In this document: positions 1-64,000 of the stretch, piece by piece
How positions within the stretch are numbered: position 1 is the first letter of the stretch
Layout: every line of letters begins with the position of its first letter
Source: Candidatus Entotheonellaceae bacterium
GTDB taxonomy: Bacteria > Tectomicrobia > Entotheonellia > Entotheonellales > Entotheonellaceae
Assembly (NCBI GenBank): GCA_965238075.1
Contig: OZ250173.1
Location: 2,112,001 to 2,176,000 of the forward strand
DNA length: 64,000 bases
Direction: 5' to 3'
Translations under genes and position numbers: made by a program
The notes under the pieces: generated by a model
What the model saw: the letters and a program-made list of their open reading frames with translations, nothing else
What the model was told of the DNA's origin: nothing
Database searches by the model: none

Positions 1-468
1 GAGGTTGGTCATGATCAGCCGCAGGGCGCGGCCGATCGTGGCGTTGGCGCGCCAGCCGGAGCCGAACACGCCGGTGGCGCAGTTGATGTCGAGGTGCTGC
101 CGCACCGGGCCGTTGACGATGAACAACGGTGTCGCGGTGTGCGTCGTGCCCTGCACGCCGTGCAGGCTGACCTGCTCGGCGCACATGGCCTGCACGCCGG
201 CCACGACGACCGGCAGGTAATCCGGCTTGCAGCCCGCCATCACCGCGTTGATGGCAATCTTCTCAAGCGTCGCGGCGCCATAGTTCGGCGGCACCAGCGC
301 GATCACCTCGTCGGCCGACCGCGCCGTGGCGGCCAGCATGCGCGCTACCCGCGTCTCGGTGGGTGGCACCACCGGCAATCCGTCGGTGACGCCGCGCTCG
401 AAATAGAACTCGATGGCGTCGATATCCTCGTCCACATCATAGCCGTGCCCATCAACGGGTTCTGCCAT
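1..468 (-). CDS. Conserved hypothetical protein of the GxTDGLPVVPPT family (partial, runs off the window start)
   Basis: Not in the ORF track. Manual minus-strand translation from ATG at 468 gives MAEPVDGHGYDVDEDIDAIEFYFERGVTDGLPVVPPTETRVARML...KIAINAVMAGC...NGP...RANATIGRALRLI, open to position 1. Starts 20 nt after the ThDP enzyme stop, with a GGAGGG RBS. Confidence 0.75.
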   Translation of the reverse strand, partial: MAEPVDGHGYDVDEDIDAIEFYFERGVTDGLPVVPPTETRVARMLAATARSADEVIALVPPNYGAATLEKIAINAVMAGCKPDYLPVVVAGVQAMCAEQVSLHGVQGTTHTATPLFIVNGPVRQHLDINCATGVFGSGWRANATIGRALRLIMTNL

Positions 469-488
469 GCTTGGCTTCCCTCCCCGTT

Positions 489-2138
489 CTACTTGTACAT
501 GGTCTGGTTCATCGTACCGCTGCTGTAGATGTCCGGGTCAAGGATGACGTTGACGCACGACGGCTTGCCCGAGGCGCGCGCCCGCTCCATGGCCGGACGG
601 ATGTCGCCGGGCTCGGTGACGCACTCGCCGTAGCCGCCCATAGCCTCGACGATCACGTCGTAGCGTGTGGCGGACAGCTTATTGGCCACGTCGCCCTTTT
701 GCTCGCCGTACTTGGCGAGCTGCCCGTAGCGGATCTGGTTCCAGCCGGCGTTGTTGCCCACGACGCTGACGAACGGCAGGTCAAAGCGTACCGCGGTGTC
801 GATGTCGAAGCCGGTGAGCCCGAAGGCGCCGTCGCCGAACAGCACGAAGATGTCCTTTTCCGGCATGGCGACCTTGGCGGCGATGGCGAACGGCGTGCCG
901 ACCCCCAGGGTGCCGAGCGGGCCGGGATCGAGCCAGTGCCCCGGCTTGTGGGTGCGGATCACCGACGCCGACATGGTGACGATGTCGCCGCCGTCGCCGA
1001 TGAACACAGTGTCCTCGGTAAGAAAGTCGTTGATCTCCTTGCACAGCCGCAGCGGGTGGATCGGCACCTGATCGGAATTGAGCCCGAGGGCCGCCTGGCT
1101 GGCGCGCTTCTCCTCGTCCTCGCGCAGGGTGCGCAGCCAGTTGTCCGAGTTGCTGTGGCCCGGCGCGATGGCGTCGGTCAGTTGTGCTATCACCGCCGCG
1201 GCGTCGCCGCAGATGCCCAGCGACACGTCGCGGTTGTGGCCCAGCTCGCCGTAGTCCAGATCGACCTGGATGACCTTGGCATCCGGGTTGAGGCGCTGGC
1301 CGTAGCCGAGGCGGAAATCGAAGGGCGTGCCGATGATCATGATGACGTCGGCTTCCTTGAGCGCCCGCCGGCGCGAGGTGACGAAGAGGTTGGGATGGGT
1401 CGGCGGTAGGGCGCCGCGTGCCGCGCCGTTGACGTAGATCGGCAGCCGCGCCTGCTCGGCGAGTTTCGCCAGCGCCGCGGCGCCGCGGCAGAACTGCACC
1501 TGGCTGCCGGCCAGCACCGCCGGGCGCTCGGCTTTGCGAAACCAGTCGGCGGCCATGGCGATGGCGTTGGGGTCGCCGTGCACCTTGTAGGTGGAACGGT
1601 AGTTGCTGGGCATGCGCACGCGGTCGGCGTCGACCTTGGCGTCGAGCACGTCACGCGGCATTTCCAGGAAAACCGGCCCCGGGCGGCCGTTGAAGGCTTC
1701 GCGGAAGGCCATGCTCATCAGTTCGGGGATGCGATCGGTGTGCGGCACCGTGGAAGCGAACTTGGTGATGGGCTTCATGATGGACACGTGATCGAGCTCC
1801 TGCAGCGAGCCCATGTGCATCTGCGTGAAGGCGCCCTGGCCGCCGATGACCAGCATCGGCGTCTGGGCGCGAAAGGCGTTGGCCACGCCCGTCACCGTGT
1901 CCGTCGTTCCCGGCCCGGCGGTCACCACCGCCACGCCCGGCTTGCCGGTGACGCGCGTCCAGGCGTCGGCGGCGTGCGCCGCCGCCTGCTCGTGCCGCAC
2001 GTCGATGATGCGGATGCCTTCATCCAGGCAGCCGTCGTAGATGTCGATGATATGGCCGCCGCAGAGAGTGAAAATGGCCTCCACTCCCTCGGCCTTCAAG
2101 GCGCGGGCAACCAAGTGCCCGCCGCTGATTTCGGTCAT
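489..2138 (-). CDS. Thiamine diphosphate-dependent enzyme (2-hydroxyacyl-CoA lyase / oxalyl-CoA decarboxylase / acetolactate synthase-like)
   Basis: RHEQAAAHAADA N-terminal motif, GPG, GDGAFG...NN ThDP-binding motif; AAGGAG RBS. Confidence 0.9.
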   Translation of the reverse strand: MTEISGGHLVARALKAEGVEAIFTLCGGHIIDIYDGCLDEGIRIIDVRHEQAAAHAADAWTRVTGKPGVAVVTAGPGTTDTVTGVANAFRAQTPMLVIGGQGAFTQMHMGSLQELDHVSIMKPITKFASTVPHTDRIPELMSMAFREAFNGRPGPVFLEMPRDVLDAKVDADRVRMPSNYRSTYKVHGDPNAIAMAADWFRKAERPAVLAGSQVQFCRGAAALAKLAEQARLPIYVNGAARGALPPTHPNLFVTSRRRALKEADVIMIIGTPFDFRLGYGQRLNPDAKVIQVDLDYGELGHNRDVSLGICGDAAAVIAQLTDAIAPGHSNSDNWLRTLREDEEKRASQAALGLNSDQVPIHPLRLCKEINDFLTEDTVFIGDGGDIVTMSASVIRTHKPGHWLDPGPLGTLGVGTPFAIAAKVAMPEKDIFVLFGDGAFGLTGFDIDTAVRFDLPFVSVVGNNAGWNQIRYGQLAKYGEQKGDVANKLSATRYDVIVEAMGGYGECVTEPGDIRPAMERARASGKPSCVNVILDPDIYSSGTMNQTMYK

Positions 2139-2253
2139 GGTATGGCTCCTTAGTGGTTCGTGTTGAGTGGCCAGTGGCTGGTGAAAAACGAAGCCTCAGG
2201 GTATGAATTGCATGGTGGCGCAGGCATTCCTGCCTGCGGAGTCCGGCCCACAA

Positions 2254-3507
2254 CTAAACGACATTGGCAAAGCGCCGGGTAAAATCTTGCGGGGTCATGG
2301 CCGCGGCGGCGGCCAGCTTGTCGAGTACGTCCGGCTGCTGCAGGTCGGCCTTTTCCAGCCGCGTCATGTAGTGGCGTGCCACCTGGTAGCTTTCGCTGCT
2401 GATGTCCACCAAGCGGACGCGGGTGCGCCCGGTGGCGGGGTCGCGCATGTCGTCGAAGGGCAGCAGGTCGATGCGGCCGTCCCGCAGGCAGACCATGCCG
2501 GCGTTGGCGCCCGACAGCAGAAACTTGACGGCGCCGTAACCCAGGGTGCGGGTGTAGTCGATGTCGAACGGAACCGGGGCGGCGGAGCGCAGCTCGTAAC
2601 CGATCGTGCGGTCGACGATGGCCAGCTTTTCACCGCGCTCGGCGAAGCGGCGTACGATCTCGCGTTTCACCACCTTTTCGAGCGGAATTTCTTCGAGCCG
2701 CAAATGGCCGTGCTGATCGTGGGCGATCTCCACGCCCGGCAACTGCGCCAGGGTTTCGGCGGGAATCTTCTCGGCGATGCCCTCGGCCAGCACCACCAAG
2801 CCGTATTCCTGGCCGTTGATCCGCTGCTTCAGCATGCCGCCTTCGACGATGTCGCATACCGCGTCGATGTCGATGCTCTCCGACGCGAATTCCTCGGCGA
2901 TGATCGTCAGCGTCGCGCCCGCCGCCCGGCCGATGCCCAGCGCCAGATGACCGGCGTTGCGGCCCATGGCGCTGACGATGTACCAGCGGTTGGTCGTGCG
3001 GGCGTCTTCGAGAAGGTTCAGGGCTAGCCGGGTGCCGAGGTCGCGCGCGGTCTCGTATCCGAAGGTGGGGGCACCGTCCGGCAGCGGCAGGTCGTTGTCG
3101 ATGGTCTTGGGAATGTGTACCGACCGGAGCGCGCCGCCGCCCGCCCGGGTCACTTCCAAGGCGCTGAACGCCGTGTCGTCGCCGCCGATGGTCACCAGGC
3201 GGGTGATGCCGAGTTCCTTCAAGGTGGCCACCGTGCGCTGCAGGTCGGCCTCCTTGCGGGTCGGATTGGCGCGCGAGGTGCGCAGAATGGCGCCGCCCTG
3301 CACGTGGATGCGCGACACGTCGGCGATGCGCAGCGGCGTCACCCGGTCCGCGCGGCCCTGCATGAGGTGCGAGAAGCCGTCGTAGATGCCGATGACTTCG
3401 AGGCCGGCGTTGATCGCCGCGATGGCCGCCGCGCTGATGGCGCTGTTGATGCCCGGCGCCGGACCGCCCCCCACCAGGATGCCCAACCGCCCCTGTCCTG
3501 CGTCCAT
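2254..3507 (-). CDS. pfp: 6-phosphofructokinase, probably pyrophosphate-dependent
   Basis: GGGPAPGIN, GGDDT (Asp typical of PPi-PFKs), PKTIDND, MGR and GYELR motifs. Start taken at ATG 3507 (GGAGG upstream). Confidence 0.85.
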   Translation of the reverse strand: MDAGQGRLGILVGGGPAPGINSAISAAAIAAINAGLEVIGIYDGFSHLMQGRADRVTPLRIADVSRIHVQGGAILRTSRANPTRKEADLQRTVATLKELGITRLVTIGGDDTAFSALEVTRAGGGALRSVHIPKTIDNDLPLPDGAPTFGYETARDLGTRLALNLLEDARTTNRWYIVSAMGRNAGHLALGIGRAAGATLTIIAEEFASESIDIDAVCDIVEGGMLKQRINGQEYGLVVLAEGIAEKIPAETLAQLPGVEIAHDQHGHLRLEEIPLEKVVKREIVRRFAERGEKLAIVDRTIGYELRSAAPVPFDIDYTRTLGYGAVKFLLSGANAGMVCLRDGRIDLLPFDDMRDPATGRTRVRLVDISSESYQVARHYMTRLEKADLQQPDVLDKLAAAAAMTPQDFTRRFANVV

Positions 3508-3652
3508 GTCTGCCCTCCTCCGAACCCTGCGAATCGTCCGATGCGGCGCTTCTGCCAAGCCCGGCAATTCTCTTGAAGGGTATGCGGAAAGTCAAGTAAG
3601 GTAGGGCGCGTCAACCAGCACGCAAGGGGCAACGGCAACAGGAGGAACGGTC

Positions 3653-4420
3653 ATGCGATTGTCAGGCAAAGTAGCGGTGGTGACGGGTAGTAGCCAGGGC
3701 ATCGGGCGGGGTATTGTGGAGCGTTTTGCCCGCGAGGGGGCGGACGTGGTGATCAACTACAACCGCAGCCCGGGCGGTGCCCAAGAGGTTCTCGCTGGGG
3801 TCGAGGCGGCCGGGCGGCGGGGCCTGATTGTGCAGGCGGACGTGTCGACCACCGCCGGGGTGCGGCACCTCATCGACGCCGCCGTCGATCACTTCGGCGA
3901 GCTCGACATTCTGGTGAACAACGCCGGGGTCGAAGTTCACGCGCCGTTCTGGGAGGTCACCGAGGAGCAATACGACCGCGTTCTGAACGTCAATCTCAAG
4001 GGTGTTTTCTTCGCCACCCAGGCGATGGTGAATCACGCCCGGCAGACCGACCGACCGGCCCGCATCATCAATATCAGTTCCGTCCACGAGGAGTTGCCCT
4101 TTCCCAACTTCGCCGCCTACTGCGTCAGCAAGGGCGGGGTGAAAATGCTGACCCGCAATCTGGCCGTCGAACTTGGCCAGTTCGGCATCACCGTCAACGC
4201 CATCGCCCCCGGCGCCATTGAAACGCCCATCAACACGAAGTTGCTGAACGATCCTGCCAAGCTCAACGCCCTGCTGGCGCAAATCCCCCTCAATCGTCTC
4301 GGCCAGCCGGAAGACGTGGCCGGCGTTGCCGTCTTCCTGGCTTCCGATGACGCTGCGTACGTCACGGGCTCAACGTACTACGTGGACGGCGGTCTGACGT
4401 GGCACTACGAGGAGCAGTAG
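3653..4420 (+). CDS. SDR family oxidoreductase, glucose 1-dehydrogenase-like
   Basis: TGSSQGIG, NNAG, SSVHE, YCVSK catalytic motif; AGGAGG RBS. Confidence 0.9.
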   Translation: MRLSGKVAVVTGSSQGIGRGIVERFAREGADVVINYNRSPGGAQEVLAGVEAAGRRGLIVQADVSTTAGVRHLIDAAVDHFGELDILVNNAGVEVHAPFWEVTEEQYDRVLNVNLKGVFFATQAMVNHARQTDRPARIINISSVHEELPFPNFAAYCVSKGGVKMLTRNLAVELGQFGITVNAIAPGAIETPINTKLLNDPAKLNALLAQIPLNRLGQPEDVAGVAVFLASDDAAYVTGSTYYVDGGLTWHYEEQ

Positions 4421-4425
4421 ACCGC

Positions 4426-4803
4426 TCAACACTCCAGCACCACCTGGGCGATGGCGTGCCCGGCGCTGTGCGACAGCGACAGATGGATGTGCCGGATGCC
4501 GGCGTCGGCGCAGCGTTCCCGCAGGTAGCCGTACAGGTGCAAAAAGGGTTTGCCGAGGGGGTCGTGACGGACTTCGATGTCGCGCCAGCGCATGTGCTTG
4601 CGGAGGCCGCTGCCGAGGGCTTTGAGGAAGGCTTCTTTGCAGGCGAAGCGGGCGGCGAAGCAGGGGTAGGGTAGGCGTTTGGCGCTGCAGTAGGCGCGTT
4701 CGTCAGCGGTGTAGAGCCGTTCGACGAGGCGCGGGCCACTGCGGGTGATGGCCCGTTCCATGCGGTCGATTTCGACCAGGTCGACGCCGATGCCATAGAT
4801 CAT
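4426..4803 (-). CDS. acpS: Holo-[acyl-carrier-protein] synthase
   Basis: GIGVDLVE, ARFACKEAFLKALG, LSLSHS motifs; 125 aa. Confidence 0.95.
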   Translation of the reverse strand: MIYGIGVDLVEIDRMERAITRSGPRLVERLYTADERAYCSAKRLPYPCFAARFACKEAFLKALGSGLRKHMRWRDIEVRHDPLGKPFLHLYGYLRERCADAGIRHIHLSLSHSAGHAIAQVVLEC

Positions 4804-4812
4804 AGCGGGGTC

Positions 4813-5649
4813 TCAGCGCTGCAGGACGAAGCGTTCGAGGGCTTGCACGAGGCCGTCGTCGGCGTTGCTGCCAGTGACGTACCCGGCGGCAGCGCGGACG
4901 GCTTCGACGGCGTTGCCCATGGCAATGCCGAGGCCGGCGCCGCGGATCATTTCCAGGTCGTTGTAGTCGTCGCCGATGGCCATGACGTCGGCAGCGGCCA
5001 GTCCCTCGGCCGCCATCAGGCGTTCCAGCGCCTGCCATTTGGAAACCGTTGCCGGCAGGACCTCCAGAATGTGCCCTTGGTAGTTCTTGTTCAGGATCAT
5101 CTTGGTATGCCCCTGGCCGGCGAGCGCGTCTTCGACCGCCGGACGCAGAGCCTCCAGGCGGTCGGCTTCGGCCATGACGCTGAGCATGACGACCCCGCTC
5201 AGGCAGGCGGCGCCAAGGTCGTCGACGAAGCGGCAGTAGGGCAGGTTGTCCTGGAGGTACTCGCGCTGAAAGGGGTGCAGCTGCTCCATGGGTTCGGTGA
5301 GGATATCGACTTCTTCGTGGAAGGCGTCGATGTAGATCAGCGGCGGCGCCAGTTGCCGCAGAACCGCCAGGCCGCGCCGGCAGAGCGCCTCCGGCAAGGG
5401 GTGGCAGTGCAGCGTTTCGGCCGACGCGACATCCTTTACCAGGGCGCCGTTGTGCACCACGATGGGGCCTTCGAGCCGCAGTTCCTGCGCCAATGGACGC
5501 GCCGAGCGGAAACGCCGGCCAGTGCACAGGATGACCCGCAGACCGGCTTGCTGTGCGGCCATAACCGCCTGTCGGACGGCGTCTCGCAGTTCCCCGTCGG
5601 GGTCGAGCAGGGTGCCGTCAACGTCCAGGGCGAGTAAGCGGTAGGGCAT
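4813..5649 (-). CDS. Cof-type HAD-IIB hydrolase
   Basis: DVDGTLL, CTGR, K, GDDYND, AMGNA motifs. Confidence 0.92.
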   Translation of the reverse strand: MPYRLLALDVDGTLLDPDGELRDAVRQAVMAAQQAGLRVILCTGRRFRSARPLAQELRLEGPIVVHNGALVKDVASAETLHCHPLPEALCRRGLAVLRQLAPPLIYIDAFHEEVDILTEPMEQLHPFQREYLQDNLPYCRFVDDLGAACLSGVVMLSVMAEADRLEALRPAVEDALAGQGHTKMILNKNYQGHILEVLPATVSKWQALERLMAAEGLAAADVMAIGDDYNDLEMIRGAGLGIAMGNAVEAVRAAAGYVTGSNADDGLVQALERFVLQR

Positions 5650-5660
5650 AGTGGGCGGGC

Positions 5661-6995
5661 CTACAGGGCGAAGGTTTCGGCGCAGGCTTGCATAAACCGC
5701 TCGGCCGCCTCGCCGATCCGGTGCTCGACGCCGAACGAGACACGCACGAAGGGGCGTTTGGCGGCGGCGAATCCGGGGGCATAAACGACCGGCCCGGGTG
5801 TGCTGACGCGCGGCGTGCCGTTGTCCATCGTCAACTCACCGTGCGGCAGGTCGGTCGGCGGGTACATGCGGGTGCCGGCCACCAGGACGACGCCATACGC
5901 TTCATAGCAGCGCGCCACAAACTCATCCGCGCTCAGCCCGGTGCGCTCCAGCAGCCGCTCCACGTAAAGCGGCAGGTAGAAGGCGTTCGCGCTGCGACTC
6001 AGCGGCGGCACCTCGATGCCGTACTCCTCGATACCCTCCACGGCGACGCGAAACACCTCGTGGCGCCGCCGAATCTCCGTTGCCGTGGTCTCGGCCAGCG
6101 CCATGTGATGGTCCAGCAGATGCGCCGCGAAGAGCAGTTTGACGTTGCTGGTGGAGATCGACTCGGCGGCCTTGAGCATGCGCAGCGCCTCGATCAGCTC
6201 GGTATTGGTGCACAGCGCAAAACCCAGCCGGTAGCCCGGCAGCCCGAACTTCTTGGAGAAGCTGTCGATGTAGATGGTGCGGTCGGGGTCAAGGCCGCCG
6301 AGGGCCTGGATGGCCTGCGGCTCAAGGGCATGCAGGGCGTATACCATGTCGACGGCCAGAACGCAGTCGTAGGGCGCCACCGCGCGGTTGATGCGCGCCA
6401 CCTGCTCGGCGCTCAGCACGTAGCCGGTGGGATTGTGCGGCGCGTTGATCAGAACCACCCCGACCTGCGGATTCACCAGCGTCTCGATGCCCGCCACCAA
6501 CTCCTCCGCCGAGTAAGCGGTATACGCCATGACGCCGGCATGCGCCGTGACGATGGTGGGGAAATACGGGTAGCAGGGCGTCGGCACCAGCACGTATTGG
6601 CGCTCGTCTCTGGCCGACCCTAGCGGCGCCACGCAGGCCCGCACGATGCCGTTGATGGCGTTGTGACCGCCGTCGTACGGCACCACGTGCCGCTCGCTCA
6701 ACTCGGGCCGCCCGAGCAGCCCGCCAACGTGCTCGGCCATGGCTTGGTTGGCGTCTCGCTCGCCCCGCGTGCCGGCGTACATGGTGGCGCGCGATACCAG
6801 CCGTGAGTCGCCGTAAAATCTGTGTATGATGTCCTGCCAACTCGCGTCGTCAGTGATCTGTGCAATTTCGCCAATGCCGAGGTGGAAACTTCCGGGGTCG
6901 AACGAGAAGGCACGATAGTCGCCGAAGAAGCGGCGGAGGTTCAGCGTTTCGAGGTTCTCGCGGGCAAAGTTGGTGAGGAACGATCGCTGGCTCAT
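5661..6995 (-). CDS. PLP-dependent aminotransferase class I/II
   Basis: PHNPTG, DMVY, SFSKKFGLPGYRLG PLP-lysine motif. Start taken at ATG 6995 (GGAGA upstream). Confidence 0.85.
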   Translation of the reverse strand: MSQRSFLTNFARENLETLNLRRFFGDYRAFSFDPGSFHLGIGEIAQITDDASWQDIIHRFYGDSRLVSRATMYAGTRGERDANQAMAEHVGGLLGRPELSERHVVPYDGGHNAINGIVRACVAPLGSARDERQYVLVPTPCYPYFPTIVTAHAGVMAYTAYSAEELVAGIETLVNPQVGVVLINAPHNPTGYVLSAEQVARINRAVAPYDCVLAVDMVYALHALEPQAIQALGGLDPDRTIYIDSFSKKFGLPGYRLGFALCTNTELIEALRMLKAAESISTSNVKLLFAAHLLDHHMALAETTATEIRRRHEVFRVAVEGIEEYGIEVPPLSRSANAFYLPLYVERLLERTGLSADEFVARCYEAYGVVLVAGTRMYPPTDLPHGELTMDNGTPRVSTPGPVVYAPGFAAAKRPFVRVSFGVEHRIGEAAERFMQACAETFAL

Positions 6996-7135
6996 GCGTC
7001 TCCCTGAGAATGGCCTCGTTGGTCCGTAATCAGCCTGTGGCTGGCAGGCTTTGATATCGCATCCCATCGTTGAGCGCGGTTATTGTAGTCAGACAGGTTG
7101 CCCGCGTGTCAACGCCATTTTGTACCGAGGACCCA

Positions 7136-8356
7136 ATGACGGCCTATGCCTGGTTCATCATGGGGCAGTCGTTCGTGACCGCCGCCCTGGTGTTCGGCGT
7201 GTGGTTTTCGTACGCCGTGTTCCTCGTTGCCCTGGTGGAGGCGTTCGACTGGAGCCGCGGCGGCGCGGCGATGGCCTTCTCGGTGGGCAGTGTCGTGCAG
7301 GCCGCGTCGTCGCCGCTCGTCGGCATGCTGACGGACCGCTGGGGTCCGCGCGTCGTGGTGGTTGGCGGCTTAGGCGCCATGGCGGTAGGCTTGGCGGCTT
7401 GCAGCCTGGTGCAGGCGTTGTGGCACTTAATCGTGCTGTTCGGCGTCATCGTCGGCTTCGGGGTCGGGCTGGCGGGGCAGGTGTCGCACGCGGCGTTGCT
7501 GTCGCGCTGGTTCGTCAAGCGCCGCGGCACGATGATTGGTTTCGCGTTCGCCGGCATGGGGCTGGGCGTCAAGGTCATGGGGCCGCTGTCGCAGGCGCTC
7601 ATGTCGCGCCTGGGCTGGCGCTATGCGTTCGTGGTCCTGGGGGGCGTTACCGCGCTGTATGCCCTCACGGTTCTGCTGACCCTGCGCAACCGGCCCGAGG
7701 ACGTTGGCTTGCGGCCCTACGGTGCTGACGGGGCGGCCGACAAGCCCGAGACCGCGACATCCGGGGAAGCGAACTGGACCGTCCGGCAAGCCCTGCGCAC
7801 GCGGCAGTTCTGGGCTTTGGGGTTGGCGCAGGTGCTCATTCCGCTGGGTGTCTTTCCGGTGTCCGTGCACCAGGTGGCCTACCTGACGGACCTGGGCTTC
7901 AGCCGCGTCCTGGCGGCGGGCGTTCTGGGATACATGGGGGTGATGAGCTCGTGCGGCCGGCTGCTCTTCGGGGCGCTCTCCGACCGGCTGGGGCGCTTCG
8001 GCGGCGTGACCCTGAGCGTGGTCTTTTCGCAGCTCGGCATCCTGGCGCTTCTGATGCTCGACGGTGCCACCGTCATGTGGCCGCTGTATCTGTATGCACT
8101 GTGTTTCGGCTTGGGATACGGCGCCCGCGGCCCCATTATCTCGGCTATCGCGGCAGACCGCTTTCCGGGTCGTTCGTTCGCCACGATCTTTGGGTTTATC
8201 AGTATCGGACACGGTCTGGGCGGCGCCCTCGGCCCCTGGTACAGCGGCGCCATGTACGACCGCCTGGGATCCTACACCCTCGCGTTTTTGCTGGCGTGCG
8301 TATCGCTGTGCGGGGTGATCGGCTGCTTTTGGGTGGCAACCCGACCCAGGGGCTAG
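7136..8356 (+). CDS. MFS transporter
   Basis: About 12 hydrophobic segments; motif A twice (GMLTDRWGPR, GALSDRLGR). Start at ATG 7136 after GAGG. Confidence 0.9.
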   Translation: MTAYAWFIMGQSFVTAALVFGVWFSYAVFLVALVEAFDWSRGGAAMAFSVGSVVQAASSPLVGMLTDRWGPRVVVVGGLGAMAVGLAACSLVQALWHLIVLFGVIVGFGVGLAGQVSHAALLSRWFVKRRGTMIGFAFAGMGLGVKVMGPLSQALMSRLGWRYAFVVLGGVTALYALTVLLTLRNRPEDVGLRPYGADGAADKPETATSGEANWTVRQALRTRQFWALGLAQVLIPLGVFPVSVHQVAYLTDLGFSRVLAAGVLGYMGVMSSCGRLLFGALSDRLGRFGGVTLSVVFSQLGILALLMLDGATVMWPLYLYALCFGLGYGARGPIISAIAADRFPGRSFATIFGFISIGHGLGGALGPWYSGAMYDRLGSYTLAFLLACVSLCGVIGCFWVATRPRG

Positions 8357-10077
8357 AAACGGATACTCAGCTTCACACCGGCGGAGACTATTTCATCGCC
8401 GTCGGCGGGGCTGAAAACCTCGGTTCCGGCAATGAATTCGGTGTACGGATTCGGTTGGTGTACAAGACTGAAGGACAGCGTCCTGTTCCACCCGCTCTCA
8501 TCCATCTGCACGGTACCGAATACCGTCCTGGCTTTACCGCCGGCGAATTTGTCAAGGTTCAGAGCTGCATCCAATGTCATCCCCTCCGAGAGGGTGAGGG
8601 ATTGACGGGCAGTGAACCCGATAGCCGTGCCTGCTGCCGACTCGATGAGCCCGTTTTCTCTTCCTTCCGATTCCTGGTGGGAGACACGGAAGAACAGGTC
8701 GCGGTGTCCGATGTTTGCCTCGTACCCGAGCGTCTGATCGTAGTCGTACTTCTCGTCGAGTCCGAAGAAATCATTGCGGATGCCGAAGCCGGCAGATGCA
8801 AACAGCTTGCTCTGCTCGTGTTTGTACAGACCGCCCGCGTACAGACTGCCGTTCGGTTGCGCCAGTCGGAACGAAAACCCTTCCGCTACGCCCGCAGCCA
8901 CAGGGGTTCCCGTCTCGTGATACCCCGTAGACCCACTGGGGGTTGTTCTTCCGAATACCCCCGACAACGCCGTCCCCAACGTAATGGCTTCGCCGTCCGA
9001 GGCAATCGCGAAATCGGATGAAATCGCCGCCTTGCCGGGAAGCGTCACATGTTTCAGTTGCAGCGGCGCAACGGCATCAACGAATTCCCCGTTGTTTTTC
9101 ACCAACCGCCACTCGCCGCTGGCATCCAAAGTCGTCAACCGCGTGAAGTCCACCACGCCCAAGCCATTGGGGAGGGTGGGAACGTTGCGGGCTGTCGTTT
9201 TCAACATCCTGGCAAGGTCCTGGTGCGTCGTATGCGGAAATACCGCAAGCACCGAGGCCAAAGCAGCGGCCACCCGCGGTGCACCGAAGCTGGTGCCGTA
9301 CCCGACATTCGGCGTTGCATAGGGTACCCAGACACAGGCACTGGAAACCGTATCGCAACCGGACGAATCAACATGGCGGACGATTTCGCCCCTGTCGTTG
9401 ACGGCGTATCCGGCGACGTAGACGACCTTGTCGGCCTCCACTGCTCGTTCGATACCCGGGGAATTAGCGGGGCGGACAGGAAACGCGTCCGTTTTTTCGT
9501 TTCCCGCGCTATGGATGACAAGGAAATCGAGTGTATTGCCGTATTGTGCCACCATGTCACGGGGGTCAGGTCGGATGGAGAAGGACACGACCTTGATGCC
9601 CGCATTGTCAAGCTCCCGCTTGAACCAGGCATTGGCGTATCGAGAAGGGACCGGTAATCCCGCATCCTGGTAGTCGATCTCCTTGTACTCGCCGGTCTCG
9701 GGATAATTCTGGAAATACGTAAACGGACGCGCGCCGGTTTTCTCCGGATCATCACATTCCACGATGTACGACCAACACGAGGTCCGGCGGATAAGCTGTC
9801 CGTGTGCTCTGGAACCGTTGATCGAACTGTAATGATCGGTAGCAGCCCACATACCCCGCATCTCAGCGTTACTTTGAGAGATATCGGCCAGCGGGATGTT
9901 GTCAATACCGGGCAGGGTCAGGCGCCCTCTTGTTTTTGCATCGCCGGTTGAGCCATCGGGCGACGGCATCTGCGAGCCGCTACCCTTAGCGCCGCTGCTG
10001 CAGCCATTCAGCATGGAAACGGACAGGGCCAGGAGCGTCAGGACCAGGATCGTGTTGCGCATGCTGATTTTCCCCAT
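8353..10077 (-). CDS. Lipoprotein S8 (subtilisin-like) peptidase with C-terminal beta-barrel-like region
   Basis: Lipobox-like LNGC after a hydrophobic leader; HG, SAGN (oxyanion Asn) and GTSFGAP (catalytic Ser); alternating-pattern C-terminus ending VKLSIRF. Confidence 0.7.
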   Translation of the reverse strand: MGKISMRNTILVLTLLALSVSMLNGCSSGAKGSGSQMPSPDGSTGDAKTRGRLTLPGIDNIPLADISQSNAEMRGMWAATDHYSSINGSRAHGQLIRRTSCWSYIVECDDPEKTGARPFTYFQNYPETGEYKEIDYQDAGLPVPSRYANAWFKRELDNAGIKVVSFSIRPDPRDMVAQYGNTLDFLVIHSAGNEKTDAFPVRPANSPGIERAVEADKVVYVAGYAVNDRGEIVRHVDSSGCDTVSSACVWVPYATPNVGYGTSFGAPRVAAALASVLAVFPHTTHQDLARMLKTTARNVPTLPNGLGVVDFTRLTTLDASGEWRLVKNNGEFVDAVAPLQLKHVTLPGKAAISSDFAIASDGEAITLGTALSGVFGRTTPSGSTGYHETGTPVAAGVAEGFSFRLAQPNGSLYAGGLYKHEQSKLFASAGFGIRNDFFGLDEKYDYDQTLGYEANIGHRDLFFRVSHQESEGRENGLIESAAGTAIGFTARQSLTLSEGMTLDAALNLDKFAGGKARTVFGTVQMDESGWNRTLSFSLVHQPNPYTEFIAGTEVFSPADGDEIVSAGVKLSIRF

Positions 10078-10158
10078 GCATTCCGCAGGCGCACGCCACC
10101 TGCAGGCCGGGCTTCCTCCTCGTGACTCGACCGCATGCCAATTATGTTAATGCGAGGT

Positions 10159-11220
10159 TTACCACGTCATTTCGTGCATGGCGTGGCGTGTCGGCGGCAT
10201 GTAATTCGTGGCGAGGTCGGCGGGGGCGTTCAGGGTGCCGGCGAAGTTGGCGTAGACGTAGCGGCGTCCGTTGACGTGCACGTGCAGGGGGATGCCGTCG
10301 CCGTGGTGCAGCTCGAGGTCGTGCGGCGCGGTGTGCAGGGCGCGCAGGAGGCGGTGCAGGTGCTGAGCGAACAGCCGCAACCGGTGGTCGGGAATCTCGT
10401 GCAGCGGCTGCTGGTCGTCTAGCGAGATGACCTCGAAGTGCCGACCGAACTTGCCGAACGGCGACCAGTGCGAGACGATGCCGTCGCCCTCATGCAGGTG
10501 AAAGCCGAAGCATCGCATCAAGTCCACACTTTCCTGCCAGACATCCGGATGGCACGCTGTGACCGCCATCTCTTGCTCCACGTCCGGGAAAATGCGGTCC
10601 GCGCCGATGGCCTGAATATGAATGTGCGGCTGCGAGGCGCCGGATTCCCGCCCCTGATGCTTGCGGACGAGCACCGACTTGACGGCCGGGTTGTCCATGG
10701 CATGCCGCACCACGTCGGCAGTCGTGCGCAGCACATGGTAGTACTGCGCCGCGGACAGCGTGCCGGACCACATGAGATCGGTCAGGTCGGCGGCGCCGGG
10801 CAGAAAATGGCGGGCGTCCTCGATGATGACGTACGACTCGTTTCTGCCGCCCGTGCACGCCTCCGGGATGCGCGGCACAATGTTGCGCACCACGCGCATG
10901 GCCCAATCCTCGCCCCGGCTGCCATCGGGCGGGGCGACGCCGGGGTGCATGTCGCCGTAGGTGACGCGCAGAACCTCTTCCATCGTCATGGCCTCGTTGC
11001 CCGGACAGAATACGCAGGCGTCCTGCACACGCCGCATGTCGGCGTGAACGTCGTAGGTCGATGGCGGTGATGGAGCGGTCGGGGCCGACTGCTGGGGGTT
11101 CGTCAGGTGGCGGTAGGCATGGGGCTTGCGGTGGATATTGTTGAAATAGGTGACGTTGCCGGTAAAGGGATTGCGTATCCACAGGACGGCGCCATCCTTC
11201 GTGCCGTATTCGATGCTCAT
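10159..11220 (-). CDS. GalT/HIT-superfamily nucleotidyltransferase-like protein
   Basis: CVFCPGNE and GASQPHIHIQ (variant of the GalT HPHxQ motif). Start taken at ATG 11220 (GAGGGG upstream). Confidence 0.7.
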   Translation of the reverse strand: MSIEYGTKDGAVLWIRNPFTGNVTYFNNIHRKPHAYRHLTNPQQSAPTAPSPPSTYDVHADMRRVQDACVFCPGNEAMTMEEVLRVTYGDMHPGVAPPDGSRGEDWAMRVVRNIVPRIPEACTGGRNESYVIIEDARHFLPGAADLTDLMWSGTLSAAQYYHVLRTTADVVRHAMDNPAVKSVLVRKHQGRESGASQPHIHIQAIGADRIFPDVEQEMAVTACHPDVWQESVDLMRCFGFHLHEGDGIVSHWSPFGKFGRHFEVISLDDQQPLHEIPDHRLRLFAQHLHRLLRALHTAPHDLELHHGDGIPLHVHVNGRRYVYANFAGTLNAPADLATNYMPPTRHAMHEMTW

Positions 11221-11343
11221 GCCGGTTGGTGCCCCTCGCCCTCTTGCTGGCAGGCTTGGAAATGTCGGACTGTTAGCAGCGGCGGGTACTCTACTGTAAC
11301 CGGGCGTTGAATTCAACGCGGCGCGGTTCTCGCTTGTACCAAT

Positions 11344-12312
11344 CTACAGATCAAACAAGTCGTCCATGGCGTCCGAATCGGCCGCGTCGAGGAGGCGCTG
11401 GGCAGCGTGGCGGAGTTCCTGGCGCTGGCCGAAGCTGAACGAAACTTGATACTGACGCTTTTCAAAGTAGGGCGGTGGGCGTAGCGAGATGGCGGGCGGC
11501 AGGCGCAAACGGCGGGCGGCTTCCCGGTAGCGCTGTTCGTGGGCGGTGAGCTGAGGGTAGCGCGCCTGGCGCAGGGCGTGTCGCACCGCTTCGCGTTTCT
11601 GTGGCCCGGAACGCTGCGGGTCGGCGAGCAGGGCGGGTATGCCGAGCCGCTCAAACAGCGCGGCGGCGGTGCAGGCGTCCCGTTGGCAGATTTCGTCGAT
11701 ATAAGCGGCGCACTCCTGGGCGCGATTGCTGCCGAGTTGCAGGCTGGCGAAGAGGGGCAGCATGGCTTGCCGGTCGGCGGCGTCCAGACCGCCGATCCAC
11801 AGGGCGACGTCAACGGGCAGGCCGCTTTCGACCGTTGCCGCTTGCAGGGCATCGTCCAGGGTTGCCAGGGTGCAATAGGCTTCCAGCGTATCGGCACGCG
11901 GCGGCAGGTCCAGCAGCGGGCAGAACTGTTCGGTCAGGTCGGCGTCCGGGTGCTGAAAATCGTGTCGCAGACGCCGGAGAATGCGGGCCTTTTCCACGGT
12001 ATTGAAGGGACGGCAGGCCAGATTGTCGTGCACGGCGAGCAGAAATGCCTGCTGCTCGGAGAGTTCGTCGGCCTCGTGAATCAAGGCCGGAACCCTTGCC
12101 TGCCCAGCCTGCTGGGCGGCACACAAGCGCTTGGAGCCCGCCACAAGTTGAAACGGCGCTGACTCGTTTGCCCGGCGCACGTGCAGCGGCGTCAGGACGC
12201 CCATGCGCGCGACGGAATCCAGAAGGCGTTGCATCTGTGGCCGGTAGGTGACCACGAACGTTTCGTCGTCCAAAGCGATGTCCGTCAACGGGACGTGTTC
12301 GAACTTGGGCAT
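11344..12312 (-). CDS. ParB/Srx N-terminal domain protein
   Basis: LLDSVARMGVLTPLHV...LVAGSKRL...A...VPA ParB-N pattern followed by N.....NTVEKA; no parA neighbour. Confidence 0.7.
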   Translation of the reverse strand: MPKFEHVPLTDIALDDETFVVTYRPQMQRLLDSVARMGVLTPLHVRRANESAPFQLVAGSKRLCAAQQAGQARVPALIHEADELSEQQAFLLAVHDNLACRPFNTVEKARILRRLRHDFQHPDADLTEQFCPLLDLPPRADTLEAYCTLATLDDALQAATVESGLPVDVALWIGGLDAADRQAMLPLFASLQLGSNRAQECAAYIDEICQRDACTAAALFERLGIPALLADPQRSGPQKREAVRHALRQARYPQLTAHEQRYREAARRLRLPPAISLRPPPYFEKRQYQVSFSFGQRQELRHAAQRLLDAADSDAMDDLFDL

Positions 12313-12374
12313 GTCAAACCTTTCTTTCACAATCCGGCCTTGCGCCTGAAAAAACCGTGTCGGATGACGCTGCG

Positions 12375-13220
12375 CTAATCCGACCCACTCTCAGCGTTCA
12401 GGCGCTGCCGGTACTGCTGTTCCTTGGCGTCATAGCACGCCCAGCGGCCCGTGTGCTGCCGTTTCCTGGCTCCCTGCGCGACGATGCGGCATTTGGCGAC
12501 CAGTTGCTCAAGGACGGCCCGGCGATGCGCGGCCGGCAGGGGCATAGTCAATGCCTTCTCCAGGGCCTGGATGCGGTAGCGGTCCAGCACGGGGGTGCGG
12601 CGCGACAATTGATCGGCGTGCCCGCCGCGCTTGACGACGAGCCGTTCCGGCAGGAAGCCGACCGGAACGACGGCGGTCAGGCGTAGCCACAAGTCGTAAT
12701 CCTCGCAGGCCGGCAGGCTCTCGTCAAAGCCGCCGAGCCGATCCCACAGCGTGCGGCGCATCATGACGGCGGACGGACTGATGAGGCAGCGCGGCAGCGA
12801 CGCCAGAAACTGCCAGCCGCCCTGTTTGTGATGGATGCGCCGCTCGTTCACCCGCACCCCGCGGCGTATCCATATCTCGTCCGTGTGGCACGCCTGCGCT
12901 TCTGCACTCGCTTCAAAATAGGCGACTTGCGCAGACACCTTGCGCGGCAGCCAGAGGTCGTCGGAATCGAGGAAGGCGATCAGGTCGCCGGAGGAGGCCG
13001 CCACGCCGCGGTTGCGGGCCGCGCTGACGCCGCGGTTCTCCTGCCACAGGTATTGCACGGCCGGCCCAAAACCGCTGACGACCGCCGCGGTGCCATCGCG
13101 CGAGCCGTCGTCCACGACGATGAGCTCGATGGCCGGGTAGTCCTGCCGTAGCACCGAGGCGATCGCCTCACGCACGAAATCGGCGCGGTTGTATGTTGGA
13201 ATGACGACACTCACCCGCAT
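12375..13220 (-). CDS. Glycosyltransferase family 2
   Basis: VSVVIPTYNR, VDDGSRD, GVSAARN, FLDSDD, EDYDLW motifs. Start at ATG 13220. Confidence 0.92.
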   Translation of the reverse strand: MRVSVVIPTYNRADFVREAIASVLRQDYPAIELIVVDDGSRDGTAAVVSGFGPAVQYLWQENRGVSAARNRGVAASSGDLIAFLDSDDLWLPRKVSAQVAYFEASAEAQACHTDEIWIRRGVRVNERRIHHKQGGWQFLASLPRCLISPSAVMMRRTLWDRLGGFDESLPACEDYDLWLRLTAVVPVGFLPERLVVKRGGHADQLSRRTPVLDRYRIQALEKALTMPLPAAHRRAVLEQLVAKCRIVAQGARKRQHTGRWACYDAKEQQYRQRLNAESGSD

Positions 13221-13254
13221 AGGGTTAACCCCCGCGATGAAGCCCGGAAAGCCG

Positions 13255-13283
13255 TTGACACGGCTAGGGTAGCTTATTATCCT
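13255..13283 (+). promoter_or_regulatory. Putative sigma70 promoter of the peptide ABC operon
   Basis: TTGACA (13255-13260), 17-bp spacer, TATCCT (13278-13283), about 65 nt before the SBP start. Confidence 0.55.
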
Positions 13284-13347
13284 AGCCGCTCTTGTAAACA
13301 ACCCATCCGTACGATGATCACGCGACCCCAGAAAAGGAGGCGACGCC

Positions 13348-14979
13348 GTGTACAAGGGCGTGTTTCGGCTGTTCGTGGTGCTGGTGATGCAGGGCTGCAT
13401 CCTGCTGGGACTCCTTGCCTCCGCTGACGCGGCGCGCAAGAAAATCGTCAAGATCGCCTATAAGGAGCAGGAAACCCTCGACCCGCACGCCAGCATTCTC
13501 GGACAGACGCAATCCGGCGTGCGCCTGCTGTATCGCGGCCTGGCCCGCTTCGCCATCAAGGAGGTCACGGAGACGGCGCCGGACGGCACGGAGGTCGTTC
13601 GGCAGCAAGTGACCACCACGGAAGTCGAGCCGGACCTGGCAGAGAGCTGGACGGTGTCGGACGACGGCACCGTGTGGACCTTCAAGCTGCGGCAGGGCGT
13701 GCAGTTCCACAAGGGCTACGGCGAGCTGACCTCGGAGGACGTCAAATACAGCTTCGAGCGCCAGATGCGGCGCGATCGCGGCATGCGCTTCGCCAAGAAC
13801 CTCGACGTGATCCAGGACATCACCGTTGTCGATCCCTACACCGTGCGCATCACCCTCAAGCAATACGACCCCGTCTTCCCGCTGCGCATGGCCGGTTACC
13901 AGCAGGGCTACATCGTCAGCCAAAAGGCGGCGCTGGAGTTCGGCGACCAGTTCGGCTGGAATCCGGTCGGCACCGGACCATTCTATTTTCATCGTCACTT
14001 GCCGCGCGAAAAGATCATCTTCCGAGCTTTCAAGGAGTATTACGGCGGCCGCCCGCCGATCGATGAGATCCACTGGTTCGACGTGCCCGAGGACGCCACC
14101 AAGCTGATCGGCCTGGAAAAGGGCACCTTCGACATCGTGTCGCCGAATATCGTCACGGCAGACGTCAAGGAGCAGGTGGCGGCGATGGACGCGGTGCTGG
14201 ACGAGCGCGGTCCGGGTGGGCAGTTCCGGTTCTATTTCAATTACACCAAGCCGCCGTTCGACGACATCCGGGTTCGCAGGGCGTTTATGCACGCCATCGA
14301 CCGCCAGGCCATCGTCGATACGTTGTGGCCCGACGGCCTCGGCACGGTGGCTTCCAGCCCGCTGCCGCCGGGGTATTTCGGGCACCTGGCCGTGGAAATA
14401 CCGGCCTATGACCCCGAGTTGGCGCGGCAACTCTTGGCGGAGGCAGGGTACCCGGGCGGCCTCACCATCCATGATTACTTCATCACCAAGTCCTACGGTT
14501 ACCCGAAGATCATGACTATGGTGCAGGAGCAGTTGAAACGGGTCGGGGTGGACGTGCAGCTCCAGTTGATCGAGCACCCGACGTACCACCGCAACATCCG
14601 CAACAACCTGAACCCGTTCGTACTGTACGGCGGCACTCGTCTCACCGACGGCGACGTGATGCTCAGCCTGTTTTTTCACTCCGACGAGGCTCCCGACCCG
14701 GCCACCGGCAACAAGGGCACCAATTTCGCCCACTACCGCGGCATCGACGATCTGTTGGAAGAGGGGCGCCGCACCCGTGACAGCGAGCAGCGCGCCGCGC
14801 TCTACCACGAGGCGCAGCGCCGCATTATGGACGACGCGGTGTGCCTGCCCATCGCCGACATCCCCAGCCGCAGCGCCCGCAACCCGGCGCGCGTCAGCAC
14901 GCCTTTCGATCCGGAGCTCGGTGAGTATGCCCTGCATTACTTCTACAACTATCCCGAAATGCTCGCCATCGTTGAATAA
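13348..14979 (+). CDS. ABC transporter substrate-binding protein, family 5 (peptide/nickel)
   Basis: Signal peptide; LDP, PDLAESW, WTFKLRQGVQFH, PVGTGPF, VRRAFMHAIDR; AGGAGG RBS. Confidence 0.92.
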   Translation: MYKGVFRLFVVLVMQGCILLGLLASADAARKKIVKIAYKEQETLDPHASILGQTQSGVRLLYRGLARFAIKEVTETAPDGTEVVRQQVTTTEVEPDLAESWTVSDDGTVWTFKLRQGVQFHKGYGELTSEDVKYSFERQMRRDRGMRFAKNLDVIQDITVVDPYTVRITLKQYDPVFPLRMAGYQQGYIVSQKAALEFGDQFGWNPVGTGPFYFHRHLPREKIIFRAFKEYYGGRPPIDEIHWFDVPEDATKLIGLEKGTFDIVSPNIVTADVKEQVAAMDAVLDERGPGGQFRFYFNYTKPPFDDIRVRRAFMHAIDRQAIVDTLWPDGLGTVASSPLPPGYFGHLAVEIPAYDPELARQLLAEAGYPGGLTIHDYFITKSYGYPKIMTMVQEQLKRVGVDVQLQLIEHPTYHRNIRNNLNPFVLYGGTRLTDGDVMLSLFFHSDEAPDPATGNKGTNFAHYRGIDDLLEEGRRTRDSEQRAALYHEAQRRIMDDAVCLPIADIPSRSARNPARVSTPFDPELGEYALHYFYNYPEMLAIVE

Positions 14980-15011
14980 GACGCAGTGACACCGCTCAGG
15001 GAGAGACGCCC

Positions 15012-16016
15012 TTGCTGTCGTATGTGGTCAGGCGGCTGCTGATCGCCATCCCCATGCTTCTCGGCGCCATGAGCGTCGTCTTTTTCGCCATGCGCATCCT
15101 GCCGGGCGATCCCTGCCTCGCCATGATGGGCGACGAGGCCACCACGGAAGCCCTGGAAGACTGTGTGCGGCACCTCGGCCTGGACCGCCCGCTACTGGTG
15201 CAATACGCCGACTACATGTGGAAGTCGTTGCACTTCGATTTCGGCCGTTCCATCGTTTTTCAGTACACCGTTTCCAGCTACATTCTGGGTATGTTTCCGC
15301 ATACCCTGCTGCTGGTGCTGGCCAGCAGCTTGGTGGCCCTGGGCGTCGGGCTGCCGACGGGCATCTTTTCGGCCCTGCATCGGCAGAATCCGCTGGTGGA
15401 TTACAGCGCCCGCCTGATCGCCCTTTTAGGACTGTCCATGCCGGTGTTCTGGTTCGGCATCCTGCTGCTCATCGTGTTTTCCCTGCATCTGGACCTGTTT
15501 CCGCTGATTGGCGGCGGTGATCTGAGCACCGTGTTCGACATGATCGCCGAGGGCGAAGTCCTTGAATACCCGGAGGATTTTCTGGCCGCGGTGTTGGACG
15601 TGCTGCACCACCTGGTCCTGCCGGCACTCGCCCTGGGCCTGACCCTGGCGGCGACCGTCAGCCGCATGGCGCGCTCCGCCATGCTCGAGGTCATCAGCGC
15701 CGATTACATCCGCACGGCGCGCTCCAAGGGCCTGCACGAGCGTTTCGTGATTTACAAGCACGCGCTGCGCAACATGATGATCCCGCTGCTGACGATCATC
15801 GGCCTGTTCGTGGCCATCGCCCTGACCGGCACGGTGCTGACCGAGACGGTGTTCACACGCCCGGGGCTGGGTAAGATGCTTGTCGACGCCATTGGCGCCC
15901 GAGACTACCCGCTGGCGCAGGGCGCCATCACGGTGTTCACGATGATGATCATCCTGGTGAATCTGCTCGTCGATCTTCTTTACGCCGTGTTCGATCCCCG
16001 AATTGCGTACAAATAG
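15012..16016 (+). CDS. Peptide ABC transporter permease (DppB-like)
   Basis: PGDP, GLDRP, EAA loop DYIRTARSKGL, RDYP. Confidence 0.92.
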   Translation: MLSYVVRRLLIAIPMLLGAMSVVFFAMRILPGDPCLAMMGDEATTEALEDCVRHLGLDRPLLVQYADYMWKSLHFDFGRSIVFQYTVSSYILGMFPHTLLLVLASSLVALGVGLPTGIFSALHRQNPLVDYSARLIALLGLSMPVFWFGILLLIVFSLHLDLFPLIGGGDLSTVFDMIAEGEVLEYPEDFLAAVLDVLHHLVLPALALGLTLAATVSRMARSAMLEVISADYIRTARSKGLHERFVIYKHALRNMMIPLLTIIGLFVAIALTGTVLTETVFTRPGLGKMLVDAIGARDYPLAQGAITVFTMMIILVNLLVDLLYAVFDPRIAYK

Positions 16017-16031
16017 GAGAGGCGGACGGCT

Positions 16032-16940
16032 ATGGCGACAACCGGCAACACGGTGACCGCAGGGGCGGGAGCCGAGCCCGCGGCGTTCGATTCGGAGGCG
16101 TACCAGCGCCGCCTGTCGGGTCGTCGCCACCGGCGTTACATCCCCATCGCGGCGGGGATGTTGATGGTCGTGCTGATGCTCGTCGGCGCGGTGCTGGCGC
16201 CACTGATCTCGCCGTTCAGCCCGTCGGCGCAGTTTTCCGACTACGTGCTCGAAGGCCCTGGCGGGCGGCACCTGCTCGGCACCGACGAGTTTGGCCGCGA
16301 CGTGCTCAGCCGCGTCATCTGGGGGACACGGGTTTCCCTGCAAGTCGGGTTGGGCGCGGTCGTCGTCGGCTTTCTGGTCGGCGTGCCGCTCGGCATCCTG
16401 GCGGGGTACAAAGGTGGCGGCACCGAAGCCACAATCATGCGCTGCACTGACATGCTGCTGGCCTTTCCCACCCTGCTGCTGGCGTTGATCATCGTGACGG
16501 CGCTGGGCGGGTCGCTGATCAACGAGATCATCGCCATTGGCGTTGCGCTGACGCCCAGCTTCGTGCGTCTGGCGCGCAGCATGGCCCTGACGATCAAGGA
16601 AAACGACTACATCATGGCGGCGCGCGCCCTCGGCGGCTCCCCGCTGCGCCTCATGGTGCGGCACATCTTCCCGAACGCCGTTTCCACGCTGGTCGTCATT
16701 GCCACCCTGTACATCGCCAACGCCATCCGCACCGAGGCCGGGCTGAGCTTCCTCGGCCTCGGCGTGCCGCCGCCGACCGCCAGCTGGGGCAACATCCTCA
16801 GCGAGGGGCGCCAGTTCATCAAATGCTGCCCGTGGCTGACGACGTTCTCCGGCCTCTCCATCATGCTGGCGGTGCTGTCGTTCAACATCATGGGCGACGC
16901 GCTGCGGGACCTGCTCGACCCGCGGCTGCGGGGGGATTAG
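16032..16940 (+). CDS. Peptide ABC transporter permease (DppC-like)
   Basis: HLLGTDEFGRDVLSR, YIMAARALG, EAGLSFLGLG, GDALRDLLDPR. Confidence 0.92.
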   Translation: MATTGNTVTAGAGAEPAAFDSEAYQRRLSGRRHRRYIPIAAGMLMVVLMLVGAVLAPLISPFSPSAQFSDYVLEGPGGRHLLGTDEFGRDVLSRVIWGTRVSLQVGLGAVVVGFLVGVPLGILAGYKGGGTEATIMRCTDMLLAFPTLLLALIIVTALGGSLINEIIAIGVALTPSFVRLARSMALTIKENDYIMAARALGGSPLRLMVRHIFPNAVSTLVVIATLYIANAIRTEAGLSFLGLGVPPPTASWGNILSEGRQFIKCCPWLTTFSGLSIMLAVLSFNIMGDALRDLLDPRLRGD

Positions 16941-16992
16941 GGCGCCTTGATCCGTTGCGGGGCCGTCGGGCGGGGAGGTATCGAGGTGTCCA

Positions 16993-17781
16993 TTGCTGGC
17001 TGATCTCCTACGCGGCTGCCGTTTCCCGTTCCAGGGCATCGCCTTTCTGGCACGCCACCGCTCCCTGTGGACGTGGGCCGCGCTGCCCGCGGCGGTGAAT
17101 ATCGGCGTTTTCGCCGCCGCTCTGGCCGTCTTCCTGTATTTCTTCGGCACCCTCTACAGCCTTACCACCGGATGGATGGTTCCGGCCGCGCCCGACTTCT
17201 GGCTTGCCTGGGCGTGGGTGGTGCCCTTGCGCGTGTTCGCCTGGTCCATCGGCGTCGTGCTGCTGCTGGCGGCGCTGCTGATCCTGTACGGAGCCTTTCT
17301 GGCCCTCGGCCTGGTGATCGCCGCGCCCTTTCTGGCCCTGCTGTCGCAGCGCGTCGAGGTGTTGGTGACGGGGAAGCAGGGGCAAGAGGCGACAAGCTGG
17401 AGAGCCGCCTTGGCCACCGTGTTTGAATCCGTAGTGGACGAGTTCCGCAAGGTTGCCTTCTTCGCCGCCGTGCAGCTTCTGTTGTGGGTACTGGGCCTCT
17501 TGCTGCCCTTCCTGGCGCCGATTACGATTACCGTCGCAATGCTCTTCACCCTGGTGTTTCTACCGCTTGAGTATGCCAGCTTCGCCATGGACAGCCGGCA
17601 CCTGCGCTTCGCCCAGCGCCGTGTCTTGGTCTGGCGGCATCGCTGGCTCATGCTCGGGTTCGGGGCGTCGGCATCCCTGTCGCTGCTGCTGCCGCTGTTG
17701 AACGTCGTCTGCATGCCCGCCCTGGTTGTCGGCGGCACCCTGATGCTGCTGCACATCGAAGCCCCCGCCGATACCACGTAA
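16993..17781 (+). CDS. EI24/CysZ-like membrane protein
   Basis: Hydrophobic; IAAPFLALLSQRVE, LEY, LGFG and PLLN...P...GGT patterns of the CysZ/EI24 family. Confidence 0.75.
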   Translation: MLADLLRGCRFPFQGIAFLARHRSLWTWAALPAAVNIGVFAAALAVFLYFFGTLYSLTTGWMVPAAPDFWLAWAWVVPLRVFAWSIGVVLLLAALLILYGAFLALGLVIAAPFLALLSQRVEVLVTGKQGQEATSWRAALATVFESVVDEFRKVAFFAAVQLLLWVLGLLLPFLAPITITVAMLFTLVFLPLEYASFAMDSRHLRFAQRRVLVWRHRWLMLGFGASASLSLLLPLLNVVCMPALVVGGTLMLLHIEAPADTT

Positions 17782-17828
17782 GTCCCAGGCCAACTTTTGC
17801 AGAGGCGACGCTCTTTATCGTTGCCCTG

Positions 17829-17837
17829 TGGTATAAT
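17829..17837 (+). promoter_or_regulatory. Putative extended -10 promoter for nfeD-SPFH
   Basis: TGgTATAAT about 65 nt upstream of the nfeD start. Confidence 0.45.
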
Positions 17838-17902
17838 TACGCACTTTTTCGCTCATCCCGCACACCGACGAGCCCCAGGGCTCGCTACTGCTCAGGTGTT
17901 GT

Positions 17903-19207
17903 ATGTCTCGCCTGCTTTTCATTGCCGTCGCGCTACTCGGATTGGCTCTGTCCCTGGGTTCTCCGACCCCGGCAGCCGATTCCCACGTCGATGTTCACGT
18001 TGTTGAGGGCATCATCATTCCCGTCGTCGTCGAATACATGGTCCAAAGCATCGAGCAGGCCGAGGCCGGCAATGCCAGCGCGGTCATTTTTCAGCTCGAC
18101 ACCCCCGGCGGCCTGGTGGAATCGACCCGCCTGATCGTCAAGGCGATCCTGAACGCTAGCGTACCGGTGGTGGTGTACGTATCGCCGAGCGGCGCCCGGG
18201 CGGCTTCGGCCGGCACCTTCATCACCATCGCCGGACACGTCGCGGCGATGGCGCCGGGCACCAACATCGGCGCCGCGCATCCCGTTTCCGGGGAAGGCTC
18301 CGACATCGAGGGCGACATGCGCGCCAAGGCGGAAAACGACCTCGCCGCCTTTGCCCGCTCCATCGCCAACCGGCGCCAGAAAAACGCCGATTGGGCCGAG
18401 AAGGCGGTGCGGGAAAGCGTGTCGATTACCGAAACGCGCGCCCTGGAAATAGAGGTTATCGACATCGTTGCCGAAGACATTGCAGATCTGCTGGCGCAGC
18501 TCGACGGCCGCGAGGTATCGGTGATGGGCGAGCCGGTCACCCTGCGCACGGCGGAATCCACCGTGGTGTCGAAGCAGATGAGTTGGCGCCAGCGCGTGCT
18601 CGCGGTGATCTCTCATCCGCAATTCGCCCTGATGCTGCTGAGCCTGGGCTCGCTGGGCCTGATGATCGAACTGTACAACCCGGGGCTGATCTTCCCCGGC
18701 GTCATCGGCGCCATTTCCCTGTTGCTGGCCTTCTATTCCTTGCAGACCTTGCCGATCAATTACGCCGGCTTGCTGCTGATCGGGCTGAGCATGGTCATGT
18801 TCATTCTGGAAGCCAGTGTCGCCAGCTTCGGCATGCTGACCCTGGGCGGCATGGTGGCCATGTTCCTGGGCGCGCTCATGCTGATCGACTCCCCCGAGGA
18901 ATACCTGCGCATCCCGCTGAGCACGATTATTGTGGTTGTCGGCACTACTGCGGCCCTGTTTACGTTTATCATTGGCGCTGCGGTGCGCGGCTTTCGCAGC
19001 CAGCCGGTCACTGGCTCAGAGGGTATGATCGGCGAGATCGGCACGGTGTTCGCCCGCCTCGACCCGAACGGTACCGTGCAGCTGCGCGGTACCTTGTGGA
19101 GCGCCAGGAGCGCCGCGGACATCGAGGTGGGTGAGGCGGTGCGTATCGTGGAGGTTGACGGACTGAAATTGACTGTTGAGAAGGCTGCAAAGGAGACGTT
19201 TTCATGA
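17903..19207 (+). CDS. nfeD: NfeD family membrane-bound serine protease (ClpP-like)
   Basis: [22 protein letters not shown] bundle and C-terminal OB-like domain; ATGA overlap with the SPFH gene. Confidence 0.92.
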
Positions 19208-20082
19208 TGCTGTCGCAGGTTGGGTTCGTGCTTATTGTTGTTCTGCTGCTCCTCGTCAATGCCGTCCGGATTCTGCGCGAGTGGGAGCGCGGCGTCGTGC
19301 TGCGCCTCGGCAGGTATCAGGCCGTACGCGGGCCGGGGCTGGTCTTTATCATTCCGCTGATCGAGAAGATGCACAGGATCAACACGCGGGTGGTGAACGT
19401 GGACGTGCCGCCACAGGACATCATTACCAAGGACAACGTCACCCTCAAGGTCAACGCCGTTGTCTTCTTCCGGATTCTCAGCCCCAAAGAGGCGGTGGTG
19501 AACGTCGAGGAGTACTTTTCGGCGACCTACCAGAAGGCCCAAACGGTGTTGCGTAATGTGCTGGGGCAGTTCGAACTGGATGAGTTGTTAAGCGCGCGCG
19601 ACACCATCAACCATCGCCTGCAGACGATTCTGGATTCCGAGACCGACCAGTGGGGTATCAAGGTCGATTCGGTTGAGATCAAACACGTGGACTTGCCGCA
19701 GGAAATGCAGAGAGCCATGGCCCGGCAGGCGGAGGCCGAACGCGAACGGCGCGCGAAGGTCATCGCGGCAGAGGGCGAGTTTCAGGCTTCGACGCGGCTG
19801 GCCGAGGCCGCCGACATCATGGGACGCCACCCCATGTCGCTGCAACTGCGCTTCCTGCAGACCCTCACGGATGTGGCGGTGGAGAACAATTCGACGATTG
19901 TCTTTCCGATACCCATTGATCTTATCAAGCCGTTGATAGACATGGCTGAGAGGACTGGGCTGTCTGGCAATGGCGGCCCTCCCACCACCAACGCCGACGG
20001 CGGCGACGCGCCTGCAGCGGTCGAGGAAATCGCGGTGGCCAGCGGTCAGGAAACAGGGGTCAGTGAGGCGGGCGACGAGTAG
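19204..20082 (+). CDS. SPFH/band 7 (slipin, stomatin-like) protein
   Basis: [49 protein letters not shown]. Confidence 0.95.
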
Positions 20083-20115
20083 CCAGACAGGAAATTCCTG
20101 GCTGGCCGTACGGAT

Positions 20116-20763
20116 TTAACGAGGCACTTCCAGAATCGCCTGCACCATGTGACGTTCCAGAGCTTGACCCAGGCGTTGTGTGAGGGCTTGCTGGGTGTAG
20201 TTGCCCAGCGTGACTACGTACGCCACGCCCAGCAGCCGACCCACCCGGAAATCCACCACCGTCGACGATACGGGACCTTCCGGGCTGCTCTGCAACACGC
20301 GCAGTCCCGCGGTCTCGTCCGCGAAACCCTTGAATTGCAGGCGTTCCGCCACCAGCAAGTACTGCCCCGGGTGAATCTCCTCATCGAGCCGCGACTCGAA
20401 ATCCCGCAGAAAGACCTCCTCGATCCAGCGCGACACGGATTGCGTTTCGTCGAACAAATGCACCACGGTGGATGCTGCCAGAATGAACCCCGGCGGTATC
20501 TTGCGGCTCTCGGGCGCCGCGGGCAGGAATTCTTGCAGATATCCCGTCAGCCGGCCTACCTTCCGGAAGCGCTCGGCGGTGCTGCCCGGCAGGCCCTGTT
20601 CTGCCAGGCTGTGGTTGTCCAGAAAGCCCGCGCGCACCGCTATAAAGTCGCGCAGCGGCGCCGGCAAGGCCGCTCGGCTCAGGGCCATGCGTGGCAGATC
20701 GTCCGCCGTAATCGCCTGGGTGACTTGATGGAGCGCCTCGGACACTGGGAACACCTCAATCAA
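20116..20763 (-). CDS. Hypothetical protein
   Basis: 215-aa ORF filling the gap between the SPFH gene and msrB; protein-like composition, no motif recognised. Confidence 0.6.
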   Translation of the reverse strand: MIEVFPVSEALHQVTQAITADDLPRMALSRAALPAPLRDFIAVRAGFLDNHSLAEQGLPGSTAERFRKVGRLTGYLQEFLPAAPESRKIPPGFILAASTVVHLFDETQSVSRWIEEVFLRDFESRLDEEIHPGQYLLVAERLQFKGFADETAGLRVLQSSPEGPVSSTVVDFRVGRLLGVAYVVTLGNYTQQALTQRLGQALERHMVQAILEVPR

Positions 20764-20846
20764 TCGGTAAGAAACCCCGGAGTTATGATATTCTGTCGTT
20801 CATCGCAGGGTTGGATATTCCGCCGCCATCACCAGAGGAGAAGGCC

Positions 20847-21245
20847 ATGAAAGCAACCAAAATCGTCAAGACAGATGCGGAGTGGCGCCAGCAACTGACC
20901 CCGGCGCAATATGAAGTCTGTCGCCGCAAGGGCACGGAACGCGCCTTCACCGGGGAGTATCACGACTCAAAAGAGCCCGGCATTTATCAATGTATGTGCT
21001 GCGGCAGCGATTTGTTCAACTCCGACACCAAATTCGATTCGAGAACCGGATGGCCCAGCTTCTGGCAGCCGCTAACACCCGAGAGCGTCGAGTACGAAGA
21101 GGACCGCGGCTTTTTCATGCGCCGCACCGAGGTCATGTGCAGCACCTGCGACGCCCATCTCGGCCACGTTTTCGACGACGGCCCGGCGCCCACCTACAAA
21201 CGCTATTGCCTCAATTCCGTGTCGCTCAAGCGGGTGCCGAAGTAG
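20847..21245 (+). CDS. msrB: Peptide-methionine (R)-S-oxide reductase
   Basis: GTERAFTG, two CxxC, GWPSF, HLGHVFDDGP, RYCLNS. Confidence 0.97.
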   Translation: MKATKIVKTDAEWRQQLTPAQYEVCRRKGTERAFTGEYHDSKEPGIYQCMCCGSDLFNSDTKFDSRTGWPSFWQPLTPESVEYEEDRGFFMRRTEVMCSTCDAHLGHVFDDGPAPTYKRYCLNSVSLKRVPK

Positions 21246-21251
21246 ATTCCC

Positions 21252-24098
21252 TTATCCCGCACCCATCCGCTCAACGATTTTCTCGACCCGCACGGCGCAG
21301 AATTTGAACTCCGGTATTTTGCCGTACGGGTCGAGGGCGTCGATGGTCAGCAGGTTGGCGGCGGCTTCCTTGAAGTGAAACGGCAGGAAGACGCTGCCCG
21401 TTGACGGCTTGATCGACGCCGTCACCTTGACCGTGATCTCGCCCCGCCGCGATACCACCCGCACCCGCTCGCCATCCTCAATACTCAACGCCGTCATATC
21501 CTCCGGCGTCATCTCCAGCAACGCTTCCGGCACCATGGCATCCAGGGCCTTGGCGCGCCGTGTCATGGTGCCCGTGTGCCAGTGCTGCAGCACCCGGCCG
21601 GTGTTTAGCACCAAGGGGTAATCCGCGTCCGGCAACTCCTTGGCGGGGGCGAATTCGGCGGGCGCGAACTTGCCTTTGCCGCGCGGGAAGCCGTCGGTAA
21701 AACGGATCAGCACGCCCGGATGCTGGGGTTCCGGGCACGGCCACGGAATGCCCTCGTGCGCCAGCCGCTCGTAGGTGATGCCGGTGAACACGGGCGTCAG
21801 GGACACGATCTCCCGCCAGATGGCCTCCTCCGAGGCGTACGACATCGGGTAGCCCATGCGCGCCGCAAGGTCGGCGATGATCCGCCAGTCGTCGCGCACC
21901 TGTCCCGGCGGCTCGATGGCCTGCCGGGCGAGCTGAACGCGCGAATCCGTGTTGGTGAAGGTGCCGGTCTTCTCGGGAAAGCTCGTGCCCGGCAGGATCA
22001 CGTCGGCGTACGCCGCGGTTTCGGTGAGGAAGATGTCCTGCACCACCAGGAAGTCCATGCTGGCCAGGCACTTCTTTACCTTGTTGATGTTGGGATCGCT
22101 CAGAAAGGGGTTCTCGCCCATCATGAACATCGCCCGGATGTTGCCCTCCAGCACCGCTGACATGATCTCCACCACCGTAAGGCCCGGTTCGGGGTCGAGC
22201 GTGACTCCCCAGACGTCCTCGAATTTCCGCCGCACCTCGGCGTCCGCAACGCTCTGGTAGCCGGTGTAAACCATGGGAATGAGGCCGACGTCCGAGGCGC
22301 CCTGTACGTTGTTCTGGCCGCGCAAAGGATGCAGGCCGGTGCCGGGCCGGCCGATGTTGCCGGTGAGCAGCGCCAGGTTGATGAGACAGCGGGAGTTGTC
22401 GGTGCCGGTGGTGTGCTGCGAGATGCCCATGCCCCAGAAGATCATGGCGCGCTTGGCCCGCCCGTAGGCGCGGGCCACGTCGATCAGCTTTTGCTCCGGC
22501 ACCCCGGTGAGGCGCGACACCAGGCGCGGCGTGTAGGCGATCACCGTGTCGCGCAGGCGGTCGAAAGCCTCGGTGCGTTCTTCGATGAAGTCGGCGTCGT
22601 AAAGCTCCTCGCGGATGATGACGTGCATGAGGCCGTTGAGGAACGCCACGTCGGTGCCGGGGTTGAAGCGCACGTAATGGTCGGCGTGGTCGGCGATCTC
22701 GGGCCGTCGCGGGTCGGCGACGAGTAGCGTGGTGCCGGCGTTGGCGGCCTGCTTGATGAACGTCGCTGCCACCGGGTGGTTGTGCGTGGTATTGGAGCCG
22801 ATGATGAAGATGGCGTCGGTGTCCAGCGCGTCGGAAAACGGGTTCGACACCGAGCCGCCGCCGATCTGGTCGAGCAAGGCGGCCACCGAGGAAGCGTGGC
22901 ACAGTCGCGTGCAGTGATCGACGTTGTTGGTGCCGAAGACGGCGCGGATGAGCTTCTGGAACAGGTAGTTATCCTCATTCGAGCACTTGGCGGATCCGAA
23001 ACCGGCCAGCGCCTGGCTGCCGTGCGCTTCCCGGACGGCCATGAAGCGCTGCGCCGCCAGGTCGAGGGCCTCGTCCCAGGTCGCTTCCCGGAACGCCTGG
23101 CGCGGATCGGCAGGCGGCTCGGGAACCTTCGGGTAGTACTCCGGCTTGCGAATCAGCGGCACCAGCAGGCGCTCGCCGTGGTGCACGTAATCGAAGCCGT
23201 AGCGGCCTTTGACGCACAGCCGGCCATGATTCACCGGACTGGCGCGTCCGGACACCTGCACAATGGTGTTGGCCTCCGTGTTGACCGTGTACGTGATGCT
23301 GCACCCGACGCCGCAGTAGGGGCACAGGGAGTCGACTTGTTTGTGATCGACGTCCGTCAGCATCGGCAGAGTCAGGGGCTTGTCGGTCAGGGCGCCGGTC
23401 GGGCAGGCGGCCATGCACTCGCCGCAGGAAACGCAGCTCGACTGGCCCATCGGCAGGTCGTTGTCGAAGGCGATGCGCGCCGTGTAGCCCTTGCCGGTGC
23501 GCCCGATGACATCGTTGCATTGCACGTCGTCGCAGGCGCGGATGCAGCGGTCGCACAGGATACAGGCGTTGTGATCGACGGCGATGACCGATGACGACAG
23601 GTCGTGTCCGTTATCAAAACTTGCTAGCAATTGGCGGGCGGGGAAGCGCGGCGTCGTGACGCCCTGCGCGGCGGCGAGCTCCAGCAGCAGGTCAGGCTTG
23701 CCGGCTTGCCGCGGCGGGGCTGGCTTGCCGTTGGCGGTGGGATAGTCGGCCATGAGCAGTTCGGTCAGCATGGCCCGCGACCGCGTTACCTTGTCGCCGT
23801 TCGTGTGCACCACCATGCCGTCCTCGGCTTGACGCACGCAGGCGGCCTGCAGCACGCGGCTGCCCTCCACTTCGACCACGCACATGCGGCAGACGCCAAC
23901 CGGCTCCAGCTTGGGTGAGTGGCACAGTACGGGAACATCGATTCCCGCCTGTTGAGCGGCCTCGTACAGGGTCGTGCCGGGCGCCACGTCGAGTAATTGG
24001 CCGTCCATCGTGATGCGGACACCACTCGCCGTGCTCGTGCTGTCTTGTCCTATAGGCTCACTGGCGTTCGCTGTGGTGGTTGCGATGGCTTCAGACAT
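21252..24098 (-). CDS. fdhF: Formate dehydrogenase alpha subunit (FdhF/FdsA-type, Mo/W-bisPGD, Cys-ligated)
   Basis: N-terminal 2Fe-2S and 2x4Fe-4S Cys motifs, CPYCGVGC, RLCHA active-site motif, RGQNNVQG, C-terminal PEFKFCAV. Confidence 0.93.
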   Translation of the reverse strand: MSEAIATTTANASEPIGQDSTSTASGVRITMDGQLLDVAPGTTLYEAAQQAGIDVPVLCHSPKLEPVGVCRMCVVEVEGSRVLQAACVRQAEDGMVVHTNGDKVTRSRAMLTELLMADYPTANGKPAPPRQAGKPDLLLELAAAQGVTTPRFPARQLLASFDNGHDLSSSVIAVDHNACILCDRCIRACDDVQCNDVIGRTGKGYTARIAFDNDLPMGQSSCVSCGECMAACPTGALTDKPLTLPMLTDVDHKQVDSLCPYCGVGCSITYTVNTEANTIVQVSGRASPVNHGRLCVKGRYGFDYVHHGERLLVPLIRKPEYYPKVPEPPADPRQAFREATWDEALDLAAQRFMAVREAHGSQALAGFGSAKCSNEDNYLFQKLIRAVFGTNNVDHCTRLCHASSVAALLDQIGGGSVSNPFSDALDTDAIFIIGSNTTHNHPVAATFIKQAANAGTTLLVADPRRPEIADHADHYVRFNPGTDVAFLNGLMHVIIREELYDADFIEERTEAFDRLRDTVIAYTPRLVSRLTGVPEQKLIDVARAYGRAKRAMIFWGMGISQHTTGTDNSRCLINLALLTGNIGRPGTGLHPLRGQNNVQGASDVGLIPMVYTGYQSVADAEVRRKFEDVWGVTLDPEPGLTVVEIMSAVLEGNIRAMFMMGENPFLSDPNINKVKKCLASMDFLVVQDIFLTETAAYADVILPGTSFPEKTGTFTNTDSRVQLARQAIEPPGQVRDDWRIIADLAARMGYPMSYASEEAIWREIVSLTPVFTGITYERLAHEGIPWPCPEPQHPGVLIRFTDGFPRGKGKFAPAEFAPAKELPDADYPLVLNTGRVLQHWHTGTMTRRAKALDAMVPEALLEMTPEDMTALSIEDGERVRVVSRRGEITVKVTASIKPSTGSVFLPFHFKEAAANLLTIDALDPYGKIPEFKFCAVRVEKIVERMGAG

Positions 24099-24120
24099 GG
24101 GTGCTCCCTCGCTCCGCTGA

Positions 24121-25749
24121 TCACGCCGCGATGTAGCGGGTGATATCGTCCTTGAAGTGCTTGATGACCGACAAGATGGGGTTCGGCGCCGCCTGGCCCA
24201 GGCCGCAGATCGAGGTCAGCGCCATGGTTGCCGACAGTTCCTCGATGAGTTCCAGGTCGGCCCACGAGCCACGTCCCTCCAGGATGCCTTCCAGGAGCGT
24301 GACGATCTTCTCCGAGCCGACCCGGCAGGGCACGCACTTGCCGCACGATTCGTTGCGGAAGAAACGCCCGACGTTGAGGGCCAGTTCCAGCATGCAGACG
24401 TCATCGCCGACGACCACCACCGCGCCCGATCCGAGCATCGAGCCGGCCTCCGCCAGGGTGCGAAAATCCAGGGGGATATCGGCCATGCTGGCGGGCAAAA
24501 AGCCGGACGACGCGCCGCCGGGAGCAAAGGCTTTGAGGGTGCGGCCGTACCGCATGCCGCCGGCACGTTCGATCAAGTCGCGCACCGTCAGGCCGAGCGG
24601 CACCTCGTACACGCCGGGGTTCTTGACCTGACCGCTGACCGCCAGGAATTTCAGGCCCTTGGCGCTGTTCCTGCCGTGTTCGGCCCACCAGTCGCCGCCG
24701 TTGAGGACGATGCCGGGCACCATGGCGAAGGTCTCGACATTATTCAGCAGCGTCGGGGCGCCGAACAGCCCGTGCGTACCCGGGAAGGGCGGCTTGTGGC
24801 GCGGCTCCGCCCGCTTGTCCTCCAGGGCTTCGAGGAGGGCGGTCTCCTCGCCGCAGATGTAGCCGCCGGGACTCTCGAAAATCTCGAACTCCACGTGGTG
24901 CGAGGACCCCATCATGTATTGGCCGAGGACGCCCTCCGCCTGCCGTTGCCGCAGCGTCTTGAGCAGCACGTCGCGCTGGCGGGCGTATTCGTGGCGGATG
25001 TAGATGATAGCCTTGCGCGCCCCCACCGTCACCGCGGCCAAGGCCATGCCCTCCAGGACCAGATCGGGTAGTGTCTGCAAGATGACGCGATCCTTGAACG
25101 TCCCCGGCTCGCTCTCGTCAGCGTTGCAGATGACGTACTTCACTTCGCCCGGCGCCTGTTGCACCAACTCCCACTTGACGCCGGCGGGAAATCCGGCGCC
25201 GCCCATGCCGCGCAGGCCGCTCGCCTTGAGGGCTGCGAGCACCGCGGCGCTGTCGCCGCCGTGGACCAGACGACGCAGCGCATCGTATGTGGGCGCGCCG
25301 TCGTAGGGGTCGCAGACGAACGCCGTATCGGGCGTGGAGAAACGTTGTCGCCGCAGGGTGCGCCCGTTGGCCAACGACTCGAGCAGGGACATGATACGCT
25401 GGGCGCTCGCTTCGGTGTAGATCTGGTCGTTCACAACGATGGCGGGCGCGCCGTCGCATTGTCCCAGGCACGCCGTGGTGCCTACGTGTACGTCCGTCAG
25501 GGGCGAGGCATCTACCGCGGTGCGGGCGATGGCCTGCAAATCTGTTGCGCCGCGCAACAGGCAGGCCATGTCGTGGCATACTCTGAGGTCGACTTTGGGG
25601 GGCGGCTGCAAGCGAAAATGGGGATAAAAACTGGCCAGTCCGTGCAAGCGATAAAGGGGTACGTTGATGCGGCGGGAAAGGGCCTGTAATTCTTCTGCAG
25701 GCAAGTACGAGTGGGTTTTCTGAATCAGGTTGAGTTCCTGAATAATCAT
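24121..25749 (-). CDS. Fused NuoE-NuoF-like diaphorase subunit of NAD-linked formate dehydrogenase
   Basis: NuoE-like CHDMAC...CLGQC; NuoF-like GLRGMGGAGFP, NADESEPG, YICGEET, ESCGKCVPCR, SICGLG. Start uncertain (ATG 25749 or TTG 25833). Confidence 0.88.
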   Translation of the reverse strand: MIIQELNLIQKTHSYLPAEELQALSRRINVPLYRLHGLASFYPHFRLQPPPKVDLRVCHDMACLLRGATDLQAIARTAVDASPLTDVHVGTTACLGQCDGAPAIVVNDQIYTEASAQRIMSLLESLANGRTLRRQRFSTPDTAFVCDPYDGAPTYDALRRLVHGGDSAAVLAALKASGLRGMGGAGFPAGVKWELVQQAPGEVKYVICNADESEPGTFKDRVILQTLPDLVLEGMALAAVTVGARKAIIYIRHEYARQRDVLLKTLRQRQAEGVLGQYMMGSSHHVEFEIFESPGGYICGEETALLEALEDKRAEPRHKPPFPGTHGLFGAPTLLNNVETFAMVPGIVLNGGDWWAEHGRNSAKGLKFLAVSGQVKNPGVYEVPLGLTVRDLIERAGGMRYGRTLKAFAPGGASSGFLPASMADIPLDFRTLAEAGSMLGSGAVVVVGDDVCMLELALNVGRFFRNESCGKCVPCRVGSEKIVTLLEGILEGRGSWADLELIEELSATMALTSICGLGQAAPNPILSVIKHFKDDITRYIAA

Positions 25750-25858
25750 GTAAGGGTTGCCCCGCAGCGCTTGTGACCCGGAGGGGAAAAGATCGGGCGC
25801 AACCTTACCGTGCTTTGGGGGCATCGTCAACACTGCCGGGGACCTTTCAAACCGGCGT

Positions 25859-25888
25859 TTGACAGCTTTTGAAGCGGCGTTCTACACT
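25859..25888 (+). promoter_or_regulatory. Putative sigma70 promoter for mobA
   Basis: TTGACA, 18-bp spacer, TACACT in the fdh/mobA divergent gap. Confidence 0.45.
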
Positions 25889-25946
25889 GCCGTGCGCTGC
25901 GGCGTAGACGGCATCCGAAAATCCCGGCATGGCAAGGAGCGAGCCC

Positions 25947-26552
25947 ATGAAAGCTTTATCTGATGGCGTCACGGGCGTCCTGCTCGCCGGCGGCAACAGC
26001 AGCCGTATGGGCCGGAACAAGGCCCTCATGACGCTTGCCGGACACCGCCTCGTTGACCGTGCCTTGGCCGTCTTGCGCGGCCTCTTTGACGACTTGCTGA
26101 TGGTCACCAACAGCCCCGACCTGTACGCCGACCTCGGCATCCGCATGGTGTCCGACCTCGTTGCCGGCAAAGGCGCCCTCGGCGGTATCCACAGCGCTAT
26201 CCACCACGCCGCTACACCATACTGTCTCGTCGTGGCCTGCGACATGCCGTTCCTGAACGCCGCCGTCTTACGCTATCTGGTCGAGCAGCGAGCGGGGTAT
26301 GACGTCGTCGTGCCCAGCGTGTACGGCAGGCCGCAGCCGCTGCACGCCGTCTACGGCAAAGCCTGCTTGCAGCCCATCGCCCGGCGTCTGGAGACGGATC
26401 GCCTCCACGTCGTGGGTTTTTTCCCGGACGTGCGGGTGCGGGAGGTTACGGCGGAGGAACTGGCGGGTTTTGACCCCGAGGGTCTGTCGTTCCGCAATTT
26501 GAATACGCCGGAGGAGTTTGCCGACGCGGCGCGCCGGCTGGATGCGCCTTAG
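25947..26552 (+). CDS. mobA: Molybdenum cofactor guanylyltransferase
   Basis: LLAGGNSSRMGRNKA, GALGGI, ACDMPF, QPLHAVY, NLNTPE. Confidence 0.93.
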   Translation: MKALSDGVTGVLLAGGNSSRMGRNKALMTLAGHRLVDRALAVLRGLFDDLLMVTNSPDLYADLGIRMVSDLVAGKGALGGIHSAIHHAATPYCLVVACDMPFLNAAVLRYLVEQRAGYDVVVPSVYGRPQPLHAVYGKACLQPIARRLETDRLHVVGFFPDVRVREVTAEELAGFDPEGLSFRNLNTPEEFADAARRLDAP

Positions 26553-27112
26553 CTGACGCGCGACACGTACCGGCCATCCGTCGTGTCCACGCGCACCACG
26601 TCGCCGTCTTTGACGAACTGTGGCACCTGGACCACCAGGCCGGTTTCCAGGGTGGCGGGTTTCATCGACGCGCTGGCCGTGGCGCCGCGCAGGGCGGGTT
26701 CGGTGGTGCTGACTGTCAAATCCACCGTTGTCGGCAGGGTGACGCCGATGACGGTACTCTCGAACGTGTCCACGGTCGTCCGCGTGTTGGGCAGCAGGTA
26801 AGGCAGACTGTTTTCCAGCAAATCCTTGTGCATGTTGATCTGCTCGTAGGTCTCGGGGTGCATGAAGACGTACTCGTCGCCGTCGGCGTAGAGGTATTCC
26901 ATTTCCTGCGACTCAACGGTCACCCGCTCCACCCGGTCGGTGCTGCGCAGTCGTTTTTCCACCTTGCTGCCGCTGGCGAGGTTGCGCATCGTCGTCTGCA
27001 TGGCCCCGCGCACGTTGCCGGGCGCCACGTGATGCGTCTTCATGACACGAAACAGGGCGCCGTCGATCTGCAGAATCATCCCCGTTCGCACCTGGGTTAC
27101 CGAAATCAACAT
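26549..27112 (-). CDS. efp: Elongation factor P (atypical loop PGNVRG)
   Basis: 187 aa; YLYADG, FM..ETYEQ, KPATLETG, VPQFV, VDT..G.YVSR. Confidence 0.93.
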   Translation of the reverse strand: MLISVTQVRTGMILQIDGALFRVMKTHHVAPGNVRGAMQTTMRNLASGSKVEKRLRSTDRVERVTVESQEMEYLYADGDEYVFMHPETYEQINMHKDLLENSLPYLLPNTRTTVDTFESTVIGVTLPTTVDLTVSTTEPALRGATASASMKPATLETGLVVQVPQFVKDGDVVRVDTTDGRYVSRVS

Positions 27113-27227
27113 CGTTCAAAGCTCCTCAAAAGGAATGACAAAAGAGACGTTGGCGTCTGCAGCTTCTCTGAATACCCGGACTACACTGCTCCGGTCTTAA
27201 CGCGCGCGGCCGGCCGATGCCCACGGC

Positions 27228-28223
27228 CTATCCCCAAGTGGCAAACCCCATCGCACAGCCGGTGCCGGCCGGTGAACGGTAGCATGGCACGTAGTCGACT
27301 ACGTCCATGTCCAGATGCTCCACGGCGCCGGTTACCACGATCCAGTTCCGTATTTCGGAGCTGCCCGAGTTGATCTTCTGCCGGGGCAGCGCGGACAACT
27401 GGTCGACGCTCTTGGCCTTCATGCCCGCCAGCGCCTGCTGGTCCAGTTCCTCATCGACTACAAAGTGGCTCAGCCCGCCGGATGCCAGGATACCCACCCG
27501 GATGTCCTTCGGCCACGATTCGATGGCGGACTTCAGGGCCTGTCCCAGGTTATAGCATCGTTTGGGGGTTGGCTGATTGGGCGGGTAGTAGGCGTTGAGC
27601 ATCACGGGCACGGTGGGGATCGTAGCGCCGGTCATCAGGCGGTTATAGACATATCCGAAGGCGTGCCCAATGCCGCCTTTGGTCCGCCCGCCGCGGCTTG
27701 GGTCCAGGAAACTGGAACACCCCACGTCAAACTCGGCATCCATCAGGCTTTCGATGATGTGGCGGCCCAGCGCTGAGTCGGTGGGCGCAATCTGATCATC
27801 GGTGTTGTAGCCAATCAGCAACCGGTTGCCAGTCGAGGGACCCGCCGCGTGTCCGACAATCTTCACCTCGTCTCCCCAATATACGCAGAAGGCGGGCATA
27901 TTGTCGTCCAGCAGGTATTCGTGCTGGTCATCCCCCACCATCACCAGCACGTCCAAACGGGCGTCGTACATCCTTTTGGACAGATGCGCGATAGCCTTCT
28001 GGTTCTGCTGGTGTCGTTGCTCGAACTTGGCCAGGGTTATCTCTTTGGCGATACGGTCCGTGTCGATCCGAGCCAGCAGATCCTCGTAGTTGGAGGTGAT
28101 ACCGTCGGTGCCTACCAACTCGGGGTTGCCCTTATCCCGCTCGCCTCGGCCGGCCCAACCATCGGCGGGCGTGCTGAGTTGAGGGCTATGGGAAGATGCC
28201 AAACCCAATACGAGCTCTGCCAT
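27228..28223 (-). CDS. LigB-like (class III) extradiol ring-cleavage dioxygenase
   Basis: SSHSP, GDDQHE, GHAF, ASGGLSHF, SEIRNW, GCAMGF. Confidence 0.85.
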   Translation of the reverse strand: MAELVLGLASSHSPQLSTPADGWAGRGERDKGNPELVGTDGITSNYEDLLARIDTDRIAKEITLAKFEQRHQQNQKAIAHLSKRMYDARLDVLVMVGDDQHEYLLDDNMPAFCVYWGDEVKIVGHAAGPSTGNRLLIGYNTDDQIAPTDSALGRHIIESLMDAEFDVGCSSFLDPSRGGRTKGGIGHAFGYVYNRLMTGATIPTVPVMLNAYYPPNQPTPKRCYNLGQALKSAIESWPKDIRVGILASGGLSHFVVDEELDQQALAGMKAKSVDQLSALPRQKINSGSSEIRNWIVVTGAVEHLDMDVVDYVPCYRSPAGTGCAMGFATWG

Positions 28224-28278
28224 TGTTCGACTCCCTCTACCTGCTGAAACGCAGTCGATCTTCCAATGGATGCTGGGT

Positions 28279-28668
28279 TCAGCTCAACTCCGCGATCGCT
28301 TCGATCTCCACGTCCAAGCCGTCCTCGGCCAGCGCGGTGATCTCCACCAACGTGTTGGCCGGATAGTCACCCTGGAAATACTCGGCGAACAACGCTTCCT
28401 GTTCCTCCTGATGCGCCCGCCAGTCGGAGATGCTGGTTACGAAAGTCGTGATTTTCACGATGTCGGAGGTTGCTCCACCCTCTTCTTTCATGATCCGGGC
28501 GATACGGTCCAGGGTTACCCGCAATTGTTCCATCGCCGGTTTGCCTTGGGCCTCAGTGCCGCGGGCGGTGCAGCCGGAGATGAACAGCAGGTTGCCAACC
28601 CGCACGCCGCGGCTGTAGGTAGGCCCGGCGGGGGCGATATCCGGGTAGTTCTTTCTGATTTTCTCCAT
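28279..28668 (-). CDS. Rid (YjgF/YER057c/UK114) family protein
   Basis: YSRGVRVGNLLFISG, DIVKITTF, YPANTLVEI, VEIEAIA. Start at ATG 28668. Confidence 0.88.
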   Translation of the reverse strand: MEKIRKNYPDIAPAGPTYSRGVRVGNLLFISGCTARGTEAQGKPAMEQLRVTLDRIARIMKEEGGATSDIVKITTFVTSISDWRAHQEEQEALFAEYFQGDYPANTLVEITALAEDGLDVEIEAIAELS

Positions 28669-28844
28669 GCTTCGTCTCCCAAAGTTTCCGTTCCAAAGGC
28701 CAAGCGTCCACAATTCGTTGCCGCATTAAGGATACATCCAACACCTGCGCCAGGCCCGTCCCGAACGGTAGCCGTCAGGCCAGACGCCAGCGCGGTCCTG
28801 CTCCGCTTCTCACGCGTACCCACTTTAAACCAATCTGCCCCTTG

Positions 28845-28961
28845 GTCATTGCGAAGAGCGCAGTCCGCCTCAGACGGATGGCAATCCCGTTGGGGCAGCG
28901 CATACCTGTAGGGCGAAGTATTCCCGCCGCAATGAGATTGCCGCGCTACGCCCGCAATGAC
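28845..28961. repeat. REP-like palindromic element
   Basis: Outer inverted repeat GTCATTGCG...CGCAATGAC with inner GGCAATC/GATTGCC pair, intergenic. Confidence 0.6.
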
Positions 28962-29181
28962 GGATTAGACCGGGTACGCGTGAGTGCCCCGCGTATGTTG
29001 ACGAACGGCCGGGTTTTGCACAACATAAGACCATCAGCGGCTCGCTTTGAGCCTTGTCGGAAGCAACATTGCGCCCGAGTCATGCCGATTTCACGGCCGC
29101 GATTTCTGGATTCGTCGAGCCTCGACCGCACGCGGCTATTCCACGCCCACCGCTCAGTCCTCCCAACACAGGAGAAGGAAC

Positions 29182-30204
29182 ATGTCCCAAGACAAGAGAA
29201 TCTACGTCGGGATGCACGATGGCGTTTGCGCTGTTTTTAGCGGAGACGGCGGAAAAACCTGGAAACAAGGCCCCGTAACGCCTTTGGCACATGCCGCGGC
29301 CCGATTGACAGCAAGCCCCGCTGTTCCCCAGCGCGCATACCTGGCGGCGTACGAGGCCGGCGTCTACCGCACGGATGACGGCGGGTTGACGTGGAACCAC
29401 CTGGGCTCCTATCCCACCGACTATGCGCACAGCGTGCTGGCTCACCCTGCCGAAGCAGACACCGTATACGTGGGCAGTGAACCGGCGGCCGTGTTTCGTT
29501 CGTCGGACGGCGGCATCACCTGGGAGGAATTTGGCGGCTTTCGCGCCGTGCCGGAATCGACCGATTGGGGATTCCATGCGCCAACCCGCGACGCCCACGT
29601 CCGTGACCTGCGCCTCGCTCCCAACGACTCCAATTGTATGTACGCCGGCATCGAAGTCGGCGGCATGGTGTGTTCCCGCGACGGCGGCATCAGCTGGAAG
29701 CAACTGTCCGGGCTGGACGACGACATCCACTGCGTGAACCTCAGCAGCGACCGACCCAGCAGCGTCTACGTCGCCACGGCCAGCGCCCCTTACCGCTCCG
29801 ACGACGGCGGTAGCGCGTGGGAGCTGATAAACACCGGACTGGAGCGCCGGTACGCCCTGCACATCGCGGCGGCTCCCGACGCCGCCGACCTGGTGCTGGT
29901 TACGGTATCCTCCAGCGCCAGGCGCAGCAATCCCCAGTTCTACCGGTCCACCGACGGCGGCCGCAGTTGGAAGTTGGTCGAAGGACTCGGGGCCGGCGAC
30001 AATCCTGAAGACATGGTTGTGGCCTTCGAGTGGGATCCGCAGGATTCGGATGTGGTGTATGCCGGCACCGACGGCGGCGGATTGTACTGCAGCCATGACC
30101 GTGGCGTTTCCTGGAATGCATTACCCGTGCACCTGCCGACCGTTGCCGTAGGCGCCCTGGCGGTGAGCGAACGGATAAACCTGCCGGGTCGCCGCGTGGC
30201 GTGA
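29182..30204 (+). CDS. BNR/Asp-box repeat beta-propeller protein (Ycf48/VPS10-like)
   Basis: About seven SxDGGxxW repeats; no signal peptide; AGGAGA RBS. Confidence 0.85.
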   Translation: MSQDKRIYVGMHDGVCAVFSGDGGKTWKQGPVTPLAHAAARLTASPAVPQRAYLAAYEAGVYRTDDGGLTWNHLGSYPTDYAHSVLAHPAEADTVYVGSEPAAVFRSSDGGITWEEFGGFRAVPESTDWGFHAPTRDAHVRDLRLAPNDSNCMYAGIEVGGMVCSRDGGISWKQLSGLDDDIHCVNLSSDRPSSVYVATASAPYRSDDGGSAWELINTGLERRYALHIAAAPDAADLVLVTVSSSARRSNPQFYRSTDGGRSWKLVEGLGAGDNPEDMVVAFEWDPQDSDVVYAGTDGGGLYCSHDRGVSWNALPVHLPTVAVGALAVSERINLPGRRVA

Positions 30205-30513
30205 TGACGGCCCGTGAGCACGCATCAATCGTCGCCTCCTGATGGCTGCACGTGAGCCGAGGGGCGAAAGGCCAGCCCCTCGGCCGGCATCATCGACAGC
30301 CAATCGGTCAAGACCACCGAAAGCGGCGGCGCACGGGGTTTTGATGCAGGCAAGACAAGGGCCGCACAGGATCGCCGAAGTCGCGGGATGACGATCTTCG
30401 TTTCGGTTTGTAAACTGCCCAGTGATTAGGTTACATATTCACGGATGATCCTTAGGCTTTCGCCACAGGGGCCTCGAACGCTTGTTTGAGACGGGTGACC
30501 GGAGGTTACGGAA

Positions 30514-33500
30514 ATGACGGATAGCTTCTTTGACCGACCGATCCTGAATTCGCCCTACGAGTACCCATCACGCCATTGGGAACTCGATGAGAGCGGTCAG
30601 CCTACGAGCCGAATCCTCGATCATCGTCGCCGCGTCTCGTTCATCACGCCGATCCCGAAGCCTAAAAAGAGTAAGCTGAGTCAGCGCGAACTGGTCTTCG
30701 ACGAGGCCGCGCAGAAGCTCGCCACCGAGAGCCAGCAATATGATTTGACGGAAATTATCAACAGCGTTCGCCACGCCGTCGATAGCTGGCGGGCGCTGCC
30801 GGATTCCGCCCAATGGCGCGTGACTCCCGAGACGGCCCGTCTGCTGCGGCACTGGCGCCATCACGAATTCAACAGTTTCCGCCCCTTCTTCTGTCAGGTC
30901 GAAGCGGTGGAGACCGTGATCTGGCTGACCGAGGTCGCGCCCACCCTGGGTGCCGCCGGCAAGCGGTTTCTCGAACATCTGGATGCAGTAAACGAACAGG
31001 CGAACCCGGAGCTCGCCCGGCTGGCGCTGAAGCTTGCCACCGGCGCCGGCAAGACCACCGTCATGGCTATGCTGATCGCCTGGCAGACGATCAACGCGAT
31101 CCGCCACCCCAACAGCCGGCGCTTCACCCGCGGCTTCCTGGTCGTCACCCCCGGCATCACCATCAAGGACCGCCTTCGCGTGCTCCAGCCCAACGACCCG
31201 GACAGCTACTACCAAAGCCGGGAGCTGGTTCCCGACGACATGCTCGGCGATGTCGACCGGGCGAAGATCGTCATCACCAACTTCCACGCCTTCAAGCCCA
31301 GGGAGACGATGGCCGTCTCGAAGGGAGGCCGTGACCTTCTCCAAGGGCGCGGCCCCGAGCTGCGCTCGCTGGAGACCACGGGCCAGATGCTCCAGCGCGT
31401 CATGCCGCAGCTCATGGGCATGAAAAACGTCATGGTGTTGAACGACGAGGCGCATCACTGCTACCGCGAGAAGCCCGGGGCAGACGACGAAGGCGACCTG
31501 AAAGGCGACGACCGCGAGGAGGCCAAAAAGAACTGGGAAGCGGCCCGGCTCTGGATATCCGGGCTGGAGGCGGTCGGCCGGAAACTCGGCCTCAACCGTG
31601 TGATCGATCTCTCGGCGACGCCGTTCTTCCTGCGCGGTTCGGGCTACGCCGAAGGAACGCTCTTTCCCTGGACCCTGTGCGATTTCTCGCTCATGGACGC
31701 GATCGAATGCGGCATCGTCAAGCTGCCCCGGGTGCCGGTAGCCGACAACATCCCGGGCGGCGACATGCCGAAATTCCGCAACCTGTGGGATCACATTGGC
31801 AAGGAGATGCCGAAGAAGGGCCGCGGCAAGGCGTCCGATCTTGATCCGCTCAAGATTCCGGTTACGCTCCAGACGGCGCTGGAAGCCCTCTACGGCCACT
31901 ACGCGGAGACGTTCGAGCTTTGGCGCAAGGCGAACATCGACGTCCCGCCCTGCTTCATCGTGGTCTGCAACAACACATCCACCTCGAAGCTGGTCTATGA
32001 CTACATTTCCGGCTTCCTGCGCGAGAACCCCGACGGTTCCACGACTCTGGAGAGCGGCCGTCTTGAGCTGTTCCGGAACTTCGACGAGCACGGCAATCCG
32101 CTCGCCCGCCCGCACACGCTGCTCATCGACAGCGAGCAACTCGAATCCGGGCAGGCGCTTGACAGGAACTTCCGCCGCATGGCCGCGGACGAGATCGAGC
32201 GTTTCCGCCGCGAGATCGTCGAGCGCACGGGCGACCGCCAACAGGCCGAGAACCTCTCCGACCAGGATCTACTGCGCGAGGTGATGAACACCGTGGGCAA
32301 GGCGGGCAGGCTCGGCGGTGCGACCCGCTGCGTCGTTTCAGTCTCGATGCTGACGGAAGGCTGGGATGCCAACACGGTCACCCATGTCCTCGGCGTGCGC
32401 GCCTTCGGCACCCAACTTCTCTGCGAGCAGGTGATCGGTCGGGCGCTGCGCCGACAATCCTACGACCTGAATGAAGAAGACCGCCTGGACGTTGAATATG
32501 CCGACGTGCTCGGCATCCCGTTCGACTTCACGGCCAAGCCGGTGGCCGCCCCACTGCAGCCGCCACGCCCGATCGTGCAGGTCAAGGCGATCAGCCCGGA
32601 CCGCGACGCATGCGAGATCCGCTTCCCGCGTGTCGCGGGCTATCGCATCGAGTTGCCGGACGAGCGATTGCAAGCCAGGTTCGACGACGATTCGACGCTG
32701 GAACTCACCCCCGAGATCGTCGGTCCCTCGATCACCCGCAACGAGGGAATCATCGGAGAGGGTGTGAACTTGAGCCTTGAGCACCTCGGCGATTTGCGTG
32801 TCTCGACGCTTCTTTTTCATCTCACGAAGCGACTGATCGAGACGAAGTGGCGCGATCCCGGCGAGGAGCCGAAGCTCTTCCTCTTCGGCCAGCTCAAGCG
32901 AATCACGCGCCAATGGCTGGACAGCCATCTCATCTGCAAGGGCGGGACCTACCCGGCGCAGCTCATGTACCAGGAACTCGCGGACATGGCCTGCGAGCGC
33001 ATCACCAACGGAATCGTCGAGGCGCATGTCGGCGAGCGCCCGGTCAAGGCCGTTCTCGACTCCTACAACCCCGCCGGTTCGACGGCCCATGTCCGCTTCG
33101 CCACCTCGAAGAAGACTCTTTGGAAGACCGATTCGCGTCGCTGTCACGTCAACTGGGTGGTCTGTGACAGCGACTGGGAGGCGGAGTTCTGCCGCGTTGC
33201 GGAAGCGCATCCCCGGGTCCGCGCCTACGTCAAGAACCAGGGCTTGGGCCTGGAGGTGCCCTATCGCCGCGGTGCCTCGGCTCACACCTACATCCCCGAT
33301 TTCATCGTGCGGGTGGACGACGGGCTCGGCGGCGACGATCCGTTGCACTTGGTCGTCGAAATCAAGGGGTATCGGGGGGAGGACGCGAAAGAAAAGAAAG
33401 AGACCATGGACACCTACTGGGTGTCCGGCGTGAATCGGCTCGGCACCTACGGGCGCTGGGCCTTCGTGGAGTTTGCGGATGTGTATGATATGCAATCCGA

Positions 33501-33645
33501 TTTCGAGACCAGAGTGGAGGTCGAATTCAATCGTTTGATGAATCAGTTCCGGCCAAAGGAAGGGGTTGCGGCCGCCGAATGGTCGGCCAGGGTAGGGGGT
33601 AGCGCCCCGGGTATTGAATACGTTTCGCGACGGCGGTCAACATGA
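30514..33645 (+). CDS. res: Type III restriction enzyme Res subunit
   Basis: LATGAGKT, DEAHH, SAT, EGWD, QVIGRALR, C-terminal YIPDF...VEIKG nuclease motif; GGAGG RBS. Confidence 0.93.
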   Translation: MTDSFFDRPILNSPYEYPSRHWELDESGQPTSRILDHRRRVSFITPIPKPKKSKLSQRELVFDEAAQKLATESQQYDLTEIINSVRHAVDSWRALPDSAQWRVTPETARLLRHWRHHEFNSFRPFFCQVEAVETVIWLTEVAPTLGAAGKRFLEHLDAVNEQANPELARLALKLATGAGKTTVMAMLIAWQTINAIRHPNSRRFTRGFLVVTPGITIKDRLRVLQPNDPDSYYQSRELVPDDMLGDVDRAKIVITNFHAFKPRETMAVSKGGRDLLQGRGPELRSLETTGQMLQRVMPQLMGMKNVMVLNDEAHHCYREKPGADDEGDLKGDDREEAKKNWEAARLWISGLEAVGRKLGLNRVIDLSATPFFLRGSGYAEGTLFPWTLCDFSLMDAIECGIVKLPRVPVADNIPGGDMPKFRNLWDHIGKEMPKKGRGKASDLDPLKIPVTLQTALEALYGHYAETFELWRKANIDVPPCFIVVCNNTSTSKLVYDYISGFLRENPDGSTTLESGRLELFRNFDEHGNPLARPHTLLIDSEQLESGQALDRNFRRMAADEIERFRREIVERTGDRQQAENLSDQDLLREVMNTVGKAGRLGGATRCVVSVSMLTEGWDANTVTHVLGVRAFGTQLLCEQVIGRALRRQSYDLNEEDRLDVEYADVLGIPFDFTAKPVAAPLQPPRPIVQVKAISPDRDACEIRFPRVAGYRIELPDERLQARFDDDSTLELTPEIVGPSITRNEGIIGEGVNLSLEHLGDLRVSTLLFHLTKRLIETKWRDPGEEPKLFLFGQLKRITRQWLDSHLICKGGTYPAQLMYQELADMACERITNGIVEAHVGERPVKAVLDSYNPAGSTAHVRFATSKKTLWKTDSRRCHVNWVVCDSDWEAEFCRVAEAHPRVRAYVKNQGLGLEVPYRRGASAHTYIPDFIVRVDDGLGGDDPLHLVVEIKGYRGEDAKEKKETMDTYWVSGVNRLGTYGRWAFVEFADVYDMQSDFETRVEVEFNRLMNQFRPKEGVAAAEWSARVGGSAPGIEYVSRRRST

Positions 33646-34115
33646 ATACCAGGCTTTACACAGACGGGGAGCTCACCGAACTCCGGTTAATGCCGAAACG
33701 GATAACCAACCCGAGGGCACGCTGGTTGGAAAAGCCCAAGGGGAGGCCCGCGCACCATCAACGCAACTTTCAAGCGTCCGGGCAACAAAACGAAGAGGCG
33801 CGTTTCTCGGTTTATCAACGTCAGAACCTAAACGACGACAGCGATTTTTCGTGCGGCATCTCATGCCTCTCGCCCAGCGGTCCGTCTCTGACGCTGGCGC
33901 GTTACAATGGCCCGAGCCATGCGCATGGCGACATCGTATACCGTCCGCACATTCATCGCGCTTCGGAGAGAGCTATCACGGCGGGCAGGAAACCGGAGTC
34001 CGAGGCTGAAGCAACCAACCGATTCGAGACTCTTGAGGGCGCTCTGGCTTGCCTGATGGAAGACTTCAATTTGACCGGACTCGACGCTCAACACGATCAA
34101 CCGAGGATGTTCTGA
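33642..34115 (+). CDS. Hypothetical protein with His-rich motif (RYNGPSHAH...PHIH)
   Basis: 157 aa; ATGA overlap with res and TGATG overlap with the next gene. Confidence 0.75.
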   Translation: MNTRLYTDGELTELRLMPKRITNPRARWLEKPKGRPAHHQRNFQASGQQNEEARFSVYQRQNLNDDSDFSCGISCLSPSGPSLTLARYNGPSHAHGDIVYRPHIHRASERAITAGRKPESEAEATNRFETLEGALACLMEDFNLTGLDAQHDQPRMF

Positions 34116-34894
34116 TGATCGACCTCGACGCACTCCGAAAATTGTTATGCGAGCGTCTCTGCGAAGACGTAGGAGTCGAACAGCGCCCAGACGGCGCATT
34201 GATGCTGCGCACGCGCTTTGAGTTTCCTGACGGAGACCGCTACCCGATTCACCTTGCCGAAGCAGGGCCGGGCGGGCTCCGGTTGTCGGACCGCGGGCAT
34301 ACACTCATGCACATCAGCTACGAGCACGACGTGGACGCGTTTCTGGACGCAACCCGAGGAATGCTCCTTGAGCGCATCATGGGTGAGACCGGGCTTCAAT
34401 GGGACGGCGGCGCTCTCTGCCTCGATGCACCACCCGAGCGGTTGCCAGAGGCCATTTTTGCTTTTGGACAGGCACTGACCAGGGTCTACGACCTGACGTT
34501 GCTGTCCCGCTCGAACGTTGGCTCCACGTTCTATGACGACTTGGCCGATCTCCTCTTCAGCACGGTAGACGAAGCCAAGATCGAACGGGATTACCAACCG
34601 GAAGTACCAAACGCTGACGTCTATCCGGTGGATTACCGCATCGAGGGCAAGAGCGGCGTTCCTCTGTTCTTTTACGGTGTGCCAAACCGTGACAAGGCAC
34701 GCCTGACGACCATTATGCTGTCGCATTTCCATCGGCACGCCCTCCGCTTCGAGTCCATCCTCGTATTCGAAGATCAGGCAGAGATTCCGAGGCGGGACCT
34801 GGCGAGACTCTCCGACGTCGGCGGCGACATGATCTCATCGCTGGCATCGCGGGAAGATTTCAACCGAAAAGTCTTGCAGCGCGTCGCAGCGTGA
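34115..34894 (+). CDS. DUF1828-like protein with possible restriction-endonuclease-fold C-terminus
   Basis: TRFEFPDGD...LSDRGHT pattern recalled for DUF1828; C-terminal YPVDYRI...ILVFEDQ...LARLSDV. Confidence 0.7.
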
Positions 34895-34958
34895 CGCCTG
34901 GAGAACGCGTACCGCGCATGCGGCCCTGATGAAATGGCTCCAACGCAAGGAGAGCTTC

Positions 34959-35261
34959 ATGAAGTTGAAGGTAATCATTCACGAAGCCGAAGAAGGCGGC
35001 TATTGGGCCGAGGTGCCCGCCATTCCGGGATGCGCAACGCAGGGAGAGACGTTCGAGGAGTTGCTCGGCAACCTCTATGAGGCCGTCGAAGGGTGCCTCT
35101 CCGTTGACGTCCGCGGCATCTCCGCTTCGATAGTGGCTCAGTTTGAATTTTCTCCCTCACCCCAACCCTCTCCCAGAGGGAGAGGGAGCATCAATTTCCC
35201 AAAGAAGAAGGTCCTCTTGCCCTCTGGAGCGCTTAATCCCCCTCCCTCTGGGAGGGGCTAG
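34959..35261 (+). CDS. hicB: HicB family antitoxin, C-terminus altered by MITE insertion
   Basis: [23 protein letters not shown]...N..EAV; AAGGAG RBS; no hicA adjacent. Confidence 0.8.
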
Positions 35262-35328
35262 GGGAGGGCTTAGGGAGGGGGCGATGCGCCGGCAGAAGTG
35301 AAGGGGCATTTGAAACTGAGCCACTACC
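35129..35328. mobile_element. 200-bp non-autonomous element (MITE)
   Basis: 19-bp terminal IRs GATAGTGGCTCAGTTTGAA / TTGAAACTGAGCCACTACC (2 mismatches); 8-bp direct repeat TCCGCTTC at 35121-35128 and 35329-35336. Confidence 0.85.
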
Positions 35329-36354
35329 TCCGCTTCCGGTGCACGGCGAGGCGGCACTGAAACGAGGCCTGCAAAGACATCTGATGAAGCTTGGGGATAT
35401 TGATGAATCGGAACTGTAACAACGCGCCGTCCGCCACGCGCGCCGGAGGCTGATTCACATGGCCAGATCACGCGGTAAGTCTCTGAAGAGCGTCGAAACG
35501 CTGGTCCACGGTCAGGCGGCGCGGCGCAACATCCCGACGGCAGAGTATCACCCGGTGCTGCCGGATGAGGACAAGGCACCGATCCGGGTCGCCTACGAAC
35601 GCCGCAACCGCGACCTCGACCCGCAACTCGTCTGGCGCGGCAAGGACATGCAGGACTGGTCCGATCTGGTGGTCCAGGCACCGCCGCTCTACATCCAGGA
35701 GAAGGTGCACCCCAAGGTGCTGATCGACGACCTGCTAAGGGAGTCGAAAGCGCGGGCGAAGCAGGACGTGCCCGAGACGCTGGACTTGTTCGCGGACTTC
35801 AACGGTCTGCCGAGTGAGGACGCCAAGACCGAGTTCTATCAGCACGATGCCAACTGGTCGAACCGAATGATCCTCGGCGACAGCCTGCAGGTGATGGCGT
35901 CGCTGGCCGAGCGTGAGGGGCTGCGCGGCAAGGTGCAGTGCATCTATATCGACCCGCCCTACGGCATCAAGTTCAACTCCAACTTCCAGTGGTCGACCAC
36001 CAGCCGTGACGTAAAGGACGGCAAGGCTGATCACATTACCCGAGAGCCGGAACAGGTGAGGGCCTTTCGTGATACGTGGCGGGACGGCATTCACTCATAC
36101 CTGACGTATCTCCGTGATCGGCTGACCGTGGCGCGGGACCTGTTGTCGGATAGCGGGTCGATCTTTGTGCAGATCGGCGATGAGAATGTTCATCTCGTTC
36201 GAACATTACTTGAAGAAGTGTTTGGCTCTAAACTTCGTGAGTCAGATTAGCTTCGCGAAGACCACCGGATTTTCGGGCGACTATCTGTCTAACGTTTCAG
36301 ACTACCTACTTTGGTTTTCAAAATCTTTCGACAGATTGAAATTTCGGGAACTAA

Positions 36355-37280
36355 GAACTTATCCTTAAATAGAAATAATCTTCCTGTACGTGATGATAGC
36401 AGCGGCCAATTGCAGCAGGGCGACATGGGTCGCATGGTATTTCTCGAACCGAACCAGGAGCTTGCGAAACCGGTTGAACCATGAATGGCTCACTTCAACA
36501 ATCCATCTCCTGGCCTTATAGCCAGGATTGGCTTTTTTCTCCCGAATCTCTTCACCCCGTTGCTTCACGTACGGCACGTAGCCATGCGAGACGATAATCC
36601 CTAAGGCCGCTTTACCACTGTAACCTTTGTCCGCACACAAGTGCTGTTCAAGACCCTGGGGTCGAACCATGACGATTGCTTCCAAGACCCTTTCGAGTTG
36701 GCTGACATCATGCCGGTTCGCTCCAGTTACGACGAGCGATAGCGGGGCGCCACGACCGTCGACCAACAAGTGACGCTTGCTACCTTTTTTTCCCCCTGTC
36801 GGTGGGGTTTCGACCCACGCTTTGCTGGGCCAGTGGGGCTTTGACCATGGCGCCGTCTATGCTTTGCCATCGCCAGGCGATGCCTTCCATGTCGTCGTAT
36901 TCGGCTAGCCCGGCTCGCCACAAAGACAAGAAGAACCCCGCTTCGGTCCAGCGCATAAAATGGGCATGGATGGCACTGGGGCTGCCATATGTTTCCTTGG
37001 GCAGGGCTTTCCATTGACAGCCGGTGCGCAAGACATAGACGATGGCCTCGAAGACACGTCGTGGCGCTATGGGTTTTCTACCGGCGCCGGGTTTGCGCTT
37101 GTAGGTCTTGTTCGGGTCGCGTTTGGGGAGTGGTATGAGGGGCTCGACTTTAGCCCAGAAGGAATCCGATACTTCCCACGAGTGTAGGGTTGCCATAGAG
37201 TCTCCATGCGCTCCGGGTTGAACGTGAAGACGAAGACAGGATAGGACATACCAAATACCATGCTATTTAAGGATAGGTTC
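36355..37280 (-). mobile_element. IS5-family insertion sequence, 926 bp
   Basis: 18-bp IRs GAACTTATCCTTAAATAG / CTATTTAAGGATAGGTTC (1 mismatch); 3-bp TAA target duplication at 36352-36354 and 37281-37283; lower GC than the flanks. Confidence 0.95.
36365..37196 (-). CDS. IS5 family transposase in two frames (OrfA 37196-36780, OrfB to 36365)
   Basis: LRTGCQW..LP, SIDG, NPTDRGKK / GSKRHLLVDG, ADKGY, RWIVE; G5A7 run at the junction (36785-36796); stop codon lies inside the terminal IR. Confidence 0.9.
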
Positions 37281-39206
37281 TAAGCCTCGTGAAGCAACCC
37301 GGAGAACCGGGAGCAACCGCTTATCGCAGTTTATCCGAGCTTCCAGGGGCGTTTGACCAATTCGAGCCGACGCGCCTTGCGACGTCAGATCAGCTGACGT
37401 CGCAAGGCGCGTCGGTCAATACAGAACAATCGTTCAATTTTAGGGAATGCGTGAGGACGCCCCCGAAGGGCCTCCATTGGAAAACCACAGTCGATGGAAT
37501 GATGCGATTGGACAAATGCGGTCGCGTCTTTTTGGTTGGTAACACTCTTCGCTATCTGCGGTTTCTCGACGACTTTCCAGTAGTTCCGTTCACGAACAAC
37601 TGGACTGACACTGGAATAGCCGGTTACACGGCTGACAAAATATTTGTAGTGCAAACGCTCCCCAAAGTCATCGAACGTTGTGTCCTGACAACCACCGACC
37701 CCGGCGACTTGGTGCTCGACCCAACCTGCGGCTCCGGCACCACCGCCTACGTCGCCGAGCAGTGGGGCCGGCGCTGGATCACCATCGACACCAGCCGCGT
37801 GGCCTTGGCTCTGGCCCGCGCCCGAGTTATGGGCGCGCGCTACCCTTACTATCTGCTTGCCGACAGCCGGGAGGGTCAGCGGAAGGAAGCTGAGATCAGT
37901 CGCAGGGCGCCGTCCGATGCACCGACCCACGGTGATATCAGACAAGGTTTCGTTTACGAACGTGTCCTGCACATCACCCTCAAATCCATCGCCAACAACG
38001 CCGAGATCGACGTGATCTGGGAGAGGTTTCAGGAGACGCTGGAGCCGCTCCGCGCCCAGCTCAACGCGGCGCTCGGCGAGAGCTGGGAAGAGTGGGAGAT
38101 TCCGCGCGATGCGGCGGAGGACTGGCCCGATGAGGCCAAGGAGGTTCACCGCGACTGGTGGGCGGCGCGTATCGCCCGCCAGAAGGAGATCGACGCCTCC
38201 ATCGCCGCCAAGGCGGATTACGAATATCTATACGACAAGCCCTATACCGACAATTCCTGCATCCGAGTCGCTGGTCCGTTCACGGTCGAGAGTCTCGCGC
38301 CTCACCGGACGCTGGCCGTGGACGAAAACGACGAGATTGTCCGCAATCTCGCGGAGGCGAAGCTGGGCTACGGCGAGTCGCAGGATTTCGCCGCCATGGT
38401 CTTGGCGCATCTGGCCATGGCCGGCGTCCAGCAGGCGCACAAGGAGGACCGTATCGCCTTCTCCTCGCTCGCGCCCTGGCCGGGCGACTATGTCTGCGCC
38501 GAAGGGCGCTATGTCGAGGGCGATGACGAGACCGGCATCGAGCGTCGCGCCGCCGTCTTCATCGGCCCCGAGTTCGGCACGGTCTCGCGCCCGGATTTGG
38601 TCGCCGCGGCGCGCGAGGCGGCCGACGCGGGTTTCGACGTGCTGATTGCCTGCGCCTTCAGCTACGACGCCCATTCCGCCGAATTCGAGAAACTCGGGCG
38701 CATCCCGGTCCTCAAGGCGCGCATGAACGCCGACCTCCACATGGCCGGCGACCTCAAGAACACTGGCAAGGGCAATCTGTTCGTCATCTTCGGCGAACCC
38801 GATATCGACATATCGGATGCCGGTGGCGAGCAGATCCGGGTGAAGATCAACGGCGTCGACGTCTTCCACCCCAACAGCGGCGAGGTGCGCGCCGCCGGCG
38901 CCGACGGCATCGCCTGCTGGTTCATCGATACCGACTACAACGAAGAGAGCTTCTTCGTCCGCCACGCCTACTTCCTCGGCGCCAATGACCCCTACAAGGC
39001 GCTCAAGACCACGCTGAAGGCCGAAATCGACCCCGACGCCTGGGCGACGCTCAACAGCGACACCTCCCGCCCCTTCGACCGCCCGCAATCCGGACGCATC
39101 GCCGTCAAGGTCATCAACCACCTCGGTGACGAGGTGATGAAGGTGTTCCGGGCATGAACGGAAGTGGCGAACCGGATCGGTGTGCCGATCACGGTGGAGA
39201 CCTGAG

Positions 39207-41285
39207 ATGGAGTTCCGCATTGCCGACACGTTCACCGACAGCCTCGCCAAGCTGACGGGACAGGAGCAGAAAGCAGCCAAGACCACGGCCTTTGACCTCC
39301 AGGTCGACCCTGCAAACCCGGGCCTTCAGTTTCATAGGATCGATCGAGCCAGGGATCGGAGCTTCTGGTCGGTTCGCGTGAATCGGGATATTCGCCTGAT
39401 CGTTCATCGAACCGCGTCAAGCCTTCTCTTGTGTTACGTCGACCACCACGACGATGCCTACCGCTGGGCCGAGTGCCGCAAGATCGAACGGCATCCGACG
39501 ACCGGTGCCGCCCAGATCATCGAAATGCGAGAGATGGTAGAGGAGGTCAAGGTCCAACGGCCCGCCGAAGACGCAGCTCCGGGCGTGGAACAGCCGCTAT
39601 TGTTCGCACCAGTGGCTGATGATGAGTTGCTGGGCTACGGTGTGCCCTCGGAATGGCTCGATGACGTGAAGCGCGCCACGGAAGACACCCTCTTCGACCT
39701 CGCCGAACACCTGCCTCAAGAAGCCGCCGAAGCATTGCTGGACCTGGCGACTGGCGGAGTCCCACAGGTGGTTGCATACGCACTCCCTGGCGCGGACCCG
39801 TTCGCCCATCCGGACGCGCAACGCCGATTCCGGGTTATGGCGAACGCGGAAGAGCTGGAAAGCGCGCTCGAATACCCGTGGGAGAAGTGGACCGTCTTCC
39901 TCCACCCGGCGCAGCGCCGGATCGTCGAGCGTGGCTTTGGCGGCCCGGCCCGGGTCTCGGGGTCGGCCGGAACCGGGAAGACGATCGTGGCACTTCATCG
40001 GGCCGTCCATCTCGCCCAGGCGCATCCGGACGCTCGGGTTCTCCTCGCCACCTTCTCCGACACACTCGCGAACGCCCTGCGCGTCAAGCTGAGGCGCCTG
40101 ATCGGCAACCAGCCCAACATCGGCGAACGCCTCGAAGTGCACTCGATGGGCGGCATCTGCCGGCGCCTCTACGAAGCGAACTTCGGCCCGCCCAATCTGG
40201 CGACCAACGATCAGGTTCGAGAGCTGCTCGCCCGGGCGGCGGCCGAAGTGGAAGGGCATAGGTTCAGCCCGCATTTCCTTTGGACGGAATGGAACAGAGT
40301 GGTCGATGCCTGGCAGCTTGAGACTTGGGAAGACTACCGGGACGTTGTACGGCTCGGCCGCAAGACACGCCTGGCGGAACCGCAGCGGGCCGTATTGTGG
40401 TCGATCTTTTCCAGGTTGCGCGTCGCCCTTGCTGATCAGGGATGCCTCACGGAGCCCGGCCTGTTCCGTCGCCTGGAGCGGCACTTTGCGAACGCGCGTC
40501 ATTTGCCGTTCGATTTCTGCGTCATCGATGAGGCTCAGGATATCGGCGTGCCGGAGCTTCGCTTGCTCGCCGCCCTCGGCAGTGGCCGGCCCGACTGTCT
40601 GTTCTTCGCGGGCGATCTGGGTCAACGTATCTTCCAGACGCCGTTCTCGTGGCGGGCGCTAGGCGTAGACGTGCGCGGGCGCTCCCATACCTTGCGCATC
40701 AACTACCGGACCTCCCATCAGATTCGACGACAGGCGGATCGACTTCTGCCGGGCGAGCTCGCCGACGTGGATGGCATTGCCGAGCGGCGAGGCGGCACGG
40801 TCTCGGTGTTCAACGGACCGGAGCCGCACATCAGAATGCTTGAATCGCCGGATGAGGAGTGCGCAGCCATCGCCGAGTGGCTCGCTGCGCGGCGCCAGGA
40901 AGGGTACATGCCGCACGAGATCGGCGTGTTCGTCCGGTCCGATGCCGAGATGGAACGGGCGATCGAGGCCGTCCACGCTGCCGGAATGTCCGCGGCTCTA
41001 CTGGACGAACGCTCGGACGCCGCATCCGGCAACGTCGCGGTCGGAACGATGCACCTCGCCAAAGGCCTGGAGTTCCGCGCCGTAGCGGTCGCGGCGTGCG
41101 ACGACGAGATCCTGCCGCTGCAATCCAGAATCGAAAGCATCGCCGACGAAGCCGATCTCGCGGATACCTACGAGACCGAGCGGCACCTTCTCTACGTGGC
41201 TTGCACACGCGCCCGGGACCACCTTCTGGTTACTGGCGTCGAGCCGGCGTCGGAGTTTCTGGAAGACCTGCGGATGAACGAGTAG
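39207..41285 (+). CDS. SF1 UvrD/Rep-like helicase with N-terminal RelE/ParE-like domain
   Basis: GSAGTGKT, DEAQD, GDLGQRIF, NYRT, KGLEF, LYVACTRAR; N-terminal PGLQFHRI...WSVRVNRDIRLI...YVDHHDDAY. Confidence 0.85.
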   Translation: MEFRIADTFTDSLAKLTGQEQKAAKTTAFDLQVDPANPGLQFHRIDRARDRSFWSVRVNRDIRLIVHRTASSLLLCYVDHHDDAYRWAECRKIERHPTTGAAQIIEMREMVEEVKVQRPAEDAAPGVEQPLLFAPVADDELLGYGVPSEWLDDVKRATEDTLFDLAEHLPQEAAEALLDLATGGVPQVVAYALPGADPFAHPDAQRRFRVMANAEELESALEYPWEKWTVFLHPAQRRIVERGFGGPARVSGSAGTGKTIVALHRAVHLAQAHPDARVLLATFSDTLANALRVKLRRLIGNQPNIGERLEVHSMGGICRRLYEANFGPPNLATNDQVRELLARAAAEVEGHRFSPHFLWTEWNRVVDAWQLETWEDYRDVVRLGRKTRLAEPQRAVLWSIFSRLRVALADQGCLTEPGLFRRLERHFANARHLPFDFCVIDEAQDIGVPELRLLAALGSGRPDCLFFAGDLGQRIFQTPFSWRALGVDVRGRSHTLRINYRTSHQIRRQADRLLPGELADVDGIAERRGGTVSVFNGPEPHIRMLESPDEECAAIAEWLAARRQEGYMPHEIGVFVRSDAEMERAIEAVHAAGMSAALLDERSDAASGNVAVGTMHLAKGLEFRAVAVAACDDEILPLQSRIESIADEADLADTYETERHLLYVACTRARDHLLVTGVEPASEFLEDLRMNE

Positions 41286-41739
41286 CTTCATCCGCCGAGC
41301 GGACGGCTGGTCGGTGTGTGCGTGTCGGCCACAAACAGCCTACGCAGGAAAGAAATATGGGGTCCAGGTGGCGGATCTGGGGATCGCCTTCGGCGAGCTT
41401 GAGAGTTTGCATGATGTGTCAGAACGACAATCCGCCGTTGCATCAGCGTGTATTAGAACTCTGGCTTGAAACTTCTTTCGATGCACGCTTCTCGCGGCTG
41501 AAGGACACGACCACGGCGAACCACGCTGGTTTTGGTCACGTCGCCTTCGTCCCAGTCAATGGGCTGGCCAGTGTATCGGGTGGTTCGTATCCGCCTTGGG
41601 TGCGATTAAACGACCTGACGTCAATCGCCGCGCCAAAATGGAAATGGCTCTAACGGATGGCGGCGGCATGCCAAACGCGGAAGCGGCGGCACGTGGCAGA
41701 CGGGCGTGTCGCGCCACCGCCATTCCGTGCCCGATGCCA

Positions 41740-43059
41740 TCAAGCGGCAGGCTCTCTTCGGCGCCTGACGGTACCGCCTCCGGACGCAGGCGGCTGGACA
41801 TGCACTGGTGCCAGCCGTTTGACGAGGGTTCCGATCGTAAGCCCTTGCACCAGAATGGAGAACACGACGACGGCATAGGTCATGTAAAGAATCAGATCCC
41901 TCGATAGCTCCGGGGTCAGGGACAGGGCTAGCGCAATCGAAATGCCGCCGCGCAACCCGCCCCACGTGAGCAGCGCGATCGTGGCGCCAGGGTGTCCGTA
42001 GCGCAGTTTTGTGAACGGCAGTGGAATGGCAACCGAGACCGCACGTGCGAGCAACACCGCAGGAATTGCCAGCAGCCCTGCGACGAGATAGGCGACTTGG
42101 AAGTTGTGAGACAGCCCCAGGAGCACCAGCCCCATGAGCGTGAAGAGCACCGCGTTGAGAATGTGGTCGATGGCGTCCCACAGGTCGCTGAGGTGCCGCC
42201 GTTCGGATGCTGTCGCGTCTTTCGACCTGATACGCCGGCCGACGACGAGTCCGGTGACCACAAGCGCCAAGGCGCCGGAGACGTGAAGTCTGGAGGCAAG
42301 GGTAAAACAGCCCATGACCGCGGCGAGCGTGATGAGGACATCGGTTGTTGGCGCGCGGGCCAAGCGCACGAAACGGTTCGTCAGCCATCCGAACGCCAGC
42401 CCCAGAATCACGCCTCCGGCCGCTTCGCGGCCCAACAGTGCCACAGCGTCCACGATGACTGATTCTCTGGAATCGAGGCTCTCGCCGGCGCCAGCGATAT
42501 TCAGGAGGGTCAGGAATACGACGACGGCCACCCCGTCGTTCAGCAGGCTTTCTCCGGCGATATCGGCTTGTATGGATTTTGGCACGGCGGTCGCTCTGAG
42601 AATGGCGAGAACAGCGATGGGATCGGTCGGAGAGATCAGGGCGCCGAACAGAAGACAGTGCAGGAACGGCACATTATGGAGACCCAGCAGCCAGACAATC
42701 GCGTAGGCAAGGCCGCCGATGATCAACGTGGAGAGAACAATGCTAATTGTGGCGAAGCTCAGAATCGGCCAGCGGTCACGCGCCATGGACTCGGAATCTG
42801 CCGTGAATCCCCCTGCGAACATCAGAAACCCGAGCGCGATCTCGAGGACGAAGAAGCTGAAATCGACCTTCTCGACCTCGCGGCAGATATCCATGATCGG
42901 GGACGGAAAGGCTAGGCCGAACAGAATGACGGCAACGCTGGCCAGGAGCCCGGTCGCCATGAGGCCAATCGTCTCGGGGAATCGCAGAACCCTGCTGTTG
43001 AATACGCTGAACAGCGCGCTGAGGCCAAGGATAGCCGCAGCCAGTGCATAGATGTCCAT
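41740..43059 (-). CDS. CPA1 (NhaP-type) Na+/H+ antiporter
   Basis: FGALISPTDPIAV, GESLLNDG, WGGLRGGISIALAL, QGLT. Confidence 0.93.
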   Translation of the reverse strand: MDIYALAAAILGLSALFSVFNSRVLRFPETIGLMATGLLASVAVILFGLAFPSPIMDICREVEKVDFSFFVLEIALGFLMFAGGFTADSESMARDRWPILSFATISIVLSTLIIGGLAYAIVWLLGLHNVPFLHCLLFGALISPTDPIAVLAILRATAVPKSIQADIAGESLLNDGVAVVVFLTLLNIAGAGESLDSRESVIVDAVALLGREAAGGVILGLAFGWLTNRFVRLARAPTTDVLITLAAVMGCFTLASRLHVSGALALVVTGLVVGRRIRSKDATASERRHLSDLWDAIDHILNAVLFTLMGLVLLGLSHNFQVAYLVAGLLAIPAVLLARAVSVAIPLPFTKLRYGHPGATIALLTWGGLRGGISIALALSLTPELSRDLILYMTYAVVVFSILVQGLTIGTLVKRLAPVHVQPPASGGGTVRRRREPAA

Positions 43060-43129
43060 GGCCCCCGTCCTTAGTCAGCCCCTACGACGTCGGGTGCAAT
43101 TTTCCTGAGCCCCCATCCGATCGCTTCCA

Positions 43130-43282
43130 ACGTAGCGCCTCGGTTTGAATTTTTCCCTCACCCCGCCCTTTCCCTCCGGGGATGAGCAGCAATTCCCCAC
43201 CACGGGTGAGGGCCAGCCATCGCCGTCCGGCTTGACCGGAGGGAAGGGGGTACGAGCCGTTTGTTTCAACCTGAGGGACGAC
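43130..43282. mobile_element. Degenerate second copy of the MITE family
   Basis: Left end GTAGCGCCTCGGTTTGAATTTTTCCCTCACCCC resembles the 35129 element; decayed right end TTCAACCTGAGGGACGAC; flanking direct repeat TCGCTTCCA at 43121-43129 and 43283-43291. Confidence 0.6.
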
Positions 43283-43410
43283 TCGCTTCCAGCCCGAGTT
43301 GCCAACCGCAAATGGCTCGGCGGCGAGGCGCGTCAGAACTACCGTCATGTCCGAATTCGTGCCGGGCGGGCGAGACGCCGCCGCGCCCCCAGGGTCATGC
43401 AAAGCCGCCG

Positions 43411-44424
43411 CTACGCATCGGTGAGGCGGACGAGCATTTTGCCCATGTTGTCGCCGGTAAACAGGCCAATGAACGCCTTGGGGGTATTTTCCAGGCCATC
43501 GACGATGGTTTCTTCCCACTTGAGCTTGCCGGCTTGAATCCAGGCGGTCATGTCGGCGTGGAACTGGGGTTGGCGGTCGGCGTGGTCGGAGACAATGAAG
43601 CCTTGCAGGGTGAGGCGCTTGCGCACGGCGTGGGTCAGGTTGCTGGGACCAGGGGCGGCTTGGTTGTATTGCGAGATCATGCCGCATAGGGCGAGGCGGC
43701 CGAAGGGGTTCATGTGTTCCAGCGCCGCTTCCAGGTGGGCGCCGCCGACGTTTTCAAAGTACACGTCGATGCCGTCCGGGCACAGGCGGCCGAGTTCTTC
43801 AATCAGGGAGGCCGCTTCTTTGTAGTTCAAGGCTCCGTCGACGCCGGCGACGTCCCGCAGCCACTGCACCTTGGCTGCCGAGCCGGCGCTGCCCACCACG
43901 CGGCAGCCTTTGATCTTGGCAATCTGGCAGACCACCATGCCGACGGCACCGGCAGCGCCCGATACGAACACCGTTTCGCCTTCTTGCGGTTTGCCGATGT
44001 CGAGCAGCCCGACGTAGGCCGTCAAACCCGGCATTCCCATGGTGCCGAGGTAGGCTTGCGGCGGCACGCCCTGGGGCTCGATCCTGGTCAGATCCCCACC
44101 GTCGGAAACGTAGCACTCGCGCCAGCCGGAGCGGCTGGAGACGTAGTCACCCTCCTGGAAATCTTTGTTCCCCCGCGACGCAATGACCTGCCCGACACAG
44201 CCGCCCTCAAGCACCTGGCCGATCTGAAACGGCGGCACGTAGCTAGGGCGGTCGTACATACGGCCGCGCATGTAGGGATCGACGGACAGGAAGTGGTTAC
44301 GCACCAGTACCTCGCCCGCTGCCGGCTCGGGAAGCGACACTTCGACCAAAGCGAAGTCGTCCTCGGTCGGCAGGCCGACGGGGCGGCGTTTGAGATGGAT
44401 TTCGTGGCTCCGGGTGGCGGTCAT
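43411..44424 (-). CDS. NADP-dependent oxidoreductase (MDR family, CurA/PTGR-like)
   Basis: SVDPYMRGRM, GMPGLTAY, SGAAGAVG, YFENVGG, CGMISQYN. Start at ATG 44424. Confidence 0.92.
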   Translation of the reverse strand: MTATRSHEIHLKRRPVGLPTEDDFALVEVSLPEPAAGEVLVRNHFLSVDPYMRGRMYDRPSYVPPFQIGQVLEGGCVGQVIASRGNKDFQEGDYVSSRSGWRECYVSDGGDLTRIEPQGVPPQAYLGTMGMPGLTAYVGLLDIGKPQEGETVFVSGAAGAVGMVVCQIAKIKGCRVVGSAGSAAKVQWLRDVAGVDGALNYKEAASLIEELGRLCPDGIDVYFENVGGAHLEAALEHMNPFGRLALCGMISQYNQAAPGPSNLTHAVRKRLTLQGFIVSDHADRQPQFHADMTAWIQAGKLKWEETIVDGLENTPKAFIGLFTGDNMGKMLVRLTDA

Positions 44425-44870
44425 GGTCACTCCTTGCAAAGCGTTCGGTTGCGGAATCGTATAGGCTGAACAGCTCGGCGCCCTTGGAAAGGGGCGGCAT
44501 TCTACGTCACGTATGTGCCGGCTCACAAGGGCCTTAACCGGCGCCTTTGCAGGCCGATTTTAGGATTTGCAGCAGAAAATCTAACACGCTATAGTATGCG
44601 CCGAAATATGCACCGAAAAAAACGCGCTCTGCTCCGACACCCCCCTTGTACGTTGTCGGTGGCTGTCCGATGACCTGCCGGGCCACGATGCTCAGGCGCA
44701 CAATTTCTCACTTGCGCCAGGTAACGCCCGCGAGCCGTGGCCTATGACGTAGGTATCAATCAAATTGATGGCATTCTTCACCAGTTTCACACCAGGCGGT
44801 GCAATTCAAGGTCAGGACTCGCCGGCGGCCCGCAACCCACAGGGTTCTGTCGGTATGGAGAGCTAAGGCT

Positions 44871-47096
44871 ATGCGAGGTTACCGAGTCAACGACGCGCAA
44901 GGGCGGGCGGCAACGTGCCGGTCTCTGGCTCTGGCGTTCCTGGTTGGCCTGCTGCTGCTCGGCGTCGGCGCCGAAATCGTGCAGGCCGTGGAGGTGCCGC
45001 TGCCGACCAAGGAAGACATGGTGTACGGCGACTTCCCGGTCGTTGGCCGACGCGTCGCGATATGGGTCATCGCGCAATTACACCTGATGTTCGGCGCCTT
45101 CGTGGTCGGCGTGCCGTTGTTTATTCTGATTATCGAAATCCTGGGCGCCGCAACGAAGAACCAACAGTACGACGACTTGGCGCACGAATTCACCCGCCTC
45201 CTCAGTGTTGCCTTTTCCACCACCGCCATTTTCGGCGGTATCTTGGTGTTTTTCCTGATCGGTCTCTATCCCACCTTCACGAATTTCCTGGTCAGTATTT
45301 TCTTCCCCTCCATGGTGGTCTATGTCTTCCTGTTCTTCGGCGAAAGCTTCAGCATGTATCTCTACTACTTCGGCTGGGACGTCCTGAAAGGCACGTCGCG
45401 CAGCGTCGGGACGGTGATCGGCACGACGGCCCTGAGCGTGCTGGTGCTATACCCGGGGCTCCTGTTGCTGCTGGCGCTGCCGTCCCTGTTCATGGTTGGC
45501 GGCTGGGCGGTGAGTTTCCCGGTGTCGTACGGACTGGCCGGGGTCCTGTTCATCGCGCTGTTGGCGCACGGGTTGCGGCCAGGCAAGAGCAGTTTTGTTC
45601 AGAGCCGCAAATGGATGCATATCTGCTTCGGTATTCTGCTGAACTACTTCGGTCTGACCCTGATGATGATCGCTAACTCGTGGGCGACGTTCATGACGTC
45701 GCCGTCGGGGATCAATCTGGACGCCGGGGTGTTCCAGGGCACGACCTGGGACGCGATGCGCAACTTCACGTGGATGCCGGTCAACCTGCACCGGTTCATC
45801 GCCAATATCGCCTTTGGCGGCTCGATCGTGGCGGCGTATGCGGCGTTTCGCTTCCTGTCGTCGGCGCGCAATTCCCCCGAGCGGGCGCACTACGACTGGA
45901 TGGGGTACATCGGCAATTTCATCGCTCTGATCGGGCTGATCCCGCTGCCCTTCGCGGGCTACTGGCTGGGCCGGGAAATCTATGGCTACGATCAGCAGCT
46001 CGGCATCACCATGATGGGCGGCATCTTCTCCTGGCTGTTCATCCTGCAGGCGGTGCTGATCGGCGCTCTGTTTCTGGGCGCCAACTACTACCTGTGGCTG
46101 GGCATGGAGCGCATTCCGGGGTCGGAGCGCTACCGCAAGTTTACGCCTGTCATGCTCGGCGTGCTGACGGTTTGCTTCCTCGTGTGGCTGACGCCGCACA
46201 GCCTCGTGGCCAGCCTGGAAGAGGCCCGCAGGATGGGTGGGGCACACCACCCGATGCTCGGCGTCTTCGGGGTCATGTCGGCCAAGAACACCGTCGTCAA
46301 TCTGATGATTCTGACCACTTTCCTGAGTTTCCTGCTCTACCGCCGCGGCAACAAGGGTGAACGGCTTCCCTTTGCCCAGCAAAGCGGTGCGTCGAAAGTC
46401 GCGCTGATGATCGTGGCGGCCTTGGGGATTGTCCTCATGTGGCAACTCAGCGCGCCGCTTGCCGACCCGGCGCTGATGACCGGGCGCCTGCTGCTGTGGG
46501 GCTTCGAGACCCTGGCCGTGGTCGCTGCGGTGGCCCTCACCCTGAACGACCGCGGCACCCTGGGGCAGGGGCTGCTCTTTGCCATGTCGGCGCTGGTGGT
46601 GGTGTTTTACGGAATCTACGGCTACTACGTTGAAGCTATTGTGCGCATCGGTTTTTCCATCCTGCAGGTGTCATCGGTGCTGCTCGTGCTGCTGGTGGCG
46701 ACGACCATCGACATCGTGATCTTCCGCCGTGCGCCGCTCGTCGGCGAAATCAATTGGGGCCGGATTCCGGAGCGGTCGCAGTACGTCCTGTTCCTGCTTG
46801 CCACCTCGTTCACGTGGCTGATGGGCTTGATGGGCTACGCGCGTTCGGGCCTGCGCACGCACTGGCATATCTTCAACGTTATGCGGGATTACTCGTCGGA
46901 TGCCTTTACCCCGACGTTGGGTTATGCCTGCGGGGTGATTTCGATCATCGTGCTGGTGTTTATGCTCCTGGTGAGTTTCATTTTCTGGTTGGCCCATATG
47001 GGCTCGTTGGGGCATGCGCAGGAGGAAGCGGTGCTGCATGGAGCCCCGTCCCCGGTGTTGCAACCCGGCGGGGCAGCCGGCGGAGGCGCAGACTAG
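44871..47096 (+). CDS. Divergent cytochrome bd ubiquinol oxidase subunit I-like membrane protein
   Basis: AQLHLMFGAFVVG and NLHRFIANI match the CydA haem-His positions; ANSW..FM..P; GRQPW replaced by GLRTHW; many extra TM helices; no cydB in the window. Confidence 0.8.
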   Translation: MRGYRVNDAQGRAATCRSLALAFLVGLLLLGVGAEIVQAVEVPLPTKEDMVYGDFPVVGRRVAIWVIAQLHLMFGAFVVGVPLFILIIEILGAATKNQQYDDLAHEFTRLLSVAFSTTAIFGGILVFFLIGLYPTFTNFLVSIFFPSMVVYVFLFFGESFSMYLYYFGWDVLKGTSRSVGTVIGTTALSVLVLYPGLLLLLALPSLFMVGGWAVSFPVSYGLAGVLFIALLAHGLRPGKSSFVQSRKWMHICFGILLNYFGLTLMMIANSWATFMTSPSGINLDAGVFQGTTWDAMRNFTWMPVNLHRFIANIAFGGSIVAAYAAFRFLSSARNSPERAHYDWMGYIGNFIALIGLIPLPFAGYWLGREIYGYDQQLGITMMGGIFSWLFILQAVLIGALFLGANYYLWLGMERIPGSERYRKFTPVMLGVLTVCFLVWLTPHSLVASLEEARRMGGAHHPMLGVFGVMSAKNTVVNLMILTTFLSFLLYRRGNKGERLPFAQQSGASKVALMIVAALGIVLMWQLSAPLADPALMTGRLLLWGFETLAVVAAVALTLNDRGTLGQGLLFAMSALVVVFYGIYGYYVEAIVRIGFSILQVSSVLLVLLVATTIDIVIFRRAPLVGEINWGRIPERSQYVLFLLATSFTWLMGLMGYARSGLRTHWHIFNVMRDYSSDAFTPTLGYACGVISIIVLVFMLLVSFIFWLAHMGSLGHAQEEAVLHGAPSPVLQPGGAAGGGAD

Positions 47097-47108
47097 GAAA
47101 GCGGCGAC

Positions 47109-47945
47109 ATGTTGACATTTCTGAAAGTTATGGCGTTTAACGGTTTGGTAGTTCTGTTCTTCTGGTACGTCGGCAACAGTATTCCGCAGCAGCGGAAAGA
47201 CCCGCCCAAGGAGTCCACCCTGACGGCGGACATGGCGCCCGAGGTGTTCGTCGCGGCCGGGCAGGATATCTTTTACGGCAAGGGCACCTGCGCACTGTGT
47301 CACACGATTGGCGAGAAAGGCGAGCGCTGTCCGAATCTTGCCGGTATCGGCCAGCGGGCCGGCGCGCGGGTGGAAGAAGCCAGTTACCAGGGGGATGCGA
47401 GCAATGGCGCCGAGTACGTGGTGGAGTCGTTGCACAACCCGGCGGTGTACGTGGTGGACGGCTATCAGCCCACCATGCCCGCTATGGGGCGCCAGTTGAA
47501 CGATCTCGAAATAGTCGCCGTGGTTGCCTTTATGCAGTCGCTGGGTGGCGAAGTGACCGTAACGGGCGAGACGCTTTTTCCCAAGTACCGCGCCGACAGC
47601 GGTGCGGCGGTGGCCGCGGCGCCGGCCGCCGGGGCGGCCCCTGCAATGGTTGCGGCGTCGGGCGGCACGGGCTCGGAGTTGGTGGCGCAGTGGGGATGTA
47701 TCAGTTGCCACAGCCTGGACGCGCCGGTTCGCCTGGTCGGGCCCAGCCTGTGGGACATCGGGGCGCGCCAGGACGAGCACTTCATTCGTGAGTCCATTCT
47801 CAAGCCGGACGCCGTGGTGGCGGAGGGCTTCCCGCCGAGTTTGATGAAACTGACGTTGGATGGCCAGGGCTTTTACCAGAAGCTCGCCGTGCAGGACCTC
47901 AATACGCTGGTGGATTATTTGGCATCCCTCAAGGGCGGCCAGTAG
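47109..47945 (+). CDS. Membrane-anchored dihaem c-type cytochrome
   Basis: N-terminal TM; CALCH and CISCH with downstream Met (PTMP, SLM). Confidence 0.9.
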   Translation: MLTFLKVMAFNGLVVLFFWYVGNSIPQQRKDPPKESTLTADMAPEVFVAAGQDIFYGKGTCALCHTIGEKGERCPNLAGIGQRAGARVEEASYQGDASNGAEYVVESLHNPAVYVVDGYQPTMPAMGRQLNDLEIVAVVAFMQSLGGEVTVTGETLFPKYRADSGAAVAAAPAAGAAPAMVAASGGTGSELVAQWGCISCHSLDAPVRLVGPSLWDIGARQDEHFIRESILKPDAVVAEGFPPSLMKLTLDGQGFYQKLAVQDLNTLVDYLASLKGGQ

Positions 47946-47981
47946 GGCCGGGAATGGGTTCGACCCGGAATTGGAGCAACC

Positions 47982-48770
47982 ATGAGACGTGGATTGTCTA
48001 TTCACCTTAAATCGCTGCTCGTCCTCCTTGTGGCGCTGTTTGTCTTCAGCGTTGTGGTGCCCTTCGTTTCCGCACCGATCCCGGGACAACTTTATGGCTG
48101 GTACGTCATCACAACGCTGTTCGTGATCTTCCTCTACGTCTCCTCCAGCGAGGCGTCGCTGGAAGAATTCATGTTGCCGGTGCGCCAGCTCCTGTTGGCG
48201 CGTACGGCGTTGATGAAGCCGTTGCGCATCGTCGTGTTCATCGTCGTGCCGCTCGTCTGCGGCTGGTATTTCTCCACCTGGGCAGCGGGCGGCTCGGCGT
48301 CGCCGGGCGGTCAGCGGGTCATTCACCCGACGCCGCCTACGGCGGTCAATTTCCAGGGCAAACGCCTGGTGCTGCAGGATATTTCGATCAGCCCTGTTCG
48401 TGAGGATGCGGCGCATCTCGCCGAGCACATCGAGAAGGGCCGTATCGTGTATTACGAAAATTGCTTCTTCTGCCATGGCGACGCGCTGCAGGGCAAGGGG
48501 CATTTCGCCGAGGGATTCAATCCGTCTCCGGCGAATTTTCAGGACACTGGGACGATTGCACAGTTGTCGGAATCCTACCTGTTCTGGCGCATTGCCAAGG
48601 GCGGGCCGGGATTGCCGGGTGAATCGGCGCCGTGGGATTCAGCGATGCCGGTCTGGGAGGACTTCCTCACGGAAGAAGAAATCTGGCAGGTCATTGCTTA
48701 CCTGTATGACGCCACAGGACACGCACCGCGGGTCATGGACCACGGCGGCGGTGAAGGTGGCGGACACTAG
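47982..48770 (+). CDS. Membrane-bound monohaem c-type cytochrome
   Basis: Three N-terminal TM segments; CFFCHG; SAMP axial Met. Confidence 0.9.
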   Translation: MRRGLSIHLKSLLVLLVALFVFSVVVPFVSAPIPGQLYGWYVITTLFVIFLYVSSSEASLEEFMLPVRQLLLARTALMKPLRIVVFIVVPLVCGWYFSTWAAGGSASPGGQRVIHPTPPTAVNFQGKRLVLQDISISPVREDAAHLAEHIEKGRIVYYENCFFCHGDALQGKGHFAEGFNPSPANFQDTGTIAQLSESYLFWRIAKGGPGLPGESAPWDSAMPVWEDFLTEEEIWQVIAYLYDATGHAPRVMDHGGGEGGGH

Positions 48771-50405
48771 GTGCGAGGAGTGACGGTGAGCGAGCAACGG
48801 AAAACACGGGGTCGAAGCATAAGCGCGCTGGCATGCTGTATGGGGCTGTGCCTGTTGGCCGGCGTGGCGCTGCTGAACGCCCCCATGGTAAACGCCCAGC
48901 CCACGCAGGCGGACCTCGAAGCCGGTGAGCAGCTATACCTCCAGCGCTGCGCCCATTGTCACGGCACGGAAGGCGACGGCGTTGGCGCTTCGGCGGATGT
49001 CGTCTATCCCAAGCCGCGCGATTTCACCTCCGGCGTTTACAAGTTCCGTACCCACCATGAAACCGAAGACGGCAATCCGCTGGCCGCCGACGCCGACATC
49101 GCCCGCAGCATTCGAGAGGGGCTGCACGGCTCGTCGATGCCGGGATGGGAAGCGATTCTGAGCGGTCGGCAGATCGACCAGTTGGTGCACTACATCAAGA
49201 CGTTCGCCGAGGTGTTCGAGGAAGACGTGCCGGGGCCGGCACTCAGCTTTGCCAACGAGATTGCCTCGTCGCCGGAGAGCATTGCCAGGGGCAAGGAGAT
49301 TTTCGAGACCGTTTTCGAATGCCATACCTGCCACGGAACGGACGGCCGCGGCAACGGTCAGCAGGCCCTCGATGGCCTGGAAGATGATTGGGGTTATCGT
49401 ATCTGGCCGGCCAATCTGGCCAAGCCCTGGACGTACCGCGGCGGCAGCGGGCGGCGTGACATCTTCCGCAACATCGCCCTGGGCATTTTGGGCACGCCCA
49501 TGCCGGCCTTTGCCGACCCGGATCCGCTGGTCGAGGCCCGCGAGACGGATGACCCGGAAGAGAAACAAGAGATCGAAGCGCTGGCGCGGGAGTTGCGGGA
49601 GGACATCTGGCACACTGTGAACTACGTCCAATCCTTGTGGACCTACCCGCAGCAGCCCGAGGTCAAGGCGACGTTGACCGCCAAGCGGGTTGACGGCGCT
49701 CTGCCCATGAGTCCCGATGACGCGGCGTGGCAGGAGGCCCCGGTCAACTACTATCCGTTGGTTGGCCAGGTGATCCAGGAGCCGCGGCTGTTTGCCCCCA
49801 TGACCGTAGGCGTGGAACTCCAGGCCCTGCACAACGGCGAGGAAATTGCTTTTCGGCTGGTGTGGGACGACCGCACCGACAGCAAACCGGGAGAGAGCGA
49901 CGAGATGGAAACCTACGTGGATGCCATCGCCCTGCAGTTCTCTTCCAAGCCGCTGTCCGGTATGGAGAAGCCGTATTTCCTCATGGGCGGCGCGTCCTAT
50001 CCGACCGACCTGTGGTATTGGCGAAACGACCCCGGCGATGCGGTGCTGATTCAAACGCAGGGCGCCAGGTCATTTCAGGTCGGCGATAATGCCGGCGGGC
50101 TGGTCAGCCAGGGACAGTTGGACAACGGGCAATACCGCTTGGTGATCCAGCGGGCTTTGCAGACGGAGCAGACTGACACGGAAGTTCAGTTTCCAATCGG
50201 CGCCTTCATCCCGTTCAGCGTGACGGGGTGGGACGGCTCGAACGGCGAGTTCGGCGGCTACAAGCGGACGGTGATGGCCTGGTACAACCTGTACCTGGAG
50301 CCGGAGTCTTCGAAGGCGCCGCTCTATCTTTTGTTGGTCGGCATTGGCTTTGGATTGATCGTGGAATTCTCGGCGCTGTTTGTGACGCGAAAAAATCATG
50401 GCTGA
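48771..50405 (+). CDS. Dihaem cytochrome c fused to an ethylbenzene dehydrogenase gamma-like (haem b) domain
   Basis: Signal peptide; CAHCH, CHTCH; HNGEEIAFRLVWDD, DAIALQF, YFLMG, WDGSNGE...KR; C-terminal TM anchor. Start may be GTG 48786. Confidence 0.82.
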   Translation: MRGVTVSEQRKTRGRSISALACCMGLCLLAGVALLNAPMVNAQPTQADLEAGEQLYLQRCAHCHGTEGDGVGASADVVYPKPRDFTSGVYKFRTHHETEDGNPLAADADIARSIREGLHGSSMPGWEAILSGRQIDQLVHYIKTFAEVFEEDVPGPALSFANEIASSPESIARGKEIFETVFECHTCHGTDGRGNGQQALDGLEDDWGYRIWPANLAKPWTYRGGSGRRDIFRNIALGILGTPMPAFADPDPLVEARETDDPEEKQEIEALARELREDIWHTVNYVQSLWTYPQQPEVKATLTAKRVDGALPMSPDDAAWQEAPVNYYPLVGQVIQEPRLFAPMTVGVELQALHNGEEIAFRLVWDDRTDSKPGESDEMETYVDAIALQFSSKPLSGMEKPYFLMGGASYPTDLWYWRNDPGDAVLIQTQGARSFQVGDNAGGLVSQGQLDNGQYRLVIQRALQTEQTDTEVQFPIGAFIPFSVTGWDGSNGEFGGYKRTVMAWYNLYLEPESSKAPLYLLLVGIGFGLIVEFSALFVTRKNHG

Positions 50406-50431
50406 CCCTGTAAGACCCCGGAGGGAAATGA

Positions 50432-51241
50432 ATGCTTGAGCAGATTATCGAACTTATGAACCGGCTGAACGTCAACATGTTGCGTTGGCTGCCGGAGGCC
50501 GCCTCAACGTACGCGCTGGCAATCGACGAGGTCTTCTACATCATCTATATCATTACCGGGTTGGCGTTCCTGCTGGTGACGGTGGTGATGTTCTGGTTTC
50601 TCATCCAGTTCAAAGCCAGACCCGGACGCAGGGCGCGCTATTCGCACGGCTACGTGGTCCTGGAGCTGATCTGGACAATTGTCCCAACCATCGTGTTCCT
50701 GGGCATTTTCTTCTACAGTCAGTCCACCTGGTCCATCATCAAGTACCCCTCCACGTTTCCCGAAAGCAGCGTCCAGGTACGGGTCGTGGCCAAGCAGTTC
50801 GCCTGGGAGTTTCATTACCCCGGCCCGGACGGCGAATTCGACACCGAGGATGACAAGATGTTCGACGGCGACATGGTCGTGCCGGTGAACCAGGTCGTGG
50901 GCCTGACGCTGCGCGGCTCGGATGTGATTCACAGCTTTTTCGTGCCGGAGTTTCGCCTGAAGCAGGACATACTGCCGAGCCGGGACATCCCGGCGTGGTT
51001 TAATGCCACCAGGACCGGGCGATTTGAAACGCCCTGCGCCGAGTTGTGCGGTCCGGGGCATTCCGGCATGAAGGGGTGGGTGAACGTTTACAGTGATGCC
51101 GAGTATCAGGCCTGGGTTGCCGAGCAGTGGCCGGCGCCTGTGGATACCGGCGCAGGGGAAATGGGCCAAGAGGACATGCCGCAGGGCGACGTGGACCCAA
51201 TGGACCAAGAGGACAGTGGCCAGGCCGATACCGCGCAATAG
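50432..51241 (+). CDS. coxB: Cytochrome c oxidase subunit II
   Basis: LELIWT, QFAW, DVIHSF, CAELCGPGHSGM CuA motif; no fused cytochrome c. Confidence 0.95.
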   Translation: MLEQIIELMNRLNVNMLRWLPEAASTYALAIDEVFYIIYIITGLAFLLVTVVMFWFLIQFKARPGRRARYSHGYVVLELIWTIVPTIVFLGIFFYSQSTWSIIKYPSTFPESSVQVRVVAKQFAWEFHYPGPDGEFDTEDDKMFDGDMVVPVNQVVGLTLRGSDVIHSFFVPEFRLKQDILPSRDIPAWFNATRTGRFETPCAELCGPGHSGMKGWVNVYSDAEYQAWVAEQWPAPVDTGAGEMGQEDMPQGDVDPMDQEDSGQADTAQ

Positions 51242-51271
51242 CGTTTTTCGCACTTGTTGAAGGGGAGAGTC

Positions 51272-53056
51272 ATGAGTGAATCCAGCGCCGCCACGCACGC
51301 CGGGCATCACCGAGAGGGTTTTGTAAAGCATTATTTTTTCTCGCTCGATCACAAGATGATTGGTCGTCAGTTTCTCTTCACCGGCCTGTCCATGCTGGTC
51401 ATCGGCGGCCTGCTGGCCATGATGGTTCGCTGGCAGCTCGGCTATCCGGAAGAACCGTTGCCCTTCATGGGCGGTTTTTCCGAGGACTTCTGGGACGGCG
51501 AGTCGTGGTGGGCGCAGACCGCTCCCTACGGTATTGTGACGTCCGAGTTCTACAACACGCTGTTCACCATGCACGCCACCATCATGATCTTCTTCGTGGT
51601 CATGCCGATCATGATCGGCGGTTTCGGCAATTTCCTCGTTCCCATCTGCATCGGCGCCAAAGACATGGCGTTTCCGACGCTGAACATGCTGTCATACTGG
51701 ACCTTTGTGCCCGGCGTCCTCCTGATGCTCCTGTCGTTCTTCGTGCCCGGCGGCGCGGCGGGCGGCGGCTGGACCAGTTACGCCCCTCTGGCCGCAGTGC
51801 CGGATTACGCCGGCGTCGAGGGACACTGGGGCGTCACGCTGTGGTGCATCAGTCTGTTCATCATCGGCTTCTCCTCCCTGATGGGCTCCATCAACTACAT
51901 CACCACCATCATCAACATGCGGGCGCCGGGCATGCGCCTGTTCCGCATGCCGCTGACCATCTGGTCCCTGTTCATCGTCGCCATGCTGCTGCTGCTGGCC
52001 CTGCCGGTGCTGACCTCAGCCCTGGCCATGATGGTCTTCGACCGTATGTTCGGCACCCACTTCTTCATTCCCGACGGCGGCGGCGAGCCATTGTTGTGGC
52101 AACACCTGTTCTGGTTCTTCGGCCACCCCGAGGTGTACGTCCTGGTGCTGCCGGCCATGGGCGTGACCTCCGACGTGCTGTCCACCTTCGCCCGCAAGCC
52201 GATCTTCGGCTACCGCGCCATGGTCTACTCGATGTGCGCCATCGCCTTTCTGTCGTGGGTCGTCTGGGGCCATCACATGTTCCAGAGCGGCATGGACCCG
52301 GTGCTCGGCACCGCCTTCACGCTGACCACCATGCTGATCGCGGTGCCGTCGGCGATCAAGACGTTCAACTGGCTCGGCACCCTGTGGGGCAGTTCCATCC
52401 GGTTCACCACGGCCATGTGGTTCGCCCTCGGGTTCGTATCGCTGTTCACCATCGGCGGCCTCAGCGGCATCTTCATGGCGTCGACGCCGGTGGACATTTT
52501 CATCCACGATACCTACTACATCGTGGCCCACATTCACTACGTGGTGGCGGGGATCATTTTCGGCATCTTCGCCGGGTTGTACTTCTGGTTTCCGAAAATG
52601 TTCGGACGCATGATGAGCGAAACCCTGGGCAAGCTGCACTTCGTGCTCACCTTCGTGTTTTTCAACCTCACCTTCTTCCCCATGCACTTTCTCGGTGTCG
52701 GCGGCCACATGCGGCGCATTTACAACCCGACGCAGTATGAATTTCTGCAGCCGTGGCAGGAGATGAACACCTTCATCACGATGATGGCGCTTTGCCTGGG
52801 TGCCTCACAGATTTTCTTCGCGATCAACTTCATCGGCTCCCTGATCTGGGGCCGGCGCGCCGAAGATAACCCCTGGGAGGCCAACACGCTGGAGTGGGAT
52901 ACGCCCTCGCCGCCGCCGCATGGCAATTTCCTCGAGGATCCGGTGGTTTACCGCGGCGCCTACGAATACAGCTCGCCTGAGGTCGAGGAGGATTGGTTGC
53001 CGCAGAGCGTGTATCTGGAGCCAGCGGTGGCCGGGCCGGAGGAGGGTCACGATTAG
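51272..53056 (+). CDS. coxA: Cytochrome c oxidase subunit I, type A1
   Basis: DHK, TMHAT, GHPEVY, WGHHMF, HDTYYIVAHIHY, MRRIY. Confidence 0.97.
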   Translation: MSESSAATHAGHHREGFVKHYFFSLDHKMIGRQFLFTGLSMLVIGGLLAMMVRWQLGYPEEPLPFMGGFSEDFWDGESWWAQTAPYGIVTSEFYNTLFTMHATIMIFFVVMPIMIGGFGNFLVPICIGAKDMAFPTLNMLSYWTFVPGVLLMLLSFFVPGGAAGGGWTSYAPLAAVPDYAGVEGHWGVTLWCISLFIIGFSSLMGSINYITTIINMRAPGMRLFRMPLTIWSLFIVAMLLLLALPVLTSALAMMVFDRMFGTHFFIPDGGGEPLLWQHLFWFFGHPEVYVLVLPAMGVTSDVLSTFARKPIFGYRAMVYSMCAIAFLSWVVWGHHMFQSGMDPVLGTAFTLTTMLIAVPSAIKTFNWLGTLWGSSIRFTTAMWFALGFVSLFTIGGLSGIFMASTPVDIFIHDTYYIVAHIHYVVAGIIFGIFAGLYFWFPKMFGRMMSETLGKLHFVLTFVFFNLTFFPMHFLGVGGHMRRIYNPTQYEFLQPWQEMNTFITMMALCLGASQIFFAINFIGSLIWGRRAEDNPWEANTLEWDTPSPPPHGNFLEDPVVYRGAYEYSSPEVEEDWLPQSVYLEPAVAGPEEGHD

Positions 53057-54015
53057 TGTCTTCGTCGCCGACGCCGCTATGGGTGCACCGCTTGGCGGTG
53101 GCGCTGATGGTCGCCACGCTGCTGCTAATCGCCATCGGTGCCTCCGTTACCAGCACAGGCTCCGGGCTGGCGGTGCCCGATTGGCCGTTGTCCTTCGGGC
53201 AGGTATTCCCGCCGATGGTGGGCGGCGTGCTGTACGAGCACGGCCATCGCATGGCGGCGGCCGTGGTCGGCATGCTGACGGTTACCTTGATGGTCGTGAT
53301 GACCCGCTGGGAATCGCGGGCGTGGATGCAATGGATATCCCGCACTGCAGTGCTGGCGGTGGTATTGCAGGGGTTGCTCGGCGGCATCACGGTGCTGTGG
53401 CTATTGCCGACGGCGATATCGGTCAGCCACGCGTGTCTGGCGCAGGCGTTTCTTTGCCTGACCGTCACGCTTGCGGTGTGCACGGGGCCGAGTTGGCAAC
53501 AACGGTGGGCCAGTCGGGAGGAAGACTCGCAGCCGCGTCTGGTTGTGCTGGCGGGTGTCACCACGGGGATGATTTACGTGCAACTTATTCTGGGTGCCCT
53601 CATGCGGCACACCGGCGCCGGCTTGGCGATTCCCGATTTTCCGCTCGCCTTTGGCGGCTTGGTGCCGCCCTTGGATTCCCCGGCGGTGCTCATCCATTTC
53701 CTGCATCGCGTCGGCGCGTTGGCGGTGACGCTGTGCATCGCTTGGACCGTCTCGCGGGTCATTCGCCAGCACGCTGGCGAACGGCAATTGCTGCGGCCCG
53801 CGCTGACGTTGAGCGGTTTGCTGCTGGTGCAGCTCACGCTGGGGGCGCTGACCATCTGGACGCGCCGGGCGGTTCTGCCGGTCACCGCGCACGTGGCGGT
53901 GGGCGCAGCGGTTCTGGCGACAAGTCTGTTTCTCACCCTGCGAAGTTTGCACTTGCTGAACCTTCGTTTTGGGGCTCAAGAGCGGCATTTCTTGACTGAG
54001 CAGGTATCGGCATGA
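53056..54015 (+). CDS. ctaA: Haem A synthase (COX15/CtaA)
   Basis: GSGLAVPDWP, EHGHR, HACLAQ, HFLHR, TAHV; GTG start overlaps the coxA stop. Confidence 0.9.
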   Translation: MSSSPTPLWVHRLAVALMVATLLLIAIGASVTSTGSGLAVPDWPLSFGQVFPPMVGGVLYEHGHRMAAAVVGMLTVTLMVVMTRWESRAWMQWISRTAVLAVVLQGLLGGITVLWLLPTAISVSHACLAQAFLCLTVTLAVCTGPSWQQRWASREEDSQPRLVVLAGVTTGMIYVQLILGALMRHTGAGLAIPDFPLAFGGLVPPLDSPAVLIHFLHRVGALAVTLCIAWTVSRVIRQHAGERQLLRPALTLSGLLLVQLTLGALTIWTRRAVLPVTAHVAVGAAVLATSLFLTLRSLHLLNLRFGAQERHFLTEQVSA

Positions 54016-54923
54016 CAGGACTGCAACTGGCCACACCGCGCGTTGAAAGCACGCCCCTCGTCCACAAGGTGCGCGACTATCTGGTGCTCGCCAAGCCGCG
54101 TGTCGTGGTCATGGTGATGGCGGTGACGGCAGTGGGCTATTACCTGGGCGCGCTTGGCGCCCCGGACTGGTTGCGCCTGCTGCATCTCATGTTCGGAACG
54201 GCCTTGGCGGCGGGCGGCACCCTGGCCCTGAACGCTTATGTTGAGCGCACCGAGGACGCCTTGATGAGTCGCACGGAGTTGCGGCCCCTTCCGGACGGTC
54301 GCCTGGAACCAACAGCCGCTTTGCGTTTTGGTCTTGCCGCCGCCTTGATCGGTTGTTCTTATCTGTTGATCATGGTGCACCCACTTTGTGCCGCTCTCAT
54401 TGCGCTTACCACTCTGATCTACCTGTTCGGCTACACGCCGCTCAAACGCAGGACCTCCCTCTGTACGCTTGTCGGCGCCATTCCCGGCGCCTTGCCGCCC
54501 GTGGTCGGATGGGCCGCGGCGCGCGGCACGCTGGTGGGCGAGGTCTGGATCCTGTTCGCCATCCTGTTTCTGTGGCAACTGCCCCATTCGCTGGCCATTG
54601 CCTGGTTGTACCGTGAGGACTACACCCGCGCAGGGTTCCGTCTCCTGCCGGTGATTCACCCGGACGGCCGCAGCACGGGGCGCCACATCGTTATGAATAA
54701 TCTGGCCCTCCTGGCCGTCGGCCTGCTGCCGACTCTGGTCGGCCTCGCCGGCACCGTTTACTTTGTCGCTGCCTTTGTCCTGGGCCTGATGTTCCTGGGA
54801 TTCGGTCTCGAACTGGCGCTCGTCCGAACTACTGCCGCGGCACGGCGCCTGTTGCTGGCCTCACTGGTGTATCTGCCGGTGATGTTCTTGTTCATGGCAC
54901 TCGATAAAGTGCCGCAGTTTTAG
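54012..54923 (+). CDS. ctaB: Protoheme IX farnesyltransferase (haem O synthase)
   Basis: KPR, D.LMSRT..RPLP.G, YTPLKR, GAIPGALPP, WQLPH. Confidence 0.95.
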   Translation: MTGLQLATPRVESTPLVHKVRDYLVLAKPRVVVMVMAVTAVGYYLGALGAPDWLRLLHLMFGTALAAGGTLALNAYVERTEDALMSRTELRPLPDGRLEPTAALRFGLAAALIGCSYLLIMVHPLCAALIALTTLIYLFGYTPLKRRTSLCTLVGAIPGALPPVVGWAAARGTLVGEVWILFAILFLWQLPHSLAIAWLYREDYTRAGFRLLPVIHPDGRSTGRHIVMNNLALLAVGLLPTLVGLAGTVYFVAAFVLGLMFLGFGLELALVRTTAAARRLLLASLVYLPVMFLFMALDKVPQF

Positions 54924-54934
54924 CAGGTAGCGAG

Positions 54935-55042
54935 ATGGCTTCCGACACGAAACGGCAACAGAACCGCTGGACGGCGGGCGCCTTGGTGCTGCTCCTGCTG
55001 GCGTTGTTTGGGGTGGCTTTCAGCCTGATGTTGTCGCGTTGA
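54935..55042 (+). CDS. Small 35-aa single-pass membrane protein
   Basis: Below the ORF-track cutoff: MASDTKRQQNRWTAGALVLLLLALFGVAFSLMLSR; fills the ctaB-coxC gap in the operon direction. Confidence 0.6.
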   Translation: MASDTKRQQNRWTAGALVLLLLALFGVAFSLMLSR

Positions 55043-55078
55043 TGCAAAGGGTGTTCATCGTGTCCGAAGGGGGAAACG

Positions 55079-55786
55079 ATGGCCGAAGACATGTCCGCAA
55101 CCGCTACGCTGGAGCCTGCGCTCGAAGAGGTTGAATCGGACGTTCGCCCGCAGGGGCCGCCGCCGTTCTTTCCTGAGCCGCCCGGCGGCTCGGGGGGTGA
55201 TGACCGGTTTGGCGATGACGACGATCACGCCGGTCCGCCGTTAAGCAATGCCTACCTGGGGCTGCTGATCTTCCTGGGCGCCGAAACGATGTTCTTTGCC
55301 GGGCTGATTGGCTCGTTCCTGGTCTTTCGGGTGGCTCATGAGGTATGGCCGCCGGCAATGCTGCCGCGTTTGCCGGTGGGGGCTACGGGTGTCAACACGC
55401 TGATTCTGCTGGCCAGCGCCCTGACGATGCGGCGGGCGAAAATTGCAATCCGCAGCGGCGGACAGCGCGAGTCGGTCCGCATGCTCTTGGTCACCGCGGT
55501 GCTGGGCATCACGTTTCTCCTCGTGCAGGGATACGAGTGGCTCCGGCTACTGCAGTACGGGCTGACCTTGGCGTCGGGCGTTTACGGCGCCACGTTTTAC
55601 GTTCTGGTTGGGTGCCATGCCGTGCACGTGCTCGGCGCCGTCATCTGGCTGGTGAGCGTGTTGTGGTGGGCCGTGCGGCGCCGTTACACGGCCAAGGGTT
55701 ATACGGGTGTGGCGCTGTGCGCCATGTACTGGTATTACGTGGTGGCGTTATGGCCCATTCTTTACGGGCTGGTTTACCTGTATTGA
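55079..55786 (+). CDS. coxC: Cytochrome c oxidase subunit III (copy 1)
   Basis: FLGAETMFFAGL, NTLILLAS, QGYEW, FYVLVGCHAVHV, YWYYV. Confidence 0.9.
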   Translation: MAEDMSATATLEPALEEVESDVRPQGPPPFFPEPPGGSGGDDRFGDDDDHAGPPLSNAYLGLLIFLGAETMFFAGLIGSFLVFRVAHEVWPPAMLPRLPVGATGVNTLILLASALTMRRAKIAIRSGGQRESVRMLLVTAVLGITFLLVQGYEWLRLLQYGLTLASGVYGATFYVLVGCHAVHVLGAVIWLVSVLWWAVRRRYTAKGYTGVALCAMYWYYVVALWPILYGLVYLY

Positions 55787-55845
55787 TCACAGCGGTGGCG
55801 CTGGGGCCACCTGACATTCTCAGGATAGGGAGATAAACATTGCAG

Positions 55846-56115
55846 ATGCGCAGGCCAGTCAAACGGATTGTCGCAGTGATCGTGTTTGCGGCGGGGTTGC
55901 TGCCGGCACTGTCGCACGCTTGCAGCGTTTGCTGGGGAGCGGATGATGCCCTCGCGCATGGCCTGAACGTCAGCATTCTTTTTTTGATGTCGATGCCTTT
56001 CTTGATTGGCGGGTCGATTGTGGGTGTTCTGTTCGTCGCTCAGCGACAGCATAAGGGCCGGCGTCGGTCGATACTCGGAAGCCTCATCCCGATGCAGAAG
56101 GAGCGTGTAAAGTGA
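55846..56115 (+). CDS. Small exported/membrane protein with CxxC
   Basis: Signal peptide ending SHA-CSVCWG then one TM helix; overlaps the next gene (GTGA). Confidence 0.65.
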   Translation: MRRPVKRIVAVIVFAAGLLPALSHACSVCWGADDALAHGLNVSILFLMSMPFLIGGSIVGVLFVAQRQHKGRRRSILGSLIPMQKERVK

Positions 56116-56723
56116 GTGAAGCGGTTGCGATGCAGAACGAGTCTTATGAAACGCCTCTGACTCCCGAAAGTTGGGGCAAGCTCGGGATGTGGGTTTTTCT
56201 GGTTGGCGACGCCATGTCATTCGGGACGCTGCTGGCGGCTTACGGCGCCATGCGCTACAGCAGTGGCGACTGGCCCATTCCGGCTGACGTTCTCGGCGTT
56301 GCCTTATCGGGTTTCATGACCTTTCTGTTGATCTGCAGCAGCGTGACGATGGTGAAAGGGCTTGAGGCGGCGCAGAGGAACGATCTCGACGGCTTCCTGC
56401 GCTTCATCGGCCTCACCATCCTGAGCGGCGCGATCTTCCTGGGCTTGCAGGCTTATGAATGGACGCACTTCATCCACGGCGGCCTGGGATTCGCTAGCAA
56501 TCCCTGGGGCTCGCCGTTGTTTGGCACCACGTTTTACGTCATCACGGGCTTCCACGGCATGCACGTGACCGGTGGCGTCATCTATCTGTCGTGCATCTGG
56601 TTCAAGGGCCGCAACGGCGCCTATTGCGGCGAAAACGCTTCACACGTCGAAATTGCCGGGCTGTACTGGCACTTTGTGGATTTGGTGTGGATCATGGTTT
56701 TTACCTTCATATACCTGTTGTAG
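56112..56723 (+). CDS. coxC: Cytochrome c oxidase subunit III (copy 2)
   Basis: KLGMWVFLVGDAMSF, QAYEW, ITGFHGMHV, GLYWHFVDLVW. Confidence 0.92.
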   Translation: MSEAVAMQNESYETPLTPESWGKLGMWVFLVGDAMSFGTLLAAYGAMRYSSGDWPIPADVLGVALSGFMTFLLICSSVTMVKGLEAAQRNDLDGFLRFIGLTILSGAIFLGLQAYEWTHFIHGGLGFASNPWGSPLFGTTFYVITGFHGMHVTGGVIYLSCIWFKGRNGAYCGENASHVEIAGLYWHFVDLVWIMVFTFIYLL

Positions 56724-56745
56724 AACGGAGGAGGAGAGCAACAGC

Positions 56746-57069
56746 ATGGCCGAGCACCATCGGGCAACCAATTACTGGGCGGTGTGGGTATGGTTAGCCG
56801 TTCTCACCATTTTTGAAATCGGCGTTACGTTGATTCCGGAACTCGCGACGCTTTACAAAGCCATTCTGCTGGTCGCCTTGGCGGTGGGCAAAGCGTTTTT
56901 GGTGGCGCTGTACTTCATGCACCTACGCTTTGAAACGCGTACGCTGGGGGCAATCGTGTTGACCCCCTTTGTAATCTGTGTGTTTCTCGTTTTTATGCTG
57001 ATGCCCGATGTCGGTTTCGAGCCGCGCGAGTCGCCCATACGTGCGGAGCACGTGGAATCGGATCATTGA
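56746..57069 (+). CDS. Cytochrome c oxidase subunit IV (caa3/CtaF-like)
   Basis: Y..VW..L..LT..E, KAFLVALYFMHLRFE; GGAGGAG RBS. Confidence 0.88.
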   Translation: MAEHHRATNYWAVWVWLAVLTIFEIGVTLIPELATLYKAILLVALAVGKAFLVALYFMHLRFETRTLGAIVLTPFVICVFLVFMLMPDVGFEPRESPIRAEHVESDH

Positions 57070-57106
57070 TGCCCTGGGACGACGGCATTGAGCCCGGGCG
57101 GGAAAG

Positions 57107-57541
57107 GTGGCGGACGGATTCGTTATGGTCGCTCTATCGACTTGGCCGTTGTTGAACGCCGTCTTGAATGGCACCAGCGCCCTGCTCCTCAGCAGCGGTT
57201 TCGTCGCCATCCGTCGCCGCCGAATAGCGGTCCACAAAGCGTGCATGCTGACCGCCTGCGCGACGTCGGTTCTGTTTCTCGTGTCGTACCTGCTGTATCA
57301 CTATCAGGTCGGTTCTACGGCTTTTACCGGGCAGGGTACGATTCGGGTCGTGTACTTCACCGTGCTGATCTCGCACACCGTTCTCGCGGTGGTGATTGTG
57401 CCGCTGGTCATCATGACGCTGCACCGGGCGTGGCGGGAGCAGTGGCCGCGTCATCGGCGGCTGGCGCGTTGGACATTCCCCCTGTGGCTCTATGTATCCG
57501 TAACCGGTGTGGTCATCTACATCATGTTGTATCAACTGTAA
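57107..57541 (+). CDS. DUF420 (CtaM-like) membrane protein
   Basis: LNAVLNG, HKACM, LFLVSY, ISHTVLA, HRRLARWTFPLWLYVSVTG. Confidence 0.9.
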   Translation: MADGFVMVALSTWPLLNAVLNGTSALLLSSGFVAIRRRRIAVHKACMLTACATSVLFLVSYLLYHYQVGSTAFTGQGTIRVVYFTVLISHTVLAVVIVPLVIMTLHRAWREQWPRHRRLARWTFPLWLYVSVTGVVIYIMLYQL

Positions 57542-57595
57542 GCGCCTCAAGTTCCCCCGTCCGCGGGGAAGTCGCATAAAAACCGGAGGGTAGGT

Positions 57596-57937
57596 ATGAG
57601 ACGCCTTTGGAATCTCCTCGACGTTTTCTTCTTCGCTATTGTGATCCTGGCCTTGGCGATTTGGCAGTTCAAGCATGGCACCAGCGGCGAAATGATCGTT
57701 TCCGCGTTGGCGATTCTCGGCGGTATCGGCTTGCTGTTTACCGGTCGATGGGGTCTTGTGCTCACCTGCATCGCGCTGCTCTTGGCGATCGCGGTCTATT
57801 TCTGGCAGATGTGGTACCAGCCGATTATCGAGGAAGACATCAATCTGGTGCTGCCGAACGTCTGGAAGATGCTCGTCGCCATCGTCCTGTTCATCTACAT
57901 CGGCCGCGAACGTATTGACCACCGCATGGCCTCGTAG
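57596..57937 (+). CDS. Hypothetical membrane protein
   Basis: 113 aa, about four TM segments, GGAGGG RBS. Confidence 0.7.
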   Translation: MRRLWNLLDVFFFAIVILALAIWQFKHGTSGEMIVSALAILGGIGLLFTGRWGLVLTCIALLLAIAVYFWQMWYQPIIEEDINLVLPNVWKMLVAIVLFIYIGRERIDHRMAS

Positions 57938-57983
57938 GCGGGTCAGTGGTTGAGCGCCGGCAGGTCCCGGCTCGGTGGCCGGG

Positions 57984-58346
57984 ATGACGTTGAAGCGGGC
58001 GCTGGGACTGCTTGGCCGCGGCCTGCGGCTGCGTTGTCCGCGCTGTGGAGCCAAGACGCTCTTCCGCAAGGGCTTCGCCATGCATGAGCGCTGCCGTGTC
58101 TGCGCCTATCGCTTTGAGCGCGAGCAGGGTTACTTCGTCGGGGCGATGTACATCAATTACGGCGTCACGGTGCTCATCATCGTGGTCGGCTACTTCGCTC
58201 TGGAATGGTGGACGCCTATCACCCTGGCCCAGCAGCTCGCTTTGTGGTCCGGCGTCGGCATCATCCTGCCGGTGGCTTTCTTTCGGCAAGCGCGTGGATT
58301 GTGGTTGGGATTCGACTACATCTTCAATCCCGGCGAGGACGACTGA
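57984..58346 (+). CDS. DUF983 family protein
   Basis: CPRCG...LF, CRVC...E.E.GYFVGAMY, two TM segments. Confidence 0.85.
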   Translation: MTLKRALGLLGRGLRLRCPRCGAKTLFRKGFAMHERCRVCAYRFEREQGYFVGAMYINYGVTVLIIVVGYFALEWWTPITLAQQLALWSGVGIILPVAFFRQARGLWLGFDYIFNPGEDD

Positions 58347-58381
58347 TTCAAGCCCGCCGGGGGCGAACCACTGGAGCCGCC

Positions 58382-58912
58382 ATGTTCACGGGCGCCTTTG
58401 ACGTTCTCGTCTCCTTCCGGGTGCTGATTCTTTGCCTTCACGTGCTGGCCGTGTTGACCTGGGTCGGGGGTCTGGTCTACCAGGTCATCGTCGTCTTGCC
58501 GGTGGTTGGAAAAGGCATCGCCAGCGTCGCCTCGCTGCGCATCGGCTTGGGCTGCGAGGCGCGCTTCCGAGCCGTGATGTGGCCCGCGGTGGGTATTGCG
58601 CTGTTTACCGGATTGGTGAACCTGATGAACGTCTGGAACGGCCTGCGTCAGGTTGGCGCCAGCCTTCCGGCTGCTTTCGCGTCGCTACTGGTCATCAAGT
58701 TGCTGCTGGTTGCGGGCATGATCCTTTTGCAGGCTGGTCAGCAGTTCGTGGTGTATCCCAAACGCCTGGGCTTGATGGCTCAGGTGGCGCCGGACGCAGC
58801 GGTGCTTCCGGCCGATCTGGCGATCTGGCAACGCCGGGCATTCTGGCTGCATGTCGCCACGGTTTGTCTGGCTGTTCCGGCCATTTTGTGCGCCCTTCTG
58901 CTGCGCGGCTAG
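58382..58912 (+). CDS. CopD/DUF4149-like membrane protein
   Basis: LHVLAVLTWVGG, TG, LVIKLLLV; four TM segments. Confidence 0.65.
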   Translation: MFTGAFDVLVSFRVLILCLHVLAVLTWVGGLVYQVIVVLPVVGKGIASVASLRIGLGCEARFRAVMWPAVGIALFTGLVNLMNVWNGLRQVGASLPAAFASLLVIKLLLVAGMILLQAGQQFVVYPKRLGLMAQVAPDAAVLPADLAIWQRRAFWLHVATVCLAVPAILCALLLRG

Positions 58913-58936
58913 GGCTTGCGGCGGGCGCCTTTCGGC

Positions 58937-58966
58937 TTGACGCAAGCCGCGCCGGTTGCATACAAT
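58937..58966 (+). promoter_or_regulatory. Putative sigma70 promoter for the cytochrome c / USP genes
   Basis: TTGACG, 18-bp spacer, TACAAT. Confidence 0.5.
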
Positions 58967-59080
58967 GGCCCCGTTCTTTCATCCATTTACAATACCAGCC
59001 AAGTTTGCGTTACGTGGGGTAACACACGGCATTTGAGTGACCTGTCAGCGGGTACAGGGAGGAAAGGAGAAGTAGGAATC

Positions 59081-59698
59081 ATGCGAGTGTTAGTGGGGCT
59101 TATCTGTCTTGGCTTGTTCGTTCTTCCGGCACTGGCTGCCGATAAAATTGCCGAGCGGGTTGCCAAAATGGACATTTCAGAAGAACAACTGTTCGCAATC
59201 GGTGAGACGCTGTTCAACACGGAGGGCGCCAACACCTGCCTGAAGTGCCACGGCGCCGGCGGGCACGGCGGCGACCAGGCCGGCGCGGCCGACCTGCGGC
59301 ATCCGCGCACGTGGCGCTCTTATCAGGCCCTCGGCGGCGACGAAGCCTTTAACGCTGACAAGGACGCCTTTCTTGCCAATATGGCCACCGTCATCCACTT
59401 CCTCATCCGCGCGAGCGCCCCGATCTGGAACCTGCGCTTCGCCAAGTCCCACAAGGATATCGAGATGGATTGGTCGCAGGTGACCATCCCCGACAAGGTC
59501 GACAAGTACAACAGCATGATGAAGGGTATCACCTCCGGCCCGATGAAAAAGGCCCTGAAAGCCATGGCCAAGCAGTTCAAGGCCGACAACGGCACAAAGC
59601 TCAAATCAAAGGATCAGAAAGACGTGGCGGCCGTGGGCGCCTATTTGTATGTCCGCTCTTTCGATGATGGTAGCGACAAGGCCGGGGTGTTCAAATAA
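59081..59698 (+). CDS. Periplasmic monohaem c-type cytochrome
   Basis: Signal peptide (ALA-A), CLKCHG, Met- and Lys-rich C-terminal half. Confidence 0.85.
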   Translation: MRVLVGLICLGLFVLPALAADKIAERVAKMDISEEQLFAIGETLFNTEGANTCLKCHGAGGHGGDQAGAADLRHPRTWRSYQALGGDEAFNADKDAFLANMATVIHFLIRASAPIWNLRFAKSHKDIEMDWSQVTIPDKVDKYNSMMKGITSGPMKKALKAMAKQFKADNGTKLKSKDQKDVAAVGAYLYVRSFDDGSDKAGVFK

Positions 59699-59768
59699 CC
59701 GCTCGTCAGGGAAGCGTGTGTGAGGGCTTGGTGGTTGGTTGTTGGGAAGCTCAAACGAAGGAGAGGCG

Positions 59769-61592
59769 ATGTTCAAGAAAATCTACGTGCCTGTTGATAA
59801 TTCCGAATACGCGAATCACGCCATCGATCTGGCGTTGACACTTGCCAAGCCCTGGAATGCCACCCTCGTGGGCAGTCACGTCTACGCTGCCAAGATGCAC
59901 GATTACCGCTTCAAGCAAATGGAATATACCCTGCCGGAGGAATACCAGGACGAGACCGAGCTGGAGCGGCAGCGCAAGATTCACGACTCGCTCATCACCC
60001 TCGGGTTGCGGCTCATCTCCGATTCCTACCTCGATGTCCTGAAGGCGCGCTGCGAAGAAGCGTCCCTGCCGTTCGAGGCCAAGACGTTCGACGGCAAGCA
60101 CCACAAGGTCCTCGTGGATGACATCGCCCAGAGCGACTACGACCTGGTTGTGATGGGAGCCCTCGGCATTGGCGCGGTGAAGGAAAGCCAGCTCGGCAGC
60201 GTGTGCGAGCGCGTCGTTCGACGGGTGCAGCGCGACGTGCTGGTGGTCAAGAATTTCCGACCGCCTACCGCCGGAGACAAAATCCTCGTCGGTATCGACG
60301 GCAGCCCGCAGTCCTTTGGCGGCCTCAAGACGGCCATCGAGCTGAGCAAGACTTACAACAAGCCCATCGAGGCGATCTCCGTTTACGACCCCTTCCTGCA
60401 CTATGTTGCGTTCAATGGCATCGTCGACGTGCTGTCGGAGCAGGCTTCCAAGGTCTTCCGCTTCAAGGAGCAGGAGCAGTTGCATGAGGAGATTATCGAC
60501 ACCGGCCTGGCCAAGATCTACCAGTCCCACCTGGAAGTGGCCCGCGACATCGCCCGGCAGGAGGGTGTCGACATCGAGTTGACGCTGCTGCCCGGCAAGG
60601 TGTTCGAAAAGGTGTTGCGGCATGCCCACAAGATCCAGCCGTGGCTGTTGATCCTCGGGCGTATCGGCATTCACAGCCAGCGGGACGAAATGGACCTCGG
60701 CAGCAATACCGAAAATCTCCTGCGGCTGGCTCCCTGCCACGTCCTGCTTTCCAGCAGCGTGTACGTGCCGCCGCTGGATCAGCGGGCCGAGGAAAGTGTC
60801 AACTGGACGGAAGAGGCCGAAGCGCGCATGGAGCGCGTGCCGCCTCTGGTCAAGGGCATCGCCCGCACGGCCATTCTGCGGTTCGCCATGGAGGGCGGCA
60901 ACTCGGTGGTCACGTCGGACGTCATCGAACAGGCGATGGTCGCCTTCATGCCGGGATATACCGGCAAGATGATGGGCAAGGCGGCCAAGGTGCTGGCCAT
61001 CGACAAGGTGCGGCAAGAACCCGCGTTGACCTACATCTGCTCGTCGTGCGGCTACACCGCCAAATCGGCGAATCCGGCGCGATGCCCGGTCTGCAGCGCC
61101 ACTGCCGAGCAGTTCCAGGTCATTGATCGTCAGGTCGTGGAGGCGATTGCCGAGGCCGAGGGAACGACCCTGGAAGAGGCCGCCTTCGACGGCAAGAAGC
61201 TGAAATGGTCGGCAGAAGCGCGGCGCGCCCTGCGTGAAGTGCCGGACGCCTATCTCCGGCGGCGTGCCAAGGCGCGCATCGAAAAGGCGGCGCGCATGCA
61301 GAAGCTGCCGACCATTACCCGCGACCTGGCGCTGCCGTTTATCGACGAGACGGTCGGCAGCGACCGCCTCGACGCCACCGGCTCCGCCGAAGCGGCTGCC
61401 GCCGCGCCTGCTGAGAACGGCGAGCGCCGCCCCGTGCCGCGCCCGTCGCAGCCGCTGCGCACCCAGCCGGGCGTTTCTGATAATCCCGCCCTGGACTGGA
61501 CCAATGATGACGGCAACCTGAACGAGATTGGCGCCGGCCGGGTCGTGATTACCTCGATGCCCGCGCATGGCGATTCGGACAGGGGAGAGTAG
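59769..61592 (+). CDS. Tandem USP-domain protein with PCP_red and rubredoxin-like domains
   Basis: KKIYVPVDNS...LGSV; KILVGIDGS...LGSN; WTEEAEARMERVP; CSSCG...CPVC; WSAEARRALREVP. Confidence 0.85.
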   Translation: MFKKIYVPVDNSEYANHAIDLALTLAKPWNATLVGSHVYAAKMHDYRFKQMEYTLPEEYQDETELERQRKIHDSLITLGLRLISDSYLDVLKARCEEASLPFEAKTFDGKHHKVLVDDIAQSDYDLVVMGALGIGAVKESQLGSVCERVVRRVQRDVLVVKNFRPPTAGDKILVGIDGSPQSFGGLKTAIELSKTYNKPIEAISVYDPFLHYVAFNGIVDVLSEQASKVFRFKEQEQLHEEIIDTGLAKIYQSHLEVARDIARQEGVDIELTLLPGKVFEKVLRHAHKIQPWLLILGRIGIHSQRDEMDLGSNTENLLRLAPCHVLLSSSVYVPPLDQRAEESVNWTEEAEARMERVPPLVKGIARTAILRFAMEGGNSVVTSDVIEQAMVAFMPGYTGKMMGKAAKVLAIDKVRQEPALTYICSSCGYTAKSANPARCPVCSATAEQFQVIDRQVVEAIAEAEGTTLEEAAFDGKKLKWSAEARRALREVPDAYLRRRAKARIEKAARMQKLPTITRDLALPFIDETVGSDRLDATGSAEAAAAAPAENGERRPVPRPSQPLRTQPGVSDNPALDWTNDDGNLNEIGAGRVVITSMPAHGDSDRGE

Positions 61593-61668
61593 GACCGATC
61601 GGATTCCGTTATCGTTTCCTGTGAGGGGCATGGGCTTGCCATGCCCCTCACGTTCGTTTAGGAGCCTT

Positions 61669-62565
61669 ATGCCAAAGCGCTACCGGGACATCACCGGCGA
61701 CGGCGGCTCGAACATTGCTGGCCAAGTGTCGGCGCAGGCCGAGCGTCTCAAGGCCCGCATGGCCGGTGTTCGGCACACTATCGCGGTCATGAGCGGCAAG
61801 GGCGGCGTGGGCAAGAGCGCCATCACCACCAACTTGGCGGCGTACTTCGCCAGGGAAGGCTGGCGCGTTGGGGTCGTTGACGCGGACATCAACGGACCCT
61901 CGATCGCCAAGATGCTCGGTGTGCGCGGCCATTCGCTCAACCTCGACGCCGGCGGCGTTTTCCCGGCCCTCGGCCCCCTCGACATCCGCGTGATTTCCAT
62001 GGACCTCTTCCTGAAGGAAGATCAGACGCCGGTCGTCTGGGACGGCCCGCAAGCCGAGACCTTCGTCTGGCGCGGCACCATGGAAATGCACACCCTGCGC
62101 GAGTTTCTCGCCGATGTGCATTGGGGCGAACTGGATATTCTGCTTATCGACCTTCCCCCCGGCACCGACCGCTTGGCTACCCTCCACGACCTGCTGCCCG
62201 ACCTGCACGGCAGCGTCGTTGTGACCATTCCGTCGGCTGTTTCCCAGCTGATCGTCTCGAAGTCGATCACCATGGCGCGCGATCTCTTGCACACGCCTGT
62301 CATTGGCCTGGTGGAAAACATGACGGCCTACGTCTGCCCCACCTGCGGCGCCACGCACCCGCTTTTCGCCCCCCCGCCGCAGGCTGAGACGCTTGCCGGC
62401 GTGCCATTGCTGGGCCGCGTGCCCTTCGATCCCCGCATGGCGCTGGCCGGCGACAAGGGGGTGCCGTTCATCCTCGAAGACGCCACGTCCCCGGCTGCCC
62501 AAGCCCTCGCGCAGGTGGGGGAGGGCGTCCTGAACTTTGTCAACTCCGGGAGTCCCGTATCATGA
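61669..62565 (+). CDS. Mrp/NBP35 (ApbC) Fe-S cluster carrier ATPase
   Basis: SGKGGVGKS, DADINGPS, DLPPGT, GLVENM, CPTCG; start at ATG 61669 after AGGAG. Confidence 0.9.
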   Translation: MPKRYRDITGDGGSNIAGQVSAQAERLKARMAGVRHTIAVMSGKGGVGKSAITTNLAAYFAREGWRVGVVDADINGPSIAKMLGVRGHSLNLDAGGVFPALGPLDIRVISMDLFLKEDQTPVVWDGPQAETFVWRGTMEMHTLREFLADVHWGELDILLIDLPPGTDRLATLHDLLPDLHGSVVVTIPSAVSQLIVSKSITMARDLLHTPVIGLVENMTAYVCPTCGATHPLFAPPPQAETLAGVPLLGRVPFDPRMALAGDKGVPFILEDATSPAAQALAQVGEGVLNFVNSGSPVS

Positions 62566-63062
62566 AATTTGTCTGTATCGAGTGCGATGAGCCGATGAAG
62601 TTTGCCAAGAACGACGGCCTGGATGACGACGGCTCACTGTCGGTGAGCTTTCTGTGTCCCAGTTGCGAGTGGGGCGTGACGCTCTTGACCAACCCGCAGG
62701 AAACGCAGATGGTGCGGTCGCTGGGCGTGAAGATCGGCGGCAGCACTGTGCCCCCGAAGCCCATGGAGATGCTGCAAACGCATCTGGCCGGGCAGCGCTC
62801 CGAATCCCGGGAAGTGGCCGTGCAGGAGCCCGCCAGCGGCTCGGCCTGCCCGTTTTCCGCCCTGGTTCAGGACGTTTATCAAGAGACCGAGGCGCCGGTC
62901 GCTCTGCCGTGGTCTGCAGAGGCGACCGAACGCCTGCAACGGGTGCCGGAATTCATTCGGCCCATGGCGCAGAAGGGAATCGAGACGTTTGCCCGCGAAC
63001 AGGGCGTCGCCGAGATCACGCCGAACGTGATGGAAGCGGCCCGGGAACACATGGGCATGTAA
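62562..63062 (+). CDS. Zn-ribbon (CxxC...CxxC) plus PCP_red domain protein
   Basis: CIEC, CPSC, CPF, WSAEATERLQRVPEFIRPMA..GIE.FA...G...IT; ATGA overlap with mrp. Confidence 0.8.
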   Translation: MKFVCIECDEPMKFAKNDGLDDDGSLSVSFLCPSCEWGVTLLTNPQETQMVRSLGVKIGGSTVPPKPMEMLQTHLAGQRSESREVAVQEPASGSACPFSALVQDVYQETEAPVALPWSAEATERLQRVPEFIRPMAQKGIETFAREQGVAEITPNVMEAAREHMGM

Positions 63063-63076
63063 GGTGAGGGGCGGGG

Positions 63077-63529
63077 TTATTCTTTTTTGTGCATATAGCC
63101 CAGCAGGCGGCGCATTGAGCGGTGGTATTCCTGTATGCTGCAACGGCTGCAAACCTGGTCTTTCTTCTCGATGCCCTTGTCGCTGGCGCGCGTCATGTAG
63201 AGCCAATTGAAATAGCCCTCGTCCACGTGGTAGAGCCGGTAGACCACGTCCACGCCCAGTATCTCCCGCACCTGCACCAGACAGTCGTCCTCGTTGCAAT
63301 TCGCGGCTTGCGCCTCTGCCTGCTGCACCTGTTCCCGCGGCAGCAGCGTGTAATATTCCGATAACGCCGCCCACAGACCGTCTGTCACGGCCTTCTTTTC
63401 CTCCGAGCCCACACCCTTCATCAGGGTGGTCATCACCGCCGCGTTCGTCTTCTCCTCAGCCTGCGCAAAAGGCCCCGCGAGGCACGTCAGCAATACCATG
63501 CCGCAGGCCAGTCCCAGCTTCCACCTCAT
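63077..63529 (-). CDS. Hypothetical exported protein
   Basis: Signal peptide (AQA), Cys pairs CNEDDC and CSRC; AGGAGA RBS. Confidence 0.65.
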   Translation of the reverse strand: MRWKLGLACGMVLLTCLAGPFAQAEEKTNAAVMTTLMKGVGSEEKKAVTDGLWAALSEYYTLLPREQVQQAEAQAANCNEDDCLVQVREILGVDVVYRLYHVDEGYFNWLYMTRASDKGIEKKDQVCSRCSIQEYHRSMRRLLGYMHKKE

Positions 63530-63555
63530 CTACGCTTCTCCTTTGTCCTTGTGGT

Positions 63556-63697
63556 CCCCTCCCCCCTCCGCGGGGGAGGGCTAGGGAGAGGGGGATGCTC
63601 CCGCATGCTGCCCGCTACCCACCCACAATCAGGCGGGCTTCAAAACACACGAAATCGACAAGATGTCTCCCGGCTCCCGCCAGGGGAGAGGGGGAGG
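63556..63697. repeat. C/G-run REP-like palindromes
   Basis: CCCCTCCCCCCTCCGCGGGGGAGGGCTAGGGAGAGGGG and CTCCCGCCAGGGGAGAGGGGG resemble the palindromes inside the 35129 MITE. Confidence 0.55.
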
Positions 63698-63842
63698 AAA
63701 AACGCCTTGTCTCAAACGGGAAGCATATATAGAAATTCCAACCATGGTGTCATTTGGCAGCCAAGCCAAACGAGAAAGGTCGGAGGCGAACCCCCGACCG
63801 CCCCAAGTATTCCTGTCGGGCAGGGGGTTTGTCAACCGGCTG

Positions 63843-64000
63843 TCACGCCTCGTCGTGCATCCGCCAAAACGCCGCGATGTCCTGCTGAAAGTCGCTCGTG
63901 ACCAGTTCGCGGGGCGTTTTAGCGTACCAATGGGACGGGAATAGCGACGCGTAGTTGCTGTGGGAAAACCGTTTGTCCACCAGCACGACGATGCCGACAT
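63843..64000 (-). CDS. C-terminus of a DinG/Rad3-like ATP-dependent helicase (partial)
   Basis: Manual translation gives VGIVVLVDKRFSHSNYASLFPSHW...IAAFWRMHDEA*, matching the DxGxxxLxDxRF tail of this family. Confidence 0.6.
   Translation of the reverse strand, partial: VGIVVLVDKRFSHSNYASLFPSHWYAKTPRELVTSDFQQDIAAFWRMHDEA

Follow-up and report, generated by a model that had tools for sequence, protein, structure and literature searches.

Among the CydA homologues described by Murali, Gennis and Hemp, the OR-N proteins have His19 and are without a quinol site (bioRxiv 10.1101/2021.01.16.426971). They have about 14 or more membrane helices and no CydB, and their genes lie in operons with alternative electron carriers; an OR-N2 gene is often the sole cydA-like gene of its operon (bioRxiv 10.1101/2021.01.16.426971). 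Absence of the Q-loop has also been published for OR-N. Clusters of this kind occur in Nitrospira, in the nxr clusters of Nitrospina and Kuenenia, and as TO_1 in Manganitrophus (PMC6606698, PMC3578206, bioRxiv 10.1101/2021.11.15.468770). OR-N proteins are seen in print as cytochrome c-oxidising O2 reductases, a role described as unconfirmed. An ACIII-like role for bd-like proteins was proposed earlier (PMC3578206), ACIII-like or reverse-flow roles have both been put forward (PMC3578206, PMC6606698), and the cluster is found in an anaerobe, Kuenenia (PMC3578206). In the open-access literature, we found no assay or structure of any OR-N protein and no account of the operon described here in Tectomicrobia. 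Whether the bd-like protein acts as an oxidase or as a quinone-linked electron gate is central to the bioenergetics of nitrite oxidisers, anammox bacteria and manganese oxidisers.

The window analysed here, a 64,000-nt stretch of the genome of an Entotheonellaceae bacterium of sponge-symbiont type, encodes a bd-like protein and three cytochromes that, by their sequences, form an OR-N-type module, a known kind. The subfamily is probably OR-N2; the clusters of four bd-like homologues are named Nitrospira, Nitrospirae, Nitrospinae or Nitrospinaceae, names that carry no N1 or N2 label. While the module itself is already known, sequence comparison reveals something new: the distal haem domain of its first cytochrome (cyt-1) has its copy on the cytochrome c of complex III.

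Gene order and conservation of the locus

The features are as follows.

44871..47096, + strand: OR-N-type bd-like membrane subunit, 741 aa (Pfam, alignments, structure model)
47109..47945, + strand: cyt-1, membrane-anchored dihaem cytochrome c, Kustd1711 homologue (PDB 7ZS0 match, alignment)
47658..47939, + strand: distal haem domain of cyt-1 (sequence comparison with complex III cytochrome c)
47982..48770, + strand: cyt-2, monohaem cytochrome c; 2-3 membrane helices at the N terminus
48771..50405, + strand: cyt-3, dihaem cytochrome c with NxrC/EbdC-like haem b domain and C-terminal anchor
50432..51241, + strand: CoxB, full CuA motif, without fused cytochrome c
51272..53056, + strand: CoxA, A1 type, likely start 51272
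53056..54015, + strand: CtaA haem A synthase; the likely start, a GTG, overlaps the stop of coxA
54012..54923, + strand: CtaB haem O synthase
54935..55042, + strand: 35-codon single-helix ORF, possible small oxidase subunit
55079..55786, + strand: CoxC-1, subunit III-like (Pfam)
55840..56115, + strand: 91-codon ORF of an unnamed family; signal-like helix, CxxC, single membrane helix
56112..56723, + strand: CoxC-2, subunit III-like (Pfam)
56746..57069, + strand: subunit IV, caa3 type
57107..57541, + strand: DUF420 membrane protein (Pfam)
57596..59698, + strand: 113-aa membrane protein, DUF983, CopD-like protein and a further monohaem cytochrome c
59739..63062, + strand: tandem USP-PCP_red-rubredoxin protein, Mrp/ApbC Fe-S carrier and Cys-rich PCP_red protein

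Every ORF named in an earlier, sequence-only reading lies where that reading placed it and belongs to the family it gave (ORF check, Pfam/profile comparison), and its five CxxCH motifs over three cytochromes (2+1+2) are all present. Its gene list was right as far as it went but overlooked two small conserved ORFs (54935-55042 and 55840-56115). The 35-codon ORF is 91-97% identical in five close loci, and none was detected in distant related loci; the 91-codon ORF is conserved in cox-linked loci, with identity down to 45%, and matches unnamed Atlas clusters at 0.93. Spacing is as tight as had been described through coxB (12, 36, 0 and 26 nt) but not after coxC-1, where 53 nt intervene; coxB and the likely coxA ATG (51272) are 30 nt apart, with overlaps after that, and closely spaced + strand genes run on as far as 63062. 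A promoter and terminator scan was at chance level (3 versus 4.9 and 22 versus 19.0). This stretch is contained in 14 RNA runs from four studies. Contigs span cyt-3 to coxB in all four runs examined, but control-region contigs also span convergent and divergent genes, and the spanning therefore says nothing about a single transcript.

Of 30 related loci, 25 hold all four module genes, either in the same order or at least together, and four of the five loci without the full module end at a contig edge; such recurrence means that the grouping is not due to chance. The accessory USP/Mrp/PCP_red trio travels with the bd-like module. Outside the Tectomicrobia/Nitrospinota group, 9 of 14 loci have a USP gene no more than 10 kb from the module, compared with 4 of 14 that have cox genes beside it, and a USP orthologue is present in 26 of 30 genomes, a count that covers module-bearing genomes only. 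Five distant loci carry a cupredoxin-like gene between cyt-3 and coxB, which is missing in the host.

The bd-like subunit

The match of the bd-like subunit to PF01654 is partial only (E 7e-12). In the structure model (pLDDT 90.7), residues 53-715 adopt the CydA fold (Z 32-35.5, rmsd 3.1-4.2 and 339-365 aligned residues against ten CydA chains); the next fold family is ActC/F, at Z 18-22. All 84 homologue rows in a tree stand apart from three canonical CydA proteins. Hydropathy gives 16 hydrophobic segments, and two hairpins (residues about 179-235 and 506-558) are insertions missing from shorter homologues. The Q-loop region after helix VI is modelled as membrane helices and does not align to the KLAAFE of canonical CydA, leaving no equivalents of Lys252 and Glu257.

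Residue equivalences are given in E. coli CydA numbering, with conservation counted in 112 homologues. By alignment, His71 corresponds to His19 (kept in 107) and His307 to His186 (109); Glu158 matches Glu107 (101) and His250 matches His126 (111). Met469, kept in 102 homologues, is the likely equivalent of Met393; one of four hhalign runs places it there and the others choose residues 589-596, and in homologues lacking helices 562-617 the Met469 helix immediately precedes the final two helices. The Glu99 position is occupied by Tyr151 (Tyr in 107) and that of Glu445 by Ser659 (Ser in 96, Glu in 3). In canonical CydA, Glu445 is a haem ligand and part of the E-x-GRQPW motif. The GRQPW loss noted earlier is real for the full motif, but a remnant stays as R662-T-H-W665-H666, with R662 and W665 kept. 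A conserved His460 lies within a GAHHP motif, and about 90 further positions are near-invariant. The absence of a cognate cydB was borne out: PF02322 is found in 0/1 host genome (a 93% complete single contig), and it is above cut-off in 3 of 30 module genomes, every time beside a separate canonical cydA.

Module cytochromes, complex III and the aa3 oxidase

Cyt-1 matches Kustd1711 (PDB 7ZS0) over residues 3-255 (E 4e-28), with both Met ligands kept and an Ala/Pro-rich linker joining its two haem domains. In Kustd1711, the closest solved relative, the haems are near +350 mV (PMC11791136); Ca is bound there through backbone atoms, a feature that the sequence of cyt-1 cannot reveal. In one genome (locus L093), the bd-like subunit and the cyt-1 homologue form a single 1049-aa frame. 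The distal domain of cyt-1 has 52 of 93 residues (56%) identical to those of the domain at the C terminus of the cytochrome c of complex III, whose gene is at C1:3116190-3117509 of the host genome. The two domains form one clade in the tree (100/89), and in 11 of 14 family genomes a paralogue of the cyt-1 domain makes up the end of the complex III cytochrome c. Matches within the family are the haem domain of caa3 subunit II (1W2L, E 1e-9), the N-terminal domain of ACIII ActA (6BTM_A 33-143, E 6e-5) and a caa3 CoxB in locus L051. By sequence, both domains are members of the caa3 CuA-donor family. Four domains compared for charge were all net negative, an observation with no bearing on docking of the distal domain to CoxB.

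Complex prediction gives a slight indication that cyt-2 may be a membrane partner of the bd-like subunit. The pair scored 0.52. The mark is reached by 116 of 157 solved pairs and 2 of 215 mismatched pairs, but only 18 of the 157, along with both mismatched pairs, reach it with a score of 0.60 or under, the range of the present pair. The best of three controls scored 0.00; at least 46% of contacts are common to the runs, with partner pLDDT at least 73. Cyt-3, of the "alternative NxrC" type, matches NxrC (7B04_C), EbdC (2IVF_C) and 6H5L_B, and its NxrC/EbdC-like (EB_dh) haem b domain keeps the Met and Lys ligand positions. As an entry partner for cyt-3, no DMSO-reductase type II alpha subunit was above cut-off in the host genome (best 124 versus 985 bits). 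A link to NXR was set aside, there being no nitrite oxidoreductase-type alpha subunit in that genome.

The cox genes, from their sequences, encode an A1-type aa3 haem-copper oxidase with a CuA motif, together with CtaA and CtaB; CoxA keeps GHPEVY, the D- and K-channel residues and the metal-ligand His. CoxB has a complete CuA motif and, as had been read, no cytochrome c of its own, there being no CxxCH. In the 14 module-linked CoxB proteins whose CuA motif was read, none has a CxxCH downstream of the motif, and fused haem c was seen in 0/15 overall (14 read directly). Of 25 full-module loci, 15 have cox genes downstream of the module, and by record title these come from five phyla; linkage is seen in 13 of 16 module-bearing genomes of the host phylum. 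Eight of the 25 have no cox genes, so aa3 is not an obligatory partner. The proposal that the module is wired to aa3 gained indirect support, from conserved linkage to a c-less CoxB and from a haem domain of the CuA-donor family common to complex III; on these two grounds we consider such wiring plausible.

The same proposal had cast the module as a substitute for complex III, and this did not hold up. There are indeed no bc1 or ACIII genes in the window, but a Rieske/cytochrome b complex lies 1 Mb off in the genome (Rieske, split cytochrome b and five-haem cytochrome c). Across genomes there is no anticorrelation with bc1 or ACIII: cytochrome b is above cut-off in 24 of 30 module genomes and ActD in 3 of 5 others tested. 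We rejected substitution on these grounds. ActB, ActC and ActD are absent from the operon, ActD is found in 0/1 host genome, and the two NrfD matches there sit in other clusters. The host genome has aa3 and cbb3 oxidases, a separate 787-aa qNOR-like gene of the COX1 family and many small periplasmic cytochromes c. Futalosine MqnA/D had no match in it, and its UbiA family comprises three genes, one of them ctaB.

Proposed electron flow and relation to known systems

We tentatively favour, at somewhat below an even chance, a module that is a cytochrome c-fed O2 sink on a membrane haem wire, its distal domain also feeding the CuA of aa3 in parallel to complex III. The donors would be periplasmic, or else the cytochrome c pool, and their electrons would pass through cyt-3 and cyt-2 to a high-potential dihaem cyt-1. 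From there, an inward branch would lead to the haem of His307/Met469 and that of His71, and O2 reduction there would draw protons from the cytoplasm via Glu158/His250; an outward branch would lead to the CuA of the neighbouring aa3. One can speculate that Tyr151 in the distal pocket, as a source of a proton or an electron, stands in for the Glu445-ligated haem that has been lost. The haem domain common to the module and complex III likely lets both pass electrons to aa3. From established bd chemistry, a path that brings protons from the cytoplasm to a haem on the periplasmic side would fit O2 reduction and not energy-conserving transfer from quinol to cytochrome c. Several points count against an O2 sink. 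The Tyr at Glu99 could be a sixth ligand blocking O2; by alignment, one haem ligand is gone (Glu445 to Ser); there is no CydB for an O2 channel, the host already has aa3 and cbb3, and the cluster is present in the anaerobe Kuenenia. In addition, no entry partner of cyt-3 was found in the host genome. By its position, the shared domain serves complex III as an exit, and this speaks for electrons leaving the module outward. Transfer from cyt-1, if near +350 mV, to CuA (about +250 mV) would be uphill.

A rival reading makes the bd-like subunit a quinol:cytochrome c oxidoreductase whose quinone site is non-canonical; it would feed aa3 via cyt-1 beside complex III, and in nitrite oxidisers and anammox bacteria it would run backwards. 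An exit-type haem domain common to complex III, a c-less CoxB in the operon, a likely intact His307/Met469 entry haem, loss of the distal Glu99 and Glu445, the published ACIII-like and reverse-flow roles (PMC3578206, PMC6606698) and a module in an anaerobe all fit. We find it doubtful, given the missing Lys252/Glu257 equivalents, the cytochrome b of 24/30 genomes with ACIII in 3 more, an ActC/F fold match below that to CydA, and a Glu107/His126-type proton path that would run in the wrong direction for energy conservation. Equally questionable to us is its bolder form: a third kind of quinol:cytochrome c oxidoreductase on a CydA scaffold that has the distal Tyr, lacks Glu445 and has His460/His666 in addition, in a supercomplex with c-less aa3, such that the Entotheonellaceae module and complex III would share CuA via copies of one haem domain.

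It is unlikely, in our estimation, that the module is a self-contained OR-N oxidase only co-located and co-regulated with cox, with no direct transfer to CuA and a shared domain reflecting complex III docking or domain shuffling. Modules without cox, a coxB on a separate contig in one genome (G042), the published role of OR-N as cytochrome c-oxidising O2 reductases and the closer following of USP/Mrp outside the host lineage (9 versus 4 of 14 loci) speak for separation; but linkage repeats in several phyla with a c-less CoxB each time, a caa3 CoxB in locus L030 is encoded apart on the opposite strand, and the distal domain family is one of CuA donors. It is improbable, too, that the module gathers electrons of periplasmic dehydrogenases and hands them to aa3, with a bd-like subunit that has lost O2 chemistry and serves as anchor, as electron buffer, or as reducer of some other acceptor (NO or peroxide, for example). 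Cyt-3 domains do partner periplasmic enzymes elsewhere (7B04_C, 2IVF_C, 6H5L_B), and the Glu99 to Tyr and Glu445 to Ser changes and the many small cytochromes c would suit such a role. Near-invariance of His71, Glu158, His250, His307 and the many other positions nevertheless implies catalysis and not anchoring, no periplasmic partner was found in the host genome, and its qNOR-like gene is already there.

In the host, the module occurs without nitrite oxidoreductase, beside a c-less aa3. The shared haem domain is a small, soluble and expressible handle on the direction of electron flow, and the distal Tyr and the loss of Glu445 point to specific sites for further study.

Compared with canonical bd quinol oxidases (E. 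coli, Geobacillus), the host subunit keeps the nine-helix CydA fold, His19, Glu107, His126, His186 and RxxW, but has no CydB or Q-loop and has Tyr for Glu99 and Ser for Glu445. It resembles OR-N in His19, the lost quinol site, helix count, lack of CydB and cytochrome c/haem b carriers, and differs in its extra helices (about 179-235 and 506-558), its lead position in the operon of a full A1 aa3 and its heterotroph-type host. Nitrospira bd-like_3/alt_NxrC_2 and Manganitrophus TO_1 likewise combine a bd-like protein with two c-type cytochromes and an NxrC-like haem b/c protein; the host differs from the Nitrospira, Nitrospina, Kuenenia and Manganitrophus systems in that its genome has no nitrite oxidoreductase-type alpha subunit, its cluster lacks the cupredoxin-like gene of the five distant loci, and its module is joined to cox. 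Kustd1711 (7ZS0; PMC11791136) shares with cyt-1 an N-terminal anchor/signal and two class I His/Met haem domains, whereas cyt-1 lacks the "nose" insertion and has its distal domain duplicated onto complex III. Finally, the Flavobacterium johnsoniae ACIII-aa3 (6BTM; PMC8552683) and caa3 oxidases have a domain of the same family, monohaem and tethered, that is proposed as the carrier to aa3; in contrast to ACIII-aa3, the host operon is without ActB/ActC/ActD and has a CydA-like membrane subunit, and the host genome encodes a Rieske/cytochrome b complex.

Gene content and surroundings of the apparent operon

The source genome (G000) is a single contig (C1) of 3.35 Mb with 62% GC and 93% completeness, and its nearest named homologues are from Tectomicrobia/Entotheonella. 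ORF calls and a family scan of the window bore out the reading frames, families, five CxxCH motifs and tight spacing described in the sequence-only reading, although one intergenic gap among the cox genes is 53 nt. The same-strand gene run extends to position 63062.

Small ORFs and downstream genes of the run
54935-55042: 35-codon single-helix ORF between ctaB and coxC-1, overlooked earlier; kept in five close loci
55840-56115: CxxC membrane protein of 91 codons, lying between coxC-1 and coxC-2, unannotated and overlooked earlier; unnamed family found in several phyla
59739-63062: USP-PCP_red-rubredoxin protein, Mrp/ApbC and Cys-rich PCP_red protein

The 91-codon protein is a candidate copper or assembly factor. 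The genes at 59739-63062 adjoin the bd-like module in many phyla, even where cox genes do not; their products are possibly maturation or regulation factors of that module. Elsewhere in the window lie an NAD-linked formate dehydrogenase-like pair, with a molybdopterin and a NuoE/F-like subunit (21252-25833, minus strand), and an island (30514-41285) with type III restriction-like and UvrD-like helicases and two DNA methylase fragments separated by an IS5-type transposase pair (36365-37196).

Fold and residues of the bd-like subunit

The 741-aa bd-like subunit (44871..47096, plus strand) is encoded by the sole CydA-like gene in the genome, and the reported lack of cydB held: none was found in this 93% complete genome. 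Its predicted structure, built from 112 homologues, has a pLDDT of 90.7 and matches ten CydA chains with Z of 32-35.5 over residues 53-715; the next-best fold matches, ActC/ActF, fall below CydA (Z 18-22). Alignment to solved CydA equates H71 with His19, Y151 with Glu99, E158 with Glu107, H250 with His126 and H307 with His186 (E. coli numbering). These residues are conserved in 107, 107, 101, 111 and 109 of the 112 homologues, respectively, as are H460 in 101, M469 in 102, R662 in 104 and H666 in 105, counts that overstate independence because about one-third of the homologues are close relatives with >70% identity. GRQPW, described as lost, is so only in part, since a remnant, R662-T-H-W665-H666, persists. 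Position 659, corresponding to Glu445, is Ser in 96/112 and Glu in 3/112. The three Glu-bearing homologues are without H460 and helices 562-617, which fixes the Glu445 register and suggests that M469 is the equivalent of Met393, an alignment obtained in only one of four hhalign runs. His126, His186, Met393 and Glu445 have functional roles in CydA. In the model, the Q-loop position is occupied by membrane helices. The canonical quinol site of cytochrome bd is set out in PMC13189123, and His19, Glu99, Glu107, Lys252 and Glu257 are residues named by Murali et al. (bioRxiv 10.1101/2021.01.16.426971).

Module cytochromes and a proposed link to aa3

Cyt-3 combines a dihaem domain, matching 6H5L_B (Kustc0457), with an NxrC/EbdC-like domain that keeps both ligand positions, Met and Lys. 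Cyt-2 carries membrane helices, and complex prediction weakly supports its pairing with the bd-like subunit (0.52, versus 0.00 for the best of three controls; runs share at least 46% of contacts, and the partner pLDDT is 73 or more). The mark applied is passed by 116/157 solved pairs and 2/215 mismatched pairs, and passing scores of 0.60 or below come from only 18 of the 157 solved pairs but from both passing mismatches. Among solved structures, cyt-1 is closest to Kustd1711 of the anammox nxr cluster, whose His/Met haems have potentials near +350 mV that backbone-bound Ca tunes (PMC11791136). At one locus (L093, 1075-4221, minus strand), a bd-like subunit and a Kustd1711-like dihaem cytochrome, the cyt-1 homologue, are fused in a single 1049-aa frame, seen in one genome and from the assembly alone.

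The distal haem domain of cyt-1 and the domain that ends the cytochrome c of complex III at its C-terminus (C1:3116190-3117509) are identical at 52/93 positions. Of 14 family genomes, 11 carry this paralogue of the distal domain on their complex III cytochrome c, six with one copy and five with two; completeness of the other three is 62-82%, and two of these have no cytochrome b match. Across G000 and L053-L064, close relatives have a single copy and larger genomes two, one of them set inside the preceding haem domain. None of the complex III cytochromes examined from the two other families showed the domain. A tree of 74 rows and 101 columns groups the Tectomicrobia cyt-1 domains with all 16 complex III domains in a single clade (100/89); resolution of its deeper forks is poor. 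Also in this family are the haem domain of caa3 subunit II (1W2L; L051) and, judged by position, the mobile domain of ActA, a proposed electron shuttle to aa3 (PMC8552683). On the simplest reading, the common acceptor of both haem domains would be CuA of the CoxB without fused cytochrome c.

The complete four-gene module is found in 25 of 30 related loci; cox genes lie downstream in 15, are missing in eight, and in two the locus ends early. The 15 comprise ten Tectomicrobia-like loci, two Gemmatimonadota, and one each titled Nitrospinota, Elusimicrobiota and Chloroflexota. In a phylum set, which overlaps these loci and is not independent of them, 16/17 genomes have the bd-like gene, and in 13 of the 16 the module lies no more than about 6 kb from coxB. 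None of the 14 linked CoxB proteins with a readable CuA motif has CxxCH after it, a count that covers module-linked CoxB only; the remaining one (L029, 251 aa) carries a variant of the motif. At L030, a caa3-type CoxB is encoded apart, on the opposite strand. The proposal that the module is wired to aa3 is thus plausible, given the shared haem domain, the CuA-donor family and the linked CoxB. Five distant loci (L023, L029, L030, L031 and L032) have a cupredoxin-like gene (His...Cys-x-x-His-x-x-Met) between cyt-3 and coxB; a similar gene of G000 (C1:1513358-1514143) lies near the cbb3 genes instead.

Role of the module and known systems

The suggestion that the module substitutes for complex III is not supported. 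G000 encodes a Rieske protein, a split cytochrome b and a five-haem cytochrome c (C1:3113738-3117509), as well as a cbb3 oxidase and a qNOR-like gene; a genome search found no ActD. Among 30 module-bearing genomes, all drafts of unstated completeness retrieved by close peptide patterns and many mutually related, cytochrome b exceeds the cut-off in 24, and ActD is present in three of five examined from the remaining six. COX1-family genes occur in 29/30; CydB exceeds the cut-off in 3/30, each time next to a canonical cydA.

The domain common to cyt-1 and complex III argues for outward electron flow, from the module to CuA, and the conserved His19/Glu107/His126 core with the missing Q-loop argues for a membrane subunit that has remained an O2-type sink supplied by haems c. 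Joined, these arguments would give a haem wire that branches to two sinks, the bd-like subunit and CuA of aa3, a reading we favor tentatively. Against it stand mainly the Tyr at the Glu99 position, the loss of Glu445, the occurrence of the module in an anaerobic organism and the redundancy already present among the host oxidases. Outward flow would also suit a quinol-oxidising arm working parallel to complex III, which is less likely; the missing Q-loop speaks against it. An independent oxidase that is merely co-located with the cox genes, as loci lacking them might suggest, is unlikely. Least probable is an electron collector with a non-oxidase membrane subunit; the Tyr and the Glu445 loss would fit, the conserved core would not. 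A cluster at C1:3329840-3337513 is possibly a sulfur oxidation module and electron source. By inspection, that cluster encodes tetrahaem cytochromes, Fe-S and NrfD proteins, and SoxY/SoxZ-like, Rieske-like and flavocytochrome c-like proteins.

Murali et al. place such proteins in group OR-N, with 14 helices in N1/N2 and N2 often alone; PMC10839748 and PMC12342949 regard OR-N proteins as O2 reductases, still unconfirmed, that oxidise cytochrome c. Three loci (L021, L022 and L027) have two divergent bd-like paralogues per cluster, resembling published OR-N1/OR-N2 pairs. Our searches of open-access literature found no OR-N protein assay and no account of this apparent bd-like/aa3 operon. In composition, the module matches the Nitrospira bd-like_3/alt_NxrC_2 cluster (PMC6606698), Manganitrophus TO_1 (bioRxiv 10.1101/2021.11.15.468770) and the Nitrospina/Kuenenia cluster (PMC3578206), for which an ACIII-like role was already proposed in the same paper. 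The module with its aa3 genes is real and conserved; the module is of a known kind, and the arrangement is new.
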